Shown piece by piece: positions 1 to 64,000 of a stretch of 64,000 nucleotides of DNA. The stretch's first letter is position 1. Each line of letters starts with the position of its first letter. The notes beneath the pieces are model-generated. The model was given only the letters and a program-made list of their open reading frames with translations. It ran no database searches and was not told where the DNA came from. The DNA lies in the NCBI GenBank assembly GCA_017646625.1, contig JAGCMF010000033.1, forward strand, positions 5,237 through 69,236, written 5' to 3'. Source of the stretch: Alistipes sp. Lineage in GTDB: Bacteria > Bacteroidota > Bacteroidia > Bacteroidales > Rikenellaceae. The position numbers and the translations under genes are program-made.

Positions 1-128
1 GTGATATTGCGAGAGAAGCGACCTACTGTCGACACCTCGCGAGGTAGAACCTCCGAATAGGCAGGCACGAGCAACACATCGTCGAATGTTAGACCTGTTG
101 TCTCTACCCTTTCATCAATAAAAGACAT
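1..128 (-). CDS. guaB: IMP dehydrogenase, 5' part (continues beyond window start)
   Basis: Manual translation from ATG at 128: [34 protein letters not shown]; [11 protein letters not shown] is the IMPDH N-terminal signature. Confidence 0.93.
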
Positions 129-307
129 AGCAATAAAGTTTTAAATCCTTGTGGTACACCACCCGTAGGGGTATGCCTGTAGGGTTTTGTTTCTATTGCG
201 CACAAAATTAGTGAAAAAATCCTATTTCCGCAATAGGTACTATAAAAAAACTTCCAAAAATGCCATGTTGGGGCACTCGCCATTATGCCATGTAGCCTAT
301 GTTAGCA

Positions 308-2359
308 CTACCACTTGGGTGTTATGCCGAGGAATATCTCGAAGTTGATGCCTGGCATGGGGCGTGACAATACAGATAGATACTCCTCGTTGAAGAGGTT
401 GTTGATGACGCCCTTAAGGGATATGTCTGCCCAGCGGAACGAGAAGCCCTTCTCCAACGATATGTTGCTCATGAAGTACTCGGGGAGCTTTCCTGTAAGC
501 GATATGTCGTTCGACGACATGGTATACCTCTCGGAGTAGTAGCACCACTTGTAGAGGAACGACCAGCTGCGCCATGTGAGGCGCCCCGTGATTGTTGATG
601 ATAGCTCTGGAACGTAGGGCAGCTGCTTGCCTACGGATTGGTCAGCAGGGGTGCGTGGCTCACCCTCGTTGATGGATGGTGTCCATGAGAATGTGCCGTT
701 TAGGCCGAGTTGTAACTCCTTGGTGATGGCTACGTTGAGGTCGGCCTTAACCTCTATGCCATAGGCGTGTACATCCTTGATGTTGTCGGGCGAGAAGAAG
801 CCCTTGGTTGTGGGTAGCCATATAATCCAATCCTTGATGAAGGACTCGAACCATGTTGCCGAGCCGCTTAATGAGTATATGCCCTCCTTGCCTACGGCAA
901 ACGATATGCCTGCGTCATATGTCCAGCCACTCTCCTTCTTGAGGTCGGGGTTACCACCCGGCAGGAAGTATAGGTCGTTGAGTGTTGGGAAGCGGTAGTT
1001 GCGCGATAGTGATGCTTTGGCTATGATGTTGCCCCTCTTGGAGAGTACACCATCAAGGAAGAGGGCTGGGATTATGGGTGTCCACTCCTCGCCGAACATC
1101 TCCTCGCGGATGACGATGGATAGGCCCAAGCGATCTATTGGTCGCCACTTTGCCGACAGCGACCCTGATAGCTCGGGGCGTCCCTTGCGGTAGCCGACGA
1201 TGGCCTTATTACCATCCTGGCGAACAATATTTTTATCCTCACTCTCAACGATATGCTGGTATAGCGATATGTTGGCCGTAAAGAGCCATTTGTTGCCTAT
1301 GTAATACTCGCCATCCACCTGGCCGTAGATGGTGTTTATGCGGCTACGTGAACGTGTCATGTGCGCCATGGTGCCATTGCCCACATCGCGCTTGTAGTCG
1401 TATGCCATCCACGTATATATATATCCACCCTTGGCACTCATCTTCCAACTATCACGCAGGTGATCCCATGATAGCACTCCACGGAAGGTATTCTCGCGCT
1501 GTCTGTTGTCGAAGTCATCCTCGTCGCCATAGTCCACGGTGAGCATTGCCAATTCACGATTGGAGTTGATGTACCATGCATTTAGACCGAATCTATCGCC
1601 TCGGCCCGTATTGTAGTATGCCTCCTGAAGAATATGAAAATCCTTGTACGAGCCACTGCGGTTGTATTCCACAGGATAGTACTGGTCGATGATGTTCATA
1701 TCCTCATCGTAGATGTTCTCCTTCTTATCGTGGTTGCGATATTTGTATTCGTTGGGTGAGGATGAATATACGAGGCGTGTGGATACCTGCCAGTTGTCGT
1801 TGCCATATGTGAGGCGTAGGAACTCGTCGAAGGTCTTAAAAGAGCCGATGCCCTGGATATATTGTAGACCAAAGCCTTGTTCCTGTGCCGGTTTTGTAGA
1901 TAGCTTGATGGCGCCACCGAGACCTCCTCCCGTCTCGTTAACCGACGATGTGCCGTGCAGCAGCGAGGCGTCGTCGATGAAGTAGGAGGGTATCATCGAG
2001 AAGTCGGTCATGCCGAGCATTGGGTTATTTATCTTCATGCCATTCCACGATACCTGTGTGTGCGATGGCGAGGTGCCACGGAACGACACCGTAGAGAGTG
2101 TTGCGCGGCCATAGCTCTTTACGAAGATGGAGGTGTTGAAGGTGAGAACGTCGGCCATGGAGAGGGCTATGTTCTCCTTGAGGGCTATGGTGTCGAGTCG
2201 CGTCTGCTGCGTGCCTATATCCTTCATTGGGCGTTCGCCATAGACCGGTACCTCGGGGATGTCGATACCTCGAGTTGCCCAATCTTTGGTGTTGTACTCC
2301 TGTGCCAGCGTGGCATAGGGTATAAGCGCAATGCTCAATATTATTAACAGCCTAATCAT
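308..2359 (-). CDS. btuB: TonB-dependent outer-membrane receptor, cobalamin (BtuB-like)
   Basis: Plug motif (SFRGTSPSHTQVSWNGMKIN), C-terminal NNLFNEEY...PGINF beta-strand end, last gene of the riboswitch-led operon; start moved to ATG 2359 (MIRLLIIL signal peptide). Confidence 0.85.
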   Translation of the reverse strand: MIRLLIILSIALIPYATLAQEYNTKDWATRGIDIPEVPVYGERPMKDIGTQQTRLDTIALKENIALSMADVLTFNTSIFVKSYGRATLSTVSFRGTSPSHTQVSWNGMKINNPMLGMTDFSMIPSYFIDDASLLHGTSSVNETGGGLGGAIKLSTKPAQEQGFGLQYIQGIGSFKTFDEFLRLTYGNDNWQVSTRLVYSSSPNEYKYRNHDKKENIYDEDMNIIDQYYPVEYNRSGSYKDFHILQEAYYNTGRGDRFGLNAWYINSNRELAMLTVDYGDEDDFDNRQRENTFRGVLSWDHLRDSWKMSAKGGYIYTWMAYDYKRDVGNGTMAHMTRSRSRINTIYGQVDGEYYIGNKWLFTANISLYQHIVESEDKNIVRQDGNKAIVGYRKGRPELSGSLSAKWRPIDRLGLSIVIREEMFGEEWTPIIPALFLDGVLSKRGNIIAKASLSRNYRFPTLNDLYFLPGGNPDLKKESGWTYDAGISFAVGKEGIYSLSGSATWFESFIKDWIIWLPTTKGFFSPDNIKDVHAYGIEVKADLNVAITKELQLGLNGTFSWTPSINEGEPRTPADQSVGKQLPYVPELSSTITGRLTWRSWSFLYKWCYYSERYTMSSNDISLTGKLPEYFMSNISLEKGFSFRWADISLKGVINNLFNEEYLSVLSRPMPGINFEIFLGITPKW

Positions 2360-2370
2360 CTGGTTAGTAG

Positions 2371-3441
2371 TTATTTCCAACAAAAGGCGCCGGGGATAAT
2401 GCCAACATAGAAGCTGTCGAGGAGCTCCCTATCCTTCGAGTAGCGATATACCATGCCCTGCTGCACATAATCTATTGCATCGGCAATATATACATCGCCC
2501 GTGCGAGGACAGACGGTAAGGCCATAGTATAGCGTGCCGTTGTATGGTAGAAATGGGCGCACAGGCACTCTGTCGGCTGTTACATCCATCTCCCACACAT
2601 CGTCATTGAGCCAATAGATTTTGTCCTTCGTGCCGTTGAGCTGCACCTCCGAGGGCCAGTCGCCGAAGTTGAACTTGAATTGCTGCTCAATGGTGAAGCT
2701 CTCGGCATCTATGCGATAGAGTGAGGGTGCCTCGTGGCCATAGGGCGAGCCCTCGTAGCCACCATCTGTAACAGTCCATAGTTTGTTGTTGCAGTCCATA
2801 ACAAGCGAGGTGGGCTGTATGCCTACGACAAGCTCATCGACTACTTGGTCGGTTTCTGTGTCAATCTTGATGATGCGGTTTTGATACGACCAGCAGTTGA
2901 CATAGAGATACTTACCATACTGTACCATCTGCTCCGTAGAACCCTGTTCCATCGTCATGTTTGGTATCTCTATATATCCCGTAACCTCGTAGCGCTTGGG
3001 GTTGACGATAAAGATGCGGTTATCCCATATCTGCGTGATGTAAGCCTTCTCGTCAGATATGAAGTGTATGTAGCGTGGCGATGTTAGGTTTGTGATGCGT
3101 CCCACCTCCTTGAAGGTGTTGATGTCGATGGCAAAGACGACGTGCGAGTTATTTACCACCACCCAGCCGATGTCATTGTGTATGGTCATCGACTGTGCTA
3201 CATCGCCCAGCTTCATGGCATTGGCACGATAGAACACCTCGTTCTGCACACTCTTGGTCGTGGGGTCGTAGTAGGAGAGTGTGGCGTTGCCATACTGGAA
3301 GTTACCCTCGTTGCAGATAAAGAGACCCTCGCCTGATGCCGAGGTGTCGAAGCTCTCCTCCAGGCCATACTCCCACTTCATGCATGAGCATAGAGCAAGG
3401 AGCATTGCGACAAGCGCCATCCTAACACATCTCATTGTCAT
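2371..3441 (-). CDS. btuG: BtuG-like beta-propeller surface lipoprotein (YncE/DUF5074 type)
   Basis: Lipobox LLALCSC; CNEGNF...NATLSYYD, LGDVAQSM and LTSPRYI propeller repeats; directly upstream of the TonB-dependent receptor. Confidence 0.8.
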   Translation of the reverse strand: MTMRCVRMALVAMLLALCSCMKWEYGLEESFDTSASGEGLFICNEGNFQYGNATLSYYDPTTKSVQNEVFYRANAMKLGDVAQSMTIHNDIGWVVVNNSHVVFAIDINTFKEVGRITNLTSPRYIHFISDEKAYITQIWDNRIFIVNPKRYEVTGYIEIPNMTMEQGSTEQMVQYGKYLYVNCWSYQNRIIKIDTETDQVVDELVVGIQPTSLVMDCNNKLWTVTDGGYEGSPYGHEAPSLYRIDAESFTIEQQFKFNFGDWPSEVQLNGTKDKIYWLNDDVWEMDVTADRVPVRPFLPYNGTLYYGLTVCPRTGDVYIADAIDYVQQGMVYRYSKDRELLDSFYVGIIPGAFCWK

Positions 3442-3442
3442 A

Positions 3443-5188
3443 CTACTTTTTCATGTTATAGTCAAAGAAACCACAGACCTCGGTAGAGAGCTCACCCAAC
3501 CAGCCACTCTTGGCATTGACACCCACCTGCACCTTCACGAAGTCTATATAGTCGAGGTGGATAGGCTCACACTCAAAGTCTATGGCATTCGAGATTTTGA
3601 AGTGGTTGGCATTGACCTCGCCCTCGGCATTATCATACTCGGTAAGGCGGTCCACAGGGCTAAAGTTATCGGCGTAGCCCCAGTCGTACTCTGCATTTAC
3701 CCAGTATGAGCCATTACCCGAGGCATCGCGGTTACGCGGTTCAAGGCATGTACCTGTGAGAGTATAGCTATCCGCCTCAATCCAGAGTGGATAGTAGTAG
3801 TCCTGGCGGTGGAACTGCTTGAGGTAGTCCACCTCGCCATAGTTGCCAAGGTTGTCGGTCCACTGCACAGGCATCATAGGGCCCGCTGGGCGGTAGTAGG
3901 TCACCGAATAGTTCTGTATGGTCGTTGCCTTGCCCGTCTCCGAGCCTGCCAACTCATACCATGTATCATCGGGCTCGCCATTGCCATTCTCGTCCTGCAT
4001 AACCCACACAATACCAGGCTCGGATGAGCCAGCAAACGAGTTGGCCTTAATGCCAAAGTCGTAGTCGCCAGAGTTGTCGATGCTGTGGTCGAAGCCCACG
4101 ACGATATAGCCACCAAAGCCACCCAGCGACACCCAATTTTCATCTCTCATGCGCTTCTCGGCATAGGCAATAGCCGCCTCCATAGTTGTCTGCGTGCCAT
4201 CGAAGCCGCCTGTCTTTAGCTCGTTGATAAACTGTCCAGGGGCTGGGGTATAATCGAATATCTTGTTCCACTCTGCCGTTGATGCTCCGTTCTGTGGGCG
4301 ATAGAAAGCACCCTCCTCATAGACCGTAACAACGAACTTGCGAGTTAGGGTTATCTGCTGACCATCCCTCTCGGTGGTAGCCGTTGCCACGACACTATAC
4401 TCACCCTGTGCCTCTGCCACAAATGTAAAAGACGCCTCGCCCGCAACTGATTCATTATCATCAATCTGCCATGTGTAGCTCACGCCATCCACATTGCTAA
4501 CCGTTGAGGGGCTAATGCGCAACTTGCGACCCACTACAGTGTGGTAGGCCTCGAGCTCAAACTCCCAAACTACGGGCATATCCTCGGCACGAACAACCTC
4601 AATGTGTACCGAGTCGCTATGCTCGCCATCCTCATTCGATACCGTAGCGGTAATTGTGTAGCGACCAACAGCCTCTGCCTCAAAGATATATGACAACTCA
4701 TTATCACACTGCAACGACTCGCCATTCATCGTCCACACGAGGTTCGTTGGAAGCGATGAATCGCTAATAGATGCATTAAGTCTAACCTCCGAACCCACAG
4801 CGACGGTCTGGTTTTTACCGCCGGCAATGGATACGATGGGACTCTCCAAAGCTACAACATCGATGCGTATCTCCTCGCTTTCCGAGCCTGTGTCGGCAGT
4901 TACGGTGAGCATGATGTAGTACTCGCCACACTCCTCGCGCATGAAGGTTAGCGATGGCTCGTTGCCAATGAGTCTGCCATCCATCTTCCAGCTGTAGGTG
5001 GCACCCTCGGCATTCTCATACGACGGTGCAATAATCACCTCGCGACCCACCTTCGTAGTATATACGCCAGTGTTACTATCGAGGTATATCTTTGGAGGCA
5101 AAGCAGTTGTAATCTCCTCGTCGATATTACACGACGAGGAGACCACAACCATCACACTTAAAATAATAAAATCTAAAACTCTTCTCAT
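3443..5188 (-). CDS. PKD-domain cell-surface lipoprotein with C-terminal BtuH-like domain
   Basis: Lipobox VSSSC; three PKD/Ig-like repeats, then APGQFIN...SLGGFGGYIVVGFDHSI...EPGIVWVMQDENGNGEPDDTWYEL, typical of Bacteroidetes B12-locus proteins. Confidence 0.75.
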   Translation of the reverse strand: MRRVLDFIILSVMVVVSSSCNIDEEITTALPPKIYLDSNTGVYTTKVGREVIIAPSYENAEGATYSWKMDGRLIGNEPSLTFMREECGEYYIMLTVTADTGSESEEIRIDVVALESPIVSIAGGKNQTVAVGSEVRLNASISDSSLPTNLVWTMNGESLQCDNELSYIFEAEAVGRYTITATVSNEDGEHSDSVHIEVVRAEDMPVVWEFELEAYHTVVGRKLRISPSTVSNVDGVSYTWQIDDNESVAGEASFTFVAEAQGEYSVVATATTERDGQQITLTRKFVVTVYEEGAFYRPQNGASTAEWNKIFDYTPAPGQFINELKTGGFDGTQTTMEAAIAYAEKRMRDENWVSLGGFGGYIVVGFDHSIDNSGDYDFGIKANSFAGSSEPGIVWVMQDENGNGEPDDTWYELAGSETGKATTIQNYSVTYYRPAGPMMPVQWTDNLGNYGEVDYLKQFHRQDYYYPLWIEADSYTLTGTCLEPRNRDASGNGSYWVNAEYDWGYADNFSPVDRLTEYDNAEGEVNANHFKISNAIDFECEPIHLDYIDFVKVQVGVNAKSGWLGELSTEVCGFFDYNMKK

Positions 5189-5194
5189 TATATC

Positions 5195-7075
5195 TTATTT
5201 CTCAAATCTCACTGCTACGTCATCGTAGGCGAAGTAGCCAGGGATGGTAAAGCCATACTTGCCGCCCATTTCGTCGGAGTAGAGGAAGTTGAAGCGTACC
5301 TTGGCTACTGCACCAAGACCACTCAAATCCCACTTCTGCCAATCTACGACCACATCCTCGCCCTGCACAAGGTATAGCTCCACCTCGCTGACAGGCTCGG
5401 CATAGGCATCGGCATCGATATCATCGAAGCCCTGCGCCACAATCTTCAGCCATGCATCCGCAGTCAAACCTGTCCAGTTGCCACCGAAGCTATTACCCGC
5501 CTCACTCTTAACGCCCATATATAGCTGATTGAGAGTGTAGTTGGTATTTGTAACATACATATGGTCTATCACGCGAGCCTCGCCATCGGCAAAGATAAGC
5601 TCTGGCAGGTTCTCCACATATGAGTAGAAATCCTTGTAGCCATAGTGTACCACGAAGTTGTCGCCCGAGTGTGGTGCTACGGGGATCATCATCTGGAGGT
5701 TGAACCAGCCGAGCATAGCGTCGTTGCCGGCATTCTCCGCGACATAGTCCTCACCATAATACTTCGCAATGTGCGCATCACGGTCCTCATCTGTAAAACC
5801 CTCGCCCCAGTAGTTCGAGATGGCGTGGCCACCACCCCAGAAGCAGTATGCGTAGTTGTCGGGGAAGGTGTGCATAAGCTCCGTATTGGCCTCATCCCAC
5901 CATGTGTACATCGCCGACATGTAGTCGCCATACGTTAGTGGACCACCATACTGTGGGTCATCCACAAGGTCACTCCAAGTGGTAATCTCCACACCTGCAT
6001 AGTCCAATGCATATGGCTCGAAGCGTGCATCCGCATCCTCGAAGGTCAAGATGCGCAACTCGTATGGGAGCTCCTCCTTTGGCTCAACAGCCCTCACACG
6101 AAGCTTCACGATAAGACTTTTACCCTTGTCCGATACTACAGTAATGGCAATCACGCCCTCCACATCGTAGTGACACATATCCTCTGCGGGTGCGGTCACA
6201 ACAAGGATATTCTCGGCATAGGCAGCCCTCCATCCCTCGGGCGTATTAACCACATAATCAGCGATATTGTCAGCGTCAACCACAAACTCTGCGGTAGTGC
6301 CAAAGGCTATCTCTGCAACCTCGGGGGCATCGACAATTATAAACTTGGGCGCACTCTCATCGTAGCGTGTGAGGCGGAACTCTGTGCCATTGGCCAATGT
6401 GATAATCACATAGTCGGGATTCGAGGTGTCAACGGACTTAAATAACGAGTCGCCATTTGCACCATTTGTACCGTCATTACCATTTGCGCCATTCGCGCCA
6501 TTCGCACCATCCTTACCCTCGGCTACGACACCTGTTGAAATCCAAGTCTCACCGCCATCGGTAGAGATTTCCCACTCCTTCGTTGCATCGTTAATACGCA
6601 CCTGTGGAGCTATAGCATCCTCGCCATCGATACCATTCTCACCATTAGCACCATCCTCGCCATCGATACCATTTGCTCTAACACGTTCACCATCAACCAA
6701 TAGCCACTCACCATCCATGGTCCAGTAGTAATTACCATCAGCATCCTGCTTCACCGAGATAACGGGGGCATTTGCGCCATTCGCACCATCCTTGCCACTC
6801 TTAATCTCGGCGGTGGTACCATCAGAGAATACAATAGTATATCCTTCTGCGGTAGGTGTCACCGACACGACATAGACATTTTTCTGCAGCGCGTTGACTA
6901 TAGTCTGCAAAGTAACGATATCTTCGTTGGTCTTGATAACAGACTCTTCGAGCATATCAACTCGATCCTTCACACTCTCAATCTCTTTCCAGATTGCCTC
7001 ATCGTCGTAGGAGCATCCTACCATTGCTGTTAGCGTAGCTACTACGCCAAGAGCCAAGCATAAAAACTTTCTCAT
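5195..7075 (-). CDS. Lipoprotein: coiled-coil/DUF4988-like N-terminus, collagen-like G-X-Y tracts, Ig-like domain, C-terminal DUF4465-like domain
   Basis: Lipobox AMVGC; KDGANGAN and GEDGANGENGIDGED tracts; C-terminus IDHMYVTNT...WQKWDLSGLG...PGYFAYDDV resembles DUF4465. Confidence 0.7.
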   Translation of the reverse strand: MRKFLCLALGVVATLTAMVGCSYDDEAIWKEIESVKDRVDMLEESVIKTNEDIVTLQTIVNALQKNVYVVSVTPTAEGYTIVFSDGTTAEIKSGKDGANGANAPVISVKQDADGNYYWTMDGEWLLVDGERVRANGIDGEDGANGENGIDGEDAIAPQVRINDATKEWEISTDGGETWISTGVVAEGKDGANGANGANGNDGTNGANGDSLFKSVDTSNPDYVIITLANGTEFRLTRYDESAPKFIIVDAPEVAEIAFGTTAEFVVDADNIADYVVNTPEGWRAAYAENILVVTAPAEDMCHYDVEGVIAITVVSDKGKSLIVKLRVRAVEPKEELPYELRILTFEDADARFEPYALDYAGVEITTWSDLVDDPQYGGPLTYGDYMSAMYTWWDEANTELMHTFPDNYAYCFWGGGHAISNYWGEGFTDEDRDAHIAKYYGEDYVAENAGNDAMLGWFNLQMMIPVAPHSGDNFVVHYGYKDFYSYVENLPELIFADGEARVIDHMYVTNTNYTLNQLYMGVKSEAGNSFGGNWTGLTADAWLKIVAQGFDDIDADAYAEPVSEVELYLVQGEDVVVDWQKWDLSGLGAVAKVRFNFLYSDEMGGKYGFTIPGYFAYDDVAVRFEK

Positions 7076-7299
7076 AATGTTGTTGTTAAAAGGTCATTCT
7101 CCGTAAACTTTAACACAACGAGAAGGTGCTCAAAACCCACTTTCGGCTATGCTGCGATACTACTATGGTGGCTACAAAAGGTCTCTTGTGTCATGAGGCG
7201 ACACTATGCACTAACCCTTTAAGCCCAAATATGTAATCCTTGAAATCATCAAGTCGCAGACCAGCCCATTCGCCGCAGGCACAATCTCGTTATAAACGC

Positions 7300-7480
7300 T
7301 TGGCAGGTCTTCTGACTCGTCTCATCCTACGATGCCTTCCCAGGGGTCGCACCCCCAGTGACAATGTGATGTCGTAGAACACTGTGAGACTCACAGCAGC
7401 GGGAACTGTCCGGGATTTTCACCCGATTCCCTTTTAATCTTTGTAGAGGCTATCCACCTCCTAAAGAACCAATGCTGATG
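7300..7480 (-). promoter_or_regulatory. Cobalamin (AdoCbl) riboswitch
   Basis: Minus strand reads TTGGTTC...TTAAAAGGGAATCGGGTGAAAATCCCGGACAGTTCCCGCTGCTGTGAG...GTCACTGGG...CTGGGAAGGC...GAGTCAGAAGACCTGCCA (core plus B12 box), upstream of the btu operon. Confidence 0.95.
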
Positions 7481-7488
7481 CAAAGATA
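7481..7488 (-). promoter_or_regulatory. Bacteroidetes -7 promoter element (TATCTTTG) for the riboswitch/btu operon
   Basis: Matches TAnnTTTG immediately 5' of the riboswitch. Confidence 0.7.
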
Positions 7489-7550
7489 CAAAAAAATCTA
7501 TTCGGTGATACGCGTTAGAGAGATTTTTTTATATACCTATATATAAGAGA

Positions 7551-7583
7551 GGAGGTTATTCGCTACTGTGACGAATAACCTCC
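7551..7583 (-). terminator. Intrinsic terminator after the MFS gene
   Basis: GGAGGTTATTCG-loop-CGAATAACCTCC hairpin. Confidence 0.65.
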
Positions 7584-7622
7584 TTAAGAAGCTATATAGC
7601 TTGTGAGCTATAATCTATCTCC

Positions 7623-8993
7623 TTACTCTGCCTTCTTGATGTTAGGCAACTCAAGACCATAACCCTTCTTCTTATCCTCATGCTTGAGCATGAAACCGAT
7701 GAAGAGGGCGATGACACCGAATGATGAGAAGATGACCATTGGCAATGTGTAGCCGCCTGTAGCATCGAGAACCTTACCGATGATTACTGGCACGAGCAAC
7801 AAGCCCCAGTTCTGAATCCAGAAGATTACGCAGTATGCCGAGCCAAGGATGCGCTCATCGATAATCTTTGGTACTGATGGCCACAACGCTGCGGGTACAA
7901 GTGAGAATGATACGCCGAGGATGGCGATGATAGCCACAGCAAGAATCTTTGATGGGTACATAGGAAGAAGGTATGCGAAGCTTAGGTGGCAAGCAATCAT
8001 GATGAGTGAGCCAACCATAAGGATAGATGCAGCCTTACCTACACGGTCGATGAAGGCACCAAGGAATGGTGTGAGGACCATGGCAAGGATTGGGAAGCAG
8101 CTGAAGAGCTGTGCACCATTATCTATGCCGAGGGTCTGGTTGAGGAAGTCGGGGGCGTAGCGCTGGAATGGGAAGATTGCCGAGTAGTAGAGTACGCAGA
8201 GCATGGCCACCAACCAGAACATCTTGCTTGAGAAGATCTTACCAAGGTCGCTGAACTTAAACTCCTCATCGTTAGACGACTCCTTGGTGAGCTCACCTGC
8301 AATCTCAAGCTGCTTGTCGAGCTGACGGTCCATGACTACGAAGATGAAGTAGAAGAGGAGTCCAATAGTGAGTAGGATAGCACCGAAGGCTACAGGCGCT
8401 GCGACATACTTGCCGAAGATGTCGTACACGAGTGGTGAGAGCCACATGGCAGCAAAGACACCAAGACGTGCGATAGACATCTCAAGACCCATGGCCATGG
8501 CCATCTCCTTGCCCTTGAACCACTTGGCAATAGCCTTTGATACTGTTGTGCCGGCCATCTCGCAACCACAACCAAAGATCATGAAACCGAGGCATGAGAG
8601 CTTTGCTGTGCCAGGGAGTGCCACCCACCATGAGCTGAGCCATGTCTCGAGGCCTGTGCCGATGAACATGTCACTCATGGCGTAGAACTTAATGCCTGCG
8701 CCGATAACCATCAGCGATGCCGAGAGAAGACCTGTGAAGCGGATGCCCATCTTGTCGAGGATGATACCCGCAAAGATGAGGAAGAGACAGAATACATTGA
8801 GGAAGTACTCCGATGCAGCATATGTACCGAAGGTGCTACTATCCCAGTTCAGAGCAGTCTCGAGCTGCTCCTTAAGTGGTGAGAGCATGTCCACAAACAT
8901 GTAGGCGAAGAACATCATCAAGGAGATGAGGATCAACGCTGACCAGCGTACAAACGCCGAGTCATTAAGCTTACGTTGAATAGTTTGAGTCAT
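7623..8993 (-). CDS. MFS transporter (MFSD1-like)
   Basis: About 12 hydrophobic segments; GIILDKMGIR and GAFIDRVGKA MFS loop motifs; start moved to ATG 8993. Confidence 0.88.
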   Translation of the reverse strand: MTQTIQRKLNDSAFVRWSALILISLMMFFAYMFVDMLSPLKEQLETALNWDSSTFGTYAASEYFLNVFCLFLIFAGIILDKMGIRFTGLLSASLMVIGAGIKFYAMSDMFIGTGLETWLSSWWVALPGTAKLSCLGFMIFGCGCEMAGTTVSKAIAKWFKGKEMAMAMGLEMSIARLGVFAAMWLSPLVYDIFGKYVAAPVAFGAILLTIGLLFYFIFVVMDRQLDKQLEIAGELTKESSNDEEFKFSDLGKIFSSKMFWLVAMLCVLYYSAIFPFQRYAPDFLNQTLGIDNGAQLFSCFPILAMVLTPFLGAFIDRVGKAASILMVGSLIMIACHLSFAYLLPMYPSKILAVAIIAILGVSFSLVPAALWPSVPKIIDERILGSAYCVIFWIQNWGLLLVPVIIGKVLDATGGYTLPMVIFSSFGVIALFIGFMLKHEDKKKGYGLELPNIKKAE

Positions 8994-9039
8994 AAATAGG
9001 TAATTTATTAAGTTTATAAAATTGTTGTTGCTTGGTCTG

Positions 9040-11046
9040 TTAGTACTCGCCAATGCGGAATTGGCGTAGCACCTCATATGCCGCCTCTATGCCCAGCTCA
9101 CCAGCCTTCGACAGGTCGAGGCATCCCTTGCGCGTATCCTTCATGAATATCTGCACAAGACCACGGTTGTAGTATGCCTCACCGAGGTTGGGCTCGAGTT
9201 CTATGGCACGTGTGTAGTCGTCATATGCCTCTGGCAGCTTGCCCGATATGGCCATTAGATTTGCCCTATTGTAGTATGCCTCGGCAAAGTCGGGGTATAG
9301 CTTGATGGCCTTGTTTATATCCTCTATAGCCTCGTCGTAGCTGTATGTGCGTGTGCCGCTGTTATGCAGGCGCTTCGCTGGGTCGCTATCGAGGGTTATA
9401 TTCTGGTACGAGTTGTCGATAGAGGATATGAAGTCTATCATCTCGGCACGTGTCGTTGCACGGTTTATGTAGAGGAATGGGTTTGTGGGGTTAAGCTGTA
9501 TGGCCTCGGTGAAGGTGTTCACAGCATTCGTATACTGCTTAATCAGCGACTGGCTTATGCCTCGCTGGAAGAGTATCTCCCATGTCGCCTCATTAGTGTT
9601 GTGGAGCCTCTGGGCGAGTGTGCGGTCTATGGTGAACAACGTGACGGGGTCGAGGTTGCTCATGCGGCAGTCGAGGTATAGGTTGTCGTTGCCGAGGTGT
9701 GCGCGGAAGTCCTTTATGCGCTGTGTCCCCAGGCGGCGTGCTCGGCGGTCTGTAGCATCATCCTCGCTGTTGAGCAGCGTGAAGCGGAACATAGGTATCA
9801 GCGTCAGGCCATTATCTCCCGCCTGTGTTACTGTCGATGCTATACGTTCGAAGTTACGTTCAAGGAGTGTGCTCTCGAACGACAGCAGACGGTCGAAGCG
9901 CTGCGTGGTGTCGGCATATATCGAGTATGTTGAGTCCTGCAGTCGTGTGCGGTACTCGGCAATCTTACGCTGTGCGGTACGTTCGTCACTCTTGGCACCC
10001 TCCATGTCGTGCTTTGCGCGGCGTAGCACGCCACGACCTATGTAGGCATTCGCAAAGTCAGGATATAGCTCTATGGCACGTGTGTAGTCCTCAATGGCGG
10101 CGTCTATGTCGCCGAGGCGTGTGTGTAGCATCGCACGGTTGTAGTATACAAGCACATTGTCTGGCGAGTATCGCGCCACGCTGTTGAAGTCCTCCAGCGC
10201 ACGGTTGTAGTCGCCAATCTCGGTGCGCACGATGGCGCGGTTGAAGTAGCCTAACGAGCTTGTTGAGTCGAGCTCTATGACTCTGTCGAAGTCGCGCAAC
10301 GACAGCATAGGGTTATTCAAGTAGTTGTGTGTGAGTGCGCGGTTGAAGTATCCGGCGAGGAATGTAGAGTCGCACGCCACAGCCATGTCGAAGTCGGCAC
10401 GTGCCTCCTCGTATCGTTCCTGGGCCATATATAGGGCGCCACGACGGTTGTAGCCATCGGGGTCCTCGCGGTTAGTGCGTATGGCGGTGTTGAAGTTGTC
10501 GTATGCCCGTGCCGTATCCTTGAGATATAGGTAGCTTGTGCCACGGTTTATGTATGCGGCAACATGGCGTTTCTCGTAGCGTATAAACTTGTCGAAGTCG
10601 GCAATGGCGGCCTCAAACTGCTGGTTTAGTAGTCGTGTGACGCCACGGCTGTAGTATGGGTCGGGGAGGTCGGGGCGTAGTTCTATGGCCTGCTGGAAGT
10701 CGTTCAGTGCATCGTCATAGTTGCCCAGGCGTGAACGTGTAATGGCACGATAGTAGAAGGCACCTGTGAATACGGGATTTAGCTCCACGGCAAGCGTGAA
10801 GTCGGCATCGGCACCCAACAGGTCGTCCATGTTGTATTTGGCAATACCACGCAAGAAGTAGGCGTCGAAGTCACTATTGTCGTGGCGTAGCAGCACGTTG
10901 AGTACATCTATAGCTTCACGATACTTGCTGTCTACCATGCACTGCTGTCCCACCCAGTAGATGTAGTTGCGGTTATATTGTGCCGCAACCCTCTCGGGAA
11001 GTGTCAGTGCCAGAAGCAAGAGTATGACAAGTATAGCCCTCCTCAT
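9040..11046 (-). CDS. Tetratricopeptide-repeat protein with signal peptide
   Basis: Many AYYNRG...A..DF..AI.L.P repeats; start moved to MRRAILV. Confidence 0.88.
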   Translation of the reverse strand: MRRAILVILLLLALTLPERVAAQYNRNYIYWVGQQCMVDSKYREAIDVLNVLLRHDNSDFDAYFLRGIAKYNMDDLLGADADFTLAVELNPVFTGAFYYRAITRSRLGNYDDALNDFQQAIELRPDLPDPYYSRGVTRLLNQQFEAAIADFDKFIRYEKRHVAAYINRGTSYLYLKDTARAYDNFNTAIRTNREDPDGYNRRGALYMAQERYEEARADFDMAVACDSTFLAGYFNRALTHNYLNNPMLSLRDFDRVIELDSTSSLGYFNRAIVRTEIGDYNRALEDFNSVARYSPDNVLVYYNRAMLHTRLGDIDAAIEDYTRAIELYPDFANAYIGRGVLRRAKHDMEGAKSDERTAQRKIAEYRTRLQDSTYSIYADTTQRFDRLLSFESTLLERNFERIASTVTQAGDNGLTLIPMFRFTLLNSEDDATDRRARRLGTQRIKDFRAHLGNDNLYLDCRMSNLDPVTLFTIDRTLAQRLHNTNEATWEILFQRGISQSLIKQYTNAVNTFTEAIQLNPTNPFLYINRATTRAEMIDFISSIDNSYQNITLDSDPAKRLHNSGTRTYSYDEAIEDINKAIKLYPDFAEAYYNRANLMAISGKLPEAYDDYTRAIELEPNLGEAYYNRGLVQIFMKDTRKGCLDLSKAGELGIEAAYEVLRQFRIGEY

Positions 11047-11088
11047 CGTCGGTTGTTTAGGTAGCAAACGCGTGTAATATCGTTTTTA

Positions 11089-11973
11089 TTACTCTAATTC
11101 GTAGCCAAAGCGCTTGAGCTGGCTGTCGTTGTTGCGCCAATCCTCGTTAACCTTGACATATAGCTCGAGGAATACGCGCTTGCCGAGGAAGGCCTCGAGG
11201 TCGTGGCGTGCAGCCTGTCCCACACGCTTTAGGCGTTCGCCCTTATGGCCTATGACTATGCCCTTCTGTGAGGTGCGTGCCACATATATCGTTGCCGAGA
11301 TACGGTCTATCGTAGGCTCCTCCTTGTAGCTCTCGATGGCAATCTCACACGAGTAGGGTATCTCCTTATCGTAATTTAGGAGTATCTTCTCGCGTATTAT
11401 CTCCGAGGCGAAGAAGCGCAATGTCTTATCTGTGAGGGTATCCTTGGGGTAGAATGCCTCACCCTCGGGCAGACGTTCGAGGATAAGGTTGAAGACACCC
11501 TCCACGTTGAAGTTCTCCTTTGCCGAGCATGGCGCTATGATGGCGTCGGGTAGTAGCGCCTGCCACTTATCGACAAGGGCTGTTAGCTTCTCGGGTGTTG
11601 TGAGGTCCACCTTGTTGATGACGACAATCGTAGGTATGCCCGCAAGGCGCACCTTCTCGATGATGTCGGCAGAACGGTCGCTATCTTCAACAGTATCGGT
11701 GACATATAGCAGCACATCGGCATCTGTTATTGCGCCACGCACAAACTTCATCATCTTCTCCTGAAGCTTATAGTTTGGCTTGAGGATGCCGGGGGTGTCG
11801 GAGTAGACAATCTGGAAGTCGTCGCCATTTACTATGCCCATGATACGATGACGTGTTGTCTGCGCCTTTGATGTTATGATCGATAGTTTCTCGCCTACGA
11901 GCTGATTCATAAGCGTCGATTTTCCGACATTGGGGTTGCCGATGATATTTACAAAGCCACTACGATGTGCCAT
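11089..11973 (-). CDS. era: GTPase Era
   Basis: GNPNVGKST, QTTRHRI, DTPG, NKVD, C-terminal KH domain (GIVIGHKG). Confidence 0.97.
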   Translation of the reverse strand: MAHRSGFVNIIGNPNVGKSTLMNQLVGEKLSIITSKAQTTRHRIMGIVNGDDFQIVYSDTPGILKPNYKLQEKMMKFVRGAITDADVLLYVTDTVEDSDRSADIIEKVRLAGIPTIVVINKVDLTTPEKLTALVDKWQALLPDAIIAPCSAKENFNVEGVFNLILERLPEGEAFYPKDTLTDKTLRFFASEIIREKILLNYDKEIPYSCEIAIESYKEEPTIDRISATIYVARTSQKGIVIGHKGERLKRVGQAARHDLEAFLGKRVFLELYVKVNEDWRNNDSQLKRFGYELE

Positions 11974-12180
11974 AATACTATTATGTTAAAATACGCACAA
12001 AGATACAAAATTTATTATAAATATGGTATAGGTGGAGATATTAAAGCATAAAATGGCGTTTAGCGAGATGCTTTGGCCGTAGATAGATATTTTTTTTCAT
12101 CCAGATGAAACAAATATAGGGGGTGGTGCGTATATCTATTCGTAAATTGGAACGGAAGTTGTAAGAAGTAAAAATTTTTT

Positions 12181-13041
12181 ATGCGTCAATTAAAGATTAC
12201 CAAGTCGATCACCAACCGTGAGAGTGCGTCGTTGGATAAGTATCTTCAGGAGATCGGCAAGGAGGAACTCATCTCCGTAGAGGAGGAGGTAGAACTCGCC
12301 CAAAGAATTAAGAAGGGAGACCAGGAGGCTCTCGAAAAACTCACAAAGGCTAACCTACGTTTCGTTGTATCTGTGGCAAAGCAGTACCAGAATCAGGGTT
12401 TGAGCCTTCCAGACCTTATCAACGAGGGTAACCTCGGTCTTATTAAGGCTGCCGAGAAGTTCGATGAGACACGTGGTTTCAAGTTTATCTCGTATGCCGT
12501 ATGGTGGATTCGTCAGTCTATCTTGCAGGCTCTTGCCGAGCAGTCGCGTATCGTGCGTCTGCCACTCAACCAGGTAGGCTCACTAAATAAGATAAACAAG
12601 GCCTTTGCTCGCTTCGAGCAGGAGCACGAACGTACTCCCTCTGCCGAGGAGCTTGCTAACGAGCTCGAGTTGCCAAAGGAGAAGGTTACCGACACGTTGC
12701 GTGTTGCGGGTCGTCACATATCTGTGGATGCTCCATTCGCTGATGGTGAGGATAATAGCCTCTTGGATGTGCTTGTCAACACCGACTCTCCAAATGCCGA
12801 CCGAGGACTTATCAATGAGTCGTTGGCAACAGAGGTGGAACGTGCTCTCGAGATACTCACTGACCGTGAGGGTGACATCATCCGTTACTTCTTCGGTATC
12901 GGTTGCTCGGAGATGACTCTCGAGGAGATAGGCGAGAAGTTTGACCTCACACGTGAACGTGTGCGTCAGATTAAGGAGAAGGCTATTCGTAAGCTCCGTC
13001 AGTCATCACGCAGCAGTGTACTCAAGTCTTATCTTGGATAA
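12181..13041 (+). CDS. rpoD: Primary sigma-70 factor (Bacteroidetes type, no region 1.1)
   Basis: [52 protein letters not shown]. Confidence 0.95.
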
Positions 13042-13058
13042 CAGTGCTAATCATACTG

Positions 13059-13090
13059 AAAAAGGTGGTGTCTTGATGACATCACCTTTT
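13059..13090. terminator. Bidirectional terminator between rpoD and thiL
   Basis: AAAAAGGTGGTGTC-TTGAT-GACATCACCTTTT. Confidence 0.8.
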
Positions 13091-13112
13091 CTGTTTTTGT
13101 AGGGTCGTTGCT

Positions 13113-14048
13113 CTAAAAGTGGCTGAAGCCGCGGAGCTCTATGTCGCTGGGTGTGCCATCCTCCAACCATACGAGGTCGCTGCCCTCGGTGATGCGGCCT
13201 ATGGCAGTTAGAGGGGTGCCTGTGGCCGTGGTGAAGGCCTCTGCAATGGTCTCGAAGTGCTCCTTGGCGATGGAGAGTAGCAGCTCATAGTCCTCGCCTC
13301 CTGTCGTGGCAAAGCGTATGTCGTAGTCGGTGGGTATTAGCCTGATATCTATCTCGGCGCCCACGCCCGAGGACTCCATGATGTGTCGTATGTCGGAGGC
13401 TATGCCATCCGAGATATCCATCATGGCGTGTACCTCCTCCCTGCCACCGAGCCATGCACCCTCCCTTATGCGTGCCTGTGCTATGCGGTGCGCCTTTGCG
13501 GCTGTGGTGTTAAGGTCGCCAAACATGATGTCTACAAGACCCTTTGATGATGTGCCGAGCTTGCCTGTAACGCATACCACGTCACCGACCTGTGCGGCAC
13601 TGCGGCGCTTTATGTTCTGCTTTGGGGCACGACCTATGGCCACTACGTTTATGGCTATCTTGTCGCGTGATGCTGTGGTGTCGCCACCCACGAGGGCCAT
13701 GCCATGCTTGCTGCTCGCCTCGTGGTAGCCGCGCATAAAACCCTCCATCCACTCGCCCTGTGCTGTCTCGGGCAGCGAGAGACTCAAGAGTGTGGCAATA
13801 GGTGTTGCGCCCATCGCTGCCACATCACTAATGTTTACCATGAGGCTCTTGTGTCCTATCTCCTCGGCAGAGGATGCAGAACGAAGGAAGTGTACATCCT
13901 CGATGAGCATGTCGGTGCTTATTACAAGGGCGTCATCACCCATGTCGAGCACCGTGCAGTCGTCGCCAATAGGCTCAAAGCCGTTATGTGGTAGTGTGGC
14001 GAACATCTTGGCTATGTCGCCTATGAATGAGAATTCTGACTTTTTCAT
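13113..14048 (-). CDS. thiL: Thiamine-phosphate kinase
   Basis: IGDDC, STDMLIEDVHF, NISDVAAMGA, GGDT, MMDISDG, GGEDYELL. Confidence 0.95.
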   Translation of the reverse strand: MKKSEFSFIGDIAKMFATLPHNGFEPIGDDCTVLDMGDDALVISTDMLIEDVHFLRSASSAEEIGHKSLMVNISDVAAMGATPIATLLSLSLPETAQGEWMEGFMRGYHEASSKHGMALVGGDTTASRDKIAINVVAIGRAPKQNIKRRSAAQVGDVVCVTGKLGTSSKGLVDIMFGDLNTTAAKAHRIAQARIREGAWLGGREEVHAMMDISDGIASDIRHIMESSGVGAEIDIRLIPTDYDIRFATTGGEDYELLLSIAKEHFETIAEAFTTATGTPLTAIGRITEGSDLVWLEDGTPSDIELRGFSHF

Positions 14049-14080
14049 GCCACAAAGATAGTTACATATAGATATAAAAA

Positions 14081-14112
14081 CAAATCGGAGTACAGCGATG
14101 CACTCCGATTTG
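14081..14112 (-). terminator. Terminator after the Ig-repeat lipoprotein
   Basis: CAAATCGGAGT-loop-ACTCCGATTTG preceded by an A-run. Confidence 0.7.
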
Positions 14113-14131
14113 TCATTTATGATTTAGACTA

Positions 14132-15508
14132 TTAGTTAAGCTGTATGCGGTATGCGGCACGCACGCTGAACTTTTTGGTCTTTTGTGGATCGAGGCACAC
14201 AATGCTATCTGTCATAAAGGCAACAACCTCAATTATATCTGTTGATGTCTCGTTCGATGACATGTAGTAGTCCTCGCTTATCGCTGTACCACCATTGTCT
14301 GTGATAGTCTTGTTAAATGCCTTCATCGCCTCGCTTTCATAGTTGTGTGTGCCACCACTTGCGGCATCCCACAACCAATGTAACTCTGTTGCTGATGGCA
14401 TGAACCATCCCTCGCCATGCTCGATGCACCACTTGAAGGCTGGGTAGTTGTTGATATCCTGACCACCGCGGTTAGGGTGGAAGAGGTCTTCTGTCATCCA
14501 TGCACCGTTACTAATATGGTTGTAACTGCAATCTACATTTATCGTAGACCACTGTAGGTACTCCTCATCCAATGATACAAGGTAGCACCATGTGTTGCCA
14601 TAATTATCGGTCTTGATGGCAAAGGCGATACCCTTTGAGCCACTCATCTCGTAGACCTTACCTATCTCGTAGTCACCAACAACAGCTGGGTCGTATACGT
14701 CGATGCTCACGGTGTTAGAACGCTGGTTGTTGTAGAGGGCATAGATGTCGTATGTGCCTACTGTTGTAGAGCTAAATACGCCACCCTCAATCACGTTACC
14801 CTTTGTATCCCTAATCTCGCATGTGGCAGTTACATCCTCCTCGCCGTAGAGAACAGTGAATGTTGCGCTATCTACGCCATCCGATGCGATACGATACTTC
14901 GATGTTGTGATTGTGAGACTCTTCTGTGTAGGAGTGTTGGCCACGGCGGTGATAGCAACCTGCTGCGAACGCTGCTCGCCATACTCCGCAACGAAGGTGT
15001 AGACACCCTCGGTCGTTGTGGTGAAGGTGTTACCCTCAAGGTTGGTATTCGACGAGAGCTCGATGATTGTTGACTCGGCAGTCTTATCCTGGCCATCGAC
15101 AGTTACGGTGAAGGTCACCTTATCTGTTCCATCGGCAGTAAACTCGGTCTTATCGACCTCAAGCTCCACGTTTGATGTTGTCGCGGTGGCAGTTATTGTC
15201 ACAGTCTCTGATGTGAAGTTCTTGTATGCTGCCTTAAAGCGGTACTCACCAGCAGTTGTTGTTTTGAAGGTGCTGCCAGCAAGTGTGCTATTGTCGTTGA
15301 GTACGATGATGCTTACATCCTTTGTTGTCACAACACCATCTACCGTAACCTCGAAGGTCACGCTGTCGGTGCCGTCAGCCACTATCTCAAGCTTATTGGC
15401 TGTGAGCCTCACCACTGCATCCTGCTGTGGCTGTTCCTCAACACCCTCGCAAGCGGTGATGCCTGCGAGGAGAGAGAACATGGCTAATATGTTAAAAAAC
15501 CTCTTCAT
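14132..15508 (-). CDS. Surface lipoprotein with three Ig-like (Big_1-like) repeats and a distinct C-terminal domain
   Basis: Lipobox ITAC; three repeats of ADG(T/V)DxxTF-V...TTTxG-Y; C-terminal YPAFKWC..HGEGWFMPSATEL resembles the DUF1566/FGE-like class. Confidence 0.7.
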   Translation of the reverse strand: MKRFFNILAMFSLLAGITACEGVEEQPQQDAVVRLTANKLEIVADGTDSVTFEVTVDGVVTTKDVSIIVLNDNSTLAGSTFKTTTAGEYRFKAAYKNFTSETVTITATATTSNVELEVDKTEFTADGTDKVTFTVTVDGQDKTAESTIIELSSNTNLEGNTFTTTTEGVYTFVAEYGEQRSQQVAITAVANTPTQKSLTITTSKYRIASDGVDSATFTVLYGEEDVTATCEIRDTKGNVIEGGVFSSTTVGTYDIYALYNNQRSNTVSIDVYDPAVVGDYEIGKVYEMSGSKGIAFAIKTDNYGNTWCYLVSLDEEYLQWSTINVDCSYNHISNGAWMTEDLFHPNRGGQDINNYPAFKWCIEHGEGWFMPSATELHWLWDAASGGTHNYESEAMKAFNKTITDNGGTAISEDYYMSSNETSTDIIEVVAFMTDSIVCLDPQKTKKFSVRAAYRIQLN

Positions 15509-15514
15509 ATGCCT

Positions 15515-17050
15515 TTACTCTGCTTTATCGAACAATGATGGCTCTACACGTACTGCAAACTGTGTAGGTGTATTCTCGTCATTGAGAGCCTCGAAGAAGA
15601 ATACATAGTCCTCCTTGTCTACTTCAGGGAATGATATCACAGCGCCATCGGCACTCTTTGCTGCTGCCAGTGTGTCAGCTGATACAGATGTGCGGAACAT
15701 GAAGAATGCCTGAATCTGTGACCAGTCGTTTGGATCCCAGAACTTTGCAAAGTCGTAGTTGTTCCAAAGCTGTGCACCAACCTTGAGGTCTGTAGCGTTA
15801 TCGTTAGTCTTAACGACAAACTGAACGTTGTACTTGAAGCCCTCCTTCTTGATAACAGGCTCTGATACCTCCAATGTAGCCTCTGCACCTGCTGTAGGAG
15901 CCTTTGTCTTGAACTCAATAGGCACATAGTTGTAGTCATAAACATCTGTTGGGTCTGTTGCTCCTGGATCCATGTAGAAGAGTACGAGGACATACTCGGA
16001 GTCGTTCGTCAATGGCTCGTAGTTGATTATTGTTGAAGCGCCTGTCTGGCCGATGTACTCGTTGATGAAGGTGTGGAAGTCGTAGCCCTGCTCCACGCCA
16101 ATGTTCTGCAATGCCCAGTAGCTACGCATAACGATGCTTGAGCTACCCTCTGATGCGAGTGTGCTGTCGTAGCTTGACTTTGTCCAGAAGTAGTATGCCC
16201 AGAATGACTCCTCACCCTTTGCAGGTACCACATCTACTGACATGCCCTTTGTTGTTGTCTTGAGGTTGCTGTAAGTGAACAATGAGTTAGGGTCTACTGG
16301 TGCAGCGTCAGGAGTAGAGAACTCGTAGCGGAAGAGACGTACGTCCTCCTCCATGTTGTGTACTGCCTCCCAGTTCTCGAAGTTAAAGGCAACAGCAATA
16401 TAGTTCATCTTTGGGCTCAATGAGCAGTTGATGGTTGTGTCGCCCCATGTGATATAGTCGCCACTATTTGGGTTCTCGATGATGTACTCAAAAATCTGGA
16501 AGTCATCGTTGTAGATGCCCATTGCGTCGAGCTCCATCTTTGTGATGACACGGAAGTAGTAGCGGTTTGCTGTTGAGCTTGGCTTTGCAACGGCTGTTGC
16601 AGAGTATGCAGTGATGTCGTTAACCTCGATGTCTACGTCGAACTCTACGCTTGGCACAGGCTCCTCTTTAGCTGTTGTGGTAACAACCTTTCTTACAACC
16701 TCGTCTGTAGCGCCATACATAAAGGCGATGACACAGTACTCTGTTTGCTCCTTGAGGTTGTCTGCGCTGATAATCTGCTCGCCATTGTACATGGTGAATG
16801 TCTGGAGGTAGTTATTGATGATTGCTGAATCATTCAAGCTCTCCACCTCACTGTTGAGAACGATGCCTGCGAAGTACTTTGCTGACTTGTCGGCAGGTGT
16901 GATAGTAGCCTTGATAGTGTTGCTATTTGCCACTACATCAGTGAGTGTAAGGTCTTTGTTGCCATCGACACCTGGCTTGTCGTTAGGCTGGCATCCCACC
17001 GCAAAAAGTGTTGCAAGCACGATGCTCAAGATAGAAAACAGTTTTCTCAT
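15515..17050 (-). CDS. Surface lipoprotein with FN3-like repeats, function unknown
   Basis: Lipobox FAVGC; repeated beta-sandwich segments (TITPADKSAKYF / VAKPSSTANRYY / DVVPAKGEESFW); co-transcribed with the previous lipoprotein. Confidence 0.65.
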   Translation of the reverse strand: MRKLFSILSIVLATLFAVGCQPNDKPGVDGNKDLTLTDVVANSNTIKATITPADKSAKYFAGIVLNSEVESLNDSAIINNYLQTFTMYNGEQIISADNLKEQTEYCVIAFMYGATDEVVRKVVTTTAKEEPVPSVEFDVDIEVNDITAYSATAVAKPSSTANRYYFRVITKMELDAMGIYNDDFQIFEYIIENPNSGDYITWGDTTINCSLSPKMNYIAVAFNFENWEAVHNMEEDVRLFRYEFSTPDAAPVDPNSLFTYSNLKTTTKGMSVDVVPAKGEESFWAYYFWTKSSYDSTLASEGSSSIVMRSYWALQNIGVEQGYDFHTFINEYIGQTGASTIINYEPLTNDSEYVLVLFYMDPGATDPTDVYDYNYVPIEFKTKAPTAGAEATLEVSEPVIKKEGFKYNVQFVVKTNDNATDLKVGAQLWNNYDFAKFWDPNDWSQIQAFFMFRTSVSADTLAAAKSADGAVISFPEVDKEDYVFFFEALNDENTPTQFAVRVEPSLFDKAE

Positions 17051-17318
17051 AGACTGAAAATAAATAAATTAAGTTAGTATTTCGTGTTGTTTGCGAGGCC
17101 CACGCCCCACTTATCTATATTTCTATGCGGGCAAATATACGAAAACATTTTCGTTCGGCAAAGCTATGGTCGCTAAATGTCATATTATTTATTATTTTTT
17201 TAACATTTATATTTGGTTTTTATCATATTTTTCTGTAAATTTGTCTACCCAATACAAAATAAATTGATTAAAGCCTCCGTTAATTGTTAAACAGGATAAG
17301 AATCAAGATGTAAAGACG

Positions 17319-17783
17319 ATGAATCAGAAGACCCAGCGCCTTTCGTACATTAGGAAAATTATTCGTGCGGAGTATATATCTTCGCAGGAAGAGCTTATAA
17401 CACGCCTCGAGGAGTGTGGTATTACCGTTACACAATCTACATTGTCGCGCGACCTAAAGTTTATGCATGTTGCCAAGGTGCCACACAAGGAGAAGGGGTA
17501 CATATACGTGTTGCCTAACGGTCAGCATGGTGACCATGCAGTGTCGTCAAATATAAGCGACAATATCCTCGATATCGCCTTCTCTCGCAATCTGTGTGTC
17601 ATCTCCACAAAGCCTGGCTATGCAAGTGCAATATCTGTGCCCATTGATAGCCGTGGTATAAGCGAGGTGCTCGGCACCATTGCTGGTGATAATACCATCC
17701 TTCTTGTGCTCCGCGAGGACTTTGATATGGATTTGCTCATGGGGCAGCTCTATGACCTTTTCCCTGCTTTGAAGCATTTGTAA
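17319..17783 (+). CDS. argR: Arginine repressor
   Basis: SQEEL...VTQSTLSRDL winged helix; GTIAGDNT. Confidence 0.93.
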   Translation: MNQKTQRLSYIRKIIRAEYISSQEELITRLEECGITVTQSTLSRDLKFMHVAKVPHKEKGYIYVLPNGQHGDHAVSSNISDNILDIAFSRNLCVISTKPGYASAISVPIDSRGISEVLGTIAGDNTILLVLREDFDMDLLMGQLYDLFPALKHL

Positions 17784-17810
17784 TAGACGGTAGTTTAGTA
17801 TACTATACAA

Positions 17811-17847
17811 ATAAGGGTTGTTCACCGATTAGGCGAACAACCCTTAT
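17811..17847. terminator. Bidirectional terminator between argR and the CI-like gene
   Basis: ATAAGGGTTGTTC-loop-GAACAACCCTTAT. Confidence 0.8.
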
Positions 17848-17864
17848 TTGTGCTTTGACACGAA

Positions 17865-18545
17865 CTATCCTATGGTGTGCATGCGTACCGATGCCTTGAT
17901 GAGGGCAATGGCACGTATACGACTTATCTCTATCTCTTTGTCGGCATGGTGCTGATTCTGGCTCACAAGGCGCACATAACCCTCATGCTCCGACTTCTGA
18001 ACATACTTCACGGTGATGTACTCCTCGCCATCGATGTCGATAGATAGTAGGTACATATCGCCCCAGAATACGTCACGCACGTCGTTAAGCTGCTTGTAGA
18101 GGATTATGTCTCCACTCTTGAGTAGCGGATACATCGAGTCGCCCACAACGTATATGGCACCATCGCACTTCGGTAGGTTGGGGATGTGGATGAAGTTGAC
18201 GGGCTTGGCTGTTGATGTCTCGGAGAAGAGGGGTACGAGTCCTGCTGTGCCCTCGATAGAGTATAGTGGCACACTCTGTAGTGGTAGCGACTTGTCTGTG
18301 CGGTGTGTGTAGGGCGTAAAATCTGGCTCTGCATTAAAGATTTTGCCCTTGCCTGTCTCTATCCACTCTGGGTTAACGTTAAAATCTTGAACAAAGATAT
18401 TCTTGTTGCGTGTCGATAGTCCCGCCTTGCCTGTCTCAATCATCGAGAGGGCAGCCTTTCCTATTCCAAGATGTTGAGCTAATTGCTCTTGCGTCATATT
18501 AAGCTCTTTTCGCATAAGTCTTATGCGTTCCCCAATTGTGCTCAT
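17865..18545 (-). CDS. CI/LexA-type repressor (XRE HTH + S24 peptidase)
   Basis: HTH RIRLMRKELNMTQEQLAQHLGIGKAALSMIETG; Ala-Gly site (EGTAGL), Ser in GDSM, Lys in TVKYV. Confidence 0.92.
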   Translation of the reverse strand: MSTIGERIRLMRKELNMTQEQLAQHLGIGKAALSMIETGKAGLSTRNKNIFVQDFNVNPEWIETGKGKIFNAEPDFTPYTHRTDKSLPLQSVPLYSIEGTAGLVPLFSETSTAKPVNFIHIPNLPKCDGAIYVVGDSMYPLLKSGDIILYKQLNDVRDVFWGDMYLLSIDIDGEEYITVKYVQKSEHEGYVRLVSQNQHHADKEIEISRIRAIALIKASVRMHTIG

Positions 18546-18574
18546 ATAAGAAAATGTTATATTAAATAATTGTA

Positions 18575-18626
18575 CAAATCTATTGACAAGGTAAATATTT
18601 GAATGTATATTTGCAGTGCAAAGTTA
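18575..18626. promoter_or_regulatory. Divergent/overlapping promoter switch between the repressor and the terminase operon
   Basis: TAnnTTTG boxes: rightward TATATTTG 18606-18613; leftward TAACTTTG 18626-18619 and TAGATTTG 18582-18575. Confidence 0.55.
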
Positions 18627-18692
18627 AGCAATTTATTTGACTGTGCAAATTTTGACCTTGTTTTTTAATAAATAAACCTACGAAAATCAATT

Positions 18693-19010
18693 ATGTACGA
18701 AACGACAACAAAAATTTACTTTAGGATTGCCGAAGACCTACTCGCGAGAATTGGTACAGGCGACTTCTTCTCTGGCGTGGTGATGGCGTTTGATGAGGAT
18801 GAGGGTGTGGAGTGTAGACTGATATGCACGGTGGTGGTGCATCGTGCCGAGAGAGTGAACGGCCGCTGGGGCATACGACCCATAGAACGTGTGCTGCCGG
18901 TGTGGTGGGAGATGAGGAGCTATCGAGATGGTGTGGAGATAGATAATGACTTCTCGTTCGGAGAGTTGGACTTAACGGGAGGCGATGATGTGTGGTGCTA
19001 TGAAGAGTAG
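18693..19010 (+). CDS. Hypothetical protein (105 aa) in the small-terminase position
   Basis: ORF follows an AT-rich leader; its stop overlaps the terL start (ATG 19000); no recognisable domain. Confidence 0.75.
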   Translation: MYETTTKIYFRIAEDLLARIGTGDFFSGVVMAFDEDEGVECRLICTVVVHRAERVNGRWGIRPIERVLPVWWEMRSYRDGVEIDNDFSFGELDLTGGDDVWCYEE

Positions 19011-20448
19011 TGGTGGTGAGGTTGTCTCAACTGCTGGGGTGGTGCCCACGTTTGAGGAGTTTGCGGGGTGTGTATATCCTTTTTTGGAGTTTACGCCATT
19101 TCATAAGATGTACTATGCCATTCTTGAGGCCTATGCTGTGGGGCGAATATCGAAGCTCATTGTCTCGGTGCCGCCACAGCATGGCAAGAGTGTGGGAGCA
19201 ACGACGCTACTGCCAGCCTATATGCTTGGCATTGACCCAAATATGCGTATTGCCATAGCCTCTTATTCGGGTACGTTGGCCTCGAAGTTTAACCGTCGTG
19301 TGCAGCGAATAATCGAGTCGAGGGAGTATGCCGAGATATTTCCCGAGACGACGATTAAGTGTGGCACGAAGCCCGCGGGTTATATACGCACGTCGGATGA
19401 GGTGGAGATAGTGGGGTATAAGGGTGAACTTATAAGTGTGGGACGTGAGGGCTCGCTGACAGGAAACCGTGTTGACTGCTTCATCCTTGATGACCTCTAT
19501 AAGGATGCTATGGAGGCGCAGTCACCTGTTGTGCGCGATAACTGTTGGGAGTGGTATACATCGGTAGTAAGAACGCGTATGCACAACACGTCGCGCGAAC
19601 TCATTGTCTTCACGCGCTGGCATGAGGATGACCTCATAGGTGTTCTCTGCCGCACCGAGCCCTGTAGGGAGCTTCGTTCCATGGCAGATATTGATGCTGT
19701 GCGCCCCGATGAGTGGCTTGTGTTAAACTTCGAGGCGCTAAAGTCCTCTCCACCTACGGATATAGATCCGCGAGGTGTGGGCGAGGCGTTGTGGCCCGAG
19801 CAGCAGAGTGTCGAGTTGCTGGAGGCGAAGCGCCGTCTCGACCCTGTGCGCTTTGAGGCTATGTATCAGGGACATCCCTCCTCGCGTGAGGGCCTGCTCT
19901 ATGGCGATGGCTTTAGGGAGTATGCCATGTTGCCGCGCGACATTGTCACGAGGGCGTGTTATGTCGACACGGCAGATGTGGGCGATGACTACCTATGTGC
20001 TGTTGCCTATGCTGTCGATACCGATGGGGTGATATATGTCACCGACGTGGTGTACTCGCGTGATGCTATGGAGCATACCGAGCCTTTGGTTGCGGCGATG
20101 CTTGTCAAGGAGGATGTAAGGCGTGCATATGTCGAGAGTAATAATGGTGGTAGGGGCTTTGCTCGTGCTCTCCAGCGTCTTGCGCCACGCATACGCGTAG
20201 AGTGGTTCCATCAGAGTGGTAATAAGGAGGCGCGCATACTCTCCAACTCCGCCACCGTGCTCCATATGGTGCGTATGCCCGAGGGGTGGGCTGTGCGCTG
20301 GCCAGAGTTTTATATGCACCTTACCACCTATCGCCGCCTCTTCCGTGCTAACCGTCATGACGACGCTGCCGATGTGCTCACGGGTATTGTGGAGAGGGAG
20401 GTGCATGACGAGGATTCGGGACGTTGGCAGAAGGCGCGGTTTATATAG
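19000..20448 (+). CDS. terL: Phage terminase large subunit (Terminase_6-like)
   Basis: Walker A VPPQHGKS, Walker B CFILDDLYKD, FTRW coupling motif, nuclease acidic motifs VDTADVGDD and HDDAAD; alternative start 18985. Confidence 0.92.
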   Translation: MKSSGGEVVSTAGVVPTFEEFAGCVYPFLEFTPFHKMYYAILEAYAVGRISKLIVSVPPQHGKSVGATTLLPAYMLGIDPNMRIAIASYSGTLASKFNRRVQRIIESREYAEIFPETTIKCGTKPAGYIRTSDEVEIVGYKGELISVGREGSLTGNRVDCFILDDLYKDAMEAQSPVVRDNCWEWYTSVVRTRMHNTSRELIVFTRWHEDDLIGVLCRTEPCRELRSMADIDAVRPDEWLVLNFEALKSSPPTDIDPRGVGEALWPEQQSVELLEAKRRLDPVRFEAMYQGHPSSREGLLYGDGFREYAMLPRDIVTRACYVDTADVGDDYLCAVAYAVDTDGVIYVTDVVYSRDAMEHTEPLVAAMLVKEDVRRAYVESNNGGRGFARALQRLAPRIRVEWFHQSGNKEARILSNSATVLHMVRMPEGWAVRWPEFYMHLTTYRRLFRANRHDDAADVLTGIVEREVHDEDSGRWQKARFI

Positions 20449-20709
20449 TCGGCCATAGGAATATCGTCTTTTTGGTAGGGCCATGTTGTGGGTGATATGT
20501 TCAAAATTGGCTTATTATCCATGTTGTGGTATTGCTGGGTTGTATGGTTGTAGTTGGCCTAAATATATGACCCAATGGTAAATTTTGGCGTGGAGTATTT
20601 ATGTGTATATGGTGCTTGTATATAGTGTGTTATGTGGGGTGCGGGGTGTGGGTTGTGAGAAAAAGATTAAAAAAAAACTATGAAGGCATATCTAATTAGG
20701 TTTTTTTTG

Positions 20710-20717
20710 TATCTTTG
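20710..20717 (+). promoter_or_regulatory. -7 promoter element of the pot operon
   Basis: TATCTTTG after a T-run, about 130 nt upstream of potA. Confidence 0.55.
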
Positions 20718-20846
20718 CGTACAATATATATACGCAGGTATATAGTTTGTAGATTTTTTGTATGCTTGGTATGCGGTGCAGATGGCTCGTCTATACTACA
20801 ATTCTGGGCATATGGGGTTTATTAACTACTAATACTTTTTTGCTTA

Positions 20847-22235
20847 ATGGTGAACTCAAATTACATCATCGAGATTTCGAATATCACCAAGACTTTTCCT
20901 GATAAGGTGGTCCTCGACGATGTCAGTTTGTCTGTACGAAAGGGTGAATTCCTTACCATTCTCGGACCTTCGGGTTGCGGTAAGACTACGTTGTTGCGCC
21001 TATTGGCGGGCTTTAACTCGGCTACGAGTGGCGAGATAACAATCGGTGGTGAGCAGATGACAGGCGTGCCTCCCCACCTCCGTCCAGTAAATACGGTATT
21101 CCAGCGTTATGCCCTCTTTCCCAATTACAATGTTTACGATAACATCGCCTTTGGTCTAAAGCTTCAGAAGGTCGATAAGCGCGAGATAGAGCAGCGTGTT
21201 AAGCGTGCCCTCAAGATGGTGGGCATGACCGACTATGAGCATCGCGATGTGCAGTCACTCTCGGGTGGCCAGCAGCAGCGTGTGGCCATAGCGCGTGCCA
21301 TTGTCAACCGCCCACAGGTGTTGCTTCTGGATGAGCCTCTGGCGGCCCTCGACCTCAAGATGCGTAAGGATATGCAGATGGAGCTCAAGGAGATGCACCG
21401 TTCTTTGGGCATCACCTTCGTCTATGTGACACACGACCAGGAGGAGGCACTCACACTCTCGGATACTATTGTTGTGATGAACGAGGGTAAGATACAGCAG
21501 ATAGGCTCACCTACGGATATATACAACGAGCCATGTAACGCCTTTGTTGCCGACTTCATCGGTGAGAGTAACATCTTGAATGCTGTGATGGTCAAGGATC
21601 GCCTTGTGCGCTTCATGGATAAGGAGTTTGAGTGTATTGATGAGGGCTTTGGTGAGAATACACCTGTAGATGTTGTTGTGCGCCCCGAGGATGTATATAT
21701 CATCCGTAATGCCGAGGCTGCGATGTTCCACGGCAAGGTGCGTTCGTGCATCTTCAAGGGTGTGCATTATGAGATGTTTGTCGACACACCTGATGGCTAT
21801 GAGATACAGATTCAGGACTACAACGCCTTCGAGCCTGGCACGGAGGTGGGCATGATGATTAAGCCTGCCGACATACATGTCATGCGCAAGGAGCGCACGG
21901 AGAACCATGTTGAGGGTACGCTTGTTGATGCTACACATGTCGAGATTCTTGGCGAGACCTTCGAGTGCTCGGCTGTTGAGGGCATCGAGGCGGGCGAGAG
22001 TGTAGATGTAGCCTTTGACTTTGCGGCCGTGGAACTCACCGACGACCCAGATGATGGTGTGTCGTGGGGTACTATACGCTTCATCCTCTATAAGGGTGAC
22101 CGCTACCACCTCACCGTGCGTACTGACGAGGGTGAGAACATCTATGTCGACACGCACGATGTGTGGGAGGACCTCGACGAGGTGGGCATTAAGATCTCGC
22201 CATGTGCACTACGTGTGACAAAGCTACATAAGTAG
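20847..22235 (+). CDS. potA: Spermidine/putrescine ABC transporter ATPase
   Basis: [40 protein letters not shown]; extended TOBE C-terminus. Confidence 0.95.
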
Positions 22236-22303
22236 TCGTATAAAGCATATTATGTGAAACCTGTGGGGTTCATGCTAACCCTACCGTTGCACTTGAATAT
22301 TAA

Positions 22304-23101
22304 ATGAGAAACGTGATAAAATTCATCTCTCGTAGGCGTAGCTGGAGTCTGCCATATGTCCTGTTCATGGCGGTGTTCATCGTCGTGCCTCTTGTGCTTA
22401 TCATGCTCTACGCCTTCCAGGCCAAGGGTGGCGGCTTCTCGTTGGAGAACTTCGAGAGGTTCATTAACCAGCCCGAGGCGGCAAATACCTTCATCTACTC
22501 TATAGGCATAGCTCTGATCACAACGCTGATATGTCTTGTGTTGGGCTACCCCGCGGCCTATATCCTCTCGCGCCTTAAGCCTTCGAATGCGAGCCTTGTT
22601 GTCATGCTCTTCATCTTGCCGATGTGGATAAACGTGCTTGTGCGCACGCTGGCTACGGTGGCTCTCTTCGACTTCCTCACACTACCCTTGGGTGAGGGTG
22701 CGCTGATATTTGGTATGGTCTATAACTTCTTGCCATTCATGATATATCCCATCTATAATGTGCTTCAGAAGATGGACCACTCGCTTATCGAGGCTGCCGA
22801 GGACCTCGGCGCCACACCACGCCAGGTATTCACACGTGTGGTGTTGCCGCTATCTGTGCCGGGCATCGTTAGTGGCATCATGATGGTGTTTATGCCTACG
22901 ATATCTACCTTCGCCATCTCGGAGCTGCTGACGATGAACAACATCAAGCTCTTCGGTACAACCATCCAGGAGAACATCAACAACGGCATGTGGCACTATG
23001 GCGCTGCACTGTCGCTAATAATGCTTGTGATTATCGGTATAACATCTCTCTTCTCTGACAGCTCGTCGGAGGAGGGTGCTAATGAGGGAGGATTACTATA
23101 A
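22304..23101 (+). CDS. potB: Polyamine ABC permease
   Basis: LGYPAAY, LPFMIYPIY, EAAEDLGA EAA loop. Confidence 0.92.
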   Translation: MRNVIKFISRRRSWSLPYVLFMAVFIVVPLVLIMLYAFQAKGGGFSLENFERFINQPEAANTFIYSIGIALITTLICLVLGYPAAYILSRLKPSNASLVVMLFILPMWINVLVRTLATVALFDFLTLPLGEGALIFGMVYNFLPFMIYPIYNVLQKMDHSLIEAAEDLGATPRQVFTRVVLPLSVPGIVSGIMMVFMPTISTFAISELLTMNNIKLFGTTIQENINNGMWHYGAALSLIMLVIIGITSLFSDSSSEEGANEGGLL

Positions 23102-23937
23102 TGAAGAAGGTTTTCTCTACTACATACCTCATCGCCCTCTTGGTGATGCTCTATGCCCCTATCGTCATCATCGCCATCTTCTCGTTCACCGAGTCGAAGG
23201 TGCTGGGCAACTGGACAGGCTTCTCTACGGAGCTCTATGAGTCGTTGTTCTCGGGAGGTGTTAATAGCTCGCTTGTTGATGCCATCAAGAACACCTTTGT
23301 TATCGCCCTTGTTGCGGCTACGGCATCTACGGCCCTTGGCACCGTGGCGGCCATAGGTATCAACGACCTGCGCTACCGCAAGCGTCGTGTTGTTAACTTC
23401 GTGAACAATATACCTATCCTTAACCCAGATATCATCACGGGTATATCGTTGTTCCTGCTCTTCATCTCGTTAGGTGTGACACAGGGATATACTACGGTGA
23501 TACTCGCGCATATAACCTTCTGTACGCCCTATGTGGTGTTGAGTGTCATGCCGCGCCTCACGCAGATGAATCCTAACATCTACGAGGCGGCCCTTGACCT
23601 CGGTGCTACGCCACTGCAGGCCATACGTCGTGTTATCATCCCCGAGATTCGTCCAGGTATGATCTCGGGCTTCATCCTGGCCTTCACACTCTCTATCGAT
23701 GACTTTGCGGTGACAATCTTCACCAACGGTACTGACGGCCTGGAGACCCTTTCGACATATATCTATGCCGATGCACGTAAGGGTGGTCTCACGCCCGAGC
23801 TACGTGCCCTATCTACCATAATCCTCGTTGTGGTGCTCGTCTTGCTCATCGTGGTTAACTACCGAGCACGCCGCCAGGCACGCCGTGCCGAGGCACTACA
23901 TGATGAGGCTAACTTCAAAAAACAGGCACGCCGATGA
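23101..23937 (+). CDS. potC: Polyamine ABC permease
   Basis: LYAPIVIIAIFSF, PDIITGISL, EAALDLGA, FTLSIDDF. Confidence 0.92.
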   Translation: MKKVFSTTYLIALLVMLYAPIVIIAIFSFTESKVLGNWTGFSTELYESLFSGGVNSSLVDAIKNTFVIALVAATASTALGTVAAIGINDLRYRKRRVVNFVNNIPILNPDIITGISLFLLFISLGVTQGYTTVILAHITFCTPYVVLSVMPRLTQMNPNIYEAALDLGATPLQAIRRVIIPEIRPGMISGFILAFTLSIDDFAVTIFTNGTDGLETLSTYIYADARKGGLTPELRALSTIILVVVLVLLIVVNYRARRQARRAEALHDEANFKKQARR

Positions 23938-25361
23938 GACGTCTATTATATAATGTAGTGTGTGTCGTTGCTGTGCTATGTGCCGCAACGCTTATGTCAT
24001 GCTCTGCCAACGATGAGCGCATGGAGATCCTTAAGGTCTATAACTGGGGTGACTATATCGATGAGGACCTCATCACCGAGTTTGAGGAGTGGTATGAGGA
24101 GCAGACGGGTGAGAGTGTTGAGGTTATATACCAGACATTCGACATCAACGAGGTGATGCTCGCCAAGATTGAGAATGGCGAGGCCGACTTCGACGTTGTA
24201 TGCCCCTCGGAGTATATCATAGAACGTATGATGCGTAACGATATGCTTCTTCCCATCCTCACACCCGAGTTTGAGGCGGAGATAGATGCTGCGGGCATCA
24301 ACTACTTCGACTGCGTGTCGCCATATATCAAGGAGCAGTTCTCGCTGCTTGAGGCTCCCGCGGGCTGCGACCCTAACGACTACTCGGTAGGTTATATGTG
24401 GGGTACTACGGGTATCCTTTATAACGAGGCATATGTCACCGCCGAGGAGGCGTCGTCGTGGGACTTGATGTTCGACCAGCGCCTTCGTGATAAGATATTT
24501 GTCAAGGATGCCTTCCGTGATGTATACTCCCCTATGCTCATCTATGCCAAGACCCTCGAGGCGCGTGCTGCGGGTCTTATCGGCGAGGATGAGAATATAG
24601 GCATTGAGACTATCCGTGAGCTTATGTACGACTCGTCGGATGAGTCTATAGCACTTGTTGAGAGCTACCTTAAGCGCATGAAGGATCTCGTTGCGGGCTG
24701 GGAGGCCGACTTCGGTAAGGAGATGATGACGCAGGAGAAGGCGTGGATAAACCTTATGTGGAGTGGAGATGCTGTGTGGGCTATTGAGGAGGCCGCAGAG
24801 GTGGGTGTATCCCTTGGTTATACTGTGCCTGTGGAGGGTAGTGTTGTGTGGTTCGACGGATGGGTTATTCCCAAGTATGCACGTAACCTACGCGCTGCGC
24901 GCTACTTCATAGACTATATGTGTATGCCCGAGAATGCCATCCGTAATATGGATGCTACGGGATATGTGAGTGTTGTGGCTACACAGGAGGTCTTCGATGC
25001 ACTTGAGGACCTATGCTATGGTGATGTCGAGGTGTGCGACTTGAGTTACCTCTTTGTCGATAGCGATGGTATGCCCATCGAGGGCTCTGATAGTGTCCTT
25101 GTGGACCCTGTTCTCTATCCTGACCGTTCTGTTATCGACCGCTGTGGCGTCATGCACGACTCGGGTGATAGGACAGATAAGATGCTCGAGATGTGGTCGC
25201 GTGTTAAGGGCGATAACCTATCTACTGGTATGCTCGTGGGCATAATACTCTTCTTCTCGCTGCTCTTCGTGTGGGGTATATGGCGTAAGGTGGATGCCTA
25301 CCGTAGGCGTCAGAACCTCAAGAAGCGTCGTCGCCACCATGCAGACCGTAAGAGGGCATAA
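23934..25361 (+). CDS. potD: Polyamine ABC substrate-binding protein with C-terminal TM anchor
   Basis: LKVYNWGDYIDE, PSEYII, YMWGTTGILYN, WSGDA, EGSVVWFDGWVIPK. Confidence 0.92.
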   Translation: MRRLLYNVVCVVAVLCAATLMSCSANDERMEILKVYNWGDYIDEDLITEFEEWYEEQTGESVEVIYQTFDINEVMLAKIENGEADFDVVCPSEYIIERMMRNDMLLPILTPEFEAEIDAAGINYFDCVSPYIKEQFSLLEAPAGCDPNDYSVGYMWGTTGILYNEAYVTAEEASSWDLMFDQRLRDKIFVKDAFRDVYSPMLIYAKTLEARAAGLIGEDENIGIETIRELMYDSSDESIALVESYLKRMKDLVAGWEADFGKEMMTQEKAWINLMWSGDAVWAIEEAAEVGVSLGYTVPVEGSVVWFDGWVIPKYARNLRAARYFIDYMCMPENAIRNMDATGYVSVVATQEVFDALEDLCYGDVEVCDLSYLFVDSDGMPIEGSDSVLVDPVLYPDRSVIDRCGVMHDSGDRTDKMLEMWSRVKGDNLSTGMLVGIILFFSLLFVWGIWRKVDAYRRRQNLKKRRRHHADRKRA

Positions 25362-25402
25362 TAGTAATGCTTCATTATAACTAACCTAATAATATTATTG
25401 AG

Positions 25403-26251
25403 ATGACAAGAAAGGTATACCTTCTCCTTGCCGCTATGATGCTCGCCATAGGTGTCGAGGCATCATCGTTCACCGCTGATACTACAACACCTATGCCTGA
25501 AGTTGCTCCCTTGAGTGTGGAGGATGAAGATGAGGATGATGATGATTGGGAGTTCTGGTGGAGTGCAGGCTTCGACTTAACATCTAACTATATGTGGCGA
25601 GGCTTCGACCAGTCGTACCGTGGTGGTAACCGTAATATGTTTGACCCGTCGTTCCAGCCAGGTGTGACACTCGGCTTCGGTAAGTTCTACATAGAGCTCT
25701 GGGGTAACGCCTCGCTGTTAAGCGACTATAAGGAGTTTGACATGTTCCTCGGCTTCGAGCATGAGGATCTCCTCATCACCATCTATGATGTATTCTGTGG
25801 TGTCGGTGCCGACTTCAATAAGCCATTCTTTAGTGGCGAGAACCATAGTCTCACCGCTACTATCGACTACACCTTCTTTGACCGTCTGCGTCTGCACTGG
25901 GCAACAACATTCCTCCATCCTGATGACTTTGTTGTTAAGAATGGCAAGGAACGTCGTGCCTTCTCGTCATACTTCGAGGTGGCGTATACGCAGCCTGTGG
26001 GTGACTGTCTCGATATAGAGTTTGTTGCTGGTGCCTCGCCATGGACAGGTCCCTTCTGGTGTCCTACACGTGTTGGTGATGAGTACGACTGGGATAATCC
26101 CGCCCAGGGCTTCAATGTCACTAACCTCGGTGTTAAGTTTAGCAGTGAGTTCAGCCTCGGCAATCTCTCTTTCCCTGTGAGCCTCGGCTATACTTATAAC
26201 CCATTGTCGAACTACCACTACGCACTTTTAAGCGCTGGATTTGCATTTTAA
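25403..26251 (+). CDS. Putative outer-membrane beta-barrel (TorF-like porin)
   Basis: Signal peptide, SAGFDLTSNYMWRG first strand, alternating aromatic strands, terminal Phe. Confidence 0.65.
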   Translation: MTRKVYLLLAAMMLAIGVEASSFTADTTTPMPEVAPLSVEDEDEDDDDWEFWWSAGFDLTSNYMWRGFDQSYRGGNRNMFDPSFQPGVTLGFGKFYIELWGNASLLSDYKEFDMFLGFEHEDLLITIYDVFCGVGADFNKPFFSGENHSLTATIDYTFFDRLRLHWATTFLHPDDFVVKNGKERRAFSSYFEVAYTQPVGDCLDIEFVAGASPWTGPFWCPTRVGDEYDWDNPAQGFNVTNLGVKFSSEFSLGNLSFPVSLGYTYNPLSNYHYALLSAGFAF

Positions 26252-26367
26252 CACGGCCAATGGGGTATAAAAGTGATAAAATGCAAAAAAAATAAAAAAA
26301 AGCTGCTAAAAATTTTGCATCTTCCGATTTTTGCTATATCTTTGCACCTCGTAAACGGAAGATGATT

Positions 26368-26442
26368 CGGGATGTAGCGCAGTCCGGTTAGCGCACCTGC
26401 TTTGGGAGCAGGGGGTCCCAGGTTCGAATCCTGGTATCCCGA
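26368..26442 (+). tRNA. tRNA-Pro(TGG)
   Basis: Full cloverleaf CGGGATG...CCTGC TT TGG GA GCAGG...TTCGAAT...TATCCCG A; upstream TATCTTTG box. Confidence 0.97.
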
Positions 26443-26745
26443 CATTTAACAAGAGCAGACGACTTAAACAAGTCGTCTGTTTTTTTTGTGTCTGCTTTTG
26501 AGCAAGCTCCTCGCAGCCACACCAAAAACCTGGGGCCCGCCTATGGCAGTCCTGCTCTTGTCTTCGTGCTACCGCATTACTCACGATATGCAGGTTGAGC
26601 CGATGTGTTATTGTTTAATGCTCGGTCTACGCCCTGCGCTATTTTTCAAGGTATCGGCTCTACGACTGATGTCGTTCGAATCCTGGTATCCCGACAATCG
26701 ACAAGAGCAGACGACTTAATAAGTCGTCTGTTTTTTTTTGTGTCT
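26422..26745 (+). mobile_element. att-like duplication of the tRNA-Pro 3' end + terminator (26422-26493 and 26674-26745) enclosing a ~180-bp insert
   Basis: 72-nt direct repeats 252 nt apart, each GTTCGAATCCTGGTATCCCGACA...AGCAGACGAC-loop-AGTCGTCTG-T8/9. Confidence 0.75.
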
Positions 26746-26972
26746 CGTTGTCTCGTTGTCCCTTGTGCCCTTTTTCATTCTCGGGTGCCAAAGGGCATAA
26801 AACGTCATAAAAGGGCATAAAAGGTAATGTGTTGTCTTTGTGTCTCTGTGTCTCTGTATCTAACCTTTCTGCCCTTTCTGCCCCTTTCTGCCCTTTTTCA
26901 TTCTCGGGTACCAAAGGGCATAAAACGTCATAAAACGTCATAAAAGGTAATGCGTTGTCTCTGTCTCTCTGT
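26742..26972 (+). repeat. Modular ~70-bp repeat, two tandem copies (26768-26837, 26891-26960) with pyrimidine-rich linkers
   Basis: CCCTTTTTCATTCTCGGGTRCCAAAGGG(CATAAAA-NNN)x3-TAATGYGTTGTCT. Confidence 0.9.
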
Positions 26973-26992
26973 GCTACGATGATGGGGATGAC

Positions 26993-27033
26993 AAAAAAAA
27001 AGATGGAGGATGCCTCAAAAGGACATCCTCCAT
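26993..27033 (-). terminator. Terminator of the first DUF6562-like gene
   Basis: A8 then GATGGAGGATG-loop-CATCCTCCATC. Confidence 0.8.
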
Positions 27034-27052
27034 CTATTATATATAGGGAGTG

Positions 27053-28903
27053 TTACTCCATGGTGCTCCAATAGCCTTCAGCATCATTCCACCAGTCACC
27101 TCCATCAGTGATGATGAAGAGGTTTTCACCATCAGGGAATTCCATGGTCTCTGTGTACTCGCCGAAGTATGTACCTGGTGTGGTGCGACTGAACTTGATG
27201 TAGGTGTAATCCTCTGGCTTAACCACCTCGTAGATGCCGTCGTTGTTGCTATCAGTCATCTCGAATGAGTCAGGATTCATATCAAATATGCTATTCGATA
27301 CGAGGACCTTATATGTTGCATTGTCAGCCTTCCACTTGTTAGCGTCGAGGTAGATATACTCTACTGGCTCTGCCTCTGTAGTGATCTCTGCTGTAGCCTC
27401 TGATGCGATGTAGTCCTCATCAGTTGTTGTAGCAACAACCTTGATTACGTAAGTAGTCTCATACTCACCAACGAATGAGTACTCGAAGTCAGCAGTAGGA
27501 GTTACCACCTCACCGTTAAGAGTTACAATGTAGCTCTCTGCCTTCTCAACTGCCTTCCATGCGAATGTTACATCATTCTTCTTTGTGAGTGTAGCAGTGA
27601 TAGTAGGAGTTGCAAGGGCCTCTTTTGCCTCTGTAGTAATCTCTTTTGTAGCCTCTGATGCGCGGTAGTCGGTGTCAGCGGCAGGAGTAGCGATGACCTT
27701 AATAGTATATTTAGTATTATACTCGCCAACGAACTTGTACTCGTTAACAGCAGCTGTTTCGCCTCTTGTAGCTGTAAGATCTACAACCTCGTCGTTAATA
27801 ACTACTGTGTAGCTCTCTGCAAGCTCAACGTCGTTCCATGAGATTGTCACGTCGTTCTTGTTTTCGAGTGTAACAGCGATAACTGGAGTAGCGAGTGGAG
27901 TCTTTGCATCTACTACGTACTCTGGTGTATCGAAGTCGTCATCGATAGTGATCTCGATCTCTGTAGCTGTAGTGAGGAGGTTACCGATGATGGTTGTGAG
28001 GTGGTTACGCTTCAATGGAATCTGTGTGTTGAAGTCGTGAGAACGCACAGGACGACCATTCTGGTCAGTAACAGCCATAGTGAAGTTGATCTCCTGTGCA
28101 TCATCTCTAGCTGTGAAGATGTAGTCGGCAAAGAGAGTCTGGTACTCTTCAGAGGCGTCATAACCAGCAGAGTATGGAGCCGCCTTTGTGATGTCGTATG
28201 AGTATACTACAGTCTCAACGGTCTTCTCGGCCTGACCTGTGAGGGCATTCAATGACACGAATGTTGGGTGGTTGTAGAATGTTACATCAACCTTTGCAGG
28301 TGTTGTACCATTGTTAACCTCGTGAACATCCTTTGTGATAACGCGTACCTTACCGAAAGGACGTGTAAGGGTAAGAGAGTTTGTCAATGCGTTTCTAATC
28401 TCGATATCCTTCTGGATGAAGTATGCATCCATGCACTCGTGCATTACGGAGTTAGATGGCTCTTCGATGCGAGTGATGTTTGTCAAGCTTGCTGTGTTAT
28501 AGTGAAGGTCGGTGTTCTCGCCCTGCAAAACGAAGTCGGCCCAAACAACAAACTTGTAAACACGGTTAGGAACGAGACGAAGCTCGAAAGTTGTAGGCTG
28601 GTAGCTGTCGAATGTCTGTACCATGCGCTCCTTAACAGGAGTATCGAGATTCTCGTAGCCGGGTGTTACGTCATAAATCTCGAGCATGTAACGAAGGTCA
28701 TAAGTAGCCCACTCGTCATCGCTGAAATTGTCGATGGCGCCCTTGCCACTATTCATGCCTGTCTCGCCACGTGTTGTGCCCAACTCTGGAGCATCAACAT
28801 TGAGGCTAATCTCCACTGCGTCCTTGCCAGTGTAGTCGATGTCTTTCTGACATGACACAGCTGTCAGAGTCAACGCCATCAAAGCAAAAAATAACTTTTT
28901 CAT
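27053..28903 (-). CDS. Lipoprotein: DUF6562/Mfa-pilin-like N-domain, two FN3-like repeats, C-terminal CBM26-like module
   Basis: Lipobox TAVSC; LRYMLEIY, RLVPNRVYKFVVWADF, LTRPFGK, RNHLTTIIGNLLT; duplicated LATP-I...NDVT..W...AESY; tail YIYLDANKW...MTDSNNDGIYEV...IKFSR. Confidence 0.7.
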   Translation of the reverse strand: MKKLFFALMALTLTAVSCQKDIDYTGKDAVEISLNVDAPELGTTRGETGMNSGKGAIDNFSDDEWATYDLRYMLEIYDVTPGYENLDTPVKERMVQTFDSYQPTTFELRLVPNRVYKFVVWADFVLQGENTDLHYNTASLTNITRIEEPSNSVMHECMDAYFIQKDIEIRNALTNSLTLTRPFGKVRVITKDVHEVNNGTTPAKVDVTFYNHPTFVSLNALTGQAEKTVETVVYSYDITKAAPYSAGYDASEEYQTLFADYIFTARDDAQEINFTMAVTDQNGRPVRSHDFNTQIPLKRNHLTTIIGNLLTTATEIEITIDDDFDTPEYVVDAKTPLATPVIAVTLENKNDVTISWNDVELAESYTVVINDEVVDLTATRGETAAVNEYKFVGEYNTKYTIKVIATPAADTDYRASEATKEITTEAKEALATPTITATLTKKNDVTFAWKAVEKAESYIVTLNGEVVTPTADFEYSFVGEYETTYVIKVVATTTDEDYIASEATAEITTEAEPVEYIYLDANKWKADNATYKVLVSNSIFDMNPDSFEMTDSNNDGIYEVVKPEDYTYIKFSRTTPGTYFGEYTETMEFPDGENLFIITDGGDWWNDAEGYWSTME

Positions 28904-29127
28904 AATTGTTTGTATCTAATAAATTATTGTTCTTCCTAATAGAAATATATCCTTCACGCACGTATGCGCAGGTGCTATTGTTCTGCAAATATAGTACAAA
29001 ATTTATAATTTACAACTATTCGACTGTAAAATAATCTGTTTTATTGAGAAATCGGGTTAGGGCCTAGCGCTGCGGTTTTACGTAGCATCGGTTGATTTAC
29101 CCTTATGGGGCGTTGTGTAGGTGCTAA

Positions 29128-30066
29128 TTAGAGCATGTCGCCCTGGTGTGCACCAATGCTCTGCATGCGGCTTATAACCTCGCCTCGTAGTACATCGGGG
29201 CGCACGCCCGCGAGGGGTGAGGCGAGGAGTAGGTGGCGTGGTGCCGTCGTCGCTATGCGATCCACGGCTGTGTGGGGATCGAGGTGGCGTATGATATCTA
29301 CCATAAGCGAGAGGTATGTCTCGTGCGTGTCGCCACTGCTAAAGAGGAACCTCTCGGGTGTATGTAGCCACGCCTCTGCCATGGGCGTATTGCGATATAT
29401 CTGTAGCTGATGAAACTTTATGGTGTCGAGCTGTAGGCTGTTGATGCGTGCCATGCCCTCGACGATATCCTTATAACTCTCATCGGGGAGGCCTACGATG
29501 AAGTGCGCACCTGTTGTTATGCCACGGCTACGTGTTGCCTCCACGGCGTGTGCTGCTGTAGCAAAGTCGTGACCTCGGTTTACAGCCTGTAGTGTGGTGT
29601 CGTAGACAGACTCTATGCCATACTCCATAGCCACGAAATGCTCATGCGACAAATGCTCCAAAAGGTCGAGTTTTTGGGAATCTATACAGTCGGGGCGTGT
29701 ACTTACTATGATGCCCGAAATTGCGGGGTGTGATAGCGTCTCGGAGTATATTTTTGCGAGATGTTCTACGGGGGCATTGGTGCTAGTACCAGCCTGAAAA
29801 TATGCTATATAGATATCGCCCTTACGGCCACGTGAGTGATGAAATTGTAGTGCGTGGTCTATCTGTTGTGTGATGCTACTCGTCGTGCGGCAGTAGGAGG
29901 GTGTGAATGCCTCATCGAGGCAAAAAGTGCAGCCGCCATACGCCACCGTACCATCTCGGTTTGGGCAGCGCATGGCGGCATCTATTGCGAGCTTCTGTAT
30001 GCGTCCGCCGAGGCGGTGGCGCATGGCACCTCCATAGTCGTTATATGGCAACGCTGCGTGGTGCAT
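29128..30066 (-). CDS. TIGR01212/YhcC-family radical SAM protein
   Basis: CPNRDGT..YGGCTFC, YFQAGT, STRPDCI, KFHQLQI. Confidence 0.88.
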   Translation of the reverse strand: MHHAALPYNDYGGAMRHRLGGRIQKLAIDAAMRCPNRDGTVAYGGCTFCLDEAFTPSYCRTTSSITQQIDHALQFHHSRGRKGDIYIAYFQAGTSTNAPVEHLAKIYSETLSHPAISGIIVSTRPDCIDSQKLDLLEHLSHEHFVAMEYGIESVYDTTLQAVNRGHDFATAAHAVEATRSRGITTGAHFIVGLPDESYKDIVEGMARINSLQLDTIKFHQLQIYRNTPMAEAWLHTPERFLFSSGDTHETYLSLMVDIIRHLDPHTAVDRIATTAPRHLLLASPLAGVRPDVLRGEVISRMQSIGAHQGDML

Positions 30067-30077
30067 AACTCGCTATA

Positions 30078-31103
30078 CTATAGGTCCTGAAGGCGTGCTA
30101 CGGGCGACACCTCGAGGGAGCTTAACTCGCCAGCCATATAGCGGTAGTAGCCCGCAGTGGCAATCATGGCGGCGTTGTCTGTCGTGAACTTTAGCTCGGG
30201 TAGGAATGTGCGCCAGCCGCGGCGACGACCAGCCTCGAGTATGCCATTGCGTAGTCCAGAGTTTGCAGAGACACCGCCAGCGATGGCTATATCCTTGATG
30301 CCTGTGGCCTTGGATGCCTTGATAAGCTTGTCGAGGAGGATGTCGACGATGGTCTTCTGCAACGATGCGCATAGGTCGGCCTTATGCTCCTCAACAAAGT
30401 CGGGGTTCTCCTTAACGGCATCGCGTAGCGTGTAGAGGAACGAGGTCTTGAGACCCGAGAATGAGTAGTCGAACTCGCCATCTACGTGAGGCTTGGCGAA
30501 CTTGAAGGCGCCGCTGTTGCCCTGCTGTGCCAGGCGGTCTATCACAGGGCCACCAGGGTAGGGTAGTCCCATGACCTTTGCGCACTTGTCGAAGGCCTCA
30601 CCTGCGGCATCGTCGATGGTTGTGCCTATAATCTCCATGTGTCGTGGGTCATCAACGCGCACAATCTGTGTGTGTCCACCACTTACGAGGAGTGTGAGGA
30701 ATGGAAATTCGGGGTGTGGTATCTCCCTGTCGGGCATATCGATGAAGTGTGATAGGATATGTCCTTCGAGGTGGTTAACCTCTACGAGGGGGATGTTGTT
30801 GGCGATGGAGAGACCCTTGGCAAAGGATACGCCCACGAGTAGTGAGCCGAGGAGTCCTGGGCCACGGGTGAAGGCTATGGCATCGACTTTGTCGATGGTT
30901 ATCCCCGCCTCCTTGAGTGCTGTGTCCACAACGGGGATGATGTTTTGCTGATGGGCGCGCGAGGCGAGCTCGGGGATAACACCTCCGTACTTCTGATGTA
31001 CTGCCTGTGAGGCAATTACATTCGACAGGAGTGTCCTATTGCGAATCACGGCTGCCGAGGTGTCGTCGCACGAGGACTCGATGCCAAGTATTGTAATGTC
31101 CAT
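30078..31103 (-). CDS. tsaD: tRNA threonylcarbamoyladenosine transferase
   Basis: LGIESSCDDT, GGVIPELASRAH, HLEGH, SGGHT, DDAAGEAFDK, TDNAAMI. Confidence 0.97.
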   Translation of the reverse strand: MDITILGIESSCDDTSAAVIRNRTLLSNVIASQAVHQKYGGVIPELASRAHQQNIIPVVDTALKEAGITIDKVDAIAFTRGPGLLGSLLVGVSFAKGLSIANNIPLVEVNHLEGHILSHFIDMPDREIPHPEFPFLTLLVSGGHTQIVRVDDPRHMEIIGTTIDDAAGEAFDKCAKVMGLPYPGGPVIDRLAQQGNSGAFKFAKPHVDGEFDYSFSGLKTSFLYTLRDAVKENPDFVEEHKADLCASLQKTIVDILLDKLIKASKATGIKDIAIAGGVSANSGLRNGILEAGRRRGWRTFLPELKFTTDNAAMIATAGYYRYMAGELSSLEVSPVARLQDL

Positions 31104-31217
31104 AACAAAGTTGTTTAGTTTAAATTTTGCAGCCTCTTTTTTTTCTATTTTATAGAAAAATTATTACTTTTGTAGGTTAATTGCTGTGAACTTACTAAAA
31201 GCAAAGTTGCTGTTTCA

Positions 31218-34200
31218 ATGCGCAAAGGTATAAAAATATTGGCAAAGGTGCTATCGACCATCATATTGTTGTCGATATTTTTACCTGTGCTGATAACTTT
31301 GGTGCTCAATGTGGGTGCCGTACAGAATGCCGTTGTCAGTCGTGCAGCACTCTTTGCGAGTGAGTATATGGGCACACGCGTATCCATCGACCGCATAGAT
31401 CTCGACCTTTTTTCGCGCGTGCGTGTGCAAGGATTCTATGTCGAGGACTACGAGAGAGACACCCTGCTCTACGTGGGTCATGCACGAGCATCATTCTCGA
31501 GTCTCAACATCAAGCGCGATGGTCTATGTATCTCGAAGGCGTGGGCCGAGGATGGCAAGGTGTGCATCCGCGAGATGGCCGATGGTGAGCTCAACATACG
31601 CCCCATCGTCGCCCACCTACAAAATCCCAACGCCAAGGGTGACTTCCGACTATTCATCGATGAGATAGAGGCCCAGGATGTGGAGTTCTGCTACGAACGC
31701 CTTGTGCACCGCAACCCCGAGTATGGTATCGACTACTTCGATATGCATATCGTGGCCAGCGAGGCGCGTGTCCGTGACCTCGGTGTTGTGAAGGGTAGCG
31801 TGTGGATGAATGTGGAGGATCTCGTGGCACGTGAACGTAGTGGCTTCACCATCGACGATATAGAGACATATCTGCGTGTGGATAAGGGTATCATCAGCTT
31901 CGAGGAGTTTAGGGCCATCACCGAGACATCATCGGTATATGTGCCCTCGATGCGCATCGTGGGTGACGACTGGCTGTGCTATAAGGATTATATCAATGTT
32001 GTGCGCATGGAGGGTCATGTCGCCAACACAACAATATCGACTCAAGACCTTGGATACTTCGCCCCCGGACTACGAAATTGGAATACGGAGATTCGTGATG
32101 CCGAGGCTACGTTTAGTGGCGTCGTGCGTGACCTTGAGGGTACACTTGTGCATGCCACCATTGCTGATGGTAGCTCTGTGCGCGGCACATTCCGTCTTGT
32201 TGGCCTGCCCGAGTGGCGCACGGCACGTTATATAGCCTCGATAGAGCATATGAGGGTTGAGGCGAGTGATGCGGAGTACCTTGCGGGTAACATCCTGCCC
32301 GAGCAACTCCCCGAGAGTGTTCTTGACATCGTGCGCCGTGCGGGATATGCTGATGTGCGTGCTACGTTCGGTGGCCGCTTCGATGCCTTCCGTGTTGTGG
32401 GTAACGTGGGCACGGCGTGTGGTAACTTCTCGGGAGATATCACCATGCGCAAGAGTAGCGAGGCACGCTACGACATACATGGCACAGCAAAGACACGTAG
32501 CCTTAATCTTGGCAATCTGCTCAATGTCAACAACCTCCACGCCTTGAGCTCGGATCTCGCCATGTCGGGCTCGGTGGGTAGCAGGGAGTCGGGAGGTGTG
32601 ATAGGCGATGTAAATGTCACCATCGACGGTCTCGGCTTCGGCAGCTACGACTACTCGGGCATCCAGGGTGTGGGACATGTTGAGGGTGATAACTACTATG
32701 CCGAGGTTACATCTACAGATGAGAACCTCGAATTCGACCTCTTTGCAGATATATCTCTTGGCGAGGAGGATCCGTCGTATGCCCTCTCTATGGATATGCA
32801 TAGGGCCGATTTGCACGCCCTGGGCTTCAATAAGCGCGATACGGTATCTGTGATATCTGCAAACGTGGGTCTCGACCTGGCAGGACGAACCATAGAGCAG
32901 ATGGATGGATATGTGAGTGTCGCAAATGCCGAATACCTCTATCCCGGTGGTGAGCTTAACACAGATATCATGCGCCTCGAACTCGAAGGCAGTGGTAGGC
33001 AGAAGGCTGTGGCGCTGACGTCGGACTTCTTTGAGCTCAACTACCATAGCCACTCCTCATTCCGTGAGGTATATAACTATGTCTACAACTCGCTGATGAC
33101 ATATGTGCCGCTACTCTACGACAATGCTACTACCATCGTCGTCGATGAGTCGGCAGTGAACAATCCGAGTGACTATACGGCACTCACACTTCAGGCGGGT
33201 GATGCCATAAACGAGCTTCTGGATGCCATAGCCGGAGGTCTTGTCATGGCACCAAATACGGAGCTTGGTCTAATCTTCAACCCCAAGAGTAACAATATAT
33301 CGTTGCGTGGTACGTCGGAGGCACTGGAGTACTCGGGTCTCATCATGGCAAATGTAGAGTGGAATATCAACAATAATAGCCGTGACTCACTCTCTATGCG
33401 TGTTAAGTCGGAGGGTGTATACCTCGGCTCACGCATGCTCATGCCGAAGTTCAGTCTTGTGGGTGGCGCGAGGGAGAACCGCGTTGCCATAACTGCGGGC
33501 TTCAAGCAGGATGATGGCTCCTCGTCGGCGATGCTCGGTCTCTCGGCACAATTTAGTCGAAATGCCAATACGCGCCGTCGTTCTATGCATATCGACATCA
33601 CACCGTCGCACTTCACCACAGCCACGCAGCAGTGGAAGCTCTTCTCGGAAGGTATCGACATCGACTCTACGCGCATAAGCATCCGTAACCTGCACATTGC
33701 CCGCCCCGACCAGCAGCTTGTCATCGATGGTGTGGCATCGCGCCTACGTAGCGACTCTATACGCATCACGCTTAACAACTTTGACCTGTCGCCACTCTCG
33801 GCACTTACGCATAAGTGGGGATATAGCGCACGCAGCATCTCTAATGGCTATGCCTCGATTAAGTCGGCACTCAACAATCCCGAGATTGAGGCTCACATAC
33901 GCCTCGATAGCATCTCGGTGAACGACATCAAGGTGCCACCACAGGAGATAACCTCTAATTGGGACTTCGAGGCTAACCGTGCACGTGTCATCATCCGCGA
34001 CCGTAGTAGCCTCGATACGGTGATACGTGGTTACTACCAGCCACAGGGCACACGCTACTTTGCCGAGGCACGCATGCAGGATGTCAAGCTATCACTCATA
34101 TCGCCATTCCTGAAGGATATCCTCTCGGACATCGAGGGTGATGTGGATGTAATTGCGCAGGTGCGTGGCCAGGGTCGTCAGGCTGTGCTGTCGGGCGCTG

Positions 34201-35831
34201 CGCGTGCTGACTCTATAGGTGCCACTGTCGACTACACGAAGGTGCGCTACACAGCACCATATGCCGAACTCGCTATCGAGAATAACCACTTTATAGCGCG
34301 CGACGTCATCGTCTACGACCCAGAGCATAATAGCGGTAGATTGTCGATGGACATAAGTCTTGAGCATCTGTCAAACATAACATACGACATAGAGATTGAG
34401 GCTAATAAGATGCTCGTGCTAGACACAGGAGTCAAGGATAATGACCTCTTCTACGGCCATGTGTATGGCTCGGGTAGTGCCTCATTCTTGGGCGATAAGC
34501 TCGGCATAAAGATGGATATTGAGGCTACGAGTGCCGATAACTCGAAATTCTTTATGCCGCTGTCGGGTAAGGAGGATGTTGCCTATGCCGACTTTGTGAA
34601 GTTCAAGGAGGGCGAGGAGATGCTGCCCGATACTACGGCATTCCTTACACGCCGCATGATGGCCTACGAGAGAAAGAACCGTCCTGTGAATACGTCGGGA
34701 GGTATCATGGATATGGATATGACCCTCAATGTGCTTCCCAACATCGAGATGCAGCTCGTCATCGACCCCACGGTGGGCGATATCATCAAGGGTAAGGGCT
34801 CGGGACAGCTGAATATGCATATCGTACCGAAGGCTAATGTCTTCGAGATGCGTGGCGATGTGGTAATCTCGGAGGGTACATACCTCTTCACGCTGCAGAA
34901 CATCCTTAATAAGCTCTTTACCGTCGTGCCAGGCTCGTCGTTGCACTGGACGGGTGATCCTATGGGTGCCATGCTGAACATCGATGCTGTGTATAGCACG
35001 AAGGCGTCGTTGCGCCCACTCTTGGGTAGCTCGGTGCAGGGCATCGACACGTCGCGTGCCGTGCCTGTTGACTGCTACATAAAGCTCTCCGACGAGCTCA
35101 TGTCGCCTACGGTGACCTTCGATGTGCAGGTGCCTAATGTGGCGCCCGAGATTCAGACCGTCATACAGTCTACGCTTAACGACCAGCAGGCCATAGCCAC
35201 GCAGATGTTTTGGCTGCTTGCTGCCAACACCTTCTCGGCAGAGGATACAGGCTCCATGGGCGCCTCCCTCTCTGCCACTACAGGCTTCGAGCTCCTCTCG
35301 AACCAGTTGAGCAACTGGCTGTCGGGTGATAACTACAACATTATCTTGCGCTACAGACCACGTACCGAGATGACGGGTGATGAGGTAGACTTCGGCTTCT
35401 CGAAGAGCTGGCTCAATAACCGTCTTATCGTAGAGGTTGAGGGTGGTTACCTGTCGGATGCATCGCGCCAAACGGCAAATGCCTCTAACTTCGTCGGTGA
35501 GGCCTTCATCACATGGCTCATCGACCCTGATGGCACCTTCCGTTTCCGAGGCTTCACGCAGACCATAGACCGCTACGGTGAGAACCAGGGTATGCAGGAA
35601 GCAGGTGTCGGTATATACTATAGCGAGAGTTTCAACTCGTTTGCCGACCTTGGCCGTAGCCTCCGTAACCGCTTTGTGCACCGCGATAGCCTCGGTAGGG
35701 AGCTCACACGTACGGAGTATCGCGCCATGAAGGCCGAGCAGCGTGATAGGCGTAAGCGCGCAAGAGAGGATAATAAGCGTCAGAAGGCTGCGTTAGATAG
35801 TGTGGCCCGTGCAACAAATAATGAAGAGTAA
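31218..35831 (+). CDS. tamB: Translocation/assembly module TamB (AsmA-like)
   Basis: 1537 aa, N-terminal membrane anchor, beta-taco repeats, DUF490-like C-terminus (WTGDP...LNIDAVY). Confidence 0.85.
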   Translation: MRKGIKILAKVLSTIILLSIFLPVLITLVLNVGAVQNAVVSRAALFASEYMGTRVSIDRIDLDLFSRVRVQGFYVEDYERDTLLYVGHARASFSSLNIKRDGLCISKAWAEDGKVCIREMADGELNIRPIVAHLQNPNAKGDFRLFIDEIEAQDVEFCYERLVHRNPEYGIDYFDMHIVASEARVRDLGVVKGSVWMNVEDLVARERSGFTIDDIETYLRVDKGIISFEEFRAITETSSVYVPSMRIVGDDWLCYKDYINVVRMEGHVANTTISTQDLGYFAPGLRNWNTEIRDAEATFSGVVRDLEGTLVHATIADGSSVRGTFRLVGLPEWRTARYIASIEHMRVEASDAEYLAGNILPEQLPESVLDIVRRAGYADVRATFGGRFDAFRVVGNVGTACGNFSGDITMRKSSEARYDIHGTAKTRSLNLGNLLNVNNLHALSSDLAMSGSVGSRESGGVIGDVNVTIDGLGFGSYDYSGIQGVGHVEGDNYYAEVTSTDENLEFDLFADISLGEEDPSYALSMDMHRADLHALGFNKRDTVSVISANVGLDLAGRTIEQMDGYVSVANAEYLYPGGELNTDIMRLELEGSGRQKAVALTSDFFELNYHSHSSFREVYNYVYNSLMTYVPLLYDNATTIVVDESAVNNPSDYTALTLQAGDAINELLDAIAGGLVMAPNTELGLIFNPKSNNISLRGTSEALEYSGLIMANVEWNINNNSRDSLSMRVKSEGVYLGSRMLMPKFSLVGGARENRVAITAGFKQDDGSSSAMLGLSAQFSRNANTRRRSMHIDITPSHFTTATQQWKLFSEGIDIDSTRISIRNLHIARPDQQLVIDGVASRLRSDSIRITLNNFDLSPLSALTHKWGYSARSISNGYASIKSALNNPEIEAHIRLDSISVNDIKVPPQEITSNWDFEANRARVIIRDRSSLDTVIRGYYQPQGTRYFAEARMQDVKLSLISPFLKDILSDIEGDVDVIAQVRGQGRQAVLSGAARADSIGATVDYTKVRYTAPYAELAIENNHFIARDVIVYDPEHNSGRLSMDISLEHLSNITYDIEIEANKMLVLDTGVKDNDLFYGHVYGSGSASFLGDKLGIKMDIEATSADNSKFFMPLSGKEDVAYADFVKFKEGEEMLPDTTAFLTRRMMAYERKNRPVNTSGGIMDMDMTLNVLPNIEMQLVIDPTVGDIIKGKGSGQLNMHIVPKANVFEMRGDVVISEGTYLFTLQNILNKLFTVVPGSSLHWTGDPMGAMLNIDAVYSTKASLRPLLGSSVQGIDTSRAVPVDCYIKLSDELMSPTVTFDVQVPNVAPEIQTVIQSTLNDQQAIATQMFWLLAANTFSAEDTGSMGASLSATTGFELLSNQLSNWLSGDNYNIILRYRPRTEMTGDEVDFGFSKSWLNNRLIVEVEGGYLSDASRQTANASNFVGEAFITWLIDPDGTFRFRGFTQTIDRYGENQGMQEAGVGIYYSESFNSFADLGRSLRNRFVHRDSLGRELTRTEYRAMKAEQRDRRKRAREDNKRQKAALDSVARATNNEE

Positions 35832-35871
35832 AATAAATTGATTAATAACTAACTAAACGATTGAAAAAACT

Positions 35872-36618
35872 ATGATTAACTTTCTAACTGTTACCCCTGT
35901 GGATGGTGCGCAGGGTGTCGATGCGCAGATTGACACAATGAACATGGCCCAGCAGGCTATTGCTGATGCTGCCGCTGCATCGGAGGAGACCCTCTCTATC
36001 GGTTTCTGGGATTTGTTCATGGGTGGTGGATGGCTCATGTGGGTGCTCGTGGCCCTTGCCGCTGTGATGATCTTCATCTTCGTGGAACGCTTCATCGCCA
36101 TTCGTCGTGCCACACGTGTCGACAATAACTTCATGAACCGCATACGTGACTACATCCTTGAGGGTAATATCAATGCCGCCATCGACCTATGCCGTCGTAC
36201 CGACTCGCCTGTGGCACGCATGATTGAGAAGGGTATAGAACGTATCGGCCGTCCTATGGGCGACATACAGACAGCTATCGAGAATGTAGCAAATGTTGAG
36301 GTTGCGAAGCTCGAGGCGGGTCTTCCATGGTTGGCATCAATCTCTGGTGGTGCTCCGATGATTGGTTTCTTGGGTACTGTGGTAGGTATGGTGCAGGTGT
36401 TTATCGACATGTCGGCAAACCAGTCGGGTGCCATAGAGCTCTCGCAGCTCTCGGCGGGTATGTATGTTGCCATGGTTACCACTGTGGGTGGTCTTATTGT
36501 GGGTATCCCTGCCTACTTTGCACACAACTACCTTGTGGCACGCATCGAGAAGCTTGTATTCAGAATGGAGGCCTCTACGATCGCATTTATGGATATCTTG
36601 AACCAGCCTGTAAAATAG
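35872..36618 (+). CDS. exbB: MotA/TolQ/ExbB proton channel
   Basis: APMIGFLGTVVGM, AMVTTVGGLIVGIPA. Confidence 0.9.
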   Translation: MINFLTVTPVDGAQGVDAQIDTMNMAQQAIADAAAASEETLSIGFWDLFMGGGWLMWVLVALAAVMIFIFVERFIAIRRATRVDNNFMNRIRDYILEGNINAAIDLCRRTDSPVARMIEKGIERIGRPMGDIQTAIENVANVEVAKLEAGLPWLASISGGAPMIGFLGTVVGMVQVFIDMSANQSGAIELSQLSAGMYVAMVTTVGGLIVGIPAYFAHNYLVARIEKLVFRMEASTIAFMDILNQPVK

Positions 36619-36625
36619 TTGGAGT

Positions 36626-37063
36626 ATGGCAATTAAGCGAAGTTCAAAAATAGATTCGTCGTTCTCATCATCATCGATGACCGACCTTGTCTTCCTGTTG
36701 CTGGTATTCTTTATCCTGGCTACAACGCTTATCAACCCCAACAATGCGGTGAAGCTCACCCTGCCCTCGTCATCGAGTCAGGAGGGTGATCCCTCTGTCA
36801 TTGCGCTGTCGGTTATAGGTGATAGCAGCAGCCCCTCGGGATATAGATATGTCATCAACCGTGATGAGCAGTATGAGGAGGTGTCGGAGGTGGCAGGTGC
36901 TCTACGTGTGCACTATGCCGAGTATGCCGACCGTCCCGAGGAGGACCGTCCCTACATCTCGTTGCGCTGCGACGAGAAGGTCACTGTGGATGCCCTTGTT
37001 GAGATTATAGACCTCACACGTGAGGAGAAGTATAAAATGGTGCTTGCCACCAAGGAGAAATAA
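36626..37063 (+). CDS. exbD: Biopolymer transport ExbD
   Basis: SMTDLVFLLLVFFILATT. Confidence 0.9.
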   Translation: MAIKRSSKIDSSFSSSSMTDLVFLLLVFFILATTLINPNNAVKLTLPSSSSQEGDPSVIALSVIGDSSSPSGYRYVINRDEQYEEVSEVAGALRVHYAEYADRPEEDRPYISLRCDEKVTVDALVEIIDLTREEKYKMVLATKEK

Positions 37064-37770
37064 TGCAGTACTACGATCCTATAGACCATACATCGAGGCG
37101 CTATGCAGCCATTGTCACCTTTGCGGTGATGACGCTTGCGGCACTGCTACTCTCGTTTGTGAATATCGATGTTAGCATACGCGATGTCGTCGAGCCGCCT
37201 CTTGAGATAGAGTTCCTCGAGGAGCCTGTCGTTGAGGAGCCCAAGCCCAAGGTGCAGCAGAGTTCGCCTACGGATGTACGCCGTGACCGTGCCCCCGCAC
37301 ATGTGGAGAGTGCCCCTGTGGAGCATAGCGCACAGACCGAGGGTGAGGCCACGCAGACAGAGACTATAAACCCCAATGCGTTGTTCAAGCCTGTGGCGGG
37401 TAATAGTGAGCCTGTGGCTACGGGTAACCGTCTTGCCCCTGATGGCAAGCAGGAGAGCCATCGTGGTGAGGGTGTGGGATATAACCTTCAGGGCACGGAC
37501 CAGCTCGATGCTGGTCTCCAGGGCCGTGGCCTACGTGAGGGTCTGCCCAAGCCCAGCACACGCTACAACACCTCGGGACGTGTTGTCGTATATGTCACCA
37601 TCGACAGCAGTGGTGATGTCCTCACTGCGAAGGTGGACCTCGCAGGTACCACCACGTCGGATGAGACGTTGCGACGTCTGGCTGTTGAGGCGGCCATGAA
37701 GGCGAAGTTTAAGCCAAGCTCGCGTACAGCGCAGGGAGGAAAGATTACGTATGACTTTAAACTGCAGTAG
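37063..37770 (+). CDS. tonB: TonB-family energy transducer
   Basis: N-terminal TM, Pro/Glu-rich linker, C-terminal GRVVVYVTIDSSG...A..AKF...GKITYDF. Confidence 0.75.
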   Translation: MQYYDPIDHTSRRYAAIVTFAVMTLAALLLSFVNIDVSIRDVVEPPLEIEFLEEPVVEEPKPKVQQSSPTDVRRDRAPAHVESAPVEHSAQTEGEATQTETINPNALFKPVAGNSEPVATGNRLAPDGKQESHRGEGVGYNLQGTDQLDAGLQGRGLREGLPKPSTRYNTSGRVVVYVTIDSSGDVLTAKVDLAGTTTSDETLRRLAVEAAMKAKFKPSSRTAQGGKITYDFKLQ

Positions 37771-37774
37771 GAGT

Positions 37775-38161
37775 ATGCATAGAGTATGTGTCGTGTTGCT
37801 TGCCCTGCTTGTTGCGGTGCCATTTGCCATGGCACAGGAGCCTCGGGGTGCAGATATAGAGTTCCAGACGAAGGTCGTGGAGCTCGGTACGTTGTCGCGT
37901 GATGATGATAAGCAGATGGTGCGCCTTGCCTTTACAAATACGGGAGATGTGCCACTTGTAGTCACGGAGGTGCGCACGAGTTGCTCGTGTACCACTGTCC
38001 AGCATGACAGACGAAAGGTGCTGCCTGGAGAGCGCGGTGTCCTCACCATCACCTTCGACCCGTCGAAGGCTCCCGAGGGTAGCCTCTACCGTGTCTTGCA
38101 GGTATTCTCTACGGCACGTAGCGGCGTGCAGCATATAACGCTAAAAGCAGAAATAGAATAA
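37775..38161 (+). CDS. DUF1573 domain protein
   Basis: FTNTGDVPLVV..VRTSCSCT...PGE.G; start moved to ATG 37775. Confidence 0.85.
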   Translation: MHRVCVVLLALLVAVPFAMAQEPRGADIEFQTKVVELGTLSRDDDKQMVRLAFTNTGDVPLVVTEVRTSCSCTTVQHDRRKVLPGERGVLTITFDPSKAPEGSLYRVLQVFSTARSGVQHITLKAEIE

Positions 38162-38173
38162 AAATTAGATACT

Positions 38174-38839
38174 ATGGATATTAAACGTGTTGTTTTCAAC
38201 CCATTTAGAGAGAATACATACCTCGTATGGGACGATACGAAGGAGTGCATCATCATAGATGCTGGTAATATGAATGCTGGTGAGAATAGGATCCTTGCCG
38301 AGATGATACAGGCGCGTGACCTTAAGCCTGTTATGGCTGTCAATACCCACGGTCACTTCGACCATGTTGGTGGTGTCAAGTGGCTTAAGGATACGTATGG
38401 TGTAGCCTTTGCCTGCTCGTCGAAGGATCAGTTCCTCATCGACAGCACCGCGGGTGGCATGGTCTACGGCATTCAGTGCAACGAGGTGCCAGCGATAGAT
38501 ATAGACCTCGATGCTGTGGAGGATATACGCTTCGGTAACACCCTCTTGCGTGTCATCAAGACTCCAGGTCACACCCCAGGTCATGTTGTGCTCTTCAATG
38601 CCGAGGATAAGAGCCTCTTTACGGGCGATACACTCTTCCGCGAGAGCATCGGTAGAACAGACCTTCCTGGTGGCGACTACTCATGGATTATGAAGTCTAT
38701 CTTGGAGCAGATAGTGCCTCTGGGTGACGATGTGGCCATATATCCAGGTCATGAGGACTCATCTACCATCGGCCATGAGGTGCTCTACAACCCATTCATC
38801 GTTGAGGTGTTGAATAACGAGATTAACTACAAAGGATAG
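38174..38839 (+). CDS. MBL-fold metallo-hydrolase (glyoxalase II-like)
   Basis: THGHFDH, TPGHTPG, FTGDTLF, PGH. Confidence 0.9.
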
Positions 38840-38843
38840 GACC

Positions 38844-39521
38844 ATGCGTATAGATATTATTACGGTTGTGCCCGAGTTGTTGTCTTCGCCACTCAATGAG
38901 TCTATCTTGAAGCGTGCGCAGGAGTCGGGACATGCCGAGATATATGTTCACAATCTGCGAGACTACACCGACGATAAGCGTCGCACGGTGGATGACTACC
39001 CCTTTGGTGGTGAGGCGGGCATGGTTATGAAGATTGAGCCTGTCTTTCGCTGTATAGAGAAGCTTAAGTCGGAACGTGACTACGATGAGATAATCTTCAC
39101 CTCGCCCGATGGCATCACCTACAACCAGCATGAGGCCAACCGCCTCTCGCTGATGAAGAATATCATCATCCTCTGTGGTCACTATAAGGGTATCGACTAC
39201 CGTATTCGCGAGCACCTCATCACACGCGAGATATCTATTGGCGACTATGTCCTTACGGGTGGTGAGCTTGCCGCGTGTGTCATCGCCGACTCTGTTGTGC
39301 GTATCATCCCTGGTGCTATTGGCGATGAGGCCTCGGCGCTGACAGACTGCTTCCAGGACAATCTGCTTGCCCCACCCGTCTATACGCGCCCTGCGGAGTT
39401 CAACGGCTGGAAGGTGCCCGATGTGCTACTCTCGGGTCACTTTGCCGAGATTGAGAAGTGGCAGGAGGAGCAGGCGTATTTGAGAACAAAGGCGTTGCGA
39501 CCAGACTTGCTCGAGGAGTAA
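38844..39521 (+). CDS. trmD: tRNA (guanine-N1)-methyltransferase
   Basis: [34 protein letters not shown]. Confidence 0.97.
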
Positions 39522-39555
39522 TCTGGTGAACTGCCTAATTATATGCTGTCAAAAG

Positions 39556-39583
39556 ATAAGGGTTGTCTATGGACAACCCTTAT
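39556..39583. terminator. Bidirectional terminator between trmD and the FAH-family gene
   Basis: ATAAGGGTTGTC-TATG-GACAACCCTTAT. Confidence 0.8.
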
Positions 39584-39604
39584 CTTATATATATGGGTAT
39601 ATTG

Positions 39605-40180
39605 CTACTTAATATCGAAGTTGAGTAGCGTGTGGTCGCCAATAGTTAGGCGGTAGTTGTCGCCCGCCTTAACCTCAAACTCCGCAGGTGCTCCGAGGAA
39701 TATAAGGTCGCCGATGCGTAGTGTCATGCGCTCCGATAGGTGGCTTACAATCTTATCTACGCTGAAGCGCATGTCGCCTAACTTTATGCGTGCACACTCC
39801 TTATCATTTATATATAAGGTAGCGCCCTCGAGCATAGCATCGCGCGAAAGCGTGTCGAGGGATAGTGCCGATGAGTGGTCGAAGCCTACCGCCTCGTCCC
39901 ATGGCAGACCATTGCTGCGTGCCTCGTTGAGCCTATCTATGGCGGTGAAGGTTATGCCTCCCATCACACCATCTATGCATCGTGCAGCGAAGCGTTCGCC
40001 TATGCACTTTGCTATGCGTGACACCTTGAGGACTATGTGTGGTGCTGCAACAATGCGACCCACACCATCGGGGATGTAGAAGGCGTCGTTGTTGCGAAGC
40101 AGTGCGGTATCGGCCTTGAGGTAGTATTGTGGTCTCTCTGCCTCGTTGTCGTAGCTATTTACTATGGTTATAAGTTTCAT
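39605..40180 (-). CDS. Fumarylacetoacetate hydrolase family protein
   Basis: YLKADTALLRNNDAFYIP, MTLRIGDLIFLGAP. Confidence 0.8.
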   Translation of the reverse strand: MKLITIVNSYDNEAERPQYYLKADTALLRNNDAFYIPDGVGRIVAAPHIVLKVSRIAKCIGERFAARCIDGVMGGITFTAIDRLNEARSNGLPWDEAVGFDHSSALSLDTLSRDAMLEGATLYINDKECARIKLGDMRFSVDKIVSHLSERMTLRIGDLIFLGAPAEFEVKAGDNYRLTIGDHTLLNFDIK

Positions 40181-40181
40181 A

Positions 40182-41306
40182 TCAACCTAATGAGTTAACA
40201 ATATCTTGTGCAAATCGTTCTGATGCCCCCGCAGGACCTATCATCGTGCGTAGCTCCTAGAAGTCGCGTAGCATGCGCTGCCTATCGCTACCCTCGGGGA
40301 GTATCGTAGCAACCTCTCTCTTTGCTTCTGCCATGTCGAGCTTCGCGCGAACAAGCTCCCTGACGCACTCACGACCGAGGTTTATGTTTACAAGCGAGAT
40401 GTAGGGTATGCGTAGGAAGTAGGGCTTAAGTTTTTCGTAGAGCCATGGCACATGGTATAGCACCACCTCGGGGATGCCCATAAGTGCTGTCTCGAGTGTT
40501 GCGGTGCCCGATGTGACTATCGCTGCTGTGCTCATGGCAAGAGTCTGCTGTGTGCGGTCACATACGTAGCGCACGTTTTTACCTGCTATATACTTGTCAT
40601 ATAGGCTCTTGTCTATCCACGGTACGGCTGTGACAACAAATTGATACTCCGTAAACTGCTCCGCTATGCGCACCATGTCAGGAAGGTTTGCCTTAATCTC
40701 CGATATACGGCTACCCGCAAGGAGTGCCACTATGGGGCGGTCATCAAGACCGCACTCATTGATAAACTCCTCGCGTGAGGGTAGTGAGGCGCGGCGTTCC
40801 TCAATATCGTCAGCAAGAGGGTTGCCACAGAAGATAGGCTCGATGCCGTGACCACGGAAGTAGTCACTCTCAAAGGGGAAGATGGTGTATAGGCGGTCTA
40901 CGTAGCGGCGTAGCTGCTTAACACGCCTCTCTTTCCATGCCCACACCTTGGGTGCTATGTAGTAGTATACCTTTATGCCTCTACTCTTTGCCCACTTCGC
41001 TATGCGTAGGTTGAAGGCGGGGTAGTCGATGAGTATGATGACATCTGGATTGAAGCGTGCGATGTCGGCCTTCACCTCATCTATCTGGCGGAATATTGTG
41101 CGTAGGTTCTTTACCACCTGCACAAAGCCAAAGAACGACATCTGTGTGTAGTGGTACAGCATACCATCCCTGCCTCCCACCTCTGCCATGCGGTCACCTC
41201 CCGTGAAGCGGAATGAGGCCTCGGCGTCGGCATTACGTATGCCACGCATAAGCTTGCTGCCATGGAGGTCACCCGAGGGTTCACCTGCTATAACGTAATA
41301 TTTCAT
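40182..41306 (-). CDS. lpxB: Lipid-A-disaccharide synthase; in-frame TAG at 40257-40259, natural-looking stop TGA at 40182-40184
   Basis: AGEPSGDLHG, IDYPAFNL, YYIAPKVWAW, AGSRISE, TSGTATLETAL; frame continues ELRTMIGPAGASERFAQDIVNSLG after the TAG. Confidence 0.9.
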
Positions 41307-41382
41307 GTTGTGTAGCTATGCTATTACTATTACCATGATACAAAGATAACCTATAATTTAGAATTTGTGGCATCCTGGGTAT

Positions 41383-41418
41383 AAAAAATGGTGTGCCAAG
41401 AGTCTTGACACACCATTT
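41383..41418 (-). terminator. Terminator after aspA
   Basis: AAAAAATGGTGTG-loop-CACACCATTT. Confidence 0.7.
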
Positions 41419-41441
41419 GGGGTATATGTCCTACGTTAGGA

Positions 41442-42875
41442 CTATCTGCGAGGCTTGATATCGAGCTTCACAGGCTTAATCATATTCTCTGGTGAGAGGA
41501 TAGTGTCGAGCTCCTCCTTTGTGAGGATGCCGTGCTCGAGTACGAGGTCATATACGCGACCACCTGTAGCCATAGCCTCCTTCGCAATCTTTGTAGAGTT
41601 CTTGTAGCCGATGATTGGGTTGAGTGCTGTAACAACGCCGAAGCTATCCTGAACATACTTACGGCACTGCTCCTCGTTAGCCACGATGCCATCAACGCAG
41701 TTAACACGCAATGTGTCGAAGCCATTCATCATGATCTCTGCAGACTCGAAGCAGCACTGTGCCATTGTAGGCTCCATGGCGTTGAGCTCCATCTGTGCCT
41801 CCTGTGCGCACATAGCAACACATGCGTCGTTACCGATAACCTTGTAGCATATCTGGTTCATAACCTCTGGGATAACAGGGTTAACCTTACCTGGCATGAT
41901 TGAAGAGCCTGGCTGACGTGCTGGAAGGTCAAACTCATGGAGACCGCAACGAGGACCTGAAGCCAAGAGACGAAGGTCGTTACAAATCTTGTTGAGCTTA
42001 ACAGCGACACGGCGGAGAGCTGATGAGTAGCCCACCATGCAAGTGGTATCAGATGTTGCAGCCACGAGGTCCTCGGCGAGCTTGATATCCCAACCTGTTA
42101 TCTGGCGCAATGCGGCGATGCACTTCTCTGAATACTCTGGCTCCGAGCAGATACCTGTACCGATGGCAGTAGCACCCATGTTCACTGTGAGGAACTCCTC
42201 GGCAGCAAACTCAAGGTTCTTCTTCTCCTCCTTAAGTATCTGTGCGAAGGCGCCGAATGTCTGGCCGAGAGTCATAGGCACAGCATCCTCGAGCTGTGTA
42301 CGACCCATCTTAAGGATGTGAGCAAACTCCTTTGCCTTCTTTGCAAATGACTCGATGAGAGCATCGTAGTGCTTCATGAATACGAGGTGTGTAGCATAGA
42401 GGCCGAGGTGGATACCACATGGGTATGCGTCGTTTGTTGACTGTGAGCAGTTAACGTGGTCGTTAGGTGAGCAGTACTGATACTCGCCTGCCTCGTGACC
42501 CATGATCTGGAGTGCACGGTTAGCGATAACCTCGTTAGCGTTCATATTTGTTGTTGTGCCGGCACCACCCTGAATCATGTCGCAAGGGAACTGGTCGTGG
42601 TGCTTGCCCTCAAGAATCTCGATACAAGCCTTTGATATGCCATCGAACTGCTCGTCGGTGAGCAGGCCGAGCTGGTGGTTAGCCTCTGCCGCGCCAAGCT
42701 TTGTCATCGCCAAGCCGTTGATGAACAATGGGTAGTCTGAAAGGTGGAAACGGCTGATAGGGAAGTTTTCGATGCCGCGCAATGTCTGTACGCCATAGAG
42801 GGCCTCAACAGGAACCTCCATCTCGCCGATAAGGTCACTCTCGATACGAGTCTTACCTGAATAATTAGTAGTCAT
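41442..42875 (-). CDS. aspA: Aspartate ammonia-lyase
   Basis: YGVQTLRG, QGGAGTTTNMNANE, QSTND, GSSIMPGKVNP; start moved to ATG 42875. Confidence 0.93.
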   Translation of the reverse strand: MTTNYSGKTRIESDLIGEMEVPVEALYGVQTLRGIENFPISRFHLSDYPLFINGLAMTKLGAAEANHQLGLLTDEQFDGISKACIEILEGKHHDQFPCDMIQGGAGTTTNMNANEVIANRALQIMGHEAGEYQYCSPNDHVNCSQSTNDAYPCGIHLGLYATHLVFMKHYDALIESFAKKAKEFAHILKMGRTQLEDAVPMTLGQTFGAFAQILKEEKKNLEFAAEEFLTVNMGATAIGTGICSEPEYSEKCIAALRQITGWDIKLAEDLVAATSDTTCMVGYSSALRRVAVKLNKICNDLRLLASGPRCGLHEFDLPARQPGSSIMPGKVNPVIPEVMNQICYKVIGNDACVAMCAQEAQMELNAMEPTMAQCCFESAEIMMNGFDTLRVNCVDGIVANEEQCRKYVQDSFGVVTALNPIIGYKNSTKIAKEAMATGGRVYDLVLEHGILTKEELDTILSPENMIKPVKLDIKPRR

Positions 42876-43084
42876 AGTCTTTTGGTTTATGTTTATTTTG
42901 GTTATTTGTGTCACTCTGATGTTGTGAAATATCACACGAAGGTACGATAATTTCCCCAAATTGCCAATTATTCATGCAATAATTTACTCTTTTATTACTC
43001 TTGCCACTCTCTTATCGTGCTTTTGTTTTATAACAATTGTGCAATTGATAAAAAAATACTAACTTTGCATGTTATATAACATAT

Positions 43085-43564
43085 ATGGAACGCATAGCAA
43101 TATTTCCTGGGTCTTTTGATCCCTTCACACGTGGTCATCAAGCTGTTGTCGAGGAGGCGCTGAAGCTCTTCGATAGGGTTGTTATCGCCATCGGCCATAA
43201 CATTGCCAAGCGCGGATTGCTAACTACGGAGGCGCGTAAGCGATTAATAGAGAGTATCTATGTCGCAGAGCCTCGCGTAGAGGTTACGTTGTATACCTCG
43301 CTTACGGGCATCGAGGCGCGACGTGTGGGTGCTACGGCCATGATACGCAGTGTGCGTAGTAGTGCCGACTTCGACTATGAACGTACCATAGAACGTGCCA
43401 ACAGAGAGATATTCCCCGACATCGCCACTGTTATACTTCTTGCCCCTGCCGAGTTGGAGTATATATCCTCGTCGTTGGTGCGTGAGCTACACGCCTTTGG
43501 TCAGGATACCTCATCGTTGCTGCCCGAGGGTGTCGTACTTGAAGACTATATTGAAGAGACATAA
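43085..43564 (+). CDS. coaD: Phosphopantetheine adenylyltransferase
   Basis: FPGSFDPFTRGH, ISSSLVREL. Confidence 0.95.
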   Translation: MERIAIFPGSFDPFTRGHQAVVEEALKLFDRVVIAIGHNIAKRGLLTTEARKRLIESIYVAEPRVEVTLYTSLTGIEARRVGATAMIRSVRSSADFDYERTIERANREIFPDIATVILLAPAELEYISSSLVRELHAFGQDTSSLLPEGVVLEDYIEET

Positions 43565-43586
43565 ATTTAATACTCAAATATTTCAC

Positions 43587-44618
43587 ATGCAGTTTACAGC
43601 AGAGATGATTGCTGGCCTCCTCGGAGGCACAGTCGTAGGCGACAAGAATGTAACGGTCTCTACCGTCTCATCTATCGATGGCGGTAAGAGTGGTTCGTTG
43701 GCCTACCTTACAAACCCAAAGTACGAGCAGTATATCTATACTACCGAGGCGAGCATCGTGCTCGTAGATAATAGTTTTGAGCCCAAGGGCGACATCGCCG
43801 CTACACTCATCAAGGTTGAGAATGTAGGTCAGTGTGTGTTGAACCTCTTGGAGATGTATAACGCCACACGCCCACGCAAGAGTGGTATCTCGAAGCTCGC
43901 ATCTATAAGCGAGAGTGCTGCCATAGGCGATGATTGCTATATCGGTGACTTTACGGTCGTTGAGCAGGGCGCAAAGGTGGGTAAGGATGTACAGATATAC
44001 CCACAGTGCTACATTGGCGATAATGTGACAATTGGCGATGGCACGAAGATATATCCTGGCGTTAAGATTTATGAGGGATGTGTTGTCGGTAGCAACTGTA
44101 TCCTTCATGCTGGTGCTGTTATCGGTGCTGATGGCTTTGGCTTTGCTCCAAAGGAGGATGGTACCTTCGCGAAGATTCCACAGCTCGGTAATGTCATTAT
44201 CGAGGATAACGTGGAGATTGGCGCCAACACATGTGTAGATAGAGCAAAGACAGACTCTACAATCATCCGCCAGGGTGTTAAGCTTGACAACCTTATCCAG
44301 ATTGGTCATAACGTGGAGATAGGTGCTAATACAGTGATGTCGGCACAGGTGGGCATCGCTGGTACCTCGAAGGTAGGTCGCAACTGCTTCGTTGCGGGTC
44401 AGGTGGGCATCGCCGACCATGTCACCATAGGCAATGAGGTTAAGATTGGCTCGAAGTCGGGTATCGATAAGAGTGTTGGCGATGGCGAGATACGCTTCGG
44501 CTACCCAGCACTCCCTGGTATGCAGTATCACCGTTCGTTTGCTGTCTTCCGCCAGCTTCCCGACATGTCGGTTAAGCTCCGCGAGCTGGATAAGCGTATT
44601 ACGAAGCTTGAGGAGTAG
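43587..44618 (+). CDS. lpxD: UDP-3-O-acyl-glucosamine N-acyltransferase
   Basis: Hexapeptide repeats, IGADGFGF, KLDNLIQIGHNV; start moved to ATG 43587. Confidence 0.95.
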   Translation: MQFTAEMIAGLLGGTVVGDKNVTVSTVSSIDGGKSGSLAYLTNPKYEQYIYTTEASIVLVDNSFEPKGDIAATLIKVENVGQCVLNLLEMYNATRPRKSGISKLASISESAAIGDDCYIGDFTVVEQGAKVGKDVQIYPQCYIGDNVTIGDGTKIYPGVKIYEGCVVGSNCILHAGAVIGADGFGFAPKEDGTFAKIPQLGNVIIEDNVEIGANTCVDRAKTDSTIIRQGVKLDNLIQIGHNVEIGANTVMSAQVGIAGTSKVGRNCFVAGQVGIADHVTIGNEVKIGSKSGIDKSVGDGEIRFGYPALPGMQYHRSFAVFRQLPDMSVKLRELDKRITKLEE

Positions 44619-44621
44619 GGC

Positions 44622-45233
44622 GTGGGTGAGCCTATACGCATAATGGGTATCGACCCCGGTACCAACTATATGGGCTACGGCATCATCCAGATTGTCGGTG
44701 GTAAACCCACGGCGTTGGTTATGGGCGAGATAGATATGCATAAGATTAAGGATGCTCACCAGAAGCTACGATATATATATGAACGTGTGCGTAGCCTCAC
44801 GCGCGACTATACACCATGTGAGGTAGCCTTTGAGTCACCCTTCTTTGGCGAGAATGTGCAGTCTATGCTCAAGCTCGGTAGGGCACAGGGTGTCGCCATT
44901 GCGGCAGTGTTGGGCACCTCCTCCGATACGCCCATTGCGGAGTATGCGCCCTCGCGTGTTAAGCAGGCTATAACGGGTAATGGTAGGGCCTCGAAGGAGC
45001 AGGTGGCTATGATGATAAATGCCATGCTTGGCACCGACTATAAGCCTCGTAAGCTCGATGCTACGGATGGTATGGCTGTGGCGCTATGTCATTGGTTTAC
45101 CACGTCGAATAACCTCACGCAGGCCACGGCGGGTGAAAAGCGCAAGGGTCTTGGTGGTGACAGCAAGGCGCGCAAGGGAAGCTCCTCATGGGAGAACTTC
45201 GTGGCTGCTAACCCCGAGAGGGTTAAGCGGTAG
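44622..45233 (+). CDS. ruvC: Holliday junction resolvase
   Basis: MGIDPG, AFESPF, KLGRAQG, DATDGMAVALCH. Confidence 0.95.
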   Translation: MGEPIRIMGIDPGTNYMGYGIIQIVGGKPTALVMGEIDMHKIKDAHQKLRYIYERVRSLTRDYTPCEVAFESPFFGENVQSMLKLGRAQGVAIAAVLGTSSDTPIAEYAPSRVKQAITGNGRASKEQVAMMINAMLGTDYKPRKLDATDGMAVALCHWFTTSNNLTQATAGEKRKGLGGDSKARKGSSSWENFVAANPERVKR

Positions 45234-45282
45234 GTGGTTACGTAGGATATAGAGTGATAATTTTATTAACTAAAAAAGATGT

Positions 45283-46329
45283 ATGATTATGAAGAAGATG
45301 TTGATGGCAGTGTGTGCTGCGTTGATGTTTGTGGCATGTGGTAGCGAGGAGAATAAGAGTGTTACCATCAATGCTAATCTTTCGGGCATGGAGATGTTCT
45401 CTGCTGGTGCTAATGTCGAGTTTGTGACATATGGCGAGGAGACGCCTGTTGCTTCGGCTGTTATAGCAGAGGATATGACTTTCTCTGCAGAGCTTAACCT
45501 TGATGGTGATCAGTTCGTGCTTATCTCGATTGATGGCCAGGATGCTCTTCTTATCGCTGTTGAGGATAAGGATATCACATTGACATATGATGCCGAGGCA
45601 GAGGATGTTGTCGTTGTTGGTTCGGAGGCACAGACAGCAATTGACGCTGCTAACATTGAGCTTATGGCTATGTTTAACGATCCTGATGCTACGTCGGAGG
45701 ATGCCGCAGCTCTTGTTGAGAGAGTGGTAAGAGAGAATAGCTCTAACCTTGCATCGTTGTATTTCATCCGCTACTTCTCTATGTTCTCCGAGGATGATGT
45801 GCTTTTTGCCGAGTTGTTTGGTACTATTAGCAAGGAGTTTGCTGGCTTGTCTCTATATAAGGAGGCAGAGGCGCGTGTTGAGAATGCCAAGAATACGGCT
45901 ATAGGTGCTGATCTAAAGGATATCGTTCTTCCTGATGCTGATGGTAATATGATTAGCGTTGCCGAGCTCTGCAAGAGTGGTAAGTGGGTGTTGGTTGACT
46001 TCTGGGCTACATGGTGTGGTCCTTGCCGTGGTGAGATACCTTACCTTGTTGCTGCATACGAGAAGTTCGCACCTCTCGGTCTTGAGATTTATGGCGTATC
46101 GTTTGACCGTGAGGGCACAGAGGATCGCTGGAAGTCATTCATGGCAGAGAACGGTATGACATGGGTTAATGTATGGGGTACTGATAGCGAGGGTGGCTGG
46201 AGTGTTGCCGAGCACCTCAATGTTACTGGTATTCCTGCAAACTTCCTCTACTCACCCGAGGGTAAGCTTGTAGCGAAGAATTTGCGCGGTGAGGATGTAG
46301 AAAAGATTCTTTCAGAGCATATCAAGTAA
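45283..46329 (+). CDS. TlpA-family thiol:disulfide lipoprotein (N-terminal DUF4369-like region)
   Basis: Lipobox FVAC; VDFWATWCGPC, GIPANFL. Confidence 0.88.
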   Translation: MIMKKMLMAVCAALMFVACGSEENKSVTINANLSGMEMFSAGANVEFVTYGEETPVASAVIAEDMTFSAELNLDGDQFVLISIDGQDALLIAVEDKDITLTYDAEAEDVVVVGSEAQTAIDAANIELMAMFNDPDATSEDAAALVERVVRENSSNLASLYFIRYFSMFSEDDVLFAELFGTISKEFAGLSLYKEAEARVENAKNTAIGADLKDIVLPDADGNMISVAELCKSGKWVLVDFWATWCGPCRGEIPYLVAAYEKFAPLGLEIYGVSFDREGTEDRWKSFMAENGMTWVNVWGTDSEGGWSVAEHLNVTGIPANFLYSPEGKLVAKNLRGEDVEKILSEHIK

Positions 46330-46456
46330 GTCGCTGATATATAGCGTTAAAAGAGAGTGACGATGAAAAATCGTCACTTTTTTTTCATTTTTTTGTGAAA
46401 AAAATTTGGAGAATAGAAAATTTGTAGTACCTTTGCACTCGCAAACGCAAAGGAAT

Positions 46457-46530
46457 GGCTCCGTAGCTCAACTGAATAGAGTACTTGACTACGGATCAAG
46501 CGGTTCCAGGTTTGAATCCTGGCGGAGTCA
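46457..46530 (+). tRNA. tRNA-Arg(ACG)
   Basis: GGCTCCG...CTTGA CT ACG GA TCAAG...CCAGG TTTGAAT CCTGG CGGAGTC A. Confidence 0.95.
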
Positions 46531-46589
46531 CAAGGCGGTAATCGAAAGGTTACCGCTTCTTTTTTTGTTATGCTGTACGATTGTGGACC

Positions 46590-46756
46590 TCGGTCTCTTT
46601 GTCTCTCTGCCCTTTTTCATTCTCGGGGACCAAAGGGCATAAAACGTCATAAAACGTCATAAAAGGTAATGTGTTGTCTCTGTCTCGTTGTCCCTTGTGC
46701 CCTTTCTGTCCTTTGTGCCTTTTTTCATTCTTGGGTACCAAAGGGCATAAAACGTC
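46590..46756 (+). repeat. Modular ~70-bp repeat: full copy 46610-46679, truncated copy 46718-46756
   Basis: Same core as 26768-26960. Confidence 0.9.
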
Positions 46757-46773
46757 GAATTTACGACTGATCC

Positions 46774-47197
46774 CTTATAGTGATGCAAATCACTACATCA
46801 ACAAACGAGAAGTAAGCATATAAAGCAAAAAAAAACAGACGACTAAATGTCGTCTGCTTTAGTAGTCGATAGGGGATTCGGACAGCGGAGCTGAAGAGCC
46901 GATTCGATATTTGCGGAGACACTCTGTGTCGAGCAAAAAACTATTCTCTATCGGCTCAACCCCATTTAAGTGAGCAATTGCCTATCGTATACGATATGTT
47001 TTTGTAAATGCTCGTTTGTTGCATGTGTCGTAGGCTGTAGCTGTTGAGTGGATATGTTTCGAGCTAGCTAGTATACATATCTAATCAACAGCTTATAGTG
47101 ATGCAAATCACTACATCAACAAACGAGAAGTAAGCATATAAAGCAAAAAAAAACAGACGACTAATGTCGTCTGCTTTAGTAGTCGATAGGGGATTCG
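46774..47197 (-). mobile_element. att-like duplication of the tRNA-Glu 3' end + downstream flank (46774-46880 and 47092-47197) enclosing a 211-bp insert
   Basis: 106/107-nt copies identical except one A in the terminator loop; each ends in TAGTCGATAGGGGATTCG (tRNA 3' end). Confidence 0.8.
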
Positions 47198-47251
47198 AAC
47201 CCCTATGTCCTGCGTGAGAGGCAGGTATCCTAGCCCTTAGATGAATCGACC
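47180..47251 (-). tRNA. tRNA-Glu(CTC)
   Basis: Minus strand GGTCGAT...CCTGC CT CTC AC GCAGG...AGGGG TTCGAAT CCCCT ATCGACT A. Confidence 0.95.
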
Positions 47252-47542
47252 AGTTGTTGTCGTCAGGCTTATTCCCTTTCGACACTGCAAATATACGGCA
47301 AAAATTTTATTCTCCAAAACTTTTTGTAAAAAAATTGCAAGAAAACACTATTTTTTTGTTGAATTAGTCAATTTTACAATTAAAAGTATACTTTAATATA
47401 GTATAATTGGGCTATCAGTATCTCTTTTGTGGTGTTGTGGGCATATGGTGTGTGGATGAAAGATATGTTGTGATTGATATTTTTTTGTTGGTATGATAAT
47501 AATGATTATCTTTACAGATGATAATATTAAATATTAGGAGTT

Positions 47543-48271
47543 ATGAGAAGTTATAAGATTATAGTGGTGTTGGCTCTTGCACTCTTTGCTGTAGCATGTT
47601 CAAAGGGTGATGGTGTTGTAAGGCCCGAGTTTAAGGAGTATATACACTCTGTTGGCTGTGAGGGGTGTTGTCAGGTTGACATCAAATATCAGCGTATCAC
47701 AAATAGTGATGCCTCTACGGCTCTTGCCAGCATCGATGAGCAGAATTACCGTAATACCTTTGGTAGATATAGCCTCGATGTTATGGATGTTGAGGCATCG
47801 GCATCTGCTATGGCTGATGGCTATCAGAGCATGTGTAGTGGAGGTGATAGCAATGGATACTACTATGACCTCGATCAGCGTGCCTTCATGACACGTGATG
47901 ATAAGGTGGTGTGCTATGAGACATATATAGAGTCGTACACGGGAGGTGCACATGGTGGCAATATTATGCTCTATGAGTGCTTCGACCTTGCCAGTGGTGC
48001 AATCTACGACTTTGACTACCTCTTCGAGGATGTCTGGGGTGAGGCTATGCGTAAGCTTGTATATGATAAGCTTGTGGCGACATATGGTGTGTTGCTCATC
48101 GAGGGTGTCGAGGAGCTGCCTATGTCTACCTCATTGCTCATCACTGACACAGGCATACTCTTCGTCTACCAGCCATATGAGGTGGCGTGCTTCGCCGCGG
48201 GTATACTCGCTGTTGAGGTGAGTGATGAGCAAATAAAGGGTACAGGTGCCCCATTGGTTTGGTTAGAGTAG
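47543..48271 (+). CDS. RsiV/DUF3298-family lipoprotein
   Basis: Lipobox AVAC; YTGGAHG, FVYQPYEVACFAAG. Confidence 0.82.
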   Translation: MRSYKIIVVLALALFAVACSKGDGVVRPEFKEYIHSVGCEGCCQVDIKYQRITNSDASTALASIDEQNYRNTFGRYSLDVMDVEASASAMADGYQSMCSGGDSNGYYYDLDQRAFMTRDDKVVCYETYIESYTGGAHGGNIMLYECFDLASGAIYDFDYLFEDVWGEAMRKLVYDKLVATYGVLLIEGVEELPMSTSLLITDTGILFVYQPYEVACFAAGILAVEVSDEQIKGTGAPLVWLE

Positions 48272-48300
48272 AGGGTTTATAGGTTCCGTATACCTCTTGA

Positions 48301-48420
48301 GAGAGTGAATAAGAAGTGTATTTTGTCGTTACGCTTGCCCTCAAAATGCTCATTTACGCACAGTAAACTCCGCTTTTTCGGGCTTCGCAAGCCTAAAACT
48401 ACATCTTTTTATTCACTCTC
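48301..48420. mobile_element. 120-bp MITE-like element, copy 1
   Basis: TIRs GAGAGTGAATAAGAAGTGTA / TACATCTTTTTATTCACTCTC; 118/120 identical to 60814-60933. Confidence 0.8.
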
Positions 48421-48490
48421 TTATGCTTCATATGAAGGGGATGACTAATTTACATTTTAGTCATCCCCCTCTATTATTATGTGTTGCTCG

Positions 48491-49984
48491 CTACTCCTTC
48501 TCCATGAGTGTGTAGCTTGCGGCACGGCCGTTAGGATAGATGCCATCTATCGACTTCACACTCTCTGTGAGACGTTCCATGTCGTCTATAGAGCTTATCT
48601 GTCTGTCGTTGATGTGAGTGATGATGTAGCTATCCTTTATGCGGCAACGTTCGAGGAGGCCACCAGGGAGCACAGATACAACCTGCACACCACCGCGTAT
48701 ATCGAGCTCACGGCACATCGACGATGGCACATTCTTAAATCTACCGCCGAGGGTCTCTACGACATCCACACTTGGCTTTGAGAGCAGAGATGTGGCTCCC
48801 TCCTTATTCTGGAGTGTCGCCGTGAGGTTCAATGTGTCGTTGCCACGACGTATCTCGAGGGTTATCTCGTCACCAGGTCGGCGCTTGCCTATCTGTTCGA
48901 GGAAGATGGCGCTATCGTTAAGCTCCACGCCACTCACCTTATGAATGATGTCACCCACGCGTACCCCCGCTGCTGCCGCTGCACCACCATCCGCAACAGA
49001 TGCAACATATATGCCTCCGATGTTACTTATGCCAAGCTGTGAGCCCATCTCGTCGATGAACTGCTGGTCAATGTAGCGGAATGAGATGCCGAGGACTGCG
49101 CGCTGCACCATGCCCGACTCCTTAAGGTCTACAACAACCTTGCGCACGATTGTCTCGGGCACGGCGAAGGAGTAGCCGACATAGCTTCCTGTAGATGTCT
49201 TGATGATGGTGTTTATGCCGACGAGCTCACCGCGAGTATTCACAAGTGCGCCTCCCGAGTTACCGGGGTTCACGGCAGCATCTGTCTGTATGAATGACTC
49301 TATGCTACGTGTGCTCTCTATTGCTCCGAGGCTACGTGCCTTGGCAGATACTATGCCGGCAGTGATTGTAGACTGCAGCTCCATGGGATAGCCAATTGCA
49401 AGCACCCACTCGCCGAGGCGTAGGTCGTCAGAGGAGCCGAAGGGCAGGGTAGGCAGACCATCGGCCTCAATCTTTATCAGCGCCACATCTGTCGAGGGGT
49501 CTGTGCCTACAATCGTAGCATCGAAGGCGCGACCATCATATAGCTTCACGCGTAGCCTTGTGGCATTCTCTATTACATGGTTGTTGGTCACGATATATCC
49601 ATCCTCTGATATAATAACGCCCGAGCCACCAGCCATTGCCTCGCGTGAGCCACCGCCGTAGCCTTGTGGGTAGCCGAAGAACTCAAAGAAGGGGTCTCGC
49701 TGTTGTCCTTGACTCATCATTACTGTGGCCTCAATGCTCACCACAGCCTTCACGGCATTCTCTGCCGCGTATGTTAGGTCGGGGTACTCTGCCGCCACCA
49801 CCGAGGCTGCGAAGTGCGCATCGGTAGCGTTATTTTGGCGGAAGGTGCTATCGCAGTCCGCAATGATTACTTCATTGTTGGTGGTTGAGCTGTTATTCAT
49901 GCCCATTGTGAGGAACATTGTTGTTGCACCGGTGATGGCTGATAGCACCACGATGCCGAGGTAGAATAATAGGTTGCGTTTCAT
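48491..49984 (-). CDS. htrA: HtrA/DegQ serine protease (trypsin + PDZ)
   Basis: GSGVII...TNNHV, TDVALIK, TDAAVNPGNSGG. Confidence 0.93.
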   Translation of the reverse strand: MKRNLLFYLGIVVLSAITGATTMFLTMGMNNSSTTNNEVIIADCDSTFRQNNATDAHFAASVVAAEYPDLTYAAENAVKAVVSIEATVMMSQGQQRDPFFEFFGYPQGYGGGSREAMAGGSGVIISEDGYIVTNNHVIENATRLRVKLYDGRAFDATIVGTDPSTDVALIKIEADGLPTLPFGSSDDLRLGEWVLAIGYPMELQSTITAGIVSAKARSLGAIESTRSIESFIQTDAAVNPGNSGGALVNTRGELVGINTIIKTSTGSYVGYSFAVPETIVRKVVVDLKESGMVQRAVLGISFRYIDQQFIDEMGSQLGISNIGGIYVASVADGGAAAAAGVRVGDIIHKVSGVELNDSAIFLEQIGKRRPGDEITLEIRRGNDTLNLTATLQNKEGATSLLSKPSVDVVETLGGRFKNVPSSMCRELDIRGGVQVVSVLPGGLLERCRIKDSYIITHINDRQISSIDDMERLTESVKSIDGIYPNGRAASYTLMEKE

Positions 49985-50155
49985 AACAGTAATTTATTAG
50001 TTAACATGCGGCAACGTCACTCAATAGGCAATACTTCAATTGGTTATACATTGTTTCATCTAACGCAATAACGCCCACGTGGGGCGTTATATTGTGCATG
50101 ATATGCATTTTTATTCACTGCACCACAGTCGTGAATATGTTCCACCTCCCGAGGA

Positions 50156-50461
50156 TTACTCCTCGAGGATGTATACTGTCTCGCCGGGGCGCTGCATATG
50201 GTATGTCTCGCGAGCATACTTCTCCATGAATGCTGGCGAGGTGGTGATGTTGTGTATGAAGATGCTGTCGCTGGCAATCTTATGCTCCAGAGTGGCAATC
50301 TTCCTATCTACATCCTTTCGTGCAGCACGTGTGCGGAACATGTCGCTGATGGTGCTTATAGAGACAATGATGGTGCAGATGGCAATGACGATGGTCAATG
50401 TCATCCAGAAGATGTTGATAAACTTCTGCTTACGTCGCTGCTGCTTCTGCTCCTTTGTCAT
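50156..50461 (-). CDS. ftsB: Septum formation initiator FtsB/DivIC
   Basis: Basic N-terminus, single TM, coiled coil, EKYARETYHMQRPGE. Confidence 0.8.
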   Translation of the reverse strand: MTKEQKQQRRKQKFINIFWMTLTIVIAICTIIVSISTISDMFRTRAARKDVDRKIATLEHKIASDSIFIHNITTSPAFMEKYARETYHMQRPGETVYILEE

Positions 50462-50467
50462 TGCGCG

Positions 50468-51103
50468 CTATGGTATATGCATAAACTTATGTGTCTGAAT
50501 GGAGATGTTCCACGATGGGTTTGCCTTTGTCCACTCCACAATCTCTCCGATAATCTTCTCATATACACTCCACTCGGGCTGTACGTAGAGCAGACACTTA
50601 CGACTCACTTTGCGGCTACACTCCATCGCCCACTCGAGATCCTCGCTTGTCTGTATTATCACCTTAAGCTCGTCGGCACGCAACAGCGCCTCCTCGAGGG
50701 GTGGCATCTGGCGCTTTGGCGATAGGCATATCCAGTCGAACTCGCCGCTTATAGGGTTTGTGCCCGATGTCTCGATGAATATCTCGAGACCGCGGGCGTG
50801 CAGCGCACGTGTCAGGTCACCGAGAGGGTAGAGCAGTGGCTCACCTCCGGTGATCACTATGGCGCGTGCCGAGCATGAGGCGGCACGTTCTACGATGGTC
50901 TCTATATCTGTTGGAGGGAAGACCTTGGGATTCCATGTATATTTGGCATCACACCAGCGGCATCCCACATCACAGCCACCAAGGCGTATGAAGTAAGCGG
51001 GCTTGCCAGAGTGGTAACCCTCACCTTGTATCGTGTAGAAGTCCTCGACGAGGGGTAGCTTTCTACCACCCTCGAGGAGCTCCAAGTCGGGATTAATCTT
51101 CAT
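50468..51103 (-). CDS. queE: 7-carboxy-7-deazaguanine synthase
   Basis: FYTIQGEG, GGCDVGCRWCD, TGGEP, QTHK. Confidence 0.93.
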   Translation of the reverse strand: MKINPDLELLEGGRKLPLVEDFYTIQGEGYHSGKPAYFIRLGGCDVGCRWCDAKYTWNPKVFPPTDIETIVERAASCSARAIVITGGEPLLYPLGDLTRALHARGLEIFIETSGTNPISGEFDWICLSPKRQMPPLEEALLRADELKVIIQTSEDLEWAMECSRKVSRKCLLYVQPEWSVYEKIIGEIVEWTKANPSWNISIQTHKFMHIP

Positions 51104-51635
51104 CTAAAACGTATATATCCTTAAGGTTACGACCTATCTGGTTGTAGTCGAGGCCATAGCCCACGATGAACTCGTTGCCTATAGGCATCGCCACATAGTC
51201 TATTTTATACTCGTATAGGAACTTATCGGGCTTGAAGAAGAGAGTGCAGATGCTCACACTCGCTGGGTTACGTGCGTTGAGATAGTCCAATAGGTAGTTC
51301 ATGCTATGACCTGTCTCTACAATATCCTCCACGATGATAATATCCTTACCCTCGATGTCGAAGTCGATGCCGAGCTGCTGCTTGATAGTGCCTGTGGACT
51401 GCGTACCCTCGTATGATGATATCTTCACGAAGGCGAGGCGGCTGTCGAAGGTCGTCTTGCGTACAAGGTCACTCAAGAAGAGGAAGGCACCACTCAATAC
51501 ACCGAGGAATATAGGGGTCTTGCCCGCATATCTCTCGTTAAGCTGGTTAGCAACGCGCTGTACGGCCTCGTCTATCTCCTCTGCAGGAATCATTGTTTTG
51601 AATCTACGATCCAATAGTTGTATTTTCTCTGCCAT
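51093..51635 (-). CDS. hpt: Hypoxanthine phosphoribosyltransferase
   Basis: VLSGAFLF, IIVEDIVETG, FIVGYGLD; start moved to MAEKIQ. Confidence 0.93.
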   Translation of the reverse strand: MAEKIQLLDRRFKTMIPAEEIDEAVQRVANQLNERYAGKTPIFLGVLSGAFLFLSDLVRKTTFDSRLAFVKISSYEGTQSTGTIKQQLGIDFDIEGKDIIIVEDIVETGHSMNYLLDYLNARNPASVSICTLFFKPDKFLYEYKIDYVAMPIGNEFIVGYGLDYNQIGRNLKDIYVLDED

Positions 51636-51685
51636 GGCATTTAAAATTTCACCAAAGTTACACAATTTATTAATATCATCCAAAC

Positions 51686-52867
51686 TTATTGGGTCCTTAC
51701 TCTATCGAGAATGCCTGTGAGGGCGGCGAGTATTACGCCATAGTTTGTTATCGCCACACCCTGCTTACGGGCACGTTCCACACGACTCAACACATGTTTG
51801 CGGTTAAACATGCAGGCACCACAGTGTATGACAAGGTCATAGGGGGTGAGGTCCTCGGGGTAGTCGGCGCCACCCACAATGTCTATATGTAGTCCCTCGC
51901 CAAACCTCTTACGTAGTATGCGTGGTAGCTTGACACGTCCTATATCCTCATTCTGTGGTGTGTGTGTACACGCCTCGGCGATGAGTATCCTTGAGCTCTC
52001 GGTGATGTTGCGTAGCGCCTTAACGCCCTCGGTGAAGAGTGCTATGTCACCCTTGTATCGCGCAAAGAGTATCGAGAAGGATGTGAGTACCGACGCCTCG
52101 GGCTTGAGACGGTATACATCCTCAAATGCTTGTGAGTCGGTTATTATGAGCTGTGGTGGTGATGCCAATGTTGCCAACGCCTCGGCCATGCGGTCGGGTG
52201 TGCAGCATAGCGGCATGCAACCACGGTCCAGAAGCTCGCGTATGGTCTGTACCTGTGGCTGTATGAGGCGACCCTTGGGTGCCGCCTTATCCTGTGGCAT
52301 GACAAGAAGCACCGTGTCGCCCGCCTTGCAGAAGCCCTCGGTGATGAGCCTCTCATCTGCAGGTCGGCATGCTATGATAGCCTCACGCAGCGCCTCCATG
52401 CCCTGGCCTGTCGCAGCACTTATGGCTATAACTTTACCCTCGGTAAGGGCTTCAACCTGGGCTACGATGGCGTCATAGTTGGCTATTCTATCTATGTGTG
52501 CCACGGCAACAACCGTGGGTATCTCCCTTATGCGGCACTCTGCCAGAATGTTCATCTCGGCATCAGTGCCCTCGTCGGTGAAGAGCACAACGGCGATGTC
52601 CGTCTTGTCGAGCATCTTCGCTGTGCGTGCCATGCGTGCGCTGCCCAGCTCTGTGCTATCGTCGAGACCTGGGGTGTCGATGATGACAGCGGCGCCGAGG
52701 CCATTTAGCTCCATGGGCTTCTGCACAGGGTCTGTCGTCGTGCCCGCAACGTCGGAGACGATAGAGACCTCCTGACCCGTAAGGCGATTTACGAGTGTCG
52801 ACTTGCCGGCATTACAGCGCCCGAAGATGGCTATGTGTATACGTTCCGATGTAGGTGTTGTCTGCAT
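51686..52867 (-). CDS. hydF: [FeFe]-hydrogenase maturation GTPase HydF
   Basis: GRCNAGKS, DTPG, APKGRLI, ACTH...EDIG, HCGACM. Confidence 0.95.
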   Translation of the reverse strand: MQTTPTSERIHIAIFGRCNAGKSTLVNRLTGQEVSIVSDVAGTTTDPVQKPMELNGLGAAVIIDTPGLDDSTELGSARMARTAKMLDKTDIAVVLFTDEGTDAEMNILAECRIREIPTVVAVAHIDRIANYDAIVAQVEALTEGKVIAISAATGQGMEALREAIIACRPADERLITEGFCKAGDTVLLVMPQDKAAPKGRLIQPQVQTIRELLDRGCMPLCCTPDRMAEALATLASPPQLIITDSQAFEDVYRLKPEASVLTSFSILFARYKGDIALFTEGVKALRNITESSRILIAEACTHTPQNEDIGRVKLPRILRKRFGEGLHIDIVGGADYPEDLTPYDLVIHCGACMFNRKHVLSRVERARKQGVAITNYGVILAALTGILDRVRTQ

Positions 52868-52878
52868 AGCCTGTAGCT

Positions 52879-54309
52879 TTAGAAACGGAAGTCACGCTTA
52901 CCCTCAAGTATAGCCTTGAGGTTATCCTCTGTTATGCGGCGCACCTTGTCTGAAGGTATCACCTGCTTGAGTCTATCTATCATCTTGAAGCCCTCGACCT
53001 TAACCTTTGGTGAGGCGTAGTCCTCGAGGTACTCGGCAAGTGTCATGAGTGCGTTCGGTGCGCAGCAGTTGCCTATGAGGCCACGCTTTGCCAGCGACAT
53101 GAAGCGGTCACCTGTGCGGCCCTCACGGTAGCAGGCGGTGCAGAAGCTTGGTATGTAGCCCAACTCAAGTAGCCAACCGACAATCTCATCGAGGGTACGT
53201 TCGTCGGAGATGTCGAACTGCGCCGACTCCTCGGCATCTACTATGCCCTCGGCATATCCACCCACGCTTGTCTTCGATCCGCCACTGAGCTGCGACACGC
53301 CCACGTCGAGCACCAACTCGCGGCAGCTCTTCGACTCACGTGTAGATACAATCATACCTGTGTATGGTGCTGCTATGCGCAATACGGCAACGATGCGACG
53401 GAATACCTCGTCGGTGACGGCATCTGGGAAGTCCTTGGGGTCTATGTCGTCAGCGGGGCGTATGCGAGGCACACTTATGGTGTGTGGTCCTACGCCGAAG
53501 CGAGCCTCGAGGTGCTCGGCATGCATGAGTATGCCCACAACATCGTAGCGGTAGTTAGATAGTCCGAAGAGAGCACCTACGCCCACGTCGTCTATGCCTC
53601 CGAGCATTGCTCGGTCCATAGCCTCGGTGTGGTACGCCCAGTCACTCTTTGGGCCTGTTGGGTGTAGACGTTCATATGCCTCACGGTCGTATGTCTCCTC
53701 GAAGAGGATGTATGTGCCTATGCCCGCATCCTTCAGTCGTGTGTAGTTCTCCACAGTTGTTGCGGCGATATTTACGTTCACACGACGTATAGCGCCATTC
53801 TTGTGGTGTATGGAGTATATTGTGTCTATAGACTCCAGCACATACTCTATAGGGCTCAACTTGGGGTGCTCACCCGTCTCGAGGGCGAGGCGCTTGTGTC
53901 CCATATCCTGGAGGGCTATCACCTCACGACGTATCTCCTCCTGTGTGAGCTTACGGCGAGGTATTGTCTTGTTCTTTGCGTGGTATGGGCAGTATACGCA
54001 ACCATTCACGCAGTGGTTGGATAGATATAGTGGTGCGAACATCACTATGCGGTTGCCATATATGCGGTCTTTGAGTTTTCGCGCAATGGCATATATGCGG
54101 TCCTCAATCTCCTTATCCTGCACCTCTATCAGCACGGCAGCCTCGCGGTGTGTTATGCCCTTACCCTCCTCTGCCTTTACGAGTATCTCCTCGATAAGTG
54201 CACGGTCGTTGCGGTGCTCGCGGGCATACTCCAGCGTTGCGCGTATCTCGCCATCGTGGATAAACTCGGCGGCATGCTCCGACTTTACGTTATATTCTAT
54301 ATTGCTCAT
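52879..54309 (-). CDS. hydG: [FeFe]-hydrogenase maturase HydG
   Basis: APLYLSNHCVNGCVYC; C-terminal FCTACY...NCC second cluster motif. Confidence 0.95.
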   Translation of the reverse strand: MSNIEYNVKSEHAAEFIHDGEIRATLEYAREHRNDRALIEEILVKAEEGKGITHREAAVLIEVQDKEIEDRIYAIARKLKDRIYGNRIVMFAPLYLSNHCVNGCVYCPYHAKNKTIPRRKLTQEEIRREVIALQDMGHKRLALETGEHPKLSPIEYVLESIDTIYSIHHKNGAIRRVNVNIAATTVENYTRLKDAGIGTYILFEETYDREAYERLHPTGPKSDWAYHTEAMDRAMLGGIDDVGVGALFGLSNYRYDVVGILMHAEHLEARFGVGPHTISVPRIRPADDIDPKDFPDAVTDEVFRRIVAVLRIAAPYTGMIVSTRESKSCRELVLDVGVSQLSGGSKTSVGGYAEGIVDAEESAQFDISDERTLDEIVGWLLELGYIPSFCTACYREGRTGDRFMSLAKRGLIGNCCAPNALMTLAEYLEDYASPKVKVEGFKMIDRLKQVIPSDKVRRITEDNLKAILEGKRDFRF

Positions 54310-54311
54310 TG

Positions 54312-55364
54312 TTATAGTTTTAGGTTATTATGGTCACCTCGCGAGTAGTCTATGTGGTAGCCTATGGTCTTTAGCTCGGCATCGAGTGCTGCGAGTCCTT
54401 CGGCCGCCTCCTTGCCCCACGAGGCCTTATTCTCGTATATTGCATATTTAGCCCTCACGTCCGATGGTGATAGGTTGGGCATCACCACGTTTGCTCCCGA
54501 GAGTATTCCCTCGAGACGACCTCGGGGTGTTAGTGTCGCCAGGGCTGTTGTTGCTGGTATCAGCGCCTCGGGGAGCATGAGGCGCACTATGGCCACCGTT
54601 GCCAGCGTTAGGTTTAGGTCGCCGGCGGGCTCATTACCCAGAGGTGTCGCCTTGTGTGGCAGGAAGGGGCCTATGCCCACCATCTCGGGCTTCATCTTCT
54701 CTATGAGCTTCAGGTCCTCCACGATGTTATCTAATGTCTGGCCCTTCACTCCTATCATCATTCCCATTCCTACCTGATATCCTGTGCGCTTAAGTGCCTC
54801 GAGGCAGCCTATGCGATGCTGTAGACCACGCCCTGCGGGGTGCAGTGCGTCGTATAGTGCGTCGTTGGCTGTCTCATGGCGCAGCAGATAGCGGTTAGCA
54901 CCTGCGCGCTTAAGTCGTATGTATGACTCCTCGCTGCGTTCGCCCAGCGAGAGTGTTATCGCCACATCGGGGTAGCTGCTGCGCATCCTACATAGCAACT
55001 CTTCGAGCCATGCATCGGAGTGCGTTCCATCCTCGCCACCCTGTAGCACAAATGTTCTAAAGCCGAGGGCATATCCCTCTTTGCAGCACGCCATCACCTC
55101 CTCCTGTGTGAGCCTATATCTCTCGGCTGTACGGTTGCTGCGTCGCAGGCCACAATATAGGCAGTCGCAGCGGCAGAAGCTCGACAGCTCTATTAGGCCA
55201 CGTATATATATGCCGAGTCCGAACTGCTGTTGGGCAGTTCGGACGGCACAATCGCGGAGTTGTTGAAGCACGTGTGTGTCCGTTGTGCAACTACGAAGTA
55301 GCGCACTCAGGCTCTTGGTGTCGAGCCTGTTGTCAACGGCCAACTGCTCAACTAACTCTCTCAT
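54312..55364 (-). CDS. hydE: [FeFe]-hydrogenase maturase HydE
   Basis: RGLIELSSFCRCDCLYCG, YLLRHET, GANVVMPN. Confidence 0.93.
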   Translation of the reverse strand: MRELVEQLAVDNRLDTKSLSALLRSCTTDTHVLQQLRDCAVRTAQQQFGLGIYIRGLIELSSFCRCDCLYCGLRRSNRTAERYRLTQEEVMACCKEGYALGFRTFVLQGGEDGTHSDAWLEELLCRMRSSYPDVAITLSLGERSEESYIRLKRAGANRYLLRHETANDALYDALHPAGRGLQHRIGCLEALKRTGYQVGMGMMIGVKGQTLDNIVEDLKLIEKMKPEMVGIGPFLPHKATPLGNEPAGDLNLTLATVAIVRLMLPEALIPATTALATLTPRGRLEGILSGANVVMPNLSPSDVRAKYAIYENKASWGKEAAEGLAALDAELKTIGYHIDYSRGDHNNLKL

Positions 55365-55365
55365 A

Positions 55366-56814
55366 TTATCTCTTCTTCAACTCTGCGTCGAAGGTCTTCT
55401 TACCATCGCCGTAAGCGGTGTGAACACTTGGGCCCGAGATACAACCGCCATCGCAGACCATCACCTCGATGAACTGTGCGGGAGCCTTACCTGTCTTGCC
55501 GTAAGCCTTCAGGAGGGCTACGTTCTTCTTGTTGAGGCCCGCAATCTGCAATGTTGTGAAGTCTATCTTGCCGTTTACAAGCTCCTTCACGGCAGCCGTA
55601 ACACCACCATTCTCTGCAAAGCCGTGTGCTGAACGACGTGATGCGCACTCTACAGGGTGTACGTTAGCCTCGCCGAGCTCGATGTTCATACCACCGAGGA
55701 TAGCGTGTACCTCCTCGTATGTGAGCACGAAGTCAACCTTACCCTTTAGATCCTCACGACGCACCTCCTTACGCTTTGCGATACATGGACCTACGAATAC
55801 GAGCTTCGCATTAGGATACTTCTCGCGCGCTATGTCGGCAGTGTATATCATTGGTGAGTATGTTGTAGATATGTACTTCTGCAACTCTGGGGCGTGCTTG
55901 CGTGCCATCTCCATGTATGATGGACAGCATGATGTGGTCATGAATGCCTGACCCTCCTCCATCTTCTCTGCAAACTCGTGTGTCTCCTTCTCTGTTGTCA
56001 CCTCTGCACCACGTGCCACCTCAATAACGTCAGTGAAGCCAATAGCCTTGATAGCGCCATATACCTGCTCTGTAGGTACGTTGTACTGCGAGAGTATTGA
56101 TGGGGCAACCATAGCTACAACCTCCTCGCCACGACGTATAGACTCGAGGATGTCGAATACCTGCGATATCTCGAATATAGCGCCGAAAGGACAGGCGTTC
56201 ATACACTTACCGCAGTATATACACTTCGACTCGTCGATGTGCTCTACGCCATACTCGTCCTTCGATATAGCACCTACAGGACACGCCTCCTCGCAAGGTA
56301 CGGGTATGTATACGATAGCGTGGTAAGGACACGCTGCGAAGCACTTACCGCAGCTTATACACTCCTTGTGGTTAATCTTACCCTGTGATGTGTCTGGGTC
56401 GAACTCTATGGCATTCTTTGGACAAGCATGCTCGCAGGCACGTGCCACACAGCCGCGACAAAGGTTTGTGATGTCGTAGTTTGTGCGAACACATGATGAG
56501 CAGGCCTCATCAATCACACACATGATGTTGTCCTTAATGGCCTTGCGGTCGAGAGCCATTTTAGCATAGTCCGAGAGTGGTGTTAGCTCATCCTTCTCGT
56601 CGGTCATGTCATATCCGAGTAGAGGTAGTGACTTATACTTCCATACTGCACGTTCTTTGTGGATGCAGCATCGGCCACGCACCTGTGAATTTCGGGGACT
56701 GAACTCTATGGGCACTCTGTCGATTTTCTCTACGAGCTGGCCCTCATTCCAGAGGCTCACAAGTTTAGTGAGAAGTCTCTGGCGCACGATCATTACGTTA
56801 TTTTTAATTGCCAT
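55366..56814 (-). CDS. hydA: Monomeric [FeFe]-hydrogenase with ferredoxin-like domains (group B-like)
   Basis: H-cluster motifs TSCCPSY, GPCIAKRKE, EVMVCDGGCISG; several CxxCxxCxxxCP motifs. Confidence 0.9.
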   Translation of the reverse strand: MAIKNNVMIVRQRLLTKLVSLWNEGQLVEKIDRVPIEFSPRNSQVRGRCCIHKERAVWKYKSLPLLGYDMTDEKDELTPLSDYAKMALDRKAIKDNIMCVIDEACSSCVRTNYDITNLCRGCVARACEHACPKNAIEFDPDTSQGKINHKECISCGKCFAACPYHAIVYIPVPCEEACPVGAISKDEYGVEHIDESKCIYCGKCMNACPFGAIFEISQVFDILESIRRGEEVVAMVAPSILSQYNVPTEQVYGAIKAIGFTDVIEVARGAEVTTEKETHEFAEKMEEGQAFMTTSCCPSYMEMARKHAPELQKYISTTYSPMIYTADIAREKYPNAKLVFVGPCIAKRKEVRREDLKGKVDFVLTYEEVHAILGGMNIELGEANVHPVECASRRSAHGFAENGGVTAAVKELVNGKIDFTTLQIAGLNKKNVALLKAYGKTGKAPAQFIEVMVCDGGCISGPSVHTAYGDGKKTFDAELKKR

Positions 56815-56960
56815 ACGTTAAAAGTTGGGTGTTTCAATTGAGCAAAGGTAATAAATTTTATGCTAAAGATACAAATTTATCGCCTATTTTTCTCTACGCT
56901 ATGCACTTTTGTATGCTTTGTGGTCATTTTTGCGGAGCATATTTCGCCAATTTTTTTAAA

Positions 56961-57100
56961 GACAAGGGTCATAAAAGGGCAGAAGGGTTAGAGAGACAAA
57001 GAGACAACGCATTACCTTTTATGCCCTTTGGTGCCCGATAATGAATGGGTTGCAAGGGGCAGAAGGGGCAGAAAGGGCAGAAGGGTTATAGAGACAGAAA
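56961..57100 (-). repeat. Inverted copy of the modular repeat (core 57002-57045) with linker modules
   Basis: Reverse complement TTCATTATCGGGCACCAAAGGGCATAAAAGGTAATGCGTTGTCT. Confidence 0.85.
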
Positions 57101-57106
57101 GCGCAT

Positions 57107-57224
57107 CGCCCTCCAAGCACCGCGCCCTCCAAGCACAGCGCCCTCAAAAGCACCATAATCGTCATTGCGAGGCTTGGCACAAGCCGTGGCAATCTCCTCT
57201 CAAGCACCGCGCCCTCCCAAGCGC
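57107..57224. repeat. ~16-bp tandem units (CGCGCCCTCCAAGCAC) interrupted by a REP-like hairpin at 57161-57196
   Basis: Three units before and two degenerate units after GTCATTGCGAGGCTTG-GCA-CAAGCCGTGGCAATCTC. Confidence 0.8.
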
Positions 57225-57230
57225 AATAAC

Positions 57231-57264
57231 AAAAAAAATGCGCCCGACCTTTCGGCCAGGCGCA
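57231..57264 (-). terminator. Terminator of the second DUF6562-like gene
   Basis: A8 then TGCGCC-loop-GGCGCA. Confidence 0.7.
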
Positions 57265-57286
57265 AAGTGTAAAGAAGAGAGTTTAC

Positions 57287-60200
57287 TTACTCAATAACAA
57301 CAGTGCACTGCTCCTTCATGCTACCACCCACGTAGTCAGCGATGTTTACAGTATTACCATCAAGAGTTGCAGTACAATTTGTGATTGTCAATGTCTTGCC
57401 AGCAGCCTCCAAATCAACGAAGTTTGTCTTACCAGAAACATAGTTGAATGTGCAGTTAACCAACTCAGTGTCAGCATAGATATTCAAGCCGTTGTATCTT
57501 GACTGGTCGCAACCAAATATACAACCCTCAAATGTCACCTTGCCATTACCACCATATGCGTTGAAACCATTAATCTCACAATTTCTAAAGATTACGGTAC
57601 CAGCCAGGTCATCGTAGTGGAAACCGCGGAAATCAGTTTTGATTACACAATTCTCGAAAATTGTTGTCTGACCCGCTGCCGCGTAGCACCAACGAAGAGC
57701 CTCACTACCTTCAAATGTGCAATTCTTGAACTCTCCATAGACATTACCTGATACAGCTATGTCATTCTCATTCTTAAATGTAGCACCAATAATAGTAGCA
57801 CCCTTGATATCCAAAGAAGATTTACCGGCGAACACTGTGCCCTCCTCGCAGATGATAGTCTGACCAGCCTTAACTGAAGCCGCAGGGAATGTATACCCAC
57901 CAGCTGCTACAGAAACTATCTTAGCATCTTTATCAAGTGCATCCTTAAGCTCCTCTGCGTTGCTCACAGATGTAGGACCAACAACAGTGATGTAAGTCTT
58001 ATCGTAGTTAGAGAGTGTGCTCTCAAGGTATGCCTTCATCTCGTTATTTACAACGTGGATAGTCATTGTAGGCACAGGAGCCGCCATATTTGTAAAGGAG
58101 TTATTCTCGATTGTGAACTCAGGAGAGAGAATCTTAATCTCGGTCAATGACTCACAATCACGGAATGCGTAAGTACCGATATAGTTAACAGATGCAGGAA
58201 TCTCAATAGAAACAAGACCTGTGTTGCGCAAAACATCCTTCTCGAGACGAGTTATGCCATCAGGAATGTTGATAGATGTCAAAGAAGTACACTCTGCGAA
58301 TGCACCCTCGCTAATTGTTGTAACGCTTTCTGGGATAGTTATGTTAGCAAGGTTTGAGCAAGACTGGAATACAGCAGGGCCAATCTCTGTAAGAGTGTTT
58401 GGCAATGCTACAGTCTCCAATTTAGTACACTTGCGGAATGTGCGGTTGCCAACAACCTCTATACCTTCTGCGACAGTTGCACTTGTCAATCCTGTTGAAT
58501 TCTCAACTACACCACGAACGGTAGTCGCCTCATCAGCAGCAGAGGTGATTACAACCTCACCATACTTTGCGATGTAAGCAACATCGTTCCACATAAACAA
58601 TGTAGCCTCGCCATTGTCGGTAGCAAGAGCAGTTGCTACATCAGCAGTGCTCTCTGTAACAGCAGTTACACCCTCAGCTTCCGCAGCATTGGCAATAGTT
58701 TCTGGCAATACATAGTAAATACCATCAGCTGCAATTGCCTTGTAACCAGTAGCAATGTATTTAGCAGCAGGTCTAGCAGAATATGTACCGCCTGTTACAG
58801 AGAATGTACCACCGTAGCCATAATCAGAGAGGTTGTCGTTGCCATAATAATTGCCACCGCTAAATTTGCCACCATTAACGTATACAGTACCTCTTGTTCT
58901 ATTGCAGATTACAACACCACCGCTGGTTGCAGCATGACGATGCTCGAAAGTACCACCATTAATAGTGAGAGTGTTGTTACCACCATCCTCTACATCTACA
59001 ACGTGTGATGTGAGGCTTCTTGCACCAATATCGTTGTTTACAAACGTACCTCCGTTAATAGTAGTCTCACCGCTGCCGCTTGCCTTTAGACAGCCGCGAT
59101 CTGCAGATACCTCTGTACCATCGTTGATAGTCATCTTACCAGATGATATAACTGCATATGCTGAATAACCACCATCAGCAAGTGGTGCACCCTTAATCTT
59201 AACACTCTCCAATACAAGCTCGCCTGTATTGTTGATTACAGCATCACCGTTTTCAGCGGTATTCTCGAGAGTACCACCAACGATAGTAAGAATACCATTG
59301 TTCTCGATAATAGCACCACTACCCTTTGCAAGTGCGCCAGTGATAGTCTTATCACCAAGGTTGATAACTACATTAGCACCCTCAGCAATCTCCAATGGCT
59401 GAGCCAATGTAATATCCTCAGTCAAAGTAACCTCGCCGCCGAACATAGCTGCGTAAGCAAGCTGCTCGGCGTTCTCGTCAGGCCAGTTCTCATTGCCGCC
59501 GAACTCACCACCATTCTCAACCTCAACCTTGATGTTGTTGCCATCAGTAAGAACGTTACCCTTGATAGTTGTCAAATAGTTGCGGTTAACAGCGATATCG
59601 GTGTTGAAGTTGTTAAACTTGATTAGGTCATTATTCTGATCATAAACATTGAACTCAAACTTAACAACATCACCCTCCTTAGCGAAGAAGTAGTCGGTAA
59701 AGAGTGTCATATCTGCACCATTCTGAACATCCTCATCGTATGACTTAATAGAGAAATTCTCGTGCTTGATATTACGATTCTGTGAATCGCCAATAGCACT
59801 ACCAGCGAAAGCGTTGAATGCGTTGTAGTGCTGAACTTTGTACTCTACAGTAGCTTTTGTAGGCATAATACCGAGATTGTTAAGAGCAACCATATCGGTA
59901 GTGATAACACGCAACTTGGCAAATGGACGTGTAAGGTTTACAGTGATGCCCTGTGAGCCGTTGAAGTTCTCAACAAGAAGAGTGCCGGTAAATGCGTCAC
60001 GTGTCTCATCCATTGCCTTCCACTCACCCTTAAGAGTGACGTTTCTAAGGTCGCTTGTGTCGTAGTGGTTATCAACATCAGACTCATTAGCAACAACATC
60101 GGCCCAAACAACAAACTGATAGTTACGATCTGGAACAAGGCGAACAGGGAATGCCACCTCTGTACCATCGCTGTACTTTACAAGACGTTCCTTTGAAGGC

Positions 60201-60427
60201 TCGCCCTTGTAGTAAACCTGAAGAATGTAACGCAATGTAGCATCACCATCAAGAACGCCATTGCTAAATAGTCCCTCTGCGCTGTTGGCACGGGTAGTCT
60301 CGGGAAGTGATACAGTGACAACAGTGTCAACCTCGCCACCGACGATAACGTCGAGACCCTCGGGCTCTGTCTGACATGATACCATACCGAGTACCAATGC
60401 CATCAAAGAAAAGATTTTTGCTTTCAT
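57287..60427 (-). CDS. Large lipoprotein: DUF6562/Mfa-pilin-like N-domain, beta-helix regions and BspA-type leucine-rich repeats
   Basis: Lipobox GMVSC; LRYILQVY, RLVPDRNYQFVVWADV, LTRPFAK, RNYLTTIKGNVLT; LRR IP.SVT.I...AF..C..L; Gly/Asn/Thr-rich beta-helix segments. Confidence 0.75.
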   Translation of the reverse strand: MKAKIFSLMALVLGMVSCQTEPEGLDVIVGGEVDTVVTVSLPETTRANSAEGLFSNGVLDGDATLRYILQVYYKGEPSKERLVKYSDGTEVAFPVRLVPDRNYQFVVWADVVANESDVDNHYDTSDLRNVTLKGEWKAMDETRDAFTGTLLVENFNGSQGITVNLTRPFAKLRVITTDMVALNNLGIMPTKATVEYKVQHYNAFNAFAGSAIGDSQNRNIKHENFSIKSYDEDVQNGADMTLFTDYFFAKEGDVVKFEFNVYDQNNDLIKFNNFNTDIAVNRNYLTTIKGNVLTDGNNIKVEVENGGEFGGNENWPDENAEQLAYAAMFGGEVTLTEDITLAQPLEIAEGANVVINLGDKTITGALAKGSGAIIENNGILTIVGGTLENTAENGDAVINNTGELVLESVKIKGAPLADGGYSAYAVISSGKMTINDGTEVSADRGCLKASGSGETTINGGTFVNNDIGARSLTSHVVDVEDGGNNTLTINGGTFEHRHAATSGGVVICNRTRGTVYVNGGKFSGGNYYGNDNLSDYGYGGTFSVTGGTYSARPAAKYIATGYKAIAADGIYYVLPETIANAAEAEGVTAVTESTADVATALATDNGEATLFMWNDVAYIAKYGEVVITSAADEATTVRGVVENSTGLTSATVAEGIEVVGNRTFRKCTKLETVALPNTLTEIGPAVFQSCSNLANITIPESVTTISEGAFAECTSLTSINIPDGITRLEKDVLRNTGLVSIEIPASVNYIGTYAFRDCESLTEIKILSPEFTIENNSFTNMAAPVPTMTIHVVNNEMKAYLESTLSNYDKTYITVVGPTSVSNAEELKDALDKDAKIVSVAAGGYTFPAASVKAGQTIICEEGTVFAGKSSLDIKGATIIGATFKNENDIAVSGNVYGEFKNCTFEGSEALRWCYAAAGQTTIFENCVIKTDFRGFHYDDLAGTVIFRNCEINGFNAYGGNGKVTFEGCIFGCDQSRYNGLNIYADTELVNCTFNYVSGKTNFVDLEAAGKTLTITNCTATLDGNTVNIADYVGGSMKEQCTVVIE

Positions 60428-60813
60428 AGATTTGTTAATTATGTGTGTGTATTGCTTTAGTTCAATACGCGTATATGTGATGGGCTACATGCCCATGTGT
60501 CATTAGCATCGCCCCCCCCCAGTGTGGCAGCTATGCATACCGCCCACCTCGAGGTGCAACCCTTGGCACTCACATAGATTATCGTCGGGGTGATGTCGCT
60601 GCAGTACGACATGCTATGTTGGCGTTGATGCTGACCCCTGCAGTGTGGTCACATCTTCTCTCCAACATTGAGACCCAGATCTAGATAATCAATACAAAAT
60701 TAGATAAAAAGAGACAATCAACCAAATATTTCGGCAAAAAATATGAAAAAAAGTGATGTTCGTTGAAAAAAGTGTCTTCCAACGCGCGTGTATGCGTGTG
60801 CATATATAAAGAG

Positions 60814-60933
60814 GAGAGTGAATAAAAAGTGTATTTTGTCGTTACGCTTGCCCTCAAAATGCTCATTTACGCATAGTAAACTCCGCTTTTTCGGGCTTCG
60901 CAAGCCTAAAACTACATCTTTTTATTCACTCTC
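60814..60933. mobile_element. 120-bp MITE-like element, copy 2
   Basis: TIRs GAGAGTGAATAAAAAGTGTA / TACATCTTTTTATTCACTCTC. Confidence 0.8.
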
Positions 60934-60999
60934 TTAAGTTATGGGGGACTGGCTATGTTACTTTTTAGTCAGCCCCTCGGTCTATTGCAAGACCATCTT

Positions 61000-62934
61000 T
61001 TAGTGGCGCTGCTGTCGGCGCTGCTCACGGTTGATGGCTACCTGCTCCTGCTGCTGGCGCAAGGCCTCCTCGTAGCGCTGCTGGAAGCGTGACTTCTTCT
61101 TTGGCTTATCCGAAAGAAGCTTCTCGCGCACCTTCTCGTCGTTAACAGAACGACGTATAGCAAACATGATAATCATGGTGAGAAGCTGTGATAGGAAGTA
61201 GTAGTAGCACAAGCCTGATGAGAAGCTATTCATCACGCATAGCATCATGATAGGCATGAAGTATACCATCATAAACTTCATCATGCCCGCACCTGGCTGG
61301 CCCGCAGTGGTTGCTGCCTGCTGCTTATAGGTGTAGAATGAGTATGCGAAGATTGAGAGTGTCATGAGGAGTGCAAAGAGACTCACGTGGTCGCCATAGA
61401 ATGGGATGTTGAAGGGCAACTGAAGAACGCTATCGTACGACGATAGGTCGTCAGCCCACAAGAAACTCTCGCCGCGAAGCTCGATGCTCGCAGGGAAGAA
61501 GCGGAACATAGCCCACAAGATAGGCATCTGGATGAGTAGTGGCAAGCAACCACCCATAGGGCTCACGCCAACCTTCTGGTATAGCTCCATCATGGCCTGC
61601 TGCTTCTTCATGGCATCGTCAGGGTTGGGGTACTTCTGGTTGATGGCCTCCATCTCGGGACGTATGGCACGCATCTTGGCTGTAGACATGTAGCTCTTAT
61701 ATGTCAATGGCAGGATGATGAGCTTAACGAGGATGGTGAGGATGAGGATGATAAGACCGAAGCTCAAACCACCACTCTTCAACCACTGGAACACAGGGAT
61801 GGTGATAATCTTGTTTATCCAGCCGATGAGCCAGCCACCCATAGGGATGATCTCCTCGAGGTGTGCATCCTGACCCATGAACTCCACGCCCTTCATCACC
61901 CTAAAGTCGTTAGGACCGTAGTAGAAGGCCATGGCATACTGCTCCTCGCCCGCGACATGTGGTATCGAGATACGTGCGTCGAACTCCTTAACAAAGCCCG
62001 CATTGCCATCCTTCGCCGTCTTGAAACTCAAGCTTGCGTCGAGAGCATCCTTTGTCATGAGCACTGATGAGAAGTACTGCTGCTTGAAGGCTATCCAGTT
62101 GAGACCCTCGATATCTTCGAGCTCACCATCAGCGTCGAGCTCGTCGGTATCCTCCTCTGCGTAGTAGAGGATGTTAGATGCCATAGACTCATTCTGGAAG
62201 CTACGTTCGTTGCGGTTAGAACGGTTGTTCCACACCATGACAATCTCGCTGCCACTCTTGAGCATGGCGTCGATGTTGTGCTGCTTGATGGTGAAGTCAA
62301 CGACATAGTCGCGGCTTGCATCACCTGTGTTATACACAGTATATACATACTCAACCCATGCATCAACATCTACGTCGAGGTGCATGGTGATGACGCTGTG
62401 GTCATCCATAGTCTCGATGTTAGTGTCGAAGATGTAGTCATTGGTGTTGAGTGCCTCGCTACCACCATTGCGGTGTAGCTCGAGACCCATTCTTGCCGAG
62501 TTGGGTGTTATGAGCTGCACGAGCTCCGTACGTTCGCCCTCGGCATAGCGCGTGTAGTTGTTCAAGGTTACATCTATGACCTTACCACCACGGCTGTCAA
62601 AGACGATGCTCATCAGGTCGTTGCGCACAGTGTCGAGCTGTGAGATGCCCTCACGGCGTGCGTAGAGGGTAGAACCGTGACGATACAACTCTGCATTAGC
62701 CCTCTCGGCAGCTGCTATAGAGTCTCTCATGTGGCGTTCCTCGGGAGTCATAGACTCCTCGGCAGCACGCTGTGCCTCGGCCTGTGCCACCTGTCGTGCC
62801 CTCTCTGCCTGTTCTACTCTCGCCTGCTCATCAAGGAACTGCTGCTGCTTATCCATCTCGTAGCTCTGGTAGAACGAGAAGCCTACGAACACGGCAATCA
62901 TCAATACGATACCAATAATAGTATTCTTATCCAT
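61000..62934 (-). CDS. yidC: Membrane protein insertase YidC
   Basis: WIAFKQQYF, YYGPND, FGLIILILTILVK, PMGGCLPLLIQMPIL, FLWADDLS. Confidence 0.95.
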   Translation of the reverse strand: MDKNTIIGIVLMIAVFVGFSFYQSYEMDKQQQFLDEQARVEQAERARQVAQAEAQRAAEESMTPEERHMRDSIAAAERANAELYRHGSTLYARREGISQLDTVRNDLMSIVFDSRGGKVIDVTLNNYTRYAEGERTELVQLITPNSARMGLELHRNGGSEALNTNDYIFDTNIETMDDHSVITMHLDVDVDAWVEYVYTVYNTGDASRDYVVDFTIKQHNIDAMLKSGSEIVMVWNNRSNRNERSFQNESMASNILYYAEEDTDELDADGELEDIEGLNWIAFKQQYFSSVLMTKDALDASLSFKTAKDGNAGFVKEFDARISIPHVAGEEQYAMAFYYGPNDFRVMKGVEFMGQDAHLEEIIPMGGWLIGWINKIITIPVFQWLKSGGLSFGLIILILTILVKLIILPLTYKSYMSTAKMRAIRPEMEAINQKYPNPDDAMKKQQAMMELYQKVGVSPMGGCLPLLIQMPILWAMFRFFPASIELRGESFLWADDLSSYDSVLQLPFNIPFYGDHVSLFALLMTLSIFAYSFYTYKQQAATTAGQPGAGMMKFMMVYFMPIMMLCVMNSFSSGLCYYYFLSQLLTMIIMFAIRRSVNDEKVREKLLSDKPKKKSRFQQRYEEALRQQQEQVAINREQRRQQRH

Positions 62935-62996
62935 CTCTAAATATATCCCTCGCGGGTAGTGTTTGTGTTTCGTCTGTTATGTGTTACTAAATATCA

Positions 62997-64000
62997 TTAC
63001 TCTGCCTGCTCGTCGCGGTACTTGAGTGCCTCGGCAACAAAGCGCACGAAGAGTGGGTGAGGGTTGGCAGCTGTAGAGTGGTACTCTGGATGGTACTGCG
63101 CACCCACAAACCAGCGGTGTGCGGGAATCTCAACAACCTCAACAAGGCCTGTGTCGGGGTTGAGACCTGTAGCCTTCATGCCCGCAGCCTCGAAGTCGGC
63201 GAGATAGGCGCTGTTGAACTCGTAGCGGTGACGGTGACGTTCAACGATGTTCTCCATGCCGTATGCCTCCTTCACGCGTGAACCCTCTTTGAGGTGACAT
63301 GGGTAGCCACCAAGACGCATCGTGCCACCCTTTGCAGTGACCTTCTTCTGCTCCTCCATGAGGTCGATGACAGCATGCTTTGTCTGCTCCATCTCGCTTG
63401 AGTTGGCATCCGACCAGCCAAGGACGTTGCGCGCAAACTCGATAACGGCGCACTGCATGCCGAGGCAGATGCCGAAGAATGGAACATTATTCTCACGTGC
63501 GTAGCGCACAGCAACGAGCTTACCCTCGATGCCTCTGTTGCCGAAGCCTGGGGCAACCATCACTGCCGACATCTTGCCCAGGTGCTCCTTGACATTGTCG
63601 ATGGTGAGACGTTCAGAGTTGACATAGTGGAGCTTAACCTTCACCTGGTGTACGGCACCTGCATGGATGAATGACTCGCTGATTGACTTATATGCATCTG
63701 GAAGCTCTGTGTACTTACCTACGAGGGCGATGTCTACGGTGCTTGATGGGTTCTTGATGCGGTTTACGAATGCCTCCCACTCTGTCATGTCGGGCTCCTG
63801 GTCAGCCTCCAAGCCGAGCTTCTCGAGGAGTACGCCATCGAGGTTCTGCATGTGCATACGCAGAGGTACCTCATAGATTGTAGGCACGTCGATAGACTGA
63901 ACAACGGCCTCGGGTGTTACGTTGCAGAAGAGAGCCACCTTACGACGAAGATCCTGGCTTAAGTCGTGCTCCGAACGGAGTACCAATACGTCGGGCTGCA
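62997..64000 (-). CDS. pyrG: CTP synthase, 3' part (starts beyond window end)
   Basis: VGKYTELPDAYKS, PGFGNRG, GICLGMQ, ERHRHRYE, QYHPE. Confidence 0.96.
   Translation of the reverse strand, partial: QPDVLVLRSEHDLSQDLRRKVALFCNVTPEAVVQSIDVPTIYEVPLRMHMQNLDGVLLEKLGLEADQEPDMTEWEAFVNRIKNPSSTVDIALVGKYTELPDAYKSISESFIHAGAVHQVKVKLHYVNSERLTIDNVKEHLGKMSAVMVAPGFGNRGIEGKLVAVRYARENNVPFFGICLGMQCAVIEFARNVLGWSDANSSEMEQTKHAVIDLMEEQKKVTAKGGTMRLGGYPCHLKEGSRVKEAYGMENIVERHRHRYEFNSAYLADFEAAGMKATGLNPDTGLVEVVEIPAHRWFVGAQYHPEYHSTAANPHPLFVRFVAEALKYRDEQAE

Follow-up and report, generated by a model that had tools for sequence, protein, structure and literature searches.

A conserved cassette of a phage-type repressor, a small acidic protein and a large terminase subunit in Alistipes chromosomes

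Why does a bacterial chromosome carry the gene for a large terminase subunit when no small terminase, portal or capsid gene lies near it? The question is raised by a 64-kb stretch of Alistipes DNA (hereafter, the window), in which positions 17865-20448, placed between argR and potA, are occupied by three genes: rep on the minus strand, and orf105 and terL on the plus strand. The product of terL is a large terminase by sequence, yet it belongs to no phage genome, and small terminase, portal and capsid genes were found neither elsewhere in the window nor within ±10 kb of terL in 79 genomes.

The three genes and their control region

The rep gene (17865-18545, minus strand) encodes a 226-aa XRE-HTH/S24 repressor and is divergent from orf105 (18693-19010, plus strand), which encodes a 105-aa protein of no known family, and terL (18985-20448, plus strand), which encodes the 487-aa large terminase subunit. 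This arrangement, proposed in a first-pass annotation, is confirmed by the open reading frames and by the family matches of their products. Pfam identifies the flanking genes as those for ArgR (N- and C-terminal Arg_repressor domains) and a PotA-type ABC ATPase; the placement between the two holds for the window but not as a general site, being one of many contexts of the trio. The left edge of the cassette is marked by a hairpin, a 20-bp inverted repeat that is 95% complementary (ACAAATAAGGGTTGTTCACC / GGCGAACAACCCTTATTTGT, 17807-17851) and probably serves the convergent argR and rep as a bidirectional terminator. The repeat search detected only this hairpin and no direct repeats flanking the cassette, in agreement with the initial impression that att-like repeats are lacking, and there is no tRNA gene within 5 kb. 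Outward, DNA homology with other species goes no further than the stop codons of rep (17865) and terL (20448). The 10 other window proteins that were tested are all products of ordinary chromosomal genes, and the reported lack of integrase, portal and capsid holds among them; no window ORF except terL resembles the genes around TerL of B40-8-type phages, and Rfam has no match in 16500-21500. With respect to composition, the claim of a host-like codon style is borne out by the GC and GC3 of the cassette but less so by codon usage, in which terL and orf105 rank 39th and 41st among the 41 genes of the window, at the edge of the range.

Rep is a CI/LexA-like protein that joins an XRE-type HTH at its N-terminus to an S24 self-cleaving peptidase at its C-terminus, and it matches Pfam HTH_19 (5e-13), Peptidase_S24 (1e-12) and PHROG 4 'transcriptional repressor' (7e-35); its matches in PADLOC-DB 2.0 are generic HTH ones only. 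The predicted cleavage site is A101-G102, with Ser137 and Lys180 as the predicted catalytic residues. Across 76 orthologues, 119 of the 226 residues are invariant, including the AG, GDSMYP, S137 and K180. Rep is better conserved than ArgR, with 68-91% identity among orthologues, and its dN/dS, 0.09, is the lowest of the three cassette genes.

TerL matches PHROG 38 'terminase large subunit' (4e-92), Terminase_6N/6C and TIGR01630. The ATPase domain (Terminase_6N, residues 62-226) contains Walker A (P63-PQHGKS69), Walker B (FILDD, 166-170) and the coupling motif FTRWHEDD (209-216), and the nuclease domain (Terminase_6C, T7 RNaseH-like and TIGR01630 matches at residues 326-470) contains the RNase H-like acidic residues D328, D331, E384, D460 and D463. 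The motifs first described as intact (PPQHGKS, FILDD, FTRW and the nuclease Asp residues) are all present and invariant in 80 orthologues, in which 220 of the 487 residues, including every ATPase and nuclease motif, do not vary; the dN/dS of terL is 0.16. A basic C-terminal tail ending in (R/K)-F-(I/L), which resembles the basic C-terminal tails of phage TerLs, is kept in about 61 of 81 TerLs. The N-terminus, at which the small subunit binds in many terminases, is hypervariable among the orthologues. The candidate starts of terL at 18985, 18988 and 19000 each overlap the 3' end of orf105. The suggested translational coupling of the two genes is thus matched by an overlap in the window but does not extend across species: the overlap of 11-26 nt is peculiar to this window, and in other species the start calls made here put the spacing anywhere between -26 and about +330 nt.

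The product of orf105, a gene that invariably opens the terL transcription unit, has no family match in Pfam, PHROGs, PADLOC or NCBIfam, and 75 members of its family likewise matched nothing in PADLOC, NCBIfam and Pfam; homologues amount to 272 cluster representatives among 1.84 billion proteins. Neither orf105 nor TerL matches any of the defence models of PADLOC-DB 2.0. The small protein evolves fast, with only 10 invariant residues out of 105 and a dN/dS of 0.33-0.37, and is acidic throughout the family (pI 4.1-5.2, about 4.5). An AF2 model (pLDDT 89.5) predicts one helix packed on a 3-4-strand antiparallel sheet. Foldseek searches of the PDB and BFVD with two models gave nothing better than E=0.08, with TM at most 0.38 (PDB, no match at E<0.3; BFVD, no match at E<0.07 with the earlier, lower-confidence model). 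Because both models lack a match, identification of orf105 as a small terminase, Cro or Xis is unsupported, and in predicted fold and acidity it is unlike any small terminase. It is a new small-protein family with a confidently modelled fold for which these searches detected no structural relative.

The divergent control region (18546-18692) contains two overlapping, opposed promoters of the Bacteroidetes type, which were mapped by anchored alignment of 75 trio intergenic regions combined with information content. The orf105-terL promoter, on the plus strand, consists of TTGACA (18583-18588) and TATATTTG (18606-18613); the rep promoter, on the minus strand, consists of the -7 box TAACTTTG (read on the plus strand as CAAAGTTA, 18619-18626) and the -33 element TTTG (CAAA on the plus strand, 18646-18649). 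Both promoters are conserved head to head between rep and orf105, which are separated by 123-256 bp in all but one of the 76 loci that yielded both genes, and a sigma-70-like site at 18583-18611 scores 11/12. The two -7 boxes form a dyad, TTTGCAgTGCAAA (18610-18622), and the TTTG-N5-CAAA dyad is found in 65 of the 75 control regions. Counted over both strands, the full pattern of opposed boxes has 137 occurrences between the divergent genes of the trios and a single one in the rest of 1.37 Mb; the promoter-box dyad does not recur in the 64-kb window and may not be the operator of Rep. A dyad-symmetry search of the 75 aligned regions for an operator distinct from the promoter boxes found only the opposed -7 boxes to be symmetric, and CTAA-N5-TTAG, GGA-N5-TCC, a TTAC-N5-GTAA variant and GTG-N11-CAC are present in none of the 75.

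Two other candidate elements were rejected. The conserved 19-mer CAAAGTTAARCAATTTATT on the rep side is not an operator, being present in 31 unrelated viral contigs of IMG/VR; in the majority of the contigs that were looked at, it precedes a start codon on the opposite strand, and it is therefore a common strong promoter of the Bacteroidales type. The rep promoter also shares a 15-nt inverted match with the sequence ahead of argR, which is a chance similarity of AT-rich DNA. In metatranscriptomes, short contigs of low depth cover all three genes ambiguously, at the level of their neighbours, and one run resembles DNA carry-over; a search for expression data from isolates, treated or untreated, found none.

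Distribution, selection and descent

The trio is found in the same order in 79 Alistipes/Rikenellaceae species genomes, that is, in 79 of the 79 retrieved where the contig reaches, a count of species-level genomes whose denominator consists of carriers. Its distribution among the retrieved genomes is broad: the carriers come from ruminant, rabbit, chicken, mouse and human guts and include the cultured type strain Alistipes timonensis JC136 = DSM 25383 (locus L075). Wherever the contig allows an assessment, the genes are intact, namely, terL in 80 of 80 copies, rep in 76 of 76 and orf105 (90-105 aa) in 78 of 78. The dN/dS values of 0.09-0.33 are far from 1, and those of the host genes used for comparison are 0.07 for potA and 0.06-0.11 for the pot genes. 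Within ±10 kb, the only co-conserved gene clusters are the three cassette genes themselves. Their neighbours in other genomes are varied housekeeping genes (YidC, CTP synthase, ProRS, TsaD, GAPDH), and no relative has a prophage around the trio. No integrase, terminal repeats, plasmid context, replication genes or capsid-remodelling genes were found with the trio; the only integrase met at these loci belongs to a foreign element inserted in terL of strain L153, in which terL is disrupted and rep and orf105 are still present. The cassette is mostly single-copy, with one contig carrying two divergent copies that are 74% identical, and its DNA identity between species is 67-82%. Since the trio is intact in at least 79 species without other phage genes nearby, these bacteria appear to have adopted it.

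The cassette TerLs are 69-99% identical to one another and monophyletic on a long stem; they are not nested among phage TerLs, and the nearest of these in INPHARED and IMG/VR, from the B40-8 group, are at most 49% identical (48% for Bacteroides phage B40-8 itself). TerL and Rep diverge along the division into two major host clades, about as fast as ThiL, ArgR and TsaD. TerL and Rep distances correlate with each other (r=0.74), and a Mantel test of TerL against PotA gives r=0.37, a value reached in 0 of 2000 permutations. Of the refuting conditions that accompanied the proposal of a domesticated, vertically kept module (patchy distribution, dN/dS near 1, nesting of TerL among phage TerLs, a prophage at the site in relatives), none held in these comparisons. 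The agreement of TerL with host genes is clear between the two major clades but weak within the ruminant clade, where the correlation of TerL and host distances is low (Spearman 0.14-0.26, vs 0.61 for PotA-PotB). This weak correlation, together with the two-copy contig, indicates that paralogy or exchange within the genus occurred. With considerable confidence, we regard the cassette as domesticated, maintained by selection and inherited mostly vertically.

Proposed function and alternative explanations

In the scenario that we favour, an ancestor of Alistipes would have retained three genes from a relative of the B40-8-type siphoviruses or from its lysogeny switch, and the S24/XRE repressor, the acidic orf105 and the complete TerL would have been inherited as one block ever since. 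Acting on the overlapping promoters, Rep would keep orf105-terL off and set its own level, as the anatomy of the region suggests. DNA damage, or another event that gives rise to RecA filaments (prophage induction and certain infections do so), would trigger self-cleavage of Rep at A101-G102, a step that we infer because the catalytic residues are invariant, and orf105 and TerL would then be produced together. That Rep switches the cassette in response to DNA damage is reasonably probable; the conjunction of repression by Rep, damage-stimulated self-cleavage and joint production of orf105 and TerL is slightly less so, with the balance still somewhat in its favour.

TerL would act as an ATP-driven DNA translocase and nuclease. 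Because both catalytic centres and the basic tail are under purifying selection, we read it as still being a packaging motor, working on procapsids encoded elsewhere, although its action on capsids is a tentative proposal with the odds against it. The procapsids might be supplied by co-resident or infecting Bacteroidales siphoviruses, in an act of piracy that would divert capsids to host DNA and depress phage yield, or by an unlinked, GTA-like set of head genes; orf105 would be an acidic partner or regulator of TerL rather than a DNA-binding small terminase. In the first variant, damage or prophage induction would cause Rep cleavage, and the host TerL and orf105 would fill phage procapsids with host DNA. 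We consider this specific chain of events rather unlikely; if true, it would lower phage yield, turn the phage into a transducing vehicle and make the cassette a host-encoded mirror of a PICI, or a GTA that has to borrow its capsids. A related idea casts Rep as the SOS-type regulator so far missing from a genus of Bacteroidales. On the side of capsid docking, identity of only 48% with the known phage TerLs might keep the cassette TerL from fitting their portals. Observations that speak against a packaging role are the hypervariable N-terminus of TerL, the dissimilarity of orf105 to small terminases and the absence of portal and capsid genes within ±10 kb in 79 genomes.

Alternatively, TerL might work without any capsid, cutting or translocating chromosomal or invading DNA after DNA damage, either as a suicide effector in a manner resembling abortive infection or as a repair or processing enzyme, with the acidic orf105 as inhibitor, DNA mimic or specificity factor. 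In isolation, TerLs show nuclease activity and can be toxic if overproduced, as in the case of T4 gp17, and such a role would accord with this precedent, with the absence of structural genes anywhere near the trio, with the acidity (pI about 4.5) and fast evolution of orf105, as would be expected of an inhibitor or sensor, and with an S24 switch predicted to link expression to DNA damage. We nevertheless give it only about one chance in four: the ATPase motor and the portal-type tail, neither of which a simple toxin nuclease needs, are conserved like the nuclease, no PADLOC model matches, and conservation in every retrieved genome, at chromosomal sites, does not resemble the patchiness that most defence genes show. 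The same motor ATPase conservation is left unexplained by a selfish addiction module, with TerL as toxin, orf105 as antitoxin and Rep as controller, kept since its loss kills the cell and not for any benefit to the host. In favour of such a module, the unit is compact and self-contained, is predicted to regulate itself and has sharply defined borders, its nuclease gene is preceded by that of a small acidic protein that evolves fast, and one contig has a divergent duplicate. The module is improbable all the same given that the cassette is mostly single-copy and shows no signs of mobility (integrase, terminal repeats or plasmid context), and that strain L153 tolerates a disrupted terL with rep and orf105 present. 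As every recognisable part is phage-derived, the trio looks at first like a leftover, either a commonplace remnant of a recent prophage or a phage satellite (PICI-like island). Intact copies in 79 species, dN/dS well under 1, housekeeping flanks, a TerL that is not nested among phage TerLs and the lack of an integrase, att site, replication gene or capsid-remodelling gene leave hardly any room for this explanation, and a recently spread mobile element is opposed by the DNA identity of 67-82% between species, where near-identical DNA is not seen. A decaying prophage remnant was rejected on the intactness of the copies, the dN/dS of 0.09-0.33 and the carriage by 79 species.

Conservation in the retrieved genomes, purifying selection and a stress-linked regulator are hallmarks of GTAs, and TerL retains the features expected of a working packaging motor, catalytic as well as C-terminal, so that the cassette could be the terminase part of a GTA with head, tail and lysis genes at other, equally conserved Alistipes loci. 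In characterised GTAs, the terminase sits with the head genes. The cassette is unlike that arrangement; moreover, no structural genes were found in 1.37 Mb around the trio, no GTA of Bacteroidota is described in the literature searched and a small-terminase-like partner is absent, all of which make this explanation quite improbable. Compatible with the other readings is the idea that Rep is mainly the SOS-type master regulator of Alistipes, making up for the lack of LexA-like regulators in Bacteroidales, with orf105-terL as no more than the ancestral local target in a wider regulon. Rep is the most conserved member of the trio (dN/dS 0.09; 68-91% identity), above ArgR; its XRE+S24 architecture is shared with the non-canonical LexA of Bacteroidetes, reported absent from Bacteroidales (PMC8565304); and the FddR model has regulons growing from self-contained units (PMC13148647). 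The absence of CTAA-N5-TTAG, GGA-N5-TCC and GTG-N11-CAC from 75 of 75 control regions counts weakly against it, as does the scarcity of the cassette's own patterns, which may not be Rep's operator: the rest of the window has no second copy of the conserved dyad, and 1.37 Mb yielded a single dual-promoter match beyond the trio. Such a role of Rep seems doubtful to us.

Relation to known systems

To our knowledge, the domesticated phage parts described so far are either whole machines (GTAs, tailocins) or mobile parasites (PICIs). Our searches of the literature on orphan or domesticated terminases, Alistipes terminases, terminase-based defence and GTAs of Bacteroidetes recovered no description of the cassette; the only trace is a 2012 tree in which sequences labelled 'Alistipes spp.' adjoin the terminase of phage B124-14 (PMC3338817). 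We found no description of a lone TerL that is, judging from its sequence, catalytically intact, that is under selection with its own predicted damage-sensitive switch, and that is carried by many species of one genus. If TerL acts on capsids, it would represent a new way for the host to exploit or block phages and might give an abundant gut genus a concealed means of gene transfer; with DNA itself as the target, it would be a new kind of DNA-damage effector. Either way, the cassette would offer a first point of entry into the DNA-damage signalling of Bacteroidales, where LexA-like regulators are unreported, and its presence in the cultured type strain A. timonensis DSM 25383 opens these readings to test.

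The closest relatives of the cassette TerL are those of B40-8, B124-14 and 'Paboviridae' phages (of Parabacteroides and Alistipes), which are 43-48% identical over 93-97% of the length and share the Terminase_6N/6C architecture and the basic C-terminal tail. The phage TerLs lie beside head and portal genes, whereas that of the cassette stands alone with rep and orf105, which have no homologue beside the phage ones; in addition, a long stem sets the cassette clade apart. With GTAs and PICIs, the cassette shares the ideas of phage packaging functions that are kept by the host or parasitised, of a link to stress or induction and of a possible redirection of capsids to DNA other than the phage's. 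It differs from GTAs, which carry head and tail genes with the terminase, in that the ±10 kb around it contain none of these in 79 genomes, and from PICIs in having none of their integrase, att sites, replication genes and, usually, small terminase or capsid-remodelling genes.

The non-canonical LexA of Bacteroidetes, both orthologue groups of which are reported absent from Bacteroidales (Sanchez-Osuna et al. 2021, PMC8565304), resembles Rep in combining an XRE HTH with an S24 domain that has Ala-Gly, Ser and Lys, in its chromosomal location and in its probable origin from a phage repressor; its operators occur in 0 of 75 cassette control regions. The closest precedent is the FddR unit, in which a phage S24 repressor has been co-opted throughout Francisella with a divergently transcribed target, and for which induction by DNA damage and binding have been demonstrated (PMC13148647). 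The cassette differs from it in lacking the operator GTG-N11-CAC and in its cargo, a complete terminase and a new small protein as opposed to an uncharacterised gene or dinB. The two have in common a phage-type S24 repressor that is present genus-wide, in a genus without a working canonical LexA, head to head with its presumed target or targets, and both are self-contained units in varying surroundings with occasional paralogous units.

Gene content and distribution of the cassette

The cassette consists of rep (17865-18545, minus strand), orf105 (18693-19010, plus strand) and terL (18985-20448, plus strand), all three re-located where the first-pass annotation had placed them. That annotation had recognized in them a CI-type repressor, an unknown ORF and a large terminase (TerL), and the database matches bear this out: Rep combines an XRE-type helix-turn-helix with a Peptidase_S24 domain and hits the PHROG family 'transcriptional repressor' (7e-35), TerL matches PHROG 38 'terminase large subunit' (4e-92), Pfam Terminase_6N/6C and TIGR01630, and the 105-aa orf105 product has no match in Pfam, PHROGs, PADLOC or NCBIfam. 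In the window, the trio indeed lies between argR, which is convergent with rep and separated from it by a 20-bp hairpin (17807-17851), and, on the other side, a gene for a PotA-type ABC ATPase with potBCD beyond it. A repeat search of the window found no direct repeats flanking the trio, in keeping with the reported lack of att-like repeats, and no tRNA was found near it there; the ten other window proteins examined, including YidC, HtrA, LpxD, TamB and surface LRR proteins, are products of ordinary chromosomal genes. The host-like codon style that had been noted holds for GC and GC3, whereas the codon usage of terL and orf105 is at the edge of the range for the window's genes.

On the coding strand of orf105-terL (18693-20448), G strongly exceeds C (skew of 0.14-0.33 in 500-nt windows), more so than in most of the 20 kb around it. 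Upstream of argR, two adjoining lipoprotein-like genes (14132-17050, minus strand) encode a 458-aa protein with weak Big_1 repeats and a 511-aa protein without a Pfam family; the pair shows 36-55% identity between species whose neighbouring genes share 70-90%, and these are therefore fast-evolving surface proteins. A 1046-aa BspA-type leucine-rich-repeat protein with a DUF6562 domain (57287-60427, minus strand) is unusual in composition, with 44% GC and 40% GC3 where the window averages 51% and 60%, and has a DUF6562 paralogue at 27053-28903 (minus strand).

A TerL search of one genome per GTDB species yields 149 relatives, the best 80 of which correspond to 79 loci in 79 assemblies, nearly all labelled Alistipes or Rikenellaceae, from yak, sheep, goat, cattle, buffalo, deer, rabbit, chicken, mouse and human guts, and including the cultured Alistipes timonensis JC136. 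Across these loci, identity to the window's proteins is 69-85% for TerL, 68-91% for Rep and 30-52% for orf105. By tblastn, rep (minus), orf105 (plus) and terL (plus) retain a constant order in every one of the 79 loci whose contig reaches far enough. When all ORFs of at least 80 aa from the 79 loci and the window are clustered, the only three real gene clusters common to 78-80 loci are the trio, with potA next, in 37. The immediate neighbours are housekeeping genes that vary by lineage (YidC, CTP synthase, prolyl-tRNA synthetase, TsaD, GAPDH, KduI and M49/S9 peptidases), and in one locus, L034, the trio lies in inverted orientation, with potA and argR on its two sides. In every locus, DNA homology to the window breaks off at the stop codons of rep (17860-17893) and terL (20372-20449), which makes the conserved unit exactly coextensive with the trio and its control region; terminal repeats, an integrase and att sites are all absent.

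Genome rearrangement breakpoints coincide exactly with the cassette borders, at 17865 and 20448 (loci L034, L020, L024 and L036-L049), and at least 10 different housekeeping neighbours occur on each side. In one lineage, the trio is bordered by the genes for YidC and CTP synthase; the window's yidC (61000-62934) is about 40 kb away.

Selection and inheritance

All three genes are kept intact: contig-end cases aside (one terL and one rep, incomplete only for this reason), 80/80 terL (465-563 aa, the lengths following our calls of uncertain start codons), 76/76 rep (223-226 aa) and 78/78 orf105 (90-105 aa) are uninterrupted. TerL is invariant (the same residue in at least 97% of sequences) at 220 of 487 positions, including Walker A PPQHGKS, Walker B FILDDLYKD, FTRWHE, DTAD, ESNNGGRGFAR and the D460/D463 pair, extending to the orthologues the earlier observation of an unbroken reading frame with its motifs retained. 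Rep has 119 invariant positions out of 226, including A101-G102, GDS137MYP and K180, and orf105 only 10, among them Y9, G28, P69, W71, W72, D86 and F87. Nei-Gojobori dN/dS for pairs with dS <1, many of them near saturation, is 0.16 for terL, 0.09 for rep and 0.33-0.37 for orf105, that is, not near 1 for any gene of the trio; the values for potA, potB and potD are 0.07, 0.06 and 0.11, respectively.

The TerL segment preceding the conserved SFxDFA...YPF motif is highly variable in length and sequence and, in the human/mouse gut clade, becomes a 100-270-aa S/P/G-rich tandem-repeat N-terminal extension. In this clade (for example, L071:5588-6582 and L055:9410-10000; proteins P0287-P0397; TRF periods of 12-87 nt), protein lengths of 616, 621, 626, 631, 636 and 641 rise in 5-aa steps, and the extension thus acts like a variable-number repeat within the gene. 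At the other end, about 61 of 81 sequences carry a basic tail, (R/K)-F-(I/L), resembling those of phage TerLs. In one contig (L153:1-9060, IMGVR_UViG_3300029592_000166), the terL sequence breaks off directly behind the Walker B codons (...FVLDDLY; junction at about 9049) and gives way to about 9 kb of foreign DNA with a tyrosine integrase at 1062-2300, rep and orf105 being intact alongside; insertion of an integrative element into terL seems to be the cause.

The nearest TerLs of cultured phages, those of the Bacteroides phages B40-8 and B124-14 and their relatives, are 43-48% identical, and the nearest IMG/VR TerLs from a pattern search are at most 49% identical. No rep or orf105 homologue was found adjoining the TerL of either group; in B40-8, unlike in the cassette, TerL adjoins head and portal genes. 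In a distance-based, neighbour-joining tree, 81/81 Alistipes TerLs form one clade on a long stem and are not nested among phages. The reading as an ordinary recent prophage remnant, which the first-pass annotation had set against domestication, is therefore rejected: copies are intact, dN/dS is well below 1, the flanks are housekeeping genes, and the distribution across the sampled genomes and the TerL tree point the same way.

The two major host groups are mirrored by TerL and Rep divergence. Identity to the window in the ruminant-type group is 85-96% for PotA, 75-84% for TerL, 81-89% for Rep, 78-83% for ArgR and 70-78% for ThiL, and in the more distant group, 80-85% for TsaD, 69-75% for TerL and 68-84% for Rep. 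TerL distances correlate with those of Rep (r=0.74) and, in a Mantel test, with those of PotA (r=0.37; 0/2000 permutations as high). The vertical inheritance proposed earlier thus stands at the level of clades but less clearly within the ruminant group, where the rank correlation of TerL with host genes is weak (0.14-0.26, versus 0.61 for PotA-PotB). The MAG contig L010 carries two complete trios (4-2562 and 7604-10139), 6 kb apart and flanking an Mla-like ABC/GAPDH gene group. Identity between the two TerLs is only 74%, and they belong to different subclades (one closest to L005, at 98.9%, the other to L050, at 94.6%), which reflects either old paralogy or a chimeric contig. The weak correlation and the double trio suggest old paralogy or exchange within the genus against a background of mainly vertical descent. 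We conclude that the cassette is, with high probability, a domesticated, selected unit that is mostly inherited vertically.

Control region and expression

The Bacteroidetes promoter consensus is -33 TTTG / -7 TAnnTTTG. An alignment of 75 rep-orf105 intergenic regions (18546-18692 in the window), anchored on an invariant block, reveals two predicted, opposed promoters of this type: a rightward one (plus strand) with TTGACA at 18583-18588 and TATATTTG at 18606-18613, and a leftward one (minus strand) with TAACTTTG (as CAAAGTTA, 18619-18626) and TTTG (as CAAA, 18646-18649). The two -7 boxes face each other 5 bp apart, and therefore, the predicted transcripts begin within each other's promoter; judging from this layout, RNA polymerase bound at either promoter should block use of its counterpart. 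Counting both strands, 137 occurrences of the full opposed-box pattern lie in trio control regions, and a search of 1.37 Mb of Alistipes DNA gives a single one outside them. A dyad search identifies TTTG-N5-CAAA, present in 65/75 regions, as the sole conserved symmetry, and the operators of the non-canonical LexA of Bacteroidetes and of Francisella FddR are found in 0/75.

The most conserved rep-side 19-mer was considered as a Rep operator and rejected. The 19-mer recurs in 31 unrelated IMG/VR contigs, and most of the ones inspected have it ahead of a start codon on the opposite strand; it is therefore a common strong promoter. In about 17 contigs of 11.1-11.8 kb (L123, L127, L130, L135-L137, L140, L141, L143, L144, L146, L149-L152, L154), unrelated to the trio, this promoter, about 70-450 nt away from one contig end, precedes a gene whose product begins with MKTT; the contigs may represent one family of small, complete elements.

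Evidence for expression from public metatranscriptomes is weak. In one run, coverage is even across genes and spacers, pointing to DNA carry-over, and in another, the argR and potA contigs are deeper than those of the trio. In four mouse-gut runs, rep, spacer, orf105 and terL of an A. timonensis-like strain are covered by short contigs (99-100% identity) whose depth is as low as that of the neighbouring genes.

Possible function and precedent

Searching 1.84 billion representative proteins with an orf105 profile gives 272 cluster representatives; among the 150 matches listed, nearly all are 90-130 aa long, and all 150 resemble an orf105 from the loci (31-100% identity). The AlphaFold2 model (75 sequences; pLDDT 89.5, pTM 0.79) places a single N-terminal helix against an antiparallel sheet of three to four strands, a fold for which Foldseek found no structural relative (best PDB E=0.32 with this model; BFVD E=0.08 with an earlier one). 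The family is uniformly acidic (median pI 4.5, net charge -4 to -17) and thus shows no recognisable likeness to a small terminase, Cro or excisionase; orf105 would more likely act as a regulator, a protein-binding partner or a DNA mimic.

Rep would repress orf105-terL and would be inactivated by RecA-stimulated self-cleavage, whereupon TerL might package DNA into capsids encoded elsewhere, either by piracy of phage procapsids or with an unlinked GTA-like head set. We favor such a packaging role, tentatively, because conservation extends to the motor ATPase, the nuclease and the C-terminal tail alike. That TerL acts directly on DNA without capsids, in suicide or repair, is slightly less likely. 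A wider Rep regulon is possible and compatible with both capsid-directed and capsid-free action.

The closest precedent of the Alistipes cassette is the FddR unit of Francisella, in which a co-opted phage S24 repressor, present genus-wide, is accompanied by a divergently transcribed target, a unit proposed as a seed of SOS-like networks (PMC13148647). The two share a genus-wide phage S24 repressor with a divergent target, a presumed one in Alistipes. This fit stands out, given that other Bacteroidetes have phage-derived LexA substitutes that are reported to be absent from Bacteroidales (PMC8565304).

Follow-up and report, generated by a model that had tools for sequence, protein, structure and literature searches.

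The window, a 64,000-nt stretch of an Alistipes sp. genome (GCA_017646625.1, contig JAGCMF010000033.1, positions 5,237-69,236 of the forward strand), contains a tRNA-Pro and a tRNA-Glu gene that are each followed by a short insert bounded by direct repeats of the tRNA 3′ end (Table 1). Behind tRNA-Pro, 26422-26487 recurs at 26674-26738 with a spacing of 252; the last 22 nt of the tRNA (from 26422) and the terminator after it form the upstream repeat copy, B1, which is an element-borne copy completing tRNA-Pro. Behind tRNA-Glu, 47092-47200 recurs at 46774-46883 (spacing 317-318), with 100% identity over 73 nt and 97% over 38 nt. Including the repeat, the inserts measure 252 bp (Pro) and 318 bp (Glu), and there is no space in them for an open reading frame (ORF).

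Both inserts share a spaced motif. At the Pro locus it reads GTTGAGCCGAT (26594-26604), N14, TGCTCG (26619-26624), N28, ATCGGCTC (26653-26660), 13 nt and then GTTCGAATCC at 26674; at the Glu locus it runs from 46960-46950 through N14, TGCTCG, N26, 46903-46896 and 15 nt to CGAATCC. The inserts, their repeats and the motif lie where a preliminary description of this DNA had placed them, with exactly the letters and spacing given there, and none of them is expected by chance; the gapped motif pattern matches twice in the window as against 0.00 expected (100 shuffles). The genes between and around the two loci are housekeeping genes. A Pfam scan covering 40 of the 48 window ORFs detected neither a recombinase domain nor a reverse transcriptase, and Rfam 15 at gathering thresholds reported only three tRNAs and a cobalamin riboswitch in the window.

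Table 1. Features of the two tRNA-linked inserts, in window positions; component names are defined in the text
Feature	Position	Strand	Remarks
tRNA-Pro(TGG)	26368-26443	+	Intact; ARAGORN; Rfam tRNA 67 bits
B1 (Pro)	26422-26493	+	Direct repeat; T-loop, T-stem 3′ strand, acceptor 3′ strand, terminator 26455-26487, GTGTCT
Palindrome centre c (Pro), GAGCAAGCTC	26500-26509	+	GCAAGC 26502-26507; best centre 26504 / 26505
B′ (Pro), diverged inverted copy of B1	26510-26590	+	54/74 identical to reverse complement of 26422-26504, z 4.9; inverted terminator ~26529-26554; box GCATTACTCAC (degenerate inverted T-loop) 26574-26584
Motif M (Pro)	26591-26675	+	Covariance-model match 104.8 bits; P1 5′ strand CAGG 26591-26594, TT, P2 GAGCCGAT 26597-26604 / ATCGGCTC 26653-26660; P3 26624-26634; P4 26662-26675; conserved loops TGCTCG 26619-26624, CTGCGC 26634-26639
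B2 (Pro)	26674-26745	+	Displaced original T-loop and tRNA 3′ end 26674-26696; terminator 26707-26739; contains P1 3′ strand CCTG
tRNA-Glu(CTC)	47251-47179	-	Intact; ARAGORN, Rfam
B1 (Glu)	47092-47200	-	T-loop to 3′ end, terminator 47145-47174, 53-nt distal segment 47092-47144
Palindrome centre c (Glu), CTAGCTAGCTCG	47060-47071	-	Variant of GC(A/G)AGC turn (GCTAGC)
B′ (Glu), diverged inverted copy of B1	46964-47059	-	77/95 identical to reverse complement of left arm, z 5.2; CGATAGG 46981-46987 complementary to T-stem and acceptor 3′ strand; box GCAATTGCTCAC 46970-46981
Motif M (Glu)	46883-46963	-	Covariance-model match 83.6 bits; P1 5′ strand GGGG 46963-46960, TT, P2 46957-46950 / 46903-46896; TGCTCG 46935-46930; P3 46930-46918; P4 46893-46883
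B2 (Glu)	46774-46882	-	T-loop and tRNA 3′ end copy 46882-46862, terminator 46857-46827, distal segment 46826-46774

Architecture and fold of the modules

The order of components at a locus is the 5′ part of the tRNA, B1, c, B′, a 6-8 nt spacer, the 5′ strand of a T-stem, TT, M and B2, where B1 comprises the tRNA sequence from T-loop to 3′ end, a terminator and some flank, and B2 repeats the T-loop and 3′ end in direct orientation. A strong intrinsic terminator separates the tRNA from M in every locus. The non-motif part of an insert is a decayed inverted copy of its own tRNA's 3′ end and terminator. The two window inserts are consequently not unrelated outside the motif, as had been supposed, since in both the 3′ end of the local tRNA recurs in inverted form, together with a GC(A/G)AGC turn and a GCAYTRCTCAC box. 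From the tRNA T-loop to P1 the sequence is palindromic in 41 of 43 loci (z 2.9-16.6), and in most of the 43 loci analysed the centre of the palindrome falls at GC / RAGC. Two candidate structures in this left part were rejected: HP1 and HP2, considered as independent covarying RNA hairpins, proved to be parts of the inverted duplication, namely its centre and the inverted terminator, and a pairing of the hairpin tip (GCAAGC or GCGAGC) with the GCAYTGCTCAC box showed covariation that was inconsistent across loci.

On the tRNA-sense strand, M (~80 nt) folds into a three-way junction of P2, P3 and P4, and a T-stem-like helix, P1, closes it and rebuilds the T-stem of the local tRNA; the 4-5 nt preceding TTGAGCC match the local T-stem. 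M splits a T-arm, and what had been described as a simple spaced inverted repeat is instead a three-helix junction, in which the P2 arms are the internal inverted repeat. On either side of M lie inverted segments, B′ and B2, both copying the local tRNA 3′ end. The minimum-energy fold of the Glu copy is identical to the consensus junction. Covariation across the aligned copies of M is extensive: 97.4% of cells are paired, and changes on both sides of a pair occur in 124 cells as against 43 in shuffles, a value reached by 0 of 500 shuffles, while slid controls gave 11-30. One variant (L014:2289-2405) has GCGACGAT/ATCGTCGC as P2, a double compensatory change. The covariation in P3 and P4 argues that one strand folds, as single-stranded DNA or RNA, rather than that M is a duplex protein site such as the recombinase arm site that had been proposed, and the near-absence of G-U pairs in these helices (3 of ~400 cells) fits pairing at the DNA level. 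Mismatches between B and B′ also lack a G-U-compatible bias (110 vs 102 transitions).

Distribution, gain and loss

M is the core of a family of 54 copies in ~40 Alistipes/Rikenellaceae genomes. A scan with the bare pattern, using one genome per species, found 51 copies in 45 sources (44 loci and the window), among which the invariance of P2 is partly due to the search pattern itself. A covariance model (R1) brought the total up to 54 sense-strand matches of 60-120 bits, with antisense matches at ≤20 bits; a further 68 pattern matches, in unrelated and mostly high-GC genomes, scored ≤18.5 bits. All 54 strong matches are in tRNA-sense orientation, and a same-strand tRNA lies 68-630 nt upstream of every copy with sufficient upstream sequence. 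The tRNA hosts span 16 isoacceptors. Units are uniform in size (about 170-365 bp) and hold no gene remnants across the 54 copies, and entire units form tandem arrays at five loci (L025, L029, L053, L083 and L060). The preliminary description had proposed, from the two window copies, a small integrase-less family at the 3′ ends of several tRNA species, with the motif just before the duplicated T-loop; the copies recovered agree on each point, the right junction lying always within the T-loop and no integrase being found in or adjoining the elements. The 10 integrase-sized ORFs adjoining other copies contain no recombinase and are unrelated host genes. The direct repeat, by contrast, is not a fixed att core: it always begins in the T-loop, its length ranges from 8 to 185 nt across loci, and its upstream copy arrives with the element.

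This family of 0.2-0.3 kb gene-less DNA modules behind tRNAs is apparently undescribed. Literature searches by literal sequence and by keyword returned no description of it. The ncRNA arrays of UG27 reverse transcriptases, which occur in Alistipes and Bacteroides, differ from the module in motifs and context (bioRxiv 10.64898/2026.09.22.753630).

Modules are gained or lost as units between close relatives, which supports the earlier view of them as elements. In an orthologous Pro locus with a neighbour protein 98% identical (L121), the tRNA-Pro, terminator and flank are identical and the element is missing, with no covariance-model match and neither c, B′ nor M at the empty site. The single trailer of this allele is nearer to the window B2 than to the window B1, and a crossover could lie anywhere in the 22 nt that every allele shares, a stretch that starts at the T-loop and stops at the acceptor end. 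The Glu module, conversely, is nearly the same in a divergent genome (L129): the flanks are 77% and 69% identical to those in the window, as against 100% for the B1 trailer, 96.9% for c, B′ and the box together, 100% for M, and 100% and 94.6% for B2. At another locus (L128), the distal 53 nt of B occur in B1 only, which indicates that this segment is element-borne and travels with the element. The module supplies its own tRNA 3′ end and terminator as B1, so that the tRNA stays intact and the native 3′ end is displaced downstream as B2. Homologous recombination could account for both comparisons. Exchange between B1 and B2 could have deleted the module precisely from L121, which would then not be an ancestral empty site, and the Glu modules could be nearly identical because homologous recombination replaced the whole tRNA region, with no site-specific integration involved.

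No empty-site joint at the Pro locus was present in DNA-run contigs X1, X4, X5 and X12, and an empty-site pattern and a 49-mer of the Glu element gave 0 matches each in a metagenome collection that evidently lacks this organism. More distant orthologous loci (L122-L127 and L130-L132), in which the tRNA or the element is missing, were uninformative. A cyclic 347-nt contig (in X32) was considered as a circular form and rejected as evidence of one, since collapse of the 73-nt perfect repeat in the assembly graph can account for it.

Candidate explanations

On balance, we favour the explanation that both inserts are members of a non-autonomous family of integrative modules, devoid of genes and mobilised in trans at tRNA 3′ ends, with M as a folded cis-acting site. 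Integration and excision would occur through a crossover inside the segment from the T-loop to the 3′ end, made by an enzyme encoded elsewhere, which might be a tyrosine recombinase, an HUH-type nuclease or another nuclease recognising a T-arm-like structure. M, as folded single-stranded or extruded DNA, would present the split T-arm to this enzyme, and modules may also pass between genomes by ordinary homologous recombination, for which the conserved tRNA and B would provide the homology. B′, the conserved centre c and the tRNA-matched P1 strand are left unexplained by a classical attP x attB model. M is intact in many loci where the direct repeat is down to the T-loop and T-stem (8-15 nt), and 100% conserved where B′ has diverged. 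This retention looks like selection on M, and it fits an RNA or host function as well.

The main rival is a structured non-coding RNA, given the RNA-seq contigs that cover the element. M and the T-stem-like closing helix would derive from read-through of the tRNA transcript, as a 3′-trailer product that would have a tRNA-like 3′ part and would serve either the host or the module; the DNA module would be no more than its vehicle. The covarying helices flank conserved internal loops (TTATTGCTCG and CTGCGC) on one strand only, M is fully conserved where not only B′ but also the flanks diverge, and M and P1 are kept where the remainder of B2 has been lost. Metatranscriptome contigs cover the element at one locus with tandem units (X26 and X27 on L060) and at the window Glu locus (X32, X34 and X35), with zero depth on the flanking genes in both cases. 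However, these contigs are assembled and of low depth (2-5x), they carry no strand or end information, and DNA carry-over could produce them. The terminator between the tRNA and M stands in the way of read-through at all loci, no Bacteroidetes-type promoter (TAnnTTTG) was seen by eye within the element, and Rfam, on which the preliminary description had counted for a check of the motif, returned nothing credible on the element even at E up to 10. The scarcity of G-U pairs in P3 and P4 and the unbiased B/B′ mismatches are likewise not what this explanation would lead one to expect, and there is no consistently placed downstream gene for a cis-regulatory role. We regard an RNA as the primary explanation as rather unlikely; an RNA function can coexist with mobility.

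More doubtful still is a self-complementary unit as the mobile or replicating form, that is, a single-stranded circle of 250-320 nt or a closed dumbbell, of DNA or possibly RNA, which would amount to a minimal gene-less replicon, viroid-like or parvovirus-like, integrated in bacterial chromosomes. Paired B and B′ would make up a rod, with the GC(A/G)AGC mini-hairpin closing one end and the M junction closing the other, and the unit would target tRNA genes at their T-loop. On this view, the direct-inverted-direct target copies and the tandem [B-c-B′-M] arrays would be the footprint left by a rolling-hairpin or rolling-circle type of propagation and by a putative T-arm-recognising enzyme.

It is highly improbable that the inserts are decayed, CIME-like remnants of integrase-bearing islands, ICEs or prophages, with the motif as the leftover end of one of them. 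Duplications of tRNA 3′ ends are the classical scars of such elements, but here 54 copies at 16 tRNA species share one compact architecture of 171-364 bp, and the same inverted-copy layout every time is not expected from independent decay. The larger integrase-bearing elements with the same end that the preliminary description had proposed to look for did not appear: in the 45 sources no larger element lies between tRNA and M, a motif scan of viral contigs gave 0 matches, comparison of the insert with phage and plasmid records by blastn gave no match, and the neighbouring ORFs are host genes. The same four sets (sources, viral contigs, phage and plasmid records, neighbouring ORFs) contained no related autonomous insertion sequence with a transposase.

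Equally hard to sustain is an origin of the direct-inverted-direct layout in local replication template switching at small palindromes, with no mobile element involved and with the similarity of M due to descent or gene conversion. The order B1-c-B′-M-B2 does resemble duplication-inverted-duplication products, some copies have a flipped hairpin tip (GCTTGC in L064; B1 versus B2 in L092), and a variant with a microhomology-mediated 170-nt deletion exists. Against this, the empty L121 site is free of c, B′ and M, the same c and M sequences recur at 16 tRNA species in ~40 genomes, identity of the Glu module reaches 97-100% between genomes whose flanks are 69-77% identical, and B1 carries an element-specific trailer. 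Chance sharing of the motif by two unrelated inserts, to which only the shortness of the individual words lends itself, can practically be dismissed given the shuffles, the 54 covariance-model matches, all behind tRNAs, and the clean negative controls.

Under the favoured explanation of trans-mobilised modules, ~200 nt of non-coding sequence are enough for a whole family to replace the tRNA 3′ end while preserving the gene, each module holding an inverted copy of its own target and the family serving many tRNA species. If true, this points to an unknown enzyme of gut Bacteroidota that recognises T-arm-shaped nucleic acid, or else to a new, abundant class of tRNA-trailer RNA. The modules explain many of the "tRNA fragment" scars in Alistipes assemblies, the covariance model is a simple marker for strain-level variation at tRNA loci, and, as dispersed repeats, the modules could drive rearrangements between these loci.

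Comparison with known systems

Genes for tRNAs are classic landing sites of integrative elements, and to our knowledge the occupants carry their own integrase; the NBU-type mobilisable elements of Bacteroides are an example of tRNA-integrating elements with a tyrosine integrase. The modules resemble tRNA-integrating islands, ICEs, IMEs and prophages in their insertion at the tRNA 3′ end with a replacement end that keeps the gene intact, in the direct repeats of the tRNA end, and in the occurrence of filled and empty alleles. They differ from tyrosine-integrase elements in having no integrase or other gene, in their size of ~0.2-0.3 kb, in the structured, T-arm-splitting motif of ~80 nt before the downstream repeat, in the inverted target copy inside, and in the use of at least 16 tRNA species by one family.

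CIMEs (cis-mobilisable elements) retain attL and attR and have lost the genes for integration and transfer (PMC5704250). The modules are like them in having att-like repeats as bounds, no integration or transfer genes, and tandem arrays by accretion. CIMEs, however, arise by decay of a specific ICE or IME at a single site and are heterogeneous, whereas the modules have a uniform, conserved architecture at many tRNAs and in many species, with no parent element found.

Several other systems were considered and set aside. Invertons and invertible promoters of Bacteroidales are at odds with the exclusively tRNA-sense orientation of the strong matches, and a diversity-generating retroelement with the lack of a reverse transcriptase in the window and with B1/B2 differences that are not adenine-specific. 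The layouts of integron attC, IS91 (GTTC target), IS200/IS605, IS110 bridge-RNA, diversity-generating retroelements, retrons, permuted or split tRNAs and invertons do not fit.

MITEs and palindromic repeats of the REPIN/RAYT type are small, non-coding, hairpin-forming, dispersed and long-lived, and depend on an enzyme encoded elsewhere. The modules share the first five of these properties and, as proposed, the last, but are strictly linked to tRNAs and locked in orientation. Their inverted repeats appear to copy the target and not the element ends, no partner transposase was found, and, unlike MITEs, they have no target duplication of fixed short length (their repeats measure 8-185 nt).

Small RNAs are also produced from tRNA 3′ external transcribed spacers, 3′ETS-leuZ of E. 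coli being one. If M acts as an RNA, it would be like them a product of the trailer of a tRNA transcript. 3′ETS RNAs, unlike the modules, are located upstream of the terminator, are neither mobile nor duplicated, and do not mimic tRNAs.

Recombination sites that act as folded single strands include integron attC and the hairpin of the CTX-phage attP, which is used by XerCD. A dif-like 28-mer (the XerCD site) was not seen in the element when the sequence was read by eye, and GTTGAGC stands at the 5′ end and GCTCTAC at the 3′ end, the reverse of the RYYYAAC ... GTTRRRY order of attC. As in attC and CTX attP, whose function is strand-specific, structure is conserved over sequence, with covarying stems and a few conserved unpaired bases, and on one strand the modelled fold of M appears to fit the description of an imperfect hairpin with covarying stems. 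When such a strand folds, the inverted segments of the modules could rebuild a duplex, target-like site.

Two modules in the window and their relatives

Two of the three tRNA genes in the window, tRNA-Pro and tRNA-Glu, are followed by a gene-less insert of about 0.2–0.3 kb (the module), set between direct copies of the tRNA 3′ end, from the T-loop on, and its terminator, here called B1 (upstream) and B2 (downstream). The third, tRNA-Arg, has no module copy. The direct repeats and the spaced motif of the preliminary description lie where it had placed them, and its observation is confirmed: both inserts contain GTTGAGCCGAT-N14-TGCTCG-N28-ATCGGCTC (N28 in Pro, N26 in Glu), a gapped pattern that has two matches in the window and none in 100 shuffles.

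Coordinates of the window features discussed in the text
Feature	Position	Strand	Remark
tRNA-Pro(TGG)	26368-26443	+	
tRNA-Arg(ACG)	46457-46531	+	
tRNA-Glu(CTC)	47251-47179	-	
Pro direct repeat	26422-26487 and 26674-26738	+	final 22 nt of tRNA-Pro + terminator, 252 nt apart
Glu direct repeat	47092-47200 and 46774-46883	-	~110 nt, 317-318 nt apart, 73 nt identical
Second repeat family	26760-26973 (two copies), 46603-46756 (two copies), 57015-57031		
Terminase-large-subunit-like ORF	18985-20448		solitary, among housekeeping genes
HTH/S24 LexA-like repressor	17865-18545		adjoins terminase-like ORF
Cobalamin riboswitch	7285-7487	-	96.6 bits
High-depth intergenic stretch	~48327-48400		between DUF3298 and HtrA-like protease genes

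The bare pattern matched at least 120 loci in a one-genome-per-species collection. About half of the loci among the matches listed lie in unrelated, mostly high-GC genomes with non-conserved flanks, and were rejected as chance because none of them exceeds 18.5 bits under a covariance model trained on 51 pattern-found copies. The remaining matches listed belong to Alistipes, Rikenellaceae or unclassified Bacteroidota and have far longer conserved sequence in common; the bare-pattern scan gives at least 51 copies from at least 45 sources, window included. The association with tRNA flanks extends beyond the window: every copy having upstream sequence follows a same-strand tRNA gene 68–630 nt away (mostly 140–250 nt), and at least 16 isoacceptors are represented (Lys-TTT, Asp-GTC, Phe-GAA, Val-TAC, Leu-TAG, Thr-CGT, Ser-GCT/TGA/CGA, Gln-CTG, Pro-CGG/TGG, His-GTG, Arg-CCT, Glu-CTC, and Met-CAT). 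Occupancy is not universal, as several tRNAs in other loci lack a copy. The covariance model, which adds diverged or tandem copies overlooked by the bare pattern, returned at least 54 matches of 60–120 bits, all in tRNA-sense orientation, with a top antisense score of 20 bits. The family is real and widespread within one bacterial family. It is apparently undescribed so far; literature searches by sequence and keyword found no description of the element, and the Rfam comparison proposed in the preliminary description gave no match.

Palindromic layout and the folded motif

Right-aligned upstream sequences and a full-length alignment revealed two hairpins, the first of them long and with GC(A/G)AGC invariant at its tip, as well as an A/C-rich tract and a GCAYTGCTCAC box directly before P1, the closing helix of the ~80-nt shared motif M. 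A reading of these as independent hairpins was rejected: the stretch from T-loop to P1 is a single long imperfect palindrome centred between GC and RAGC, found in 41 of 43 loci (z 2.9–16.6; arm identity ~75–85%), with 54/74 identical arm positions in the Pro module and 77/95 in the Glu module. The local tRNA 3′ end together with its terminator and flank (B) recurs, inverted and decayed, as the right arm of the palindrome (B′), with the terminator inverted in the second hairpin and the T-loop, degenerate and inverted, in the box; a sequence complementary to the acceptor 3′ strand can still be clearly recognised at Gln, Leu, Thr, and Val loci and at some of the Asp and Glu loci. Contrary to the earlier claim, the rest of the two window inserts is thus not unrelated, since both share the palindrome of the local tRNA 3′ end and terminator, the turn, and the box. 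Mismatches between B and B′ have no G-U-compatible bias (110 vs. 102 transitions), and so give no sign of long arms maintained as an RNA helix. The turn resembles d(GCGAAGC), a very stable DNA mini-hairpin. A locus therefore reads, with c the palindrome centre: tRNA 5′ part, B1, c, B′, spacer, T-stem 5′ strand, TT, M, B2; the B-c-B′-M unit forms tandem arrays at L025, L029, L053, L083, and L060 (L-numbers denote loci in other genomes).

Some copies (L092, L064, L076) have a flipped tip, GCTTGC in place of GCAAGC, and L092 carries opposite tips on B1 and B2, suggesting that the tip has been inverted or synthesised anew. At L106, a normal tRNA-Leu module is followed (1780-2010) by the 3′ end of tRNA-Leu in inverted orientation and by a degenerate unit, in which a GCAAGC hairpin and a hairpin like helix P4 of M are joined to TTCGAGTCC and the P2/P3 domain is missing; decay of a copy, or a simpler related element, could account for this unit.

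Across the 51 aligned copies, the 4–5 nt preceding TTGAGCC differ by tRNA (GGGG, CTGG, CGGG, CAGG) and pair with the T-stem 3′ strand downstream, after TCGAAT, which places M within a split T-arm (T-stem 5′ strand, TT, M, (T)TCGAAT, T-stem 3′ strand). RNAalifold predicts a three-way junction of the T-stem-like P1, P2 (GAGCCGAT/ATCGGCTC), P3, and P4, with P3 bordered by conserved unpaired stretches TTATTGCTCG and CTGCGC. Overall, 97.4% of cells are paired on the consensus structure, and 124 are changed on both sides, vs. 43 in shuffles (0 of 500 as high) and only 11–30 with slid partners. The invariance of P2 in this set is imposed, at least in part, by the search pattern; in L014:2289-2405, which the model alone recovered, P2 reads GCGACGAT/ATCGTCGC and so differs by two compensatory changes. 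G-U pairs are nearly missing from P3 and P4 (3 of ~400 cells). The consensus fold is the minimum-energy structure of the window Glu copy with RNA and DNA parameters alike, and is reached for the Pro copy by the DNA centroid only.

Gain, possible exchange and neighbouring features

Comparison of empty and filled alleles was possible at tRNA-Pro, where L121, a close relative (neighbour protein 98% identical, upstream intergenic DNA nearly identical), has the same tRNA, a single terminator, and the same downstream flank, without c, B′, or M. Its sole trailer is nearer to the window B2 than to B1, indicating that the tRNA-completing copy in the window arrived with the element. The Glu module recurs in L128 and L129 (neighbour proteins 99 and 79% identical). 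Between the window and L129, identity is 77% upstream of the tRNA and 69% past B2, vs. 100% in the B1 trailer, 96.9% in c, B′, and box, 100% in M, and 100 and 94.6% in proximal and distal B2, a pattern indicating that the module recently spread, or was replaced, between hosts separated at species level. In L128, a 53-nt distal part of B occurs in B1 only, and is therefore an element-carried segment and not a target duplication. Direct repeats range from 8 to 185 nt across loci, and B2 ends directly after the T-stem in many. Past M in L006, the T-loop and T-stem fit the upstream tRNA and B2 then runs on resembling a tRNA-His 3′ end; different sequence likewise follows the fitting T-loop/T-stem in L033, L046, L053 (second copy), L037, and L063. 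These junctions look chimeric and suggest exchanges at the T-arm between tRNA loci.

No recombinase or transposase was found among the 40 of 48 window ORFs scanned, in agreement with the integrase-less character first proposed; the 20 kb separating the two loci encode TsaD, TamB, ExbB/D, TrmD, LpxB, a fumarase-class lyase, and similar housekeeping proteins, and 10 integrase-sized ORFs adjoining other copies are unrelated host genes. The motif was absent from 2.9 million viral contigs, and blastn of the insert against phage and plasmid records gave no match. The earlier proposal of a non-autonomous tRNA-targeting family is partly supported: it stands as regards the family, its many tRNAs, the lack of integrase, and gain and loss. 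The supposed unrelatedness of the inserts falls, and the motif is a three-helix junction in a split T-arm rather than a simple spaced inverted repeat.

Directly after both modules lies a second repeat family (CCCTTTTTCATTCTCGGGTRCCAAAGGGCATAAAACGTCATAAAAGG, then GTCTCTG-type short repeats), whose absolute orientation is the same throughout and thus independent of tRNA strand. In some gut metagenome runs its depth is several-hundred- to >1000-fold, vs. ~20-fold for the flanks; it is absent from the corresponding places in L121 and L129, and looks like a separate MITE/REP-like element. The intergenic stretch with 500- to 1200-fold depth in two runs (surroundings <25), which has no Rfam match, is another multi-copy or very abundant element. 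The terminase-like and repressor ORFs may be what is left of a small phage, or a satellite-like cassette. The riboswitch lies upstream of a cluster encoding a TonB-dependent receptor and proteins with DUF4988/DUF4465, PKD, and DUF5074 domains, and probably marks a B12 uptake locus.

Probable transcription and the nature of the element

Contigs assembled from public RNA runs (X-numbers), of low depth (2–5x) and without strand or end information, cover the L060 element in metatranscriptomes X26 and X27, with flanking genes at zero depth, and the unique part of the window Glu element in X32, X34, and X35 (230–347 nt; little or no flank coverage). Some transcription of the element is likely, presumably via read-through. 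The 347-nt X32 contig (46846-47162), whose flanking genes are uncovered, corresponds to the 318-nt Glu unit in cyclically permuted form; it was not counted as evidence for a circle, since the perfect 73-nt repeat can yield the same in an assembly graph, and a tandem or circular form could still lie behind it. A contig from metatranscriptome X33 (depth 16.8) joins 47103 to 46932, a 170-nt internal deletion at TTTGC microhomology that eliminates c and B′ and leaves M without its 5′ half; another strain thus carries a Glu module with this deletion.

We lean slightly towards the module being a non-autonomous integrative element that would swap in its own tRNA 3′ end at the target gene, would rely on an enzyme encoded elsewhere, and in which M would act as a folded cis-acting site. 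Covariation that is strictly Watson-Crick argues for a role of M at the DNA level, as do the strong terminator separating M from the tRNA, the absence of a recognisable promoter inside the element, its palindromic arrangement, and the gain, loss, and spread demonstrated above. The chief rival, a tentative possibility, takes M together with P1 to be a functional RNA; it is compatible with mobility and draws on the perfect conservation of M where B′ drifts, its persistence where the repeat is reduced to the T-arm, and the RNA-seq contigs. A decidedly doubtful reading, in which the self-complementary unit is itself the mobile form (a single-stranded circle or dumbbell), is motivated by the inverted copy of its own target in each lineage, the tRNA-matched P1 strand inside the element, and the conserved GC(A/G)AGC turn. 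Decay of ordinary islands and local template switching alone are both poorly supported and very improbable, and chance resemblance, equally poorly supported, is practically negligible. The modules are grouped with tRNA-targeting integrative elements and the non-autonomous derivatives of those, with a non-trivial chance that their mechanism is new.
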